Origin: an uncultured Muribaculaceae bacterium
GTDB taxonomy: Bacteria > Bacillota_I > Bacilli_A > RF39 > UBA660
NCBI GenBank assembly: GCA_964470385.1
Contig: CAYYCR010000002.1
Coordinates: 1-30,927, forward strand
Direction of reading: 5' to 3'
Length of the DNA: 30,927 nt
Shown one piece after another: positions 1 through 30,927 of the stretch (positions within the stretch are counted from its first letter, which is position 1; each line of letters starts with the position of its first letter). Made by a program: the position numbers and the translations under genes. The notes below the pieces were generated by a model, which saw only the letters and a list, made by a program, of their open reading frames with translations, ran no database searches and was not told the DNA's origin.

Positions 1-103
1 AGTATCTTGTTTTTTGATATTTTGTTTTTCTAGATTTTTAATTTTTTGTTCTTGCAAAAGAAAAATCATATTTCAAAAATCTCTGAATTATTGTAAGATT
101 TCA

Positions 104-189
104 AACTCTGTTACAGTTTACGGTTGGTATAAAAATTTATAGAATAATTATATTTATATGAGTTACCAGTCGTAAACTACAACAGAGTT
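104..189. repeat. Imperfect 26-bp inverted repeat (arms 104-129 and 164-189, 34-nt AT-rich spacer)
   Basis: AACTCTGTTACAGTTTACGGTTGGTA versus the reverse complement of TACCAGTCGTAAACTACAACAGAGTT; 22 of 26 positions Watson-Crick complementary. Confidence 0.75.
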
Positions 190-273
190 GTATTTTAGAT
201 AAAATGAAAGATACACTCAAGTTGCTGCACCTCAACAGGGACATGCAAAAAATCACATTTCTGCGATAAATTT

Positions 274-298
274 ATTACAGATTTTGAAAATCTGTAAT
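274..298. repeat. Perfect 11-bp hairpin
   Basis: ATTACAGATTT-TGA-AAATCTGTAAT; function unknown. Confidence 0.7.
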
Positions 299-332
299 GT
301 GCATTTTTCTTTATAAAATAAGAGATAATTCG

Positions 333-361
333 TTTACTACTACATTGGAATGTGGTATAAT
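333..361 (+). promoter_or_regulatory. Sigma-A-like promoter of the small peptide gene
   Basis: TTTACT-17 bp-TATAAT with a TG extension of the -10 element. Confidence 0.65.
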
Positions 362-436
362 ATATTTGGAATACAAGACTTTGCCCAGTGTATGCCGAAC
401 TTCCATTCTTATGGATAGAAGGGAGGCCCCACGATT

Positions 437-529
437 ATGAAAAAAAGAGTTTTTATTATAAAGATTCTAAATAACATTATTCTCATTTTGTTCCTTCTAC
501 TTTTATTAGTAGCTGAAATAAAAAAATAG
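437..529 (+). CDS. 30-aa hydrophobic peptide, candidate type I toxin (MKKRVFIIKILNNIILILFLLLLLVAEIKK)
   Basis: Below the ORF-track length cutoff; strong SD AAGGGAGG; basic N-terminus, one hydrophobic helix, lysine tail; own promoter and a convergent antisense unit. Confidence 0.7.
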   Translation: MKKRVFIIKILNNIILILFLLLLLVAEIKK

Positions 530-555
530 CACCCTAATTCAGTGAATTAAGGTGT
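520..555 (-). terminator. Intrinsic terminator of the antisense RNA
   Basis: Minus strand ACACCTTAATTC-ACT-GAATTAGGGTGC followed by TATTTTTTT; the internal mismatch becomes a U-G wobble only on the minus strand. Confidence 0.65.
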
Positions 556-632
556 TTATGCTTTATGGCTAACACCCAACTTTGCTACAAGTCAAGTGTT
601 CCACTTTTTATTTTATGAGGTTTTCCTCATCT
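520..632 (-). ncRNA. Candidate antisense antitoxin RNA (about 110 nt)
   Basis: Lies between a minus-strand promoter (639-667) and a minus-strand terminator (520-555); 5' hairpin ATGAGG-AAAA-CCTCAT (615-630); overlaps the 3' end of the peptide gene; ends are estimated. Confidence 0.6.
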
Positions 633-638
633 ATATAC

Positions 639-667
639 ATTATACTAGATTTTTTTATTTTATGCAA
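639..667 (-). promoter_or_regulatory. Sigma-A-like promoter of the antisense RNA
   Basis: Minus strand TTGCAT-17 bp-TATAAT. Confidence 0.7.
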
Positions 668-810
668 GTTTTCGAGTTGGAAATTTTTTGTTTATTAAAA
701 TGCTAGTTTATTATAGATACCCCCTAGGCATTTTGCCAAATATAGCAAAATAACCTGTTGGAATTTTTTATATAATAAAAATCAGCCATATTTCAGACCG
801 ATAGTATATC

Positions 811-831
811 AAAAGTTCGAATAGTCCGAAC
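811..831 (-). terminator. Terminator just downstream of tRNA-Thr
   Basis: Minus strand GTTCGGA-CTA-TTCGAAC-TTTT, about 12 nt after the CCA end. Confidence 0.55.
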
Positions 832-842
832 AGATTTCCTAA

Positions 843-916
843 TGGTGCCACAAGTAGGAATCGGACCTACGTTAAAGCCTTACCATGGCCTCGTAATACC
901 ATTATACTATTGTGGC
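843..916 (-). tRNA. tRNA-Thr (anticodon GGT)
   Basis: 74-nt cloverleaf: acceptor GCCACAA/TTGTGGC, D arm, anticodon arm AGGCC-ATGGTAA-GGCTT, T arm GTAGG-TCCGATT-CCTAC, discriminator A, encoded CCA. Confidence 0.93.
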
Positions 917-967
917 AGATTACTTGATAATATTAATTATACCACAATTATAAACAAAAGAAAAGAA

Positions 968-996
968 TTGTTTTCCATTTTTGATGATGTTATACT
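968..996 (+). promoter_or_regulatory. pyrG promoter
   Basis: TTGTTT-17 bp-TATACT with TG extension. Confidence 0.6.
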
Positions 997-1005
997 AAAA
1001 AAGAG

Positions 1006-1033
1006 CCTAGGGAGTGTTCTCTAGGATTTTTTT
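1006..1033 (+). terminator. Leader terminator (attenuator) between the pyrG promoter and RBS
   Basis: CCTAGGGA-GTGT-TCTCTAGG followed by ATTTTTTT, immediately before the GGAGG RBS. Confidence 0.6.
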
Positions 1034-1044
1034 GGAGGTATTAT

Positions 1045-2646
1045 ATGACAAAATATGTATTTGTAACAGGTGGAGTTGTATCTGGCCTAGGTAAAGGAAT
1101 TACAGCTTCTTCCTTAGCCCTTTTATTAAAATCAAGAGGCTATAAAGTATTTATGCAAAAATTTGATCCTTACATGAATGTAGATCCTGGCACCATGTCC
1201 CCTCTTCAACATGGAGAGGTCTACGTAACTGCAGATGGTTCTGAGACTGATTTAGACCTTGGACACTATGAACGTTTCATTGATGAAGAACTAAACTATA
1301 CATCTAATATTACCAATGGAAAAGTCTATGCTTCTGTGATTGAAAAAGAACGACATGGAGATTATCTAGGTGCTACAGTCCAAATTATTCCCCATATCAC
1401 AAACGAAATCAAACATAAAGTATATGAAGCTGGAACGAGTAGTAAAGCAGATATCGTCATCACCGAAATTGGGGGAACCATTGGTGACTTAGAATCACAA
1501 ACATTCATTGAATCTCTTAGACAAATTCAATACGAACTTGGAAAAACAAACACCTTTTTCGTTCACACTACCCTAATTCCCTACATCTATGGATCTGGAG
1601 AACTAAAAACAAAACCAACTCAAAAAAGTGTCATTGAACTAAGAAGTATGGGAATTAGTCCTGATGCCCTTGTAGCAAGAACTCCTTACCACTTAGAAAA
1701 CGCCATCAAAGAAAAATTATCCCTTTTCTGTACCGTTTTAGTATCCAATGTCATAGAAGCAATTGATGTTACAAACATCTACCAAATTCCCTTAAACTTC
1801 TATGACCAAAAAATCGATGAAATTATCTTAAGACAATTTGAACTTCCAATCAAAAAAGCAGACTTAAAAAATTGGCAAAATCTCGTTTCTACTGTTGACA
1901 ACTTGGAAAAAGAAATTGAAATCGCCCTAGTTGGAAAATATGTCGAATTACACGATGCTTACCTTTCAGTTGCAGAAGCATTAAAACATGCTGGCTACCA
2001 TTACAAAACTAATATCAAAATAAATTGGATTGATTCCGAAAAATTAGAAGATAAAGATACCAATCTAAAAGAAATATTTGATAGTAGCAAAGGAATTATC
2101 GTTCCTGGAGGATTTGGATATAGAGGTATTGAGGGAAAAATCAAGGCAATCACTTATGCGAGAGAAAATAATATTCCATTTTTAGGTATCTGTTTAGGAA
2201 TGCAATTAGCAGTTATCGAATTTGCTAGAAATGTGTGCAATTTAAAAGAAGCATCCTCAACTGAATTTAAAGAAAATTGTTCTGTTCCAATCATCGATTT
2301 GATGAGCGACCAAAAATCGGTGGTCAATATGGGAGGAACCTTAAGACTTGGAAACTATCCTTGTCATATTTTAAAAAATACTCTTGCATACAAAGATTAT
2401 CAAGTAGAAAATATTTTAGAAAGACATAGACATCGCTACGAATTTAACAATCAATATAAAGAAATACTAGAACAACATGGAATGGTATTTTCTGGAATTA
2501 ATCAGACAAGCAACTTAGTAGAAATTATTGAAATTCCAACACATAAACATTTTATCGCTTGTCAATTTCATCCTGAATTTAAAAGTAGACCAACTAGACC
2601 ACATCCATTATTTGATTCTTTCATTCGGGCCAGTATCAAAAACTAA
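1045..2646 (+). CDS. pyrG: CTP synthase
   Basis: N-terminal KYVFVTGGVVSGLGKGITA; glutaminase motifs GICLGMQ and HPEF; 533 aa. Confidence 0.99.
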   Translation: MTKYVFVTGGVVSGLGKGITASSLALLLKSRGYKVFMQKFDPYMNVDPGTMSPLQHGEVYVTADGSETDLDLGHYERFIDEELNYTSNITNGKVYASVIEKERHGDYLGATVQIIPHITNEIKHKVYEAGTSSKADIVITEIGGTIGDLESQTFIESLRQIQYELGKTNTFFVHTTLIPYIYGSGELKTKPTQKSVIELRSMGISPDALVARTPYHLENAIKEKLSLFCTVLVSNVIEAIDVTNIYQIPLNFYDQKIDEIILRQFELPIKKADLKNWQNLVSTVDNLEKEIEIALVGKYVELHDAYLSVAEALKHAGYHYKTNIKINWIDSEKLEDKDTNLKEIFDSSKGIIVPGGFGYRGIEGKIKAITYARENNIPFLGICLGMQLAVIEFARNVCNLKEASSTEFKENCSVPIIDLMSDQKSVVNMGGTLRLGNYPCHILKNTLAYKDYQVENILERHRHRYEFNNQYKEILEQHGMVFSGINQTSNLVEIIEIPTHKHFIACQFHPEFKSRPTRPHPLFDSFIRASIKN

Positions 2647-2671
2647 CAACATCAAACCGATGTTGTTTTTT
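2645..2671 (+). terminator. Intrinsic terminator after pyrG (likely bidirectional)
   Basis: AACAACATC-AAACC-GATGTTGTT followed by a T tract, between convergent genes. Confidence 0.75.
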
Positions 2672-2685
2672 ACTTAAAAAGAGAA

Positions 2686-5334
2686 CTAAATGTTCTCTTC
2701 CCTAATGGCATCTAAAATATTTTCATGTTTCATCTTTTTCGTTGCGTACATCATAGTAATAAATACAATAATAAATACTCCTAATATCGCAATTCCAACA
2801 CTTTTCCATGGAATCATAATATCATGAAAATTCGTAACATCCATCATTACAAAATGAATCCATAAAATGACTAAAAGAGAGAATGGAAGTCCATATAATA
2901 GGGATTTCGCTCCAAAAAAGAAACTTTCAAAATAAAGAATTTTATTAAATCCACTCGGTGTTAACCCCATACTACGAAGCATAGCAAACTCTTTTCTTCT
3001 AAGAGCAATACTTGTATTAATCGTATTAAATACACTAGTAACTCCAATTAACGTAACAAGACTAATAAATCCATATAACAAAATTGCAATTACTAAATAT
3101 AAATTCTTTGTTTGTTTCATATCTTTTGGATAATTCAAATAAAATATTTGATTTTTGTCAGTCAATCCGTCGATATATTCTGTAATATATTCATCGATTT
3201 TTTTATAATTAGGAACTTTTAAATAAACGGTAATATCATCTAAATAACTGTCATCCTCTACCGTAAATATTTGATTGAAAGTAGATTCTGAAATAATGAT
3301 AACAGGTCTAGTATCCCCTAAGAAATCATGGTCAATGGCAAATGGAATTTTATCTGTAACATAAATATCGGTTAGCGTTCTATCACACATAAAGTCATCT
3401 TTTGAAAGCTCTTCTGATTGTTCCTCCACTTCCTCTGTTTCTGTTTCGTCCAACCTTTTAAAATTACATAAATTAAATTCATAATTTTGTTTTTCATTTT
3501 CTAAAAGTTTTCGATTATAGTTTTTTCTAGAATTATCTTCATAGATGGTATAACGAATTTTATTTAACAAGATTGGTTGTTCTTTGGTTAAGCCCAATTC
3601 TTTTAAGTAAGCTCTGTATGTTTCTTCATCTAAGGAAACCAAATACAGTTCTAAAAAGTTTTCTTCAAAAGCACCGATTTCTTTGTTAACTGTTGATGAT
3701 ATAATTTCTTTTCCATAAGATGTACTAAACTTTCTTCCATATTTTAATGTTTCGTATTGTTCTACTTTGTCATAATTTTTTAACTTTGATAAAAAGTCAC
3801 TATAATCGATTGTTAATGGATTTTGTAATGTTAAACGGATATCATAGTCAGGGATACGAAGAGTACTCTCTGAAGTCTTTAACCCATATTCCACAAAGGT
3901 TGAAAAAGAGACAAATAATACAATACTAATAAACAAGGAAACAATCGTAATTCGATATTTTTTCTTATTTCTCTTTATATTTTTAAGGGCAATATCTCCC
4001 TCGATTCCAAATAAACGTTTTATCCAATTTCCTGTTTTAAGTTTTCGATTTTTTATTTTGATATCATCATTTAATCTGATTGCTTCAATTGGTGTAATTT
4101 TACTTGCTTGATAAGCAGGAATATAAGCTGATACCAATATGGTAATAATCATAAAAGCAATAGGAATGATTAAAAAGATAGGATATGCGGTTAAAACCAA
4201 ATTCGTTCCAAATAAATCAGGAAGTAAATAATTTACAATCGCTAAAACGGTTCCAATACCAATAAAACTACTAATCACTCCTAATGGAATTCCGATTATT
4301 CCCACAATCAAGGCTTCAAAAAATACGGTGTGTCGCAATTGTTTTTTGGTTGCCCCAATACTTGAAAATAGTCCAAATTGTTTTTTCCGTTCCATCACTG
4401 AAATTGCAAAGGAATTATAAATGACAATGATACAACCAATGGATATGAGTGTTAAAACAATCATTAAAACATTAGATAAGGTCGACATAATATTATCGTA
4501 TTTACTAGCACCATAAAGGGCTAATAAAGCCTCATTGTAAGTAATGGAATACTCTTCTTTGCCAATTTCATTTACGACCTTTGAAAGTCCTAGATTTTTA
4601 GCTAAAATCTCACTATCTTGGTAAGCTCTAGAAGGCTTTTTAAATGTCATATAAACATTTACACTAGCATCTTTTTGTGTGTTATCATAGAGTGTTAAAA
4701 AAGTGTAACCAACAGCATTCCAATCTTCAAAGACTGGACGTTCCATAATTCCAACAATGGTATATGTTTTTTCTTCTTTGACTTTTAGTTTTTCAAATTC
4801 TTCTCCAAAATAACTACTGTTTTCATATGTTTCCTCTTCTTCTCCATCAGAAGAAAAAATACGGCTTCCTAATTTTAAAGTCAAGGTATCACCAATATGA
4901 TAGATCACTCCATTATCACTTTCTACTTGATTGGTGATTACAATTTCATTACTATTTTTGGGAAATCTTCCCTTTACTAATTTCATTTGGTCAAAATAGT
5001 TTTCTGAAACAGCATTAACGAAAAAATATTTTCGGTAAGATACTTTAATATCATCAGATTCGCTAAAGCCAATAGGCTGTTCATAAAAATAATGATTGAC
5101 ATGATGGTTATTGGCTAAAATTTCTAATTTACTGTAATTTAATCCAGCTATATACGCATGATAATCGCCTGCACTTTGTTTCAAAGTCCGAACTGCATTA
5201 TCTTGCATGGTGGAAAATAAAAGTCCTATTCCTACCATTAAAGCAGTTGACAAAATAATTCCAATAATCGTTACAATTGTCCTTTTTTTATTCATTTTCA
5301 AATGCTTAACGGTTAGCTCATTTAGTATTTTCAT
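2686..5334 (-). CDS. ABC transporter permease, FtsX/MacB-like (antimicrobial-peptide-type)
   Basis: 882 aa; two FtsX-like TM blocks with ERKKQFGLFSSIGAT and RRKEFAMLRSMGLT motifs and large extracellular loops; overlaps the ATPase stop. Confidence 0.9.
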   Translation of the reverse strand: MKILNELTVKHLKMNKKRTIVTIIGIILSTALMVGIGLLFSTMQDNAVRTLKQSAGDYHAYIAGLNYSKLEILANNHHVNHYFYEQPIGFSESDDIKVSYRKYFFVNAVSENYFDQMKLVKGRFPKNSNEIVITNQVESDNGVIYHIGDTLTLKLGSRIFSSDGEEEETYENSSYFGEEFEKLKVKEEKTYTIVGIMERPVFEDWNAVGYTFLTLYDNTQKDASVNVYMTFKKPSRAYQDSEILAKNLGLSKVVNEIGKEEYSITYNEALLALYGASKYDNIMSTLSNVLMIVLTLISIGCIIVIYNSFAISVMERKKQFGLFSSIGATKKQLRHTVFFEALIVGIIGIPLGVISSFIGIGTVLAIVNYLLPDLFGTNLVLTAYPIFLIIPIAFMIITILVSAYIPAYQASKITPIEAIRLNDDIKIKNRKLKTGNWIKRLFGIEGDIALKNIKRNKKKYRITIVSLFISIVLFVSFSTFVEYGLKTSESTLRIPDYDIRLTLQNPLTIDYSDFLSKLKNYDKVEQYETLKYGRKFSTSYGKEIISSTVNKEIGAFEENFLELYLVSLDEETYRAYLKELGLTKEQPILLNKIRYTIYEDNSRKNYNRKLLENEKQNYEFNLCNFKRLDETETEEVEEQSEELSKDDFMCDRTLTDIYVTDKIPFAIDHDFLGDTRPVIIISESTFNQIFTVEDDSYLDDITVYLKVPNYKKIDEYITEYIDGLTDKNQIFYLNYPKDMKQTKNLYLVIAILLYGFISLVTLIGVTSVFNTINTSIALRRKEFAMLRSMGLTPSGFNKILYFESFFFGAKSLLYGLPFSLLVILWIHFVMMDVTNFHDIMIPWKSVGIAILGVFIIVFITMMYATKKMKHENILDAIREENI

Positions 5335-6014
5335 GATTGCACCAACTCATCACTTATTATTTTTCCATCATCAATCGTAATAATCCTATTTGCATTCAGT
5401 GCTAGATTATAGTCATGGGTAATCATGATGATTGTCTGTTTATATTTTTTGTTCGATAATTTCAATAATTCGATGATTTCTTTCGAAGCTTTGCTATCTA
5501 GGTTTCCTGTTGGTTCATCGGCTAGTAATAAAGCTGGATGATTCATTAAGGCTCTTCCAATCGATACTCTTTGTTGTTGCCCTCCTGATAATTCATTTGG
5601 TAAATGTCCTACTCTACTAGCAAGCCCTAAGGTATCAATAAGTTCATCTAGATAATTTTGATCTACTTTTTTGTTATCTAATAAAATAGGTAGAGTCATA
5701 TTTTCCGTTACATTTAAAATAGGAATTAAGTTATAAAATTGATAGATAAGGCCTACTTGTCGTCTTCTAAAAATCGCCAAATTGGTTTCGTTTAATTGAT
5801 ATACGTCTTCAGAATCGACAAATACTTTACCACTGGTTGGCCTATCAACGCCTCCTAAGATATGAAGTAGCGTTGATTTTCCACTTCCACTCGCACCTAC
5901 GATTGCTACAAATTCTCCTTTTTCAACGGAAAAGCTAACATTGTCTAAGGCACGTACTAAAGTGTCTCCTTTTCCATATTGTTTACATAAGTTTTCTACT
6001 TTTAATATTTCCAT
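5331..6014 (-). CDS. ABC transporter ATP-binding protein (LolD/MacB-type)
   Basis: Walker A GASGSGKST, signature LSGGQQQRV, Walker B LLLADEPTGNLD; start moved to the ATG at 6014 behind RBS AAGGAG. Confidence 0.95.
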   Translation of the reverse strand: MEILKVENLCKQYGKGDTLVRALDNVSFSVEKGEFVAIVGASGSGKSTLLHILGGVDRPTSGKVFVDSEDVYQLNETNLAIFRRRQVGLIYQFYNLIPILNVTENMTLPILLDNKKVDQNYLDELIDTLGLASRVGHLPNELSGGQQQRVSIGRALMNHPALLLADEPTGNLDSKASKEIIELLKLSNKKYKQTIIMITHDYNLALNANRIITIDDGKIISDELVQS

Positions 6015-6030
6015 ATAATTTCTCCTTTTC

Positions 6031-6171
6031 TTATTTTTCACATGATTGGTGGCTAGAAGATAGTGTTAACATTTCTTCTTCTCTTTTTTCAAATATCATC
6101 GCACTTTCTAATAGTGCTATAAAGATGAAAACAAGAATGGTTGGAATAATCCAACAAACAATTTCTTTCAT
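6031..6171 (-). CDS. 46-aa single-TM peptide (MKEIVCWIIPTILVFIFIALLESAMIFEKREEEMLTLSSSHQSCEK)
   Basis: Not in the ORF track; RBS AAAAGGGGGA; its stop abuts the RBS of the ABC ATPase. Confidence 0.55.
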   Translation of the reverse strand: MKEIVCWIIPTILVFIFIALLESAMIFEKREEEMLTLSSSHQSCEK

Positions 6172-6235
6172 AGAGTTCCCCCCTTTTCATATACCATTCT
6201 ATCTAATCAATATGACTTAGAAGTGACTGATATCA

Positions 6236-6249
6236 TGACAGTTTTGTCA
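6236..6249. promoter_or_regulatory. Palindromic response-regulator box upstream of the ABC operon
   Basis: TGACA-N4-TGTCA, resembling the TNACA-N4-TGTAA sites of BceR-like regulators; further GTCA repeats at 11-12 bp spacing toward a -10-like TAGAAT. Confidence 0.55.
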
Positions 6250-6289
6250 CACTTTACTTGGTTTTTAATAAAAAAAGGAAAACTTTCTT

Positions 6290-7513
6290 TTAAATCATAT
6301 TCTTATAGAATTTAATAAAAAAAGTAGTTCCTTCGTTTTCAATCGAGGTTGCATAAATTTCTCCCTTTTGTTTTTCCATTACTTTTTTGGCCATGTTTAA
6401 TCCGACTCCAATTGACTCTTTGTTGCTACTTCCTGTATAAAAACGTTTAAATATATGAGGAAGTTCTTCTTTTTTTATTCCACATCCAGTATCATGAATA
6501 GAAACTTCTGTATAAAGAGGATTATCTTTTATGGCAATGGTTATTTTTCCTCCTTTGTTCGTATGTTCATAGGCATTTTTTAAAACATTGACAAAGACTT
6601 CTACTGTCCAATGAAAATCCATAAGGACTTCCACACTCTCTCCTATCGTTGTTACTTCGATATTTTTTAATTCCATTGGAATTTGAAGTGGTTCTAAAGC
6701 TTGTTCAATTACTTTCTTAATATCTGTTGGTTCTAATTTTAGTTGAATGCTCCCACTATCCAGTCTTGACATTTTTAAAAGAGAGGTTACTAGCCATTCG
6801 ATTCGTTCTAATTGAGTTTTGTTTTTTTCTAAAAATTCTTCTTTTGTTTTTTCATCAATATCTCCTTTTCGAAGTAAGTCATTGATTACATACATACTAG
6901 TAAGTGGCGTTTTAATTTGGTGAGAAATATCAGAAAGTACTTGTTCTAGTTCTTTTTTATCTTGTAAGGAGCGATCTGTTTCTTCTTTTAATTTTATGGT
7001 TAATTTGTAAATATCATTTTTAAGAGTGCTTAAACTTCCCTCTTCGTAATTCTTCATATCTAGGGTATAATTGCCATTTAATACTTGGTCCATATAAATT
7101 CCTAGTTGTTTTAAGCTTTGATATTGTTGGTAGAAAAAAAGTAGATAGGAAACGGAGAGTATGATAAATAAAAAGGTCACCATAAAGATTGTCCACATCG
7201 AAAGTTCTAGTTCTAAGTTATGAAAGTGTTCTAAATAATCTAGTGTACCACTTTCATCTAATCCATATTTTTTTAATATCTTTTTGCCTTCTTCAAAATC
7301 TCCTTTTCCAGAGAGAATGGCGTCTATAACATCTTCTTCTAATTCGGGGTGAGTACTCAAAATAGCTGAAATCATATAGCCATTATTTTTAATAAATTCA
7401 CGTTTGTATTTAGAATCCATCCATTTATGAAAAAATATTCCAACTAAGATAGAAAAAGAAAATAGCAATAATTCTACAAATATCAGTTTTTTAAAGCTTT
7501 TATTTTCTAACAT
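6290..7513 (-). CDS. Sensor histidine kinase
   Basis: Two TM segments; H-box SDISHQIKTPLT; N-box NVLKNAYEH; G boxes DTGCGI and GVGL. Confidence 0.95.
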   Translation of the reverse strand: MLENKSFKKLIFVELLLFSFSILVGIFFHKWMDSKYKREFIKNNGYMISAILSTHPELEEDVIDAILSGKGDFEEGKKILKKYGLDESGTLDYLEHFHNLELELSMWTIFMVTFLFIILSVSYLLFFYQQYQSLKQLGIYMDQVLNGNYTLDMKNYEEGSLSTLKNDIYKLTIKLKEETDRSLQDKKELEQVLSDISHQIKTPLTSMYVINDLLRKGDIDEKTKEEFLEKNKTQLERIEWLVTSLLKMSRLDSGSIQLKLEPTDIKKVIEQALEPLQIPMELKNIEVTTIGESVEVLMDFHWTVEVFVNVLKNAYEHTNKGGKITIAIKDNPLYTEVSIHDTGCGIKKEELPHIFKRFYTGSSNKESIGVGLNMAKKVMEKQKGEIYATSIENEGTTFFIKFYKNMI

Positions 7514-8187
7514 GAGTCACCGACCTTATAGCCAATTCCACGAACGGTCTCAATAATTTTCGGTTCATTCGGATTATCTTCTATTTTTTCTCTGATTCTT
7601 TTAATGTAAACAGTTAGAGTATTATCGTTCACATAAGCTTCATTTACGTCCCATATATCAGCTAATATTTTTTCTCTAGAAAAGACGACATTTTGATTAA
7701 GGGCTAAAATAAGAAGAATTTTATATTCTAGTGCAGTTAACATGACGTCCACTCCGTTTTTAAAAACTTTGGCTTGTTTCATATCAATTTTGATATCTCT
7801 AATGGTAATTACAGAGTCATTTCCTTTGGCGTTTCTTCTTAATACATTTCTAATTCTAGAAATCAGTTCTCTTGCTTTGAATGGTTTTGTAATATAGTCA
7901 TCGGCTCCCATATCAAGGCCTCTTACAATTGAAATTTCTAAATCATTTGCAGTTAAAAAGATAACTGGAATGTCTTTCTTTTGTTTGATTTTTTCAAATA
8001 CGTAATAGCCATCTTCATCAGGTAAGTTGATATCTAACAAAATCAAATCAATTTTTTCTTCATTTACTTTATCGATTGCCTCTTTGGCTGTTTTCGCTTC
8101 GCTCGTTATAAATTCTTCGGCTTCCAAATAATATTTTAGTCCTACTCGTATTGTTTCTTCGTCTTCTACAATTAAAATCTTATACAT
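7507..8187 (-). CDS. OmpR-family response regulator
   Basis: Receiver domain LILLDINLPD...GADDYITKPF and winged helix with ETVRGIGY; ATG at 8187 behind AGGTGA. Confidence 0.95.
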   Translation of the reverse strand: MYKILIVEDEETIRVGLKYYLEAEEFITSEAKTAKEAIDKVNEEKIDLILLDINLPDEDGYYVFEKIKQKKDIPVIFLTANDLEISIVRGLDMGADDYITKPFKARELISRIRNVLRRNAKGNDSVITIRDIKIDMKQAKVFKNGVDVMLTALEYKILLILALNQNVVFSREKILADIWDVNEAYVNDNTLTVYIKRIREKIEDNPNEPKIIETVRGIGYKVGDSC

Positions 8188-8271
8188 GAAAATCACCTAA
8201 TTTCATTATACTATATTTTAGGGATTTCAAAGTGAATAAATTGTCAGAAAAAAAAGCAATGTTTGCTTTTC

Positions 8272-9020
8272 TTAATCTCTATCTTGGGAGTATTTTAAAA
8301 TAGTTCCTGTATTTGCATCAATTTCATATTCATATTCGATTCCGTTTTTATAAAATTCTATTTCATAAATCATCGTTCCATGTTCATAATCTAGTTTTAT
8401 TTTTTTCATTGTAACATCTACCACTTTAGCATGAGTAAGAGCGATTTCAAAAGCTTTTTCTTCTCCAATTTGATTTGCATTTTCTATCTTTTTTCTTGGC
8501 TCTATTTCCTTTTTTATAATGTCTCCTGTTTCAGAATGAATTTCATATTCGTACTTATTTTCATTATCATAAAATTCTATTTCATAGATTAAAATACCGT
8601 TTTTGGTTTCTCTTTTTTCACTCGTAATTTCTATTTCTTCTTTTTTTACTTTGGCATCACTACATACAATTTCAAGGGCTTTTTCTAACGGAATGGTTTT
8701 TGATTCAGAATTGCTTACTCCCTTTACCTGTTCTTTTTCCCGTTTTAAAATGGTTCCATTTGTTGCTGATATTTCATACTCATATTCTGTATTCTCTATA
8801 ATAAGTTTTATTTCATAAATTTTTTTCCGTCTTCTATTTCTTGCTTGGTTGTAAGATGTTTTACCGCAGATAATTTTACCCCAATATCTTTTAACACAAT
8901 ATTTTGAGCTTCTACTTCATCAATTTCTTTTTTGTTATAACTCATAATGACTACAATCAATAACAATATTCCGATTAATACAAGTATCAAGGCAAGTAGT
9001 TTTCGTTTTCCAATTTTCAT
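8272..9020 (-). pseudogene. PepSY-repeat membrane-anchored protein interrupted by a 1-bp frameshift in an A7 run (8820-8826)
   Basis: Adding one A restores a continuous 249-aa frame: N-terminal TM plus three PepSY-like repeats (IYEIKL..EYEYEISATNGTIL; IYEIEF..YEYEIHSETGDII; IYEIEF..EYEYEIDANTGTIL), stop at 8272-8274. Confidence 0.8.
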
Positions 9021-9199
9021 TATTTCACATCCCACAATCATTGTATCATGAAAACTTAAAAATGAAAAATGGAATATGATGCTTCTTATTTGATTCCTAT
9101 CGTAAAGTTATTTTTTAAGAATTTTAAAATTGATTGTCAAATTTATCATTTTTTTATATAATAAAAATAAAGTGAAGAAATAAAAAGGAGGCAATTCTT

Positions 9200-9337
9200 C
9201 ATTAGCGCCTGAACTCTAACGAGTTGACGAGGATAACAGTGATCGAAAATTCGGCGGATACTGTTACGGTTTGTGTAGTCGATAGGATGATTTTAAAAAG
9301 CAAAATCGAGATTGTAACAAAGAATTATCCACACACA
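9200..9337 (+). ncRNA. glmS ribozyme (GlcN6P-activated)
   Basis: Conserved core AGCGCCTGAACT...AGTTGACGAGGAT...ATCGAAAATTCGGCGGAT directly upstream of glmS; 3' boundary approximate. Confidence 0.92.
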
Positions 9338-9367
9338 TTTTTTAATTATGGAAAGAAGGATTTAATT

Positions 9368-11170
9368 ATGTGTGGAATTATTGGATATATGGGAAAAAAG
9401 GAAAAAACCATATCCATTTTAATCGAGGGCTTAAAAGCTTTAGAATATAGAGGATACGATTCGGCTGGAATCGCTTATCAAAAAGATAATAAGATTCAAA
9501 TCGTAAAAGCAGTTGGAAGATTAGAAAACTTAGAAAAACAAGTAAAACGTGAAGATACAACGATTGGAATTGGTCATACTAGATGGGCAACACATGGAAA
9601 GCCAAGTGTTTTAAATTCTCACCCACATCAAGTAGGTGATATTACTTTAGTTCATAATGGAATTATTGAAAACTATGAAAATCTAAAACAGTTTTTAATT
9701 GAAAAAGGATATCAGTTTAAAACCGAAACAGATACGGAAGTAGCTGCTGCATTAATCGATCATTATTATCAAGAAAGTAGCAATTTGTGTGAAGCTTTAA
9801 AAATGGCGAATAAAAAATTAAAAGGTTCTTATGCTTTTGCTATCTTGTCCAAAAAAGAGCCAAATACTTTATATGCCATGAAAAAGGAAAGCCCTTTGGT
9901 ATTAGGAAAAAGCGAGAATGAAATTTTTCTAGCTTCTGATCCAATGGCAATTATTGCCTATACCAATCAAATTCATTATTTTAAAGAAAATAGTATTGCG
10001 AAAATTACGGAAAATAATATTGAGTTATTAGAAGAAAACAAGATTGTTTCTCCTACTTTTACAACATTAGATACCGAAGAAATCAAAAATGGGAAAAATG
10101 GATATGAGCATTATATGCTAAAGGAAATCTTCGAACAACCCGAAGTAATTTCTAATATCGTCCATTATTATTTAGATAATGATTTTGAAAAATTAAATCA
10201 AATGCCAAAATTTAGTCAATATCACAAAATTCAAATTGTCGCTTGTGGAAGTGCTTATCATACTGGATTAGTTGGAAAATGGATGTTAGAAAAATTAGCC
10301 AATATTCCGGTTGAAGTAGAAATCGCTAGTGAATATCGATATAAAAAAGTATTTTATGATAAAAAAACATTAGTCATTATTGTATCACAATCAGGGGAAA
10401 CAGCGGATGCCCTAGCTTCACTTAGAAAAGCCAATCAAGATGGCATTGATACACTAGCACTTATCAATGTTGTTACTAGTACGATTGCCAGAGAAGCAAA
10501 ATACACTTTTCCAATTAAAGCGGGAGCAGAAATTGCAGTGGCTACTACCAAAGCTTATCTCGCACAACTTTGTATGTTTAGTTTGATTACGTTTAAATAT
10601 CTTTTAGAAAAAAAATTATTAACTGAAAATGAAAAGGATAAATTACTTGGTGATTATCAAAAATTATCTGGACAAATCAGAAAACTATTAAGTGTGTTAA
10701 ATATGAAAGAAATTGCTAGTAAAATATACGAACAAAACGATATTTTCTTCTTAGGTCGCGGAATTGATTATTCTGTTTGCACCGAGGCTTCTCTAAAAGT
10801 AAAAGAAATTTCTTATATCCATAGTGAGGCATATGCAGCTGGGGAATTAAAGCATGGAACAATCTCTTTAATTAATCCAAATACTCCAGTCATTTCTCTT
10901 GTTAGTGATCCAAGTATTAGTGAAAAAACAATTAGTAATATTAAAGAAGTAAAAGCAAGAGAAGCTTATTCTATTGTTGTAATTACAAAAGCACTAGATG
11001 AAGTCAGTGATTATTATGATGAAAAAATAGTTCTTCCAAATACCCATTTATTATTACAACCTATATTGAATATTATTCCTTTTCAATTGCTTTCTTATGA
11101 GATTGCCAAATTAAAAGGATGTGACATCGATAAACCAAAAAATTTAGCGAAATCAGTTACCGTTGAATAA
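9368..11170 (+). CDS. glmS: Glutamine--fructose-6-phosphate aminotransferase
   Basis: True start MCGIIG (catalytic Cys) at 9368; GHTRWATHG, HNGIIEN, SQSGETAD, C-terminal PKNLAKSVTVE. Confidence 0.99.
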   Translation: MCGIIGYMGKKEKTISILIEGLKALEYRGYDSAGIAYQKDNKIQIVKAVGRLENLEKQVKREDTTIGIGHTRWATHGKPSVLNSHPHQVGDITLVHNGIIENYENLKQFLIEKGYQFKTETDTEVAAALIDHYYQESSNLCEALKMANKKLKGSYAFAILSKKEPNTLYAMKKESPLVLGKSENEIFLASDPMAIIAYTNQIHYFKENSIAKITENNIELLEENKIVSPTFTTLDTEEIKNGKNGYEHYMLKEIFEQPEVISNIVHYYLDNDFEKLNQMPKFSQYHKIQIVACGSAYHTGLVGKWMLEKLANIPVEVEIASEYRYKKVFYDKKTLVIIVSQSGETADALASLRKANQDGIDTLALINVVTSTIAREAKYTFPIKAGAEIAVATTKAYLAQLCMFSLITFKYLLEKKLLTENEKDKLLGDYQKLSGQIRKLLSVLNMKEIASKIYEQNDIFFLGRGIDYSVCTEASLKVKEISYIHSEAYAAGELKHGTISLINPNTPVISLVSDPSISEKTISNIKEVKAREAYSIVVITKALDEVSDYYDEKIVLPNTHLLLQPILNIIPFQLLSYEIAKLKGCDIDKPKNLAKSVTVE

Positions 11171-11193
11171 AAGATTTCATTTCTTGTAATACG

Positions 11194-11219
11194 AAAAAAA
11201 CACATGATGTGTTTTTTTT
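11194..11219. terminator. Bidirectional intrinsic terminator between glmS and addA
   Basis: AAAAAAACACA-TGA-TGTGTTTTTTT between convergent genes. Confidence 0.75.
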
Positions 11220-11224
11220 ACTAC

Positions 11225-14200
11225 TTATATTTTTATTTCACGATATGTCTCATCTAAAAGTGAGTATAACATTCCTTTTACAGGCTTTTTTATCCTCTTC
11301 TCTATTACTTTTGCATACCCTCTTATTTGTTCCTCATAAGAAGATTTCTCGATATTTTTTAATTTATAATCAACAATATAAGCACAACCTGTATCTACAA
11401 TCAGTAAATCTATCATCCCACTAATTTCCTTATTGTCAATTGTTTCTACAAATTCTAATTCTGGATAACATTCTGGATGATCCATTGATTTCCAAAAATC
11501 TTGATGAAAAAAGGCCAATAATTTTTTTCTAGCATATTCCGATAAAGACATTTTACTAAGACTATTTTCAATATCATGATAGTTTGTGTACTGTAAACAC
11601 TCATGCAATTTGATTCCAAGTTCTAATCTTTTTTGTTCCTCAGCATCAACGACATGATAACTTTCAGAAAAATGTTTTTTTTCTATTTTTTCTGGTTCTA
11701 CCAAAAGCTCGATATAGTGAGGTTTCAACTGAGAACAAGTAAGTGAATCTTGATAATTTGTCTCTTTTAATTTTTCGTATTCTTTGGTTAAAGGAATCGT
11801 ATCAATAGGAACTTCTACCGTATAAGGTTTTAAATCTAAACTAATGGATAATAAAATATCATAAAAACTTCGATAATTCATTCTAACATAAGATTCTACT
11901 AATCCATTTTCATTTTTTTCCGTATTACTATCTAAGTTTCCTAAATTTGTTACTAATATCATTTTTTCTTTAGCTCTAGAAAGAGCCACATAGAAAACCC
12001 GAATTCTTTCTGAAATATCTTCCTTTTGATAATCTTCTTTTAATAATTCTTTATAAAATGTTTCTCTAATTCCCTCATCAAAATAAGGAACAATAAATCC
12101 AAATTGACCACTGAATATAAATTTTTCTTTCAAGTCGGCCTTGGAAAATTTTTTTTGTAAACCTGCATAATAGCAAATATGGTATTCAAGTCCTTTGGAT
12201 TTGTGGATACTCATCAAATTTACAGAATCTGCTTTGGTATCCTGATTCATTTGAAATGTCACATCCGATTTTCCCTCAATTGCTTCTTTTAAATAATCGA
12301 TAAAGTCTAATATTTGATACCCCATTTTTTCTAAATTACGTGTTACATCTAATAAATAATCAAGTTTAATATTTAATACTTCAATATTATGTAGGCTCAA
12401 AATATAATGATATAAATCAAAGACATGATAGACCTGTTCTAAAAATTGTGATAATGTATGCGTCTTTGAATATTCAGCCAAAGACTTCATGTTTTGATGA
12501 ATCTCATAAACAATACAAGTTTCATCATCCAAAGCTTCTAGCAAATTTTCTTTATGTTCCATTAATAATTCAAATAGCTTTTCATCGGGAATCCTTGCTA
12601 TCACGGATCTACTAATACTAGCAACAGCATATCGTAAATAATCTTTTGCGTAATTTTTGTCCAATATAGATTGAATCCATCTCATGATATTTTGAATTAC
12701 AAATATTTCATCAGAATATACAAAGGCTTCCTCTTTATGAACCGTTAAAGGAATTTCTAGATAGGTAAAAATCTTTTTATACAAATCAAAAGAGGTTTTT
12801 CGGTCTAATAGAATAGAAAAATCTTGATATTGAATGTCTCTTAATATACGATTGTCTTTATCGTAGACTTGATAATGATTTTGTACCTTATTTTTAATAT
12901 CTTGAGCAATTAAAAAGGCTTCTACTTCTTCTGTTCGATAATATTTTGAAAGTTCTGTATCTTTATATTCATAGTTTAGTATTTCAAAGTGATAATTTTG
13001 ATTGGTAGCTCCCTCTTTTTCATAACTATCATTTCCAAATACCATAGCATGACCACTACAATAATCAGCTCCCCCAATTTCCTCGTCCATAATTTTTTCA
13101 AATAGGAAATTAATATCATCTAATACTTCTCTTCTCGATCTAAAATTTCGATTCAAATCAATTTTTTCACCGTCCTGATGATTTTTATATCGATTATATT
13201 TATCCATAAAAATACTAGGATTGGCATTTCGAAACCGATAGATAGATTGCTTAATATCTCCTACCATATACACATTATTATTAGAGATAAGGGAAATAAA
13301 ATAGTCTCCAATATCATTGGTATCTTGATATTCATCAATCATAATTTCACTAATTTCTTGTTTCAATGTCTCACAGATATCGGAATGTTCCTCTAACAGT
13401 GTGATAGCCAAACGAGCAATATCAGAAAATTCATACATCCCCTCGTTCATTTTATATTGAAGCAATTGTTCATCATATTTTTTTAAAATAGATATTAAAA
13501 TTTGAACAGTCTCTTTTGTTTTCATCACCGATTCTTTTAAATTTTCTTTATTTTCATAAATACAGAGTTCTTTAATTCTTTCTATATGGTCCTTTATTTG
13601 TTCATAATAAAGTTTCATATGAAATAACTCTGATTCCTCTATTTTTTTACTACGTGGAAAGGTAATGTTGGTACAACAACCGATAAAAGCTTTATAATCA
13701 TCATAATGATGACAGGAAAATAAAGGCTCTAAGTAACTTGCAACTTTATTTACAAATTCAATCGAAAGATTATGATATGCACTATTTTTTAAACTTTCTA
13801 GCAAATTGGAAATTTGTTTTTTTTCTACTTCTAATAATTGTTCGTACTGTGAAATTCGTAATTCTAGTTCTAAGTCATGATAATGCGTTTCAAAGTATTC
13901 ATTCAAATATTCTTTTTTATGGGCAAGAGATTCTAGTGAATCGTTTAGTTTTAAGCAAACCGATTTCAACATTTCATCATCTTTAATGGTAAAAGTATCT
14001 AGTAATTTTAGAAATAAAGGATCTTTTTTTTCGTAAAAATGACAAAAAACATCATCAATTAATTCTTTCTTTTTTTTCTCTAATACCACATTATCTGCTA
14101 TTGTGATATCTTTTTTTATTCCTAGTAAATAGTGATATTTTTTCACAAGTGATAGACTATAACTATCAAATGTTGTAATACTTGCTTGATTAAGGCGTTC

Positions 14201-14479
14201 TAATTCTTTTTCTAATTCGGTATTGCCATTTTCAATTTCTTTTTTTAGTTTTTTTCTAACTCTTGTTTTCATTTCAAAAGCTGCTGCTTTGGTAAATGTT
14301 AAAACGACCAAAGAAGAGATAGAAATTCCCTGTTTTAGTTTTTCGATTATACGTTCTGTTAAAACAGCTGTTTTTCCACTTCCTGCTCCTGCACTCACGA
14401 TAATATTACTGCCATTTTGATAGATTGCATTCCATTGTTCATCAGTCCAGGTAGAATTGATTGGTTTTTTAGGTATCAT
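11225..14479 (-). CDS. addA: ATP-dependent helicase/nuclease subunit A (UvrD-like helicase plus C-terminal PD-(D/E)XK nuclease)
   Basis: SAGAGSGKT, IDEYQDT, VGDIKQSIYRFR, SIHKSKGLE, YVALSRAK, GMIDLL..IVDYK; likely start MIPKK at 14479. Confidence 0.93.
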   Translation of the reverse strand: MIPKKPINSTWTDEQWNAIYQNGSNIIVSAGAGSGKTAVLTERIIEKLKQGISISSLVVLTFTKAAAFEMKTRVRKKLKKEIENGNTELEKELERLNQASITTFDSYSLSLVKKYHYLLGIKKDITIADNVVLEKKKKELIDDVFCHFYEKKDPLFLKLLDTFTIKDDEMLKSVCLKLNDSLESLAHKKEYLNEYFETHYHDLELELRISQYEQLLEVEKKQISNLLESLKNSAYHNLSIEFVNKVASYLEPLFSCHHYDDYKAFIGCCTNITFPRSKKIEESELFHMKLYYEQIKDHIERIKELCIYENKENLKESVMKTKETVQILISILKKYDEQLLQYKMNEGMYEFSDIARLAITLLEEHSDICETLKQEISEIMIDEYQDTNDIGDYFISLISNNNVYMVGDIKQSIYRFRNANPSIFMDKYNRYKNHQDGEKIDLNRNFRSRREVLDDINFLFEKIMDEEIGGADYCSGHAMVFGNDSYEKEGATNQNYHFEILNYEYKDTELSKYYRTEEVEAFLIAQDIKNKVQNHYQVYDKDNRILRDIQYQDFSILLDRKTSFDLYKKIFTYLEIPLTVHKEEAFVYSDEIFVIQNIMRWIQSILDKNYAKDYLRYAVASISRSVIARIPDEKLFELLMEHKENLLEALDDETCIVYEIHQNMKSLAEYSKTHTLSQFLEQVYHVFDLYHYILSLHNIEVLNIKLDYLLDVTRNLEKMGYQILDFIDYLKEAIEGKSDVTFQMNQDTKADSVNLMSIHKSKGLEYHICYYAGLQKKFSKADLKEKFIFSGQFGFIVPYFDEGIRETFYKELLKEDYQKEDISERIRVFYVALSRAKEKMILVTNLGNLDSNTEKNENGLVESYVRMNYRSFYDILLSISLDLKPYTVEVPIDTIPLTKEYEKLKETNYQDSLTCSQLKPHYIELLVEPEKIEKKHFSESYHVVDAEEQKRLELGIKLHECLQYTNYHDIENSLSKMSLSEYARKKLLAFFHQDFWKSMDHPECYPELEFVETIDNKEISGMIDLLIVDTGCAYIVDYKLKNIEKSSYEEQIRGYAKVIEKRIKKPVKGMLYSLLDETYREIKI

Positions 14480-16904
14480 AATTCTCACCTCTTTCTAAAA
14501 ATTCCAAATTTTTATATTCTTTCAATGTTTTTATATTCTTCGGTTTTAAATAACAAATATCACGGTAATTACAATAAGCACAACTACTTACTTGTTCTTT
14601 TATTTCACTAGAAAATTTTTTCGGCATAACAGCAAATTGAGCATTTCCTACCTTTTCTTCAACTTCTTCAATATTCTTTTTTACAATATCCAAAAGTTGT
14701 TCTAAAATATAGGGTTCTAATAAACGATTCGATTGATAAAAATCCCCATCTTTTTTCATCCGTACTCCTTTAATATAACTAGAATCCATATATTGATTGT
14801 CAAGCCTACTCACAAATTCGGTTCGTTTCAATGTAATTCCGTCTAATTTACTTTGTTCCCATAATAATTCATCTAGAGTTTTCTTTTCTGTATAATTAGG
14901 AATTGAAGAAGAAATCGATTCAACATAAGCCCCTCCTAACTGATACTTAGAAAAACGATTATCTTTAGAAATCAAATACAGATATAATAGAAGTTGCATA
15001 TTCATACCATAAATAACTTTGGATAAATCACTTGTGGAATGACCCGTTTTATAATCGATTACAATAATATAACTATTTTCCTTATCTTCTACTGTCATTA
15101 TTTTATCAATTTTACCAAATATTTTAAATGTAATGTTCTTATGTTCTAACCACTCTATGGTTTCCTCAAAATAAGTAGGTGTAAAAGAAGAACGTTCTAG
15201 TTGTTGTTCCATTAATAAAATAAGTCTTTTAATTTCCATACGATATTTTTGAAAGTAAAATTCTTTTTTTTCGTTAGGAGTCATTTCTATTTTAGAAAGT
15301 TCTTGATTGATAATTGATTCTAAATTTTCTTTATTTTGAAAGTACTGTTCTAATATGGCATGAAATAAATTTCCAACGATTAAACTAGGACTTTCTTCAA
15401 ATGGGGGTGTAATTTTTAAAATTGACCCAACATAATATTTAAACGGACACTCAAAAAATTTCTGCATTCCTGTATAAGAAAGAACACAATAGGGGACATA
15501 TTTTTCAAATAATTTTTGCTGAATTCCCGTAAATTGATTATCGTAAGAATTATAATATAACGATTCTATTCCATACAAATTAGATAGATGTTCATTTTGA
15601 TAATTAAAATTGACAAATTCATCTAAGGAACTATTTAATAAATACTCATTATAGGCTTGATTAGAATATTGATAATGACATTTTTCAATCATGACATTTC
15701 TCTTTTCCCGATATTGTTCGATAAGAGAAGACGGCAAGTATTCCTTAAATGGACTTTTCTTTTTATAGCTAAGAAAAACATGAGGCAAAGACTCTATTTT
15801 TTTTCTAATTTTGGCTTCTTCGCCACTTGTCATTTCTAAAGAAGTTGGAAGAAAAAGAAGTTCTTTTTCTTTATCACTAAAATAATCTTGGTTCTCATAA
15901 ATAGGCGGAAATTCTCCTAAGTTTGCCCCCATTAGGAAAATATAATCCTCTGTATCAAATAAGGTTGTCTTAAAATCTACTTCTTTTATGATATTAGAGT
16001 ATGTTTCTCTTTTTACTTTCGTATGTTTTAATTCATATAATAAGATATCTTTAATTTCTTTAAAAGTCCTATTTTTCTGATAGTAAGGATTGATAATGGT
16101 AATGATTGAATCATAAATTTCATGATGAAAAGAAATATTATCGGGATATGATTTTTTTAGTTGTTCTATGATTTCTTCTAACATACTTAATGGTTGATTC
16201 CAATCAATCATAGATAAAAATTGTTGAATGATTTCGTATTCAAATAGAAAATGATTGTCTTTGGTTTCAATGGGAATATGAAAATAATGAGATACTTTTG
16301 ATAAGATGCTTTTATAGTCACTATTTGTCATCCCTAAATAAATATGGTTAGGAGAAATTCCATCTACAAGTAACTGTGAAATTTTTTCAAATGTTCCAAT
16401 GACTTCTTGTTCTATGGTTTCATATTCAGTAATTTCTGGAAGATAAGAATTGTTTTCTTCTTCAAAATATTTCACTTCTGTATATTTAGATAAGATATGT
16501 TCTAAAAATTTCATCTCGTAAGAATCATATCCATAGATATATACTTTATGGTTTTTTAATTGGGCTAAAAAGGCATCATGAGTTATCAATAAATTTTGTT
16601 CTTTTAGCCATTCTTTTTTTTGATAAAGATCACTGGATTGTTCTTCTGAGGTGATTGCGTACATAGCCTCCAATATAATAGCACCATTTTCAGGAAGCAA
16701 ATTAAATTCTTTTGTCAGTTTCCATAAGGCTTCTTTGTGATATTCATACAACAATTGTGTTTTTAATTCTTCCTTATTTAAAAATTGAATGTGGTAAAAA
16801 TGACTTTCTGATGAAAGAGCTTGTAATATTCTTTTTTTATAAGTGGTTGGGGTAACACAGATACAAGGTTCCTCTTTCAATTGTTTTAATAATTCCATCT
16901 CCAT
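14469..16904 (-). CDS. addB: AddB-like subunit with C-terminal PD-(D/E)XK nuclease and Fe-S cysteines
   Basis: FECPFKYY, GKIDKI..VIDYKTG, CAYCNYRDIC; overlaps the start of addA. Confidence 0.85.
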   Translation of the reverse strand: MEMELLKQLKEEPCICVTPTTYKKRILQALSSESHFYHIQFLNKEELKTQLLYEYHKEALWKLTKEFNLLPENGAIILEAMYAITSEEQSSDLYQKKEWLKEQNLLITHDAFLAQLKNHKVYIYGYDSYEMKFLEHILSKYTEVKYFEEENNSYLPEITEYETIEQEVIGTFEKISQLLVDGISPNHIYLGMTNSDYKSILSKVSHYFHIPIETKDNHFLFEYEIIQQFLSMIDWNQPLSMLEEIIEQLKKSYPDNISFHHEIYDSIITIINPYYQKNRTFKEIKDILLYELKHTKVKRETYSNIIKEVDFKTTLFDTEDYIFLMGANLGEFPPIYENQDYFSDKEKELLFLPTSLEMTSGEEAKIRKKIESLPHVFLSYKKKSPFKEYLPSSLIEQYREKRNVMIEKCHYQYSNQAYNEYLLNSSLDEFVNFNYQNEHLSNLYGIESLYYNSYDNQFTGIQQKLFEKYVPYCVLSYTGMQKFFECPFKYYVGSILKITPPFEESPSLIVGNLFHAILEQYFQNKENLESIINQELSKIEMTPNEKKEFYFQKYRMEIKRLILLMEQQLERSSFTPTYFEETIEWLEHKNITFKIFGKIDKIMTVEDKENSYIIVIDYKTGHSTSDLSKVIYGMNMQLLLYLYLISKDNRFSKYQLGGAYVESISSSIPNYTEKKTLDELLWEQSKLDGITLKRTEFVSRLDNQYMDSSYIKGVRMKKDGDFYQSNRLLEPYILEQLLDIVKKNIEEVEEKVGNAQFAVMPKKFSSEIKEQVSSCAYCNYRDICYLKPKNIKTLKEYKNLEFLERGENYDT

Positions 16905-16945
16905 CGACTCCTTTTAAAATGGTAATGCTCTGTTTTCTATTATCG

Positions 16946-16974
16946 ATTATACATCAGATACATATGTTCGTCAA
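16946..16974 (-). promoter_or_regulatory. Near-consensus sigma-A promoter for addB-addA with a possible LexA box in the spacer
   Basis: Minus strand TTGACG-17 bp-TATAAT with TG extension; GATACATATGTTCG at 16957-16970 matches 11 of 14 positions of CGAACRNRYGTTCG. Confidence 0.6.
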
Positions 16975-17306
16975 GAGGTTTCAAAAATTTTGTCGATTTT
17001 ATCGTAGTTTTCTATAAAGTTAGAAATGAAAAAGATTTTAAAAAAGTATATTTTTAATCTCATCCACTATTTTGATACATCCTTATAATAAGGAAAAAAA
17101 TTACCTGAATCATTATCATCTATTTTATCAGTCCTCATTTACTTATTCTCAACAATAATATACAACAAAAAAATAGAAAATCCTTACCTAAAGAAAAAAA
17201 TATGATTCTTTTAATATATTTTAACTATTTTTCAGTTATTCATAATTCAGATTCCATATAGAAATGAACCACTAAGTATGATAGAATATAACTAGGTGAT
17301 GTAAAA

Positions 17307-17909
17307 GTGCTAAGTATTGATAAAACTACAGTTCATACAATTGTCATTCAAAAATCAAAATTTATTTGTAAATTAATACCAATTCAAAATATAGAAAGTG
17401 TAAAAACAGAATTAAAAAATATAAGACAAGAATTTCCTAATGCCACCCATTATTGCTATGCCTATATTTTAAAAAATGAACGGCGATGCTCAGATGATAA
17501 AGAGCCTAGTGGAACCGCTGGTATGCCAATATTGAATGTGCTAGAAAAAAAAGAGTTAAATGATATTCTTGCGATTGTAGTTCGCTATTTTGGTGGGATT
17601 AAACTAGGAGCTGGAGGGCTTGTTCGTGCTTATTCCAATGTAGTGGTAGAAACAATCAAAAAAAGTAATCTTATAACACTCATTCCTGGGAAAGAAGTTA
17701 TTTATACATTTCCTTATTCTCACGAAAAACAAATTATATATTTACTTCAAAATACGATGATTAAACATAAAACATACAGGGAAGTGATTACTTACCAAGT
17801 ATATTTATCAAATACATTATATGAACAATTACAAGATAGTCTAATAAAGCTAGGTACCATTCAAATTAGGCAGGAATTGTTAATACCAAACGCGACATTC
17901 CATTCTTAA
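17307..17909 (+). CDS. YigZ/IMPACT family protein
   Basis: IQKSKFI, ATHYCYAY, DDKEPSGTAG, VRYFGGIKLGAGGLVRAY; GTG start behind AGGTGA. Confidence 0.95.
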   Translation: MLSIDKTTVHTIVIQKSKFICKLIPIQNIESVKTELKNIRQEFPNATHYCYAYILKNERRCSDDKEPSGTAGMPILNVLEKKELNDILAIVVRYFGGIKLGAGGLVRAYSNVVVETIKKSNLITLIPGKEVIYTFPYSHEKQIIYLLQNTMIKHKTYREVITYQVYLSNTLYEQLQDSLIKLGTIQIRQELLIPNATFHS

Positions 17910-18081
17910 AATAGCTTTTTATATAGTGATGTTCTTTTTGATATTTTCCATTTCAAATTTTAGAAATTTGTTTATTTTGATCATTTTTTTCTCACCTTAT
18001 CATCTATATTTTACGATAAAGAATAGGAAAATTCCTTACCAAAACGAAAAAAATATATCTTTTTTGATATATTAAATTTTT

Positions 18082-19395
18082 CTATTCTATTCCAAGTTTG
18101 GCTTTCAATCTTTTTTCATATTCTTTTTGTAGTACATAAATATCTTTGCTACTCATAAATAGTAAGACGGCATTTTCATACTGCAACAATTTATCAACAC
18201 TATCCAAGGAAATATATTCCCCATTTTCTAGTTTTTCTAAAATAACTTGATAGGTAACATCATCATATCCTTCTTCTTCCCTATCCACTCCAATATCCAT
18301 AATATAAGATTTGTCTGCCAAGTTAAGAGCTTCGGCAAAGTCATCCGCAAATTCTTTTGTTCTTGATAATGTATGGGTTTTTAAAATAGCGATTATTTTT
18401 TTCTCTGGATATTTTTGTTTGGCAGCTTTGATTGTCACTTTCACTTCAGTAGGATGATGAGCATAATCGTCTACTGTTACAATATCACCAATGATATTTT
18501 CTTTAAATCTTCTTTTTGCTCCTGGAAAACTTTTCAAGTATTTGGCTACTTCTCTTGCCTCTAGCCTTTCATAATAACATACCCCAATCACAGCTAAAGC
18601 ATTTAATAACATATGTTTTCCGTAAAGTGGTAAATCAAAATGACCATAATAGTTGCCCTCTACAAACACATCAAACTCAGTTCCGTCATGACGATATTCT
18701 ACATCTTTCGCAATAATATCATTATCTTCTTTTAATCCATAATAGAAAATTGGGGGCTTTACCTCTAATGTATGGGTATAAGAGTCATCTCCACAAGCAA
18801 GTACCATTTTTTCTGCCTTATTCGCAAAGCTTTGGAAAGCATCGATTACATCATCGATATTTTTATAATAATCAATATGATCCAATTCTATATTGGTAAT
18901 AATGACATAATTAGGATCATAATCTAAAAAATGTCGTTTGTATTCACAGGCTTCAAGGGCAAAATATGAATTTTCTTTACTCGCACTTCCACTTCCATCT
19001 CCAATTAAATAATTACAACCAGTAATATGGGATAAAACATGAGATAGCATGGCTGTTGTGGTTGTTTTCCCATGACATCCTGAAACAGCAATCGTTTTAA
19101 ACATTCCAGTTAATTTTGCTACCATTTCTTGATAAGTATATATTTTTAACTCTAGTTCTTGGGCTCGTGCTACTTCTATGTTATGTTCATTAAAGGCATT
19201 TCCCTTTACAATAATCATTCCTGGGGCAATATTATTTTTATCAAAGGGAAGAATCTTAATTCCTTTTTGTAATAGTACCTCTTCGGTAAAAAAGTGATCT
19301 TCTTTATCGCTTCCTTGTACTTCGTATCCCAAATCTACCATAATTTGTGCTAATGCACTCATACCAGTCCCTTTTATTCCTATAAAATGATACAT
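18082..19395 (-). CDS. murC: UDP-N-acetylmuramate--L-alanine ligase
   Basis: HFIGIKGTGMSALA, GCHGKTTT, EACEY, DDYAHHPTE. Confidence 0.97.
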   Translation of the reverse strand: MYHFIGIKGTGMSALAQIMVDLGYEVQGSDKEDHFFTEEVLLQKGIKILPFDKNNIAPGMIIVKGNAFNEHNIEVARAQELELKIYTYQEMVAKLTGMFKTIAVSGCHGKTTTTAMLSHVLSHITGCNYLIGDGSGSASKENSYFALEACEYKRHFLDYDPNYVIITNIELDHIDYYKNIDDVIDAFQSFANKAEKMVLACGDDSYTHTLEVKPPIFYYGLKEDNDIIAKDVEYRHDGTEFDVFVEGNYYGHFDLPLYGKHMLLNALAVIGVCYYERLEAREVAKYLKSFPGAKRRFKENIIGDIVTVDDYAHHPTEVKVTIKAAKQKYPEKKIIAILKTHTLSRTKEFADDFAEALNLADKSYIMDIGVDREEEGYDDVTYQVILEKLENGEYISLDSVDKLLQYENAVLLFMSSKDIYVLQKEYEKRLKAKLGIE

Positions 19396-19428
19396 AAATT
19401 CATCTCCCTAATATTCATTATACTGCAT

Positions 19429-20133
19429 TTATCCTAAAAAATTAAGAATAAATGGTCCTAAAATTAAAATCATAATCAATGGTACCACAAATAATACTGA
19501 AATAATACTGATTTTATTTGGGATTTTATTGATTTGTCCTTTAATTTCTAATGTTTGTTTGTCTCTTAAAAAAGCAATTTGATTGTACATGGTTTCTAAG
19601 ATACTATTTCCAAATATGTTGGTTTGTGTAATATTTAGAATAATATTATTAACGGTTTCTGAGGGAATTCTTTTTTTCATATCTTCTAATGCCTCAAACA
19701 AAGATTTTCCAAAGTGAACCTCTAAGAGTGACCGTTTAAATTCATCAGATAATTCTGAATGAACATTAGAAACCGTAACTTCTAAAGAATTTTCTAGATT
19801 TCTTCCTGATTCTAAAGTAAGGGTTAAAATCTCAAAAAAGTATAAGGCTTCATGATCGAGTTTCCGAATTCTATCTTTGAGTGGTTTGGTTAAAATCAAA
19901 TAATAGTAAGCATAATACCAAGCAAGCGTAATTGCTGGTGCGAAAATATAAGCAGGTCTTGCTTGATATAGAACAATCAAGAATACAATTAACGAAGATA
20001 ATAATTGAAGATTGATAAATGTAACAGCATCAAACTTTGCTTTTCCTCCTAGCATATCAATCTGCATTTGTATTCTATCAATATCTTTTTCACGATAAAT
20101 TTTTCGAATAATATTGTTTTTCAATATTATCAC
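19429..20133 (-). CDS. TadC-like type II secretion system F-family membrane platform protein
   Basis: T2SSF-like core (LESGRNLENSL...FGKSLFEALEDM) with flanking TM helices; last gene of the Tad-like operon. Confidence 0.8.
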   Translation of the reverse strand: MIILKNNIIRKIYREKDIDRIQMQIDMLGGKAKFDAVTFINLQLLSSLIVFLIVLYQARPAYIFAPAITLAWYYAYYYLILTKPLKDRIRKLDHEALYFFEILTLTLESGRNLENSLEVTVSNVHSELSDEFKRSLLEVHFGKSLFEALEDMKKRIPSETVNNIILNITQTNIFGNSILETMYNQIAFLRDKQTLEIKGQINKIPNKISIISVLFVVPLIMILILGPFILNFLG

Positions 20134-21653
20134 ATCCTAACTGTCATAATTTTTTTCACACAAATAATATACACAACATAGAAAATAACAATCAACAATG
20201 ATAAGCAAATTCCAATTGGGGTTGTAAAGAATGGTAAAAAGTATTCTGGATTGATTACACTTACAAAAATCACAAATAAAATCGGAACACAAAATAATAC
20301 ATACATAATCATTTTGGAACTACTGGTTAAAGACTCTAATTCTAACCATAATTTTTTCTTATTAAAAAGAGATTGTTCAATCGAAGAGAATACTTTGATG
20401 ATGTTTCCTCCTGTTTTATTTAAAATACTAAGAGAAGCTGTTAAATAATTTACTTCTTCTAACTCGATTCTACTCGCAAATCGTTCAAATACCACATCTA
20501 TCGATAAGCCATAGGATAGTTCTGCTCGCATTTTTCTAAATTCTTTAGAAATGGATCCATCTAGTTCTGTTGCAACTAGTTCAATCGCTTGGGTAATACT
20601 TCTTCCTGATTTAAAAGCATTATTCATAATAATAATAGCCTGCAACAAGTCATTTTCAATATGTCTCCGATGTATTTTATGTTTGGAAATGTAAAGAATA
20701 TCTGGAGCAAAAAAACCTAGAAAAAAAGGAAAAACAATTTCATATGGGTTCATGAGCTCAATTTGTAGTGTCGAGGAGATTATTGCTATCACAACAAAGA
20801 TAATTCCAATAAATAGTTTGGCTGCAATAAAGTCCATTCCTGTTCTAGAAAAATCTCCCATAATTCCCACGTATTTGTCGTAGTTTTTGGCATATTTTTG
20901 TAGAAATACCGATTTGGATAGGTAACGACTTACTTTTTTTAGCATATTACAGTAAATAGAATAATATTGATCAAATAAAGAAAGGGAATTATCGTGAAGT
21001 GGTTCTACTACGTATTTGCGGATTCTCCGTTCTAATTTAACACTTTTTCTATAAGATAACATGGCTAAAATGATCGTAATTAGAGCTATAATAATGCCAA
21101 ATTGAATTAACATAACACCAAAGGTATCATCTTTTACAACATTAATCATCATGCTTTTACTCGTACTATTTCCAGCTCTATCGGTTACAGTATAGGTGAG
21201 TTTTTTGACTCCAAGTTCGTCGAAATTCAGTTCATCAATATTAGTGGTAACCGATTCTATTAAATCTCCGTCTTGAGTATCGTAAGCTTTCACATCAGCC
21301 ATTGGGTACAAAATAGAACCGACTCTCATTTTTAGTGCTTCTGTTTTAAGTGTAATGGTTGGAGCATCTTTATCGATATTGTAAGTTCCACTTTCTATTA
21401 CCGTTTTACGGTTATAATAGTCAAATGCTTCTACAATAATTTGATAGTTACCTGTTTCTTCTAATATGATCTGAGTCGGTATTTCTCCTTCTATCGTTTC
21501 TGCCTTTATTGGAACACCGTCTTTTAAAACTGAGTAATGATATCTCATGGTGGATGAGCCTGGTGTAAATAAAATATTCAAATCTTGATTGGTTGATTCT
21601 ACATGAGAATCTAAATTAAAGTTTGCTATGACTTGCTCCTCCATTCTCCTCAC
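20130..21653 (-). CDS. TadB-like T2SSF protein with an N-terminal Ig-like extension (about 175 aa)
   Basis: C-terminal AFKSGRSITQAI...TGGNIIKVF core; N-terminal beta-rich DKDAPTITL...YTVTDRAGNSTSK motif before the first TM. Confidence 0.8.
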   Translation of the reverse strand: MRRMEEQVIANFNLDSHVESTNQDLNILFTPGSSTMRYHYSVLKDGVPIKAETIEGEIPTQIILEETGNYQIIVEAFDYYNRKTVIESGTYNIDKDAPTITLKTEALKMRVGSILYPMADVKAYDTQDGDLIESVTTNIDELNFDELGVKKLTYTVTDRAGNSTSKSMMINVVKDDTFGVMLIQFGIIIALITIILAMLSYRKSVKLERRIRKYVVEPLHDNSLSLFDQYYSIYCNMLKKVSRYLSKSVFLQKYAKNYDKYVGIMGDFSRTGMDFIAAKLFIGIIFVVIAIISSTLQIELMNPYEIVFPFFLGFFAPDILYISKHKIHRRHIENDLLQAIIIMNNAFKSGRSITQAIELVATELDGSISKEFRKMRAELSYGLSIDVVFERFASRIELEEVNYLTASLSILNKTGGNIIKVFSSIEQSLFNKKKLWLELESLTSSSKMIMYVLFCVPILFVIFVSVINPEYFLPFFTTPIGICLSLLIVIFYVVYIICVKKIMTVRM

Positions 21654-22987
21654 CTCTTTTCTGGTTCAAATATATCTGTTAAAGTGTTTATTCCTCTCGA
21701 TTTCAATATTTTATATACATTGGGAATGCGTTTGTGAAGAACAAATTCTCCTAATACTTCACCATTTTCTTTGACTCCATCTTGTCTAAATTCGAATATT
21801 TCCTCTATTTTTATAGCGTCTTCTTCAATTCCTGTAATTTCTCCAATGCTAGTTACTTTTCTTCTACCATCGGTTAGTCTTGATACTTGGATGACAATGT
21901 TGATAGCCCCCTCAATATATTCACGAATGGCTCTGATTGGAATTTCCATTCCAGCCATAAGTACCATGGTTTCCAAACGATTCAAAGCATCAATTGGACT
22001 ATTGGCATGCATGGTAGTCAAAGATCCATTATGTCCTGTGTTCATCGCTTGAAGCATATCAAAGGCTTCTTTTCCACGTACTTCTCCAACAATAATTCGA
22101 TCTGGTCTCATACGCAAGGAATTAATCACAAGGTCTCTAATAGTAATGGCACCCTCTCCCTCATAGTTGGTAAGTCTTGTTTCTAGAGAAATAACGTGTT
22201 CTTGTTCTAGTCTTAATTCAGCTGCGTCTTCTATGGTAATGATACGTTCACTTGGAGATATGAAAGAAGATAGTACGTTTAATAAGGTGGTTTTCCCGCT
22301 TCCTGTTCCTCCGCATATAATGATGTTTAGTTTGGCTTCCACACAGGCTTCTAAAAATCTTGCCATGTAGGGAGTTAATGCCCCTGTTCTTAAAAAGTCT
22401 TCGATATTAGCAAGTTCTTCTTTGAATTTTCGAATGGTTAAAACGGGTCCATTTAAGGATAATGGTGGTATGACAGCATTTAGTCTGGAACCGTCTATCA
22501 GTCTGGCATCAACCATTGGATTGGCAGTATCTATGGTTCTTCCAAGAGGTTGTATCATTCGTTGAATGGTTCTTAAAATATGGTCCTCATTGATGAATGA
22601 TATACTGTTATCACGAACCACTTTTCCATCTAATTCAATATAGATTTCGTCTTTTCCGTTTACCATGATTTCTGTAATATCTTTATCTTCTAATAATTCG
22701 GTCAATGGTCCATTTCCACTGATTTCATTATCGATTAGGTTATATAAATAGCTTCTTTCAACATTAGATAGATCATAGCCATCAATGGTTTTATCAATTT
22801 CAGTTTTGACAAAGTCTGTCATATCTCTTGCTTTGGTAATGTTATTATCAATTAGGTTCTGAATAATTTTCGTTCGAAGTTCATCTAGTAGGACTTTATT
22901 TGGAAAAGCTTCATAGTCGGAGACATAGGAAACTTGTGGAGTTTCTATTTGAACATCAAATTCTTCTACAAATTTTTTTTTGGCCAT
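21650..22987 (-). CDS. cpaF: CpaF/TadA pilus assembly ATPase
   Basis: [46 protein letters not shown]. Confidence 0.95.
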
Positions 22988-22998
22988 ATAAATCCTCC

Positions 22999-23760
22999 TT
23001 ATTTTTTTTCTTTCATTAAGTCATTAATGATTGTTTTATAGATAGCAATTGCTTTTTTGTGTTTTCCTGTAATGCTTTTTTGTAGTGTTAAAATGTGGCC
23101 ATCTAGTATAAATCGATCGATGTTTTTAAGATGGAAACTTTTTGGTATCACATAGTCGATTTTATTTTTGATAACGTTTTTGATATCGGTCTTAGTAAAG
23201 TAGTTTCGTTCTTTATGAATGGATTCGTTTAATAGAATTTTATAGTTTTCTTGTTCCATATCTTTATGAATGGCAATTCTAGTTGCCATGTTTTTTAAAT
23301 CGATTGGATCATTACCAATTATGTAGAGTATTTCATCGCTGGCATCTAAGGAAACCAGTGTTAAGTCATTTAAAAAGTGATTGGTATCAATTAGAATGAC
23401 ATCATATCGATAAAGAACTTTAGACATGACTACGGATATATATTTACTACTGATTTTAGTCGCATTTCTTGGGTCTTTGGGTGCTGGAATAACATCGATA
23501 AAGTCATTATATTTGATAAGATATTCATCAATAGTTTGAAAGCGATTACTGCCTAGGTCATCTACCAATCGATAAATGTCTTGATCGTTAGAGATGTTTA
23601 GTGATAAAGCAATCGCTCCTCCATAAACATCTAAGTCCAGTATTAAGGTTTTCTTTTTTTGTGTACTTAAAACACCTGCTAAGTTTAGTAGTGTGGTTGT
23701 TTTTCCAGTTCCTCCTTTTACAGAAGCGATTGTCAAGACTTTTGCTTTTGTTAATGCCAT
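22999..23760 (-). CDS. CpaE/TadZ-like MinD/ParA-family ATPase
   Basis: KGGTGKTT deviant Walker A; directly upstream of cpaF. Confidence 0.8.
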   Translation of the reverse strand: MALTKAKVLTIASVKGGTGKTTTLLNLAGVLSTQKKKTLILDLDVYGGAIALSLNISNDQDIYRLVDDLGSNRFQTIDEYLIKYNDFIDVIPAPKDPRNATKISSKYISVVMSKVLYRYDVILIDTNHFLNDLTLVSLDASDEILYIIGNDPIDLKNMATRIAIHKDMEQENYKILLNESIHKERNYFTKTDIKNVIKNKIDYVIPKSFHLKNIDRFILDGHILTLQKSITGKHKKAIAIYKTIINDLMKEKK

Positions 23761-23769
23761 ATTATCCCT

Positions 23770-24159
23770 CTATTTCTTTTCGATGTTTTTTTCTCCATTG
23801 ATCAGATTTCCTTTATAGGAAAGTTGAATGGTTTTATTTGGAGTTGTCATTAGTCCAAAGATTGTAGTTATCTTTTTTTCGATTTGTAGTTGTATGTACT
23901 CATTTCCTATTTCTATTTTCATATCATAGATATCGTTGATGTTTTCGTTGATTAGATGTGCCATATTGATTTTTAGTGTTTGGGGTTCTTCTTCTAAGTG
24001 ATCTAGACCATAGGAAATGGTATCTTTCATAACGTTTTCTATTTTTCGCTTTTCTATATATGAGATTCCGGTATCAATGATGATTCCAGCAAATAAGAGT
24101 AAAACTGGTAATAATAAGGAAAATAAGATAAGTACTTGTCCTTTACGGTTCATTTGCAA
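23770..24159 (-). CDS. TadG/TadE-like pseudopilin
   Basis: RKG|QVLILFSLLLPVLLLFAGIIID class III-like leader and hydrophobic helix; lacks Glu+5. Confidence 0.7.
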   Translation of the reverse strand: MQMNRKGQVLILFSLLLPVLLLFAGIIIDTGISYIEKRKIENVMKDTISYGLDHLEEEPQTLKINMAHLINENINDIYDMKIEIGNEYIQLQIEKKITTIFGLMTTPNKTIQLSYKGNLINGEKNIEKK

Positions 24160-24481
24160 TCACCCGTTTGGCTTCTATGGTGTAATTTTTTCCTAATATT
24201 TTATTTAATCCTGGTGTGTTCACTACTACTTTTTTGGTTAAGGTAATGGTAATCGTGTTGCTTTTTTGTTCTATTGATGATGTGATATCTTTTGTTTTTA
24301 AGTAATAATCGATTTCTACAGTTTTGTTTTGTCTTACTAGTTCTGTTACATAGTCTAAGTCGTTTTCTAATATATATTTTTTATAAAGAATATTACCAAA
24401 ATCTATTACTCCTAATAAAAGTAATAATAGGATTGGTAATATTATGATAAATTCTACTAGTGCTTGTCCTTTGTTCTTCAT
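24143..24481 (-). CDS. TadE-like pseudopilin
   Basis: MKNKG|QALVEFIIILPILLLLLLGVIDFG, the typical TadE motif. Confidence 0.85.
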   Translation of the reverse strand: MKNKGQALVEFIIILPILLLLLLGVIDFGNILYKKYILENDLDYVTELVRQNKTVEIDYYLKTKDITSSIEQKSNTITITLTKKVVVNTPGLNKILGKNYTIEAKRVIANEP

Positions 24482-24509
24482 CTTACCACACTCTCATATT
24501 CTATATAAA

Positions 24510-24538
24510 ATTATACCAAATAATTTTTTTAGAAACAA
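24510..24538 (-). promoter_or_regulatory. Sigma-A-like promoter of the Tad-like operon
   Basis: Minus strand TTGTTT-17 bp-TATAAT with TG extension. Confidence 0.5.
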
Positions 24539-24804
24539 TATAAAGTTTAAGTTTTTGTTTTTCTGATAACGTTTTTTTTAATAATGTCTATTTTAGAAAC
24601 ATATTTTTATGATAAAAATTACTTTTTTCAGGAATTGCTATATTTTTATTTAAAATAATTTAAGGATATTGTATAATGATTATAAGGTTAAGAACTTATG
24701 GGATACTAGATATATATAGAAAAGATAAATAATATCTTTTAAATGTTATTTTTTTGGTTGCTAGTATAAAATCATTCAGTAAATAGAATGTGAGGAGAGA
24801 TAAT

Positions 24805-25533
24805 ATGTTGATAAGAGAATGTATCTATTTAATAGAAACATTAATTAGTTTGTTTTCAATGCCAATATTAATATATTCTATATTGACTAACGATAAGAAT
24901 ATATGTAAGCAAATCGTTCGGATTTCCGTGATATATATAATATATATGATTTATCTATTTCTATTTTTAGGTCAATTCAATATTTATGAAATACCATATG
25001 ATTTTGGAGCAATCATGATATGGTTTTATATGTTTATTGCAACAGTTCTATACATAATTGCAATTATTATAAGTAAAATGAAACAAAAAAAATTAAAGCA
25101 ACAATATCCAAATAAAAATAGACTTACAATTATTGTTATAACAGTGATAATTTTCTTTCAATTATTCCTTTATGGAAATGTTTTACAAGATAAGCATTAC
25201 ATTAACAACAGTGATTTAATATTAATTTACCATTCTAGTGGAAATGGTGGTATTGGAGCTTCTGATGAATTTGCCTATGCGATTGGAGAAGATTTTTGTG
25301 AACAGATTGATTTAGGAATTAATATTAGTGGTCATTATTTTAAAAAGTTTTTACCTAAAAGTACAAATGCAGTAGAAATAACTGATATCAATGATATTAA
25401 AAATTACGAAATCATTTTCAAATCGAATCGCACTTTAGTATATAAAGGAAAAGAATATGTTTGCGAAAAAAAACATAAATCTGATTATTCTAATATAAAG
25501 TTTAAAAAAGGATTTTCTATCAACCATAATTAA
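24805..25533 (+). CDS. Hypothetical membrane protein (about 4 N-terminal TM helices and a soluble C-terminal domain)
   Basis: ORF track 24790-25533; ATG at 24805 behind GAGGAG; no recognisable motif. Confidence 0.65.
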   Translation: MLIRECIYLIETLISLFSMPILIYSILTNDKNICKQIVRISVIYIIYMIYLFLFLGQFNIYEIPYDFGAIMIWFYMFIATVLYIIAIIISKMKQKKLKQQYPNKNRLTIIVITVIIFFQLFLYGNVLQDKHYINNSDLILIYHSSGNGGIGASDEFAYAIGEDFCEQIDLGINISGHYFKKFLPKSTNAVEITDINDIKNYEIIFKSNRTLVYKGKEYVCEKKHKSDYSNIKFKKGFSINHN

Positions 25534-25579
25534 AATAAGATAAATGCATTTCAAAATTTTAAGTAAGGGAATTTTCAAA

Positions 25580-25827
25580 AATAAGTTAGAAAGATGTATA
25601 GAGTTATTTTGTTGAATTCAATGTAGCCAAATGTTCTTAGATGGAAATAAAAGAGTGGCTAATTTAGTAGCAAATAAGAAAATGATAAAGTTAGGTCAAG
25701 GAATCATTGCTATTCCTGTTGAAGAATAGGATCATATTTTACAAAATTGATAAATTACTATGAAATGGGAGACAATACTAAGCTAAAAAATTGGCTTTAT
25801 GAAACAAGTATAGATGGTATTTTATAA
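25580..25827 (+). pseudogene. Fic/Doc-family gene remnant (C-terminal part)
   Basis: Reads ERCIELFC*IQCSQMFLDGNKRVANLVANKKMIKLGQGIIAIPVEE*, then in another frame KLINYYEMGDNTKLKNWLYETSIDGIL*; Fic-like motif F.DGNKR; stops at 25613 and 25727, a frameshift, and no start. Confidence 0.7.
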
Positions 25828-25863
25828 ATAAAATGAGATTTTTATTCAATCCCATTTTTTATT

Positions 25864-27024
25864 TTAGTTTGCATATTCACTTGTAATTCCCAAGTATTCT
25901 TCCAAAGTAATCCAATTTCCTCCATTATAAAGTTTTGAGGCAATATCTCCTACATATCTTAAATGCCATGGTTCGTATCGATATCCTGTAATATTTTCTT
26001 TCCCTTTTGGATAACGAATAATGAATCCGTATTTATAAGCATTGTTTTGTAACCATTGTCCCTCTTTTGTTTCCCCAAAACTAAATAATAAGCTATTCAC
26101 ATCAATGGCTAATCCCGTTTGATGTTCTGAATGTCCTGGTCTTGCTGAATAAGTATCCGCCTCTATTTTTCCGTCCTTTGCTACATAATTATTATAAATT
26201 CTATTTTGAGCACTATAAGAACGGAAGCCACTAATGATGTTTAGTTCAACTCCATCTTCTAAAGCTCCTGCTTTTAGTTTTTCAAAAGCTGAGTTTAGTT
26301 CTGGTAATAATCCTGGAGCATAACTACTTGGCAAAGCATAAGTTTTATTGGCAATTAAAATGTTTCCGATATAATAAACTCCATTTCTTACTTCAATGGA
26401 ATAACCTTTCGATGTCTTTTTAGAAACGTTGTTTTGATTTCCTTGATAATTAGGAACTTCATTATTTTTTTTAGGAGGAACAACATTATTAGAAACATCT
26501 TTTTCTTTTATTATTAATTGAAATGCTTCTGTTTTTTTATTACCACTTTTATCTGTTGCTTCATAAGTAAGAGAATATTCTCCCTTTTTGGTTATATCAT
26601 ATTCTCCTTTTACTTCGATTTCTACTTTATCATGACTATTGTCACTTACTTTAATATCTTTTAATAAGTCGATTTCTTCATTTTCATAAATTTCTATATT
26701 TTTGACATTCTCTATTATAGGTTCTATATCATCTATCACTATTAAATTTATTTTTTGTTCTTTTTCTTTTACTAGAAAACTACCCTGATAAGTTCCAGCA
26801 TGATAAATTTTTTCATCTTCCAATTCTAATTTTTCCCATTTTATCTTTTCTGTTATTATTTTTTTTCCTAACTGATATTCTGTTTCCATTGGTACTTTTT
26901 CCCCAATTTTTAATTTGATTTCTTTTTGATAGGAAAGAGCTTCATTTTTTTTAGAAAGAAACATTATCATTCCCCCTACAATTATAATTACAACCAAAAA
27001 AATAAATATTAGTTTCTTTTTCAT
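25864..27024 (-). CDS. Membrane-anchored D-alanyl-D-alanine carboxypeptidase (M15B/VanY-like) with an Ig-like spacer
   Basis: SGFRSY, SARPGHSEHQTGLAID, YEPWHLRYVG; N-terminal TM; likely start MKKKL at 27024 behind AAAGGTGA. Confidence 0.9.
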   Translation of the reverse strand: MKKKLIFIFLVVIIIVGGMIMFLSKKNEALSYQKEIKLKIGEKVPMETEYQLGKKIITEKIKWEKLELEDEKIYHAGTYQGSFLVKEKEQKINLIVIDDIEPIIENVKNIEIYENEEIDLLKDIKVSDNSHDKVEIEVKGEYDITKKGEYSLTYEATDKSGNKKTEAFQLIIKEKDVSNNVVPPKKNNEVPNYQGNQNNVSKKTSKGYSIEVRNGVYYIGNILIANKTYALPSSYAPGLLPELNSAFEKLKAGALEDGVELNIISGFRSYSAQNRIYNNYVAKDGKIEADTYSARPGHSEHQTGLAIDVNSLLFSFGETKEGQWLQNNAYKYGFIIRYPKGKENITGYRYEPWHLRYVGDIASKLYNGGNWITLEEYLGITSEYAN

Positions 27025-27224
27025 ACGTTTCACCTTTCTCATTATAACACTAAGAATTATGAATGACAACAAAAAAATAGACTTGTAAAAATGATTATTT
27101 ATAGAATTCTATAAATAATCATCCCATTAAAACAGGAGATACTTTAATTTGATTGGTTAAGTATTCCTCAATTTATATAGATAATTACATCATTGATTGC
27201 CTTTTTTATCTATCTTAGACAATG

Positions 27225-28667
27225 TCACATTGATAAACGGTAAGGTTCTTGTTCTGTTCCTTTTCCTGATGTGATTTTTACTTCTGGTTTTAGGAAAAGT
27301 GAGGGACGAACACCATAAGTGCCGTTCGCGTGGGGTGCGTCGACAAACCCCTCCGTGTACACAAGCCACACGCCGTTCGGGCTGCCGCTATACGGCGTAA
27401 TTGTCCATTGATATGTACTATTGTTAAATAGGTAGTTATTACTGATACATACATTATTAGTGCTCATTAAATTCGTTGCTCTTTCACAACTTGCATTATT
27501 TGAAGCATATCCATAATCGGTTATACTCATTAGTCCTATATACCCTGTTGATGATGAACTTCTTTCTGCCTCTTCAAAAGTTCCTAATGTATAGTCACTT
27601 CCATTTACTCCTGTATACCATGTTCCATTGGCGATATAACTTCTACTAGTCTCATCGATATAATTTGTATTACTATAAAAGCTTGTCCCATTTAATTCCG
27701 TTTTCAAATCAGCTGGTCGATTCCAATTACTTGAACCCCATGTTCCACCAGTCGTATCCCATCTTAACGATGTACTATAGAAACTATTTTTGATTATCTT
27801 CATTTTTCCGTCTATCACACCTATAATTCGATATAAATGATTTTCATCACAGGTTGCATTCTGTGTTCCAAAGCATACATAGTTATTGGGATTACTTCCT
27901 GCATATCTTTTATTTCCTAAATTATCTGTTCTGATTGTTCCATTTGCTCCCACTTCTGCTGTCATTTTATCTTCTGTTAATACTGTACTTGACGATTCCA
28001 CGATTATTGTTTTACTTGCTTTCACTGTTTTTCCTGCTTCTGTTACTGTACATTCTATAACATGTGTTCCATTATCCAAACTACTTGTATTTGTTACTTC
28101 TACATTTTCGTTTGAGGTATCTACACATCTAACACTTCCAAATCTTATATTAAAGTATTCTAATATTGATTTGGAAACTCCTTTTTCTATTGTTTCACTT
28201 TTAGAATCTTTTACTGTAATTAATGAAATATCACTTCCCTCTGGTATTTTACATTTATCTTTTTCATATTTGATTAATCTTACATTCGTATCAGTTTTAC
28301 TCTTTATCGCACACCATTCGTTATTATGAATGGCTAGAGCTATTTCTCCACTTTTGCTGAGTGTTAAAATTCCACCTTTTGGTTTTGAACCACTATAAGA
28401 TAGTACATTCGTAGTCCCCTCTTCAAACGAAAACACTTGGTCTACTGGGTCAGTTTCTTCTAATATACTCTCAGCAAAATAACTTTTGGCTGCTTCCATA
28501 ATTCCATACGCACTATCTTGAAAAGCACTTTTCCTAACTTTCGTTAAAATACTTAAAATTATCGGAGTAGCTATAAGTGCTATTACAGCTAGTATTACGA
28601 TAACTGCTAATAACTCTATTAACGTAAACCCCTTTTTCTTCTGATTTCTTTTTGCAAATTTTTTCAT
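27225..28667 (-). CDS. Type IV prepilin-domain surface protein, paralog 1, with a C-terminal lectin-like variable domain
   Basis: KKKG|FTLIELLAVIVILAVIALIA class III signal with Glu+5; C-terminal WTITP...VWLV..EGFV...YGVRPSLFL. Confidence 0.88.
   Translation of the reverse strand: MKKFAKRNQKKKGFTLIELLAVIVILAVIALIATPIILSILTKVRKSAFQDSAYGIMEAAKSYFAESILEETDPVDQVFSFEEGTTNVLSYSGSKPKGGILTLSKSGEIALAIHNNEWCAIKSKTDTNVRLIKYEKDKCKIPEGSDISLITVKDSKSETIEKGVSKSILEYFNIRFGSVRCVDTSNENVEVTNTSSLDNGTHVIECTVTEAGKTVKASKTIIVESSSTVLTEDKMTAEVGANGTIRTDNLGNKRYAGSNPNNYVCFGTQNATCDENHLYRIIGVIDGKMKIIKNSFYSTSLRWDTTGGTWGSSNWNRPADLKTELNGTSFYSNTNYIDETSRSYIANGTWYTGVNGSDYTLGTFEEAERSSSSTGYIGLMSITDYGYASNNASCERATNLMSTNNVCISNNYLFNNSTYQWTITPYSGSPNGVWLVYTEGFVDAPHANGTYGVRPSLFLKPEVKITSGKGTEQEPYRLSM
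27302..27401 (-). other. Candidate DGR variable region 1
   Basis: GC-rich patch: core 27340-27401 is 37/62 G+C and none of its 20 full codons ends in A; differs from region 2 only at codon positions 1 and 2. Confidence 0.7.
28420..28622. repeat. 203-bp exact direct repeat, copy 1 (pilin N-terminal coding region)
   Basis: Identical by manual comparison to 29974-30176. Confidence 0.9.
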
Positions 28668-28775
28668 TTCTATAACTCCTATCCCATTACTTTTTATCAG
28701 TTTTTATTTTAACATTTATAATAACAATCTCAAAACGGGTCGCCTAGAAGTGACAAAGTTTCCCAACCGACATAA

Positions 28776-30227
28776 CTACTTCGATAAACGATATGGATTT
28801 CCTGTCGTTCCATCTCCATCTGTTACTTTTACATCGGATTCTAGATATAGGACTGGACGCACGCCGCTGGTGCTGTGTGCAGTGTTGGCATCGACATACC
28901 CCTCCGTGCGCACAAACCACACGCCGTACGTGAGGCCGCTATTCGGCGTAATCGTCCATTGATATGTACTACTATTTAATAGGTAATTATTACTGATACA
29001 TGCATTATTAGTAGTGTTTAAATTTGTCGTTCTTTCACAACTTGCATTATTTGATCCATATCCAAAATCGGTTACACTCATTAGTCCTATATATCCTTGT
29101 GATGACGAACTTCTTTCTGCATCCTCAAAATCTGCTAATGTTGCATTAGGATAGATTGCTCCTCCTGTATACCATGTTCCATTTGCGATATAACTTCTGC
29201 TTACCTCATCGATATAATTTGAATTACTATAAAAACTTGTTCCATTTAATTCTGTTTTCAATGTTGCTGGTCTATCCCAGTTATTTGATCCATATGTTCC
29301 ACCAGTTGTATCCCATCTTAAAGCGGTACTATAGAAACTATTTTTGATTATCTTCATTTTTCCGTCTATCACACCTATGATTCGATATAAATGATTTTCA
29401 TCACAGGTTTTATTCTCTGTTCCAAAACATACCCAGTTATTCGGATTACTTCCTGCATATCTTTTATTCCCTAAATTATCGGTTCTTATTGTTCCATTTT
29501 CTCCTACTTCAGAAGTCATCATTTCTTCTGTTAATACTTTACCTAATGATTCCACCACAATTGTTTTATTTGCTGATACTGTATTTCCATTTTCCACTAC
29601 TGTACATTCTATACAGTGCGTACCACTACTTAAACTACTGGTATTGTTTACTTCTACATTTTCATTTGAAGTATCTACACATCTAGCACTCCCCGATATC
29701 ACATTAAAATATTCCAATATGGATTTATCAAGTCCTTTTTCTATCGTTTCACTTTTTGAATCTTTTACGGAAATAAGGGGTAAATCACTTCCGTCTGGTA
29801 TTTTACATTTATCCTTTTCATATTTGATTAATCTTACATTCGTATCAGTTTTACTTTTGATTGCACACCATTCATTATTATGTATGGCTAGAGCTATTTC
29901 TCCACTTTTACTAAGTGTCAGAATTCCACCTTTTGGTTTACTTCCACTATACGATAATTCATTACTAGCTCCATCTTCAAACGAAAACACTTGGTCTACT
30001 GGGTCAGTTTCTTCTAATATACTCTCAGCAAAATAACTTTTGGCTGCTTCCATAATTCCATACGCACTATCTTGAAAAGCACTTTTCCTAACTTTCGTTA
30101 AAATACTTAAAATTATCGGAGTAGCTATAAGTGCTATTACAGCTAGTATTACGATAACTGCTAATAACTCTATTAAAGTGAATCCTTTATTTTTGCCTCT
30201 ATGATTATTACTTGTTACTTTTATCAT
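28776..30227 (-). CDS. Type IV prepilin-domain surface protein, paralog 2, with a C-terminal lectin-like variable domain
   Basis: KNKG|FTLIELLAVIVILAVIALIA; same architecture as paralog 1; likely start MIKVT at 30227 behind AGGAG. Confidence 0.88.
   Translation of the reverse strand: MIKVTSNNHRGKNKGFTLIELLAVIVILAVIALIATPIILSILTKVRKSAFQDSAYGIMEAAKSYFAESILEETDPVDQVFSFEDGASNELSYSGSKPKGGILTLSKSGEIALAIHNNEWCAIKSKTDTNVRLIKYEKDKCKIPDGSDLPLISVKDSKSETIEKGLDKSILEYFNVISGSARCVDTSNENVEVNNTSSLSSGTHCIECTVVENGNTVSANKTIVVESLGKVLTEEMMTSEVGENGTIRTDNLGNKRYAGSNPNNWVCFGTENKTCDENHLYRIIGVIDGKMKIIKNSFYSTALRWDTTGGTYGSNNWDRPATLKTELNGTSFYSNSNYIDEVSRSYIANGTWYTGGAIYPNATLADFEDAERSSSSQGYIGLMSVTDFGYGSNNASCERTTNLNTTNNACISNNYLLNSSTYQWTITPNSGLTYGVWFVRTEGYVDANTAHSTSGVRPVLYLESDVKVTDGDGTTGNPYRLSK
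28853..28952 (-). other. Candidate DGR variable region 2
   Basis: GC-rich patch homologous to region 1; core 28891-28952; no A-ending codons in the core. Confidence 0.7.
29974..30176. repeat. 203-bp exact direct repeat, copy 2
   Basis: Identical by manual comparison to 28420-28622. Confidence 0.9.
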
Positions 30228-30360
30228 CACAACAACTCCTATTCTTTTTCTAAACTTGAGAACTATTTTATACATTTAGAAATATCCAATATTTTTATCT
30301 ATTCTCATTCTATCACATTACTATCACTTCTATCAATATTATTTTTTGATTTCCTTAAAA

Positions 30361-30397
30361 AGAATACTCAGATTCTCTTTAACCTGAGTATTTTTTT
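30361..30397 (-). terminator. Intrinsic terminator after the Rpn-like gene
   Basis: Minus strand ATACTCAGG-TTAAAGAGAA-TCTGAGTAT followed by TCTTTTT, with an A tract on the other side. Confidence 0.7.
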
Positions 30398-30407
30398 CTA
30401 TCAAAAT

Positions 30408-30926
30408 CTAATTTTTCACTTTTTTTAAATTCTGAATCTCATTTTTTGAAAGTTTTGTTGCTCTCATAATAAGTTCTATTGGTACCTCTTCTGATAATAA
30501 ATTCTTTGCTGTTTTTAATATTCCCATTTTTTCTCCCTCAAATTTTCCTTCCAATTTTCCTTTTAATCTTCCCTCTCGGTGTGCTTCCATTCTTGTAAAC
30601 TGAATCTCATCTTCTCTTGTCCACATATCTACTGTAGCCTCCATTCTTTCATATTCTTTTTCGTTTGAATTGAACTTTATGATTTCTTTTACTATAGGTC
30701 CAAATTTTGGATCATTTTCTAATTCTTTTAATTCTTCTTTAGAACTAGCATGAAATAATAAATGATATTTTTCGTTTCTTTCTTTTAAATTTCGGATATT
30801 ATATATTTTCACTTTTAAATTTTCTCCAAATTTTTGATACAGTTCTGTTTCTAACATTCGATACTCTAATATTTCCTTTTCTCCATAAGGATAGTTTAAA
30901 AGCCAATATAGTGTAACTGGTTTGAT
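30408..30926 (-). CDS. Rpn-like (PD-(D/E)XK nuclease family/putative transposase) protein, 5'-truncated by the window edge
   Basis: The frame stays open to the window edge (IKPVTLYWLLNYPYGEKEILEYR-MLETE...); C-terminal REGRLKGKLEGKFEGEKMGILKTAKNLL..PIELI..ATKLS tail typical of Rpn/YpnI-like proteins; catalytic N-terminus not visible. Confidence 0.6.
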   Translation of the reverse strand: MKPVTLYWLLNYPYGEKEILEYRMLETELYQKFGENLKVKIYNIRNLKERNEKYHLLFHASSKEELKELENDPKFGPIVKEIIKFNSNEKEYERMEATVDMWTREDEIQFTRMEAHREGRLKGKLEGKFEGEKMGILKTAKNLLSEEVPIELIMRATKLSKNEIQNLKKVKN

Positions 30927-30927
30927 T

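Follow-up and report, generated by a model that had tools for sequence, protein, structure and literature searches.

The window analysed here, i.e., the entire stretch of 30,927 nt, is a contig from a metagenome-assembled genome (72% complete, 4% contamination, 199 contigs, 1.59 Mb assembled, 29% G+C) of an organism whose full genome is about 2 Mb in size. In tandem on this 31-kb contig lie two genes (paralogs 1 and 2; 82% amino-acid identity) whose products join the N-terminus of a type IV prepilin to a C-terminal domain of quite another kind (Table 1). Pfam profiles recover both parts in each protein, with N_methyl (PF07963) and DUF6273 (PF19789) matched at E=1.2e-8 and E=3.3e-5 in paralog 1 and at E=2.4e-8 and E=4.5e-6 in paralog 2. 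The class III signal, a G|F-x-x-x-E motif and then a hydrophobic helix, is identified by PF07963 and by TIGR02532, which also matches paralog 1, and a profile of the family retrieves the solved type IV pilins PilE1, PilA and geopilin (E=4e-8 to 1e-4). In the AlphaFold model of paralog 1 (pLDDT 87), residues 16-70 form a long N-terminal helix, and the true start of paralog 2 is probably the methionine of MIKV, about 16 codons inside the open frame. With their length of about 480 aa they greatly exceed major pilins in size, and they might serve as minor or tip pilins or as membrane-anchored adhesins.

Table 1. Genes and sequence features of the window
Feature	Position	Strand	Description
T2SSF platform proteins (two)	20130-21653 and 19429-20133	minus	Pfam
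T2SSE ATPase	21650-22987	minus	Pfam
ParA/CpaE-like ATPase	22999-23760	minus	Pfam
Small ORF within the Tad gene group	23770-24159	minus	
TadE-like	24143-24481	minus	Pfam
Tad-type pilus assembly genes, whole group	19429..24481	minus, same strand	Pfam matches; downstream of the pilin-like genes
VanY-type D-Ala-D-Ala carboxypeptidase with Ig-like domain	25864..27072	minus	PF02557 E=8.7e-43, PF16403; between pilin-like and Tad genes
Paralog 1	27225..28667	minus	ORF, 480 aa; prepilin N-terminus, middle β-rich domains, C-terminal DUF6273/C-type-lectin-like domain
Paralog 1 variable region	27304..27401	minus	98 nt; ends in conserved GVRP codons
Paralog 1 prepilin cleavage/methylation motif and hydrophobic helix	28569..28643	minus	KKGFTLIELLAVIVILAVIALIA; PF07963 at residues 9-33
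Paralog 2	28776..30275	minus	ORF, 499 aa from first ATG; architecture of paralog 1
Paralog 2 variable region	28855..28952	minus	98 nt

The Tad-type locus of the window is the sole one found in the assembly. A Peptidase_A24 (prepilin peptidase) gene lies on another contig (C47:2873-3199), where it adjoins a further pilin-like family member and an ATPase that is PilB-like as judged from its translation only. Hence, the assembly holds both a prepilin peptidase and a pilus assembly machinery.

Because the PDB search with the full-length model was dominated by Ig-domain matches, the C-terminal domain was modelled alone (pLDDT 94). It matches the DUF6273 domain of the T. ramosa IgA peptidase (9qa6; E=7e-8), phage DUF6273 proteins (E down to 5e-10), DUF1566 phage proteins and the C-terminal domain of Legionella Lcl (8q4e; probability 0.92), with C-type lectins as weak matches. 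The first-pass annotation had expected a C-type-lectin-like fold, and the model, together with the PF19789 match, bears this out, with the variable region at its C-terminal end: the variable residues (425-450) are predicted to occupy a β-hairpin and a loop right before the GVRP strand, i.e., the end of strand 420-426, strand 432-436 and the loop preceding strand 450-453.

Composition and footprint of the variable regions

Both variable regions stand out in composition, with ~62% G+C against 29% in the genome; 100-nt windows peak at 0.62-0.64, as compared with 0.23-0.39 in the remaining gene, and GC3 reaches 0.69 in paralog 1 (upstream 0.21) and 0.75 in paralog 2 (upstream 0.19). The two 62-nt cores that the first-pass annotation had singled out (27340-27401 and 28891-28952, minus strand) lie where it placed them. 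They differ at nine nucleotides, all at the first or second codon position and none at the third, giving seven amino-acid changes (Y/N, S/L, P/T, N/Y, L/F, Y/R, F/Y); one copy has A at six of the nine sites, and no core codon ends in A. The earliest third-position difference (GAC/GAT) lies one base beyond the core, and outside the variable region the paralogs differ at 108 third positions and 92 first or second positions, such that the skew of the core relative to the remainder of the gene is not due to chance (Fisher p=0.008). Further, as the core shows no third-position differences while the flanks differ at 24% of these positions, the tract has been homogenised after the paralogs diverged, and yet it retains its nine differences at codon positions 1-2.

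Alignment of all paralogs alters this picture in three respects. First, the variable region is 98 nt in length and not 62 nt. Second, the GGC at 27372-27374, formerly read as part of an invariant anchor, is a hypervariable AAY-type codon. Third, what was described as a system of two genes is far larger, with ~27 close paralogs bearing the same region on other contigs; at ~1.45 kb each, 27 such genes make up ~2.5% of the 1.59 Mb of assembled DNA. Across 27 aligned copies the hypervariable columns fall at codon positions 1-2, A is their commonest base, and position 3 holds C or T. There are ~14 such AAY-type codons per 98 nt (the hypervariable positions of paralog 1 span 27392 to 27316), a design in which positions 1-2 can vary without any stop codon being possible. 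Within the variable region, columns with a plurality of A carry 1.50 bits of entropy, as against 0.45-0.78 for the other columns, and upstream of it A-plurality columns average 0.43 bits. Save for a frameshifted copy on contig C87 and a 113-aa remnant on contig C36, almost every copy belongs to an open frame that is either full-length or truncated by the contig end. GC3 of the variable region is graded, from 0.69-0.77 in the freshest copies, both window genes included, down to 0.22. Many copies thus lack the GC-rich signature, which indicates that not all of them are being rewritten.

Donor searches in the genome and its congeners

The window holds no retroelement, as stated in the first-pass annotation: RVT_1 matches are absent from its contig, and the donor must lie elsewhere. 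That part of the earlier proposal of a trans-acting DGR stands, whereas the system itself is missing from the 72%-complete assembly, in which neither a template nor a DGR-clade RT nor Avd was found. None of the genome's three RT genes (contigs C63, C82 and C118) qualifies as a DGR RT: one is of group II and interrupted by a stop, another encodes a 654-aa group-II-like protein and the third is retron St85-like. No Avd was recovered from the assembly with the TIGR02436 model or by tblastn with a congener Avd, and tblastn with the congener accessory ORF, Avd, RT, orf94 and orf141 retrieved only a genuine MutS gene on contig C47. BLAST of the assembly with both variable regions and a family-consensus template yielded coding paralogs only and no adenine-rich non-coding copy, and a search of the genome for the conserved RNA element located behind congener templates returned nothing above noise. 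The site just upstream of yvcK/whiA, where at least four related species have the cassette, is occupied by unrelated genes in the own genome (contig C43).

In three congeners (G001, G003, G004) a cassette was found that runs from Avd through RT to a non-coding array of 8-12 template-like repeats; a structured RNA follows the template, and a small MutS_I-like ORF is present in addition. The congener Avd matches phrog_3206 (E=4e-11) and the RT, which bears IGNMSSQ and YMDD motifs, matches phrog_1423 (E=7e-75). The DGR RT type of the cassette is present in three of eight congeners; a further one, G002 (94% complete), has the array alone, cut at the contig end and without RT. Many public RT contigs likewise end at or just beyond the first template, and taken together with the G002 array this makes loss during assembly plausible.

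The DGR is active in the genus, as seen from two strains of a single congener species: their variable regions differ at 19 of 102 nt and the sequence upstream at 8 of 3085 nt, a 70-fold excess, and the best fits of their variable regions are different members of the array. The adjacent variable region of G001, compared with one member of the array, shows 13 mismatches at adenines and one at a non-adenine. No remote targets matching the array were detected in G001 at the DNA level, and in G003 there is one, with seven non-adenine mismatches.

The congener templates also speak to the window's own family: the adenines of four of them mark its hypervariable columns (1.55 vs 0.84 bits; Mann-Whitney p about 1e-9). 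This, along with the domain profiles and the column entropies, upholds the original identification of DGR-type variable regions in type IV pilin-like genes, and remote targeting of the paralogs by a DGR is well supported. No template cognate to the own regions turned up in a metagenome scan with the congener RT or in nine exact-protein look-ups of genus-level RT homologs, and viral contigs gave no match to the degenerate pattern of the own genome's template type. Even the best of the relatives' templates has at least 10 non-adenine mismatches to the own regions, though one (L033) shares their ACGCCG start. As regards a putative GC-rich, IMH-like homing element, paralog 2 closes with GGCGTGCGTCCAGTCC, near in sequence to the end of the G001 variable region and to the GGGGTGCGCCCAGCCC of the templates, and paralog 1 closes differently (GGTGTTCGTCCCTCAC). 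The 3' thirds of the two variable regions differ at third codon positions. Given these third-position differences and the 8-12 different templates per congener array, it is doubtful that one template serves both genes, as had been proposed, and the template sequence then put forward has too few adenines for the ~14 AAY codons of the family comparison. The first-pass annotation had also named the lack of a template or RT in a complete genome or in close relatives as telling against its reading; the relatives do carry the cassette, while present-day DGR activity in the window's organism is unproven.

Explanations for the variation

We favour, with a probability of roughly 0.6, the reading that the two genes are DGR targets of a trans-acting donor which lies outside the window, serves the ~27 genes and is probably unassembled. 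This reading builds on the observed anatomy, adenine-type footprint, fold and active congener cassette, and further supposes that the organism still carries the cassette, that the family is served by several templates and that the proteins are displayed on or by a pilus. Weighing against it are the lack of any cassette part in the assembly, the unrelated genes at the yvcK/whiA site, the want of a cognate template among the relatives and the many copies that no longer have the GC-rich signature. The protein would comprise a prepilin N-terminus cut by the A24 prepilin peptidase, Ig-like spacers and a C-terminal ligand-binding domain, in which the last 98 nt before the GVRP strand would be overwritten by cDNA from a GC-rich, adenine-rich template RNA. 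The DGR RT would misread template adenines, turning the ~14 AAY codons into NNY, with the other positions copied faithfully. By analogy with the congeners, the donor would most likely consist of an Avd-RT cassette with one template or several behind it, and its likeliest location is the 28% of the genome missing from the assembly, or else an unbinned element. Its template might be expected to start with ATTACGCCG-AAT-AGCGGC-AAC-ACG and to have a GGNGTNCGTCC-type 3' end. More tentatively, and at odds that we put somewhat below even, the DGR of the genus may run from a tandem library of up to 12 templates, some with a structured RNA of their own, and an unassembled library of this kind may serve the ~27 pilin-like adhesin genes. 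If so, cassette choice together with adenine mutagenesis would yield a very large, partly programmable repertoire of pilus-displayed tips from a genome of ~2 Mb.

A less probable, though possible, explanation is that the regions were recently diversified by a DGR whose RT/Avd/template cassette has since been lost, leaving them frozen and drifting towards AT-richness. The absence of every cassette marker from the assembly, the ancestral site next to yvcK empty of the cassette, its patchy presence in the genus (the RT type in three of eight congeners), the GC3 gradient down to 0.22 and the frameshifted C87 copy are all in keeping with such a loss, and some Treponema denticola isolates offer a precedent in keeping targets without the DGR core, i.e., RT and template (PMC4891356). 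However, the freshest copies have the same GC3 as a congener template (0.68, a hand count on one template, L014 copy 2549), which amounts to no measurable decay towards the ~0.2 of the upstream sequence. Moreover, the completeness of the assembly is only 72%, and there is direct evidence of assemblies breaking at template arrays.

Diversification without any retroelement, through recombination or gene conversion among the ~27 paralogs coupled with strong positive selection on the binding loop, in the manner of Neisseria pilE/pilS, is already disfavoured and in our estimation very improbable. Paralog donors are many, some paralogs share downstream flanks at 90-94% identity, and a 203-bp block perfectly identical between the N-terminal domains of the two window genes indicates that gene conversion does occur. 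Nevertheless, gene conversion cannot give a tract with identical synonymous sites that differs only at positions 1-2 of AAY-type codons, and it leaves unexplained both a GC3 of 0.7 in a genome of GC3 0.2 and the power of adenines in other species' templates to predict the variable columns; additionally, silent, start-less cassettes of the pilS type are absent from the assembly. That the copies are strain variants or chimeric contigs of a mixed metagenome is scarcely credible, since, despite the 199 contigs, 4% contamination and several copies at contig ends, the two window genes are tandem on one contig, downstream flanks are unique in most copies and shared ones only 90-94% identical, and family copies are only 69-80% identical in protein sequence.

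Relation to known systems

To our knowledge, DGRs are the sole natural machines for targeted protein hypermutation in prokaryotes, and their targets in gut bacteria are only now being worked out. The mechanism itself is already known, and the two window genes show a variation on DGR targeting. The DGR of Bordetella phage BPP-1 (mtd, avd, TR, brt) is the prototype, in which Avd and RT take part in an adenine-specific mutagenesis that leads from the template to the variable region. The congener cassette resembles it in its Avd, in an RT with an IGxxxSQ-type motif and in the structured RNA following the template, and differs from it in the Avd-RT-templates order, the MutS_I-like ORF, the up to 12 templates and the cellular pilin-like targets. 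Neisseria pilE/pilS variation proceeds by RecA-dependent gene conversion without reverse transcription or adenine bias. There, as here, the exposed C-terminal part of a type IV pilin-like protein is replaced from non-expressed cassettes, and the congener template arrays superficially resemble pilS loci; however, the adenine footprint, RT and Avd point to retrohoming in the present case.

In Treponema, the targets are lipoproteins whose lectin fold is of the FGE-sulfatase type. The chromosomal DGR of Treponema denticola (TvpA plus remote targets) acts in trans on several dispersed surface-protein genes with a C-terminal lectin-like variable region (PMC4891356, PMC5758913). It has only a handful of targets and one template, as opposed to the ~27 genes here, with their prepilin N-terminus and DUF6273, and the template arrays of the congeners. 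The DUF6273 targets of phage DGRs (tentaclins and tgt2 of the crAss-like phages nd4/nd12, and those of Faecalibacterium prophages) are C-type-lectin-like with the variable region on a surface β-hairpin (PMC10743442). They share their Pfam domain with the proteins described here but are receptor-binding proteins adjoining their own DGR, whereas the latter are pilin-like proteins of a cell, encoded at dispersed loci far from any DGR. Bacteroides DGRs, according to the accessible portion of a recent report, diversify type V pilus tip adhesins in gut bacteria, and that portion mentions no large paralog family or template array (bioRxiv 10.1101/2024.11.15.621889). Type V pili have a fold, an export route and an assembly pathway unrelated to those of type IV pilins, and the host phylum differs. 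In the searchable open-access DGR surveys a pilin-type domain receives a passing mention or none.

If the congener arrays are functional donors, they would add a second layer, that of cassette choice, to DGR diversification, and would explain the routine loss of such loci in short-read assemblies. A reduced, AT-rich, uncultured member of the Bacilli has ~27 genes for type IV pilin-like proteins with DGR-written lectin tips, and the share of the assembled DNA given over to them suggests that its way of life centres on variable adhesion, be it to host glycans or other microbes or in the form of phage decoys.

Mutational footprint in the window pair and its paralogs

The two window genes, tandem paralogs with 82% protein identity, are well supported as targets of a diversity-generating retroelement (DGR), in which Avd, a reverse transcriptase (RT) and a template act by adenine-specific mutagenesis of a target's variable region, and they belong to a pilin-like family of unusual size. 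The first-pass annotation had proposed that pilins are diversified here in trans; the part concerning the targets holds, whereas the donor was not observed in the source genome. Its counts for a 62-nt core (27340-27401 and 28891-28952) are exact: 9 of 62 nucleotides differ, all at codon positions 1 or 2, giving 7 amino-acid changes, with A present in one copy at six of the differing sites and no codon ending in A. The extent was too short, however, as the variable region spans 98 nt (27304-27401 and 28855-28952). Since third positions hold more than half of the differences outside the core (108/200), the skew of the core is significant relative to the rest of both genes (Fisher p=0.008).

In an alignment of 27 copies from the source genome, high entropy falls on the first two positions of about 14 codons; A is the most frequent base in these columns, and the third position of those codons is always C or T. 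Mean entropy inside the region is 1.50 bits for columns with a plurality of A, as against 0.45-0.78 bits where the plurality base is another; across the 600 nt upstream, the mean for columns with a plurality of A is just 0.43 bits. This AAY-to-NNY pattern is what adenine-specific mutagenesis would be expected to leave. G+C in the window genes peaks at 0.62-0.64 compared with 28.9% for the genome, and third-position G+C (GC3) of their variable regions is 0.69-0.75 compared with about 0.2 upstream; it grades down to 0.22 in other family copies and is 0.68, by hand count, in one congener template. Because the synonymous sites of the two cores are identical while their flanks have diverged by 24% at third positions, the cores must have been overwritten by one shared template later than the split of the paralogs. 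Third-position differences are present in the 3' thirds of the two variable regions, which fits different templates or different conversion tracts.

The source genome (a 72%-complete MAG whose 199 contigs total 1.59 Mb) contains 27 DNA-alignable copies of the variable region, spread over about 24 contigs, and protein searches yield 34 matches, as opposed to 0-12 per genome in eight congeners; most copies encode proteins that are about 480 aa long and carry the pilin motif. Strain duplicates are ruled out as their source, since downstream flanks are unique for most copies and only 90-94% identical in the subset sharing them; the copies are thus true paralogs. One copy, on contig C87, is frameshifted: one nucleotide inserted into a run of G, plus another indel, leaves its variable region (about 3400-3594 of L006) without an open frame, which would make it a pseudogene or, alternatively, a site of recoding.

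Target proteins and the pilus genes

Both window genes carry a prepilin cleavage/methylation motif (PF07963, E about 1e-8; TIGR02532) and a C-terminal DUF6273 domain (PF19789). In family profile searches, the N-terminal helix resembles the solved type IV pilins PilE1, PilA and geopilin, and the C-terminus resembles the N-terminal DUF6273 domain of the IgA peptidase from Thomasclavelia ramosa. In the full-length model (pLDDT 87), a long helix at the N-terminus is followed by beta-rich domains in the middle and by a compact domain at the C-terminus. Modelled alone, the C-terminal 255 residues (pLDDT 94, pTM 0.91) match the DUF6273 domain of the T. ramosa peptidase structure 9qa6 (E=7e-8), the C-terminal domain of Legionella Lcl (probability 0.92), weakly the C-type lectins and, in a viral library, DUF6273, tail-fibre and receptor-binding proteins (E down to 5e-10). 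In the model, the variable residues are the end of strand 420-426, strand 432-436 and the loop preceding the GVRP strand, the conserved end of the region. The same arrangement is seen in phage DUF6273 targets (tentaclin paper, PMC10743442), and this domain is already known as a DGR target in phages (PMC10743442).

A 203-bp block of the pilin N-terminus (28420-28622 = 29974-30176) is perfectly identical between the window paralogs despite their divergence elsewhere, which points to a recent conversion event between these neighbours; in other family members it is 84-90% identical. The TadB-like platform protein (20130-21653) has an N-terminal bacterial Ig-like domain before T2SSF (PF16403, E=2.4e-5, below cut-off). 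Elsewhere in the window (11225-16904) lies an ordinary AddA/AddB-type pair, a UvrD helicase followed by a PD-(D/E)XK nuclease. On another contig of the genome, C47, a second pilus locus (2873-7618) comprises a Peptidase_A24 prepilin peptidase adjoining a family member, a neighboring ATPase that is PilB-like judging from its translation, plus two pseudopilin-like genes, and is a candidate for the machinery that processes and assembles the family's proteins.

Coordinates of features in the window and in congeneric sequences
Feature	Location	Strand	Remarks
Paralog 1 ORF	window 27225-28667	minus	480 aa
Paralog 2 ORF	window 28776-30275	minus	499 aa counted from first ATG
VanY-type peptidase with bacterial Ig-like domain (PF16403)	window 25864-27072	minus	downstream of the pair
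Tad-type assembly set	window	minus	downstream; TadE-like, ParA/CpaE-like ATPase, T2SSE ATPase, two T2SSF proteins
G001 Avd	L016		phrog_3206, E=4e-11
G001 RT	L016		366 aa; IGNMSSQ and YMDD motifs; phrog_1423, E=7e-75
G001 template-like repeats	L016:4829-6782		eight to nine; non-coding tandem array directly after RT
Template array	L034:10104-12826		as above
Template array	L014:2252-4004		as above
Template array	L017:3875-5627	minus	as above
MutS domain I-like small ORFs	L016:3025-3390; L016:7270-7695; L034:13343-13768

Cassettes and template arrays in congeners

A DNA search of 40 relatives gave matches in four genomes only, all congeneric and restricted to the variable part: non-coding, adenine-rich, template-like repeats in G001-G003 and a short target-like open frame in G004. 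In G001 (L016), a target gene ending at 2681 is followed by a 121-aa ORF, Avd, RT and the repeats. Adenines in four congener templates predict the hypervariable columns of the source genome (1.55 vs 0.84 bits, p about 1e-9), and the adjacent variable region of G001 differs from array member 4832 by 13 adenine mismatches and one non-adenine mismatch. The congener arrays hold 7-12 repeats, in length classes of 96-105 nt. Departures of array members from their consensus are 1.4 to 3.5 times more frequent at adenines than at other bases, an excess significant in 3/6 arrays examined. Many templates are followed by a conserved associated element of about 125 nt (14 copies, including L016:5324-5453; alignment A2) with three helices, in which compensatory changes preserve 9 base pairs; it is probably the RNA scaffold that the RT-Avd complex uses in priming. 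Loci of more distant RT homologs contain just one template, with this element after it, and an RT of this cassette type was found in 36 of the 121 genera sampled from the taxonomic family. In all relatives examined, the cassette is flanked on both sides by small ORFs with weak or clear similarity to MutS domain I, accompanied by a conserved 94-aa ORF.

Activity within the genus is illustrated by L034, from an NCBI assembly, and L035, a JGI metagenome contig, which have an identical RT protein and flanks 99.6-99.7% identical. Their common target gene (1088 aa; pilin motif and Ig-like domains) differs at 8/3085 nt upstream of the variable region as compared with 19/102 nt inside it. Of the array members, 12532 is the best fit for the L034 region (17 adenine, 3 non-adenine mismatches) and 12725 for that of L035 (16 and 2); the same site thus appears to have received sequence from two or more array members in two strains of one species. 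Beyond the RT, a 2.9-kb gap in L034 contains 12 template-like repeats. A single repeat is present in L035, where the junction lies within a repeat unit; either a collapsed assembly or a genuine deletion could account for this.

The proposed donor in the source genome

The mechanism itself is known, and the window case is a variant of it with a large pilin-like target family. Remote and orphan targets are known in Treponema (PMC5758913, PMC4891356), and a preprint describes type V pilus adhesins diversified by Bacteroides DGRs (bioRxiv 10.1101/2024.11.15.621889). The searched text of two large DGR surveys (one of them PMC5758913) mentions neither pilins nor multiple templates, and a literature search for DGRs combined with type IV pilins or tandem template arrays gave no match. 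The window's organism may still carry the retroelement and may draw on a template array.

The non-coding template, DGR RT and Avd expected elsewhere in the genome, as well as the template-associated element, were absent from the 72%-complete assembly, and the templates of the relatives examined include none cognate to its variable regions. The yvcK/whiA neighbourhood, which houses the cassette in G001, G003, L034 and L055, contains unrelated genes and no cassette here. It is nevertheless more likely that the donor cassette is merely unassembled, because such cassettes are fragile in assemblies (in the 94%-complete G002 the array lies at a contig end and the RT is absent, and many public RT contigs stop at the first template or just beyond) and because the window variable regions show no decay (GC3 0.69-0.75).

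Three RTs of the source genome were rejected as DGR RTs, one of them a group II type broken by a stop. That on contig C82 (L013:1264-2355) is retron St85-like (NF038233, E=2.6e-66) and unrelated to the window finding. That on C118 (L012:404-3144; 654 aa) is group-II-intron-like (TIGR04416, E=2e-72, below cut-off), with a long C-terminal extension; it overlaps and directly follows a 260-aa ORF whose translation resembles an exonuclease III/EEP-family nuclease, and the two may constitute a defence-type RT system.
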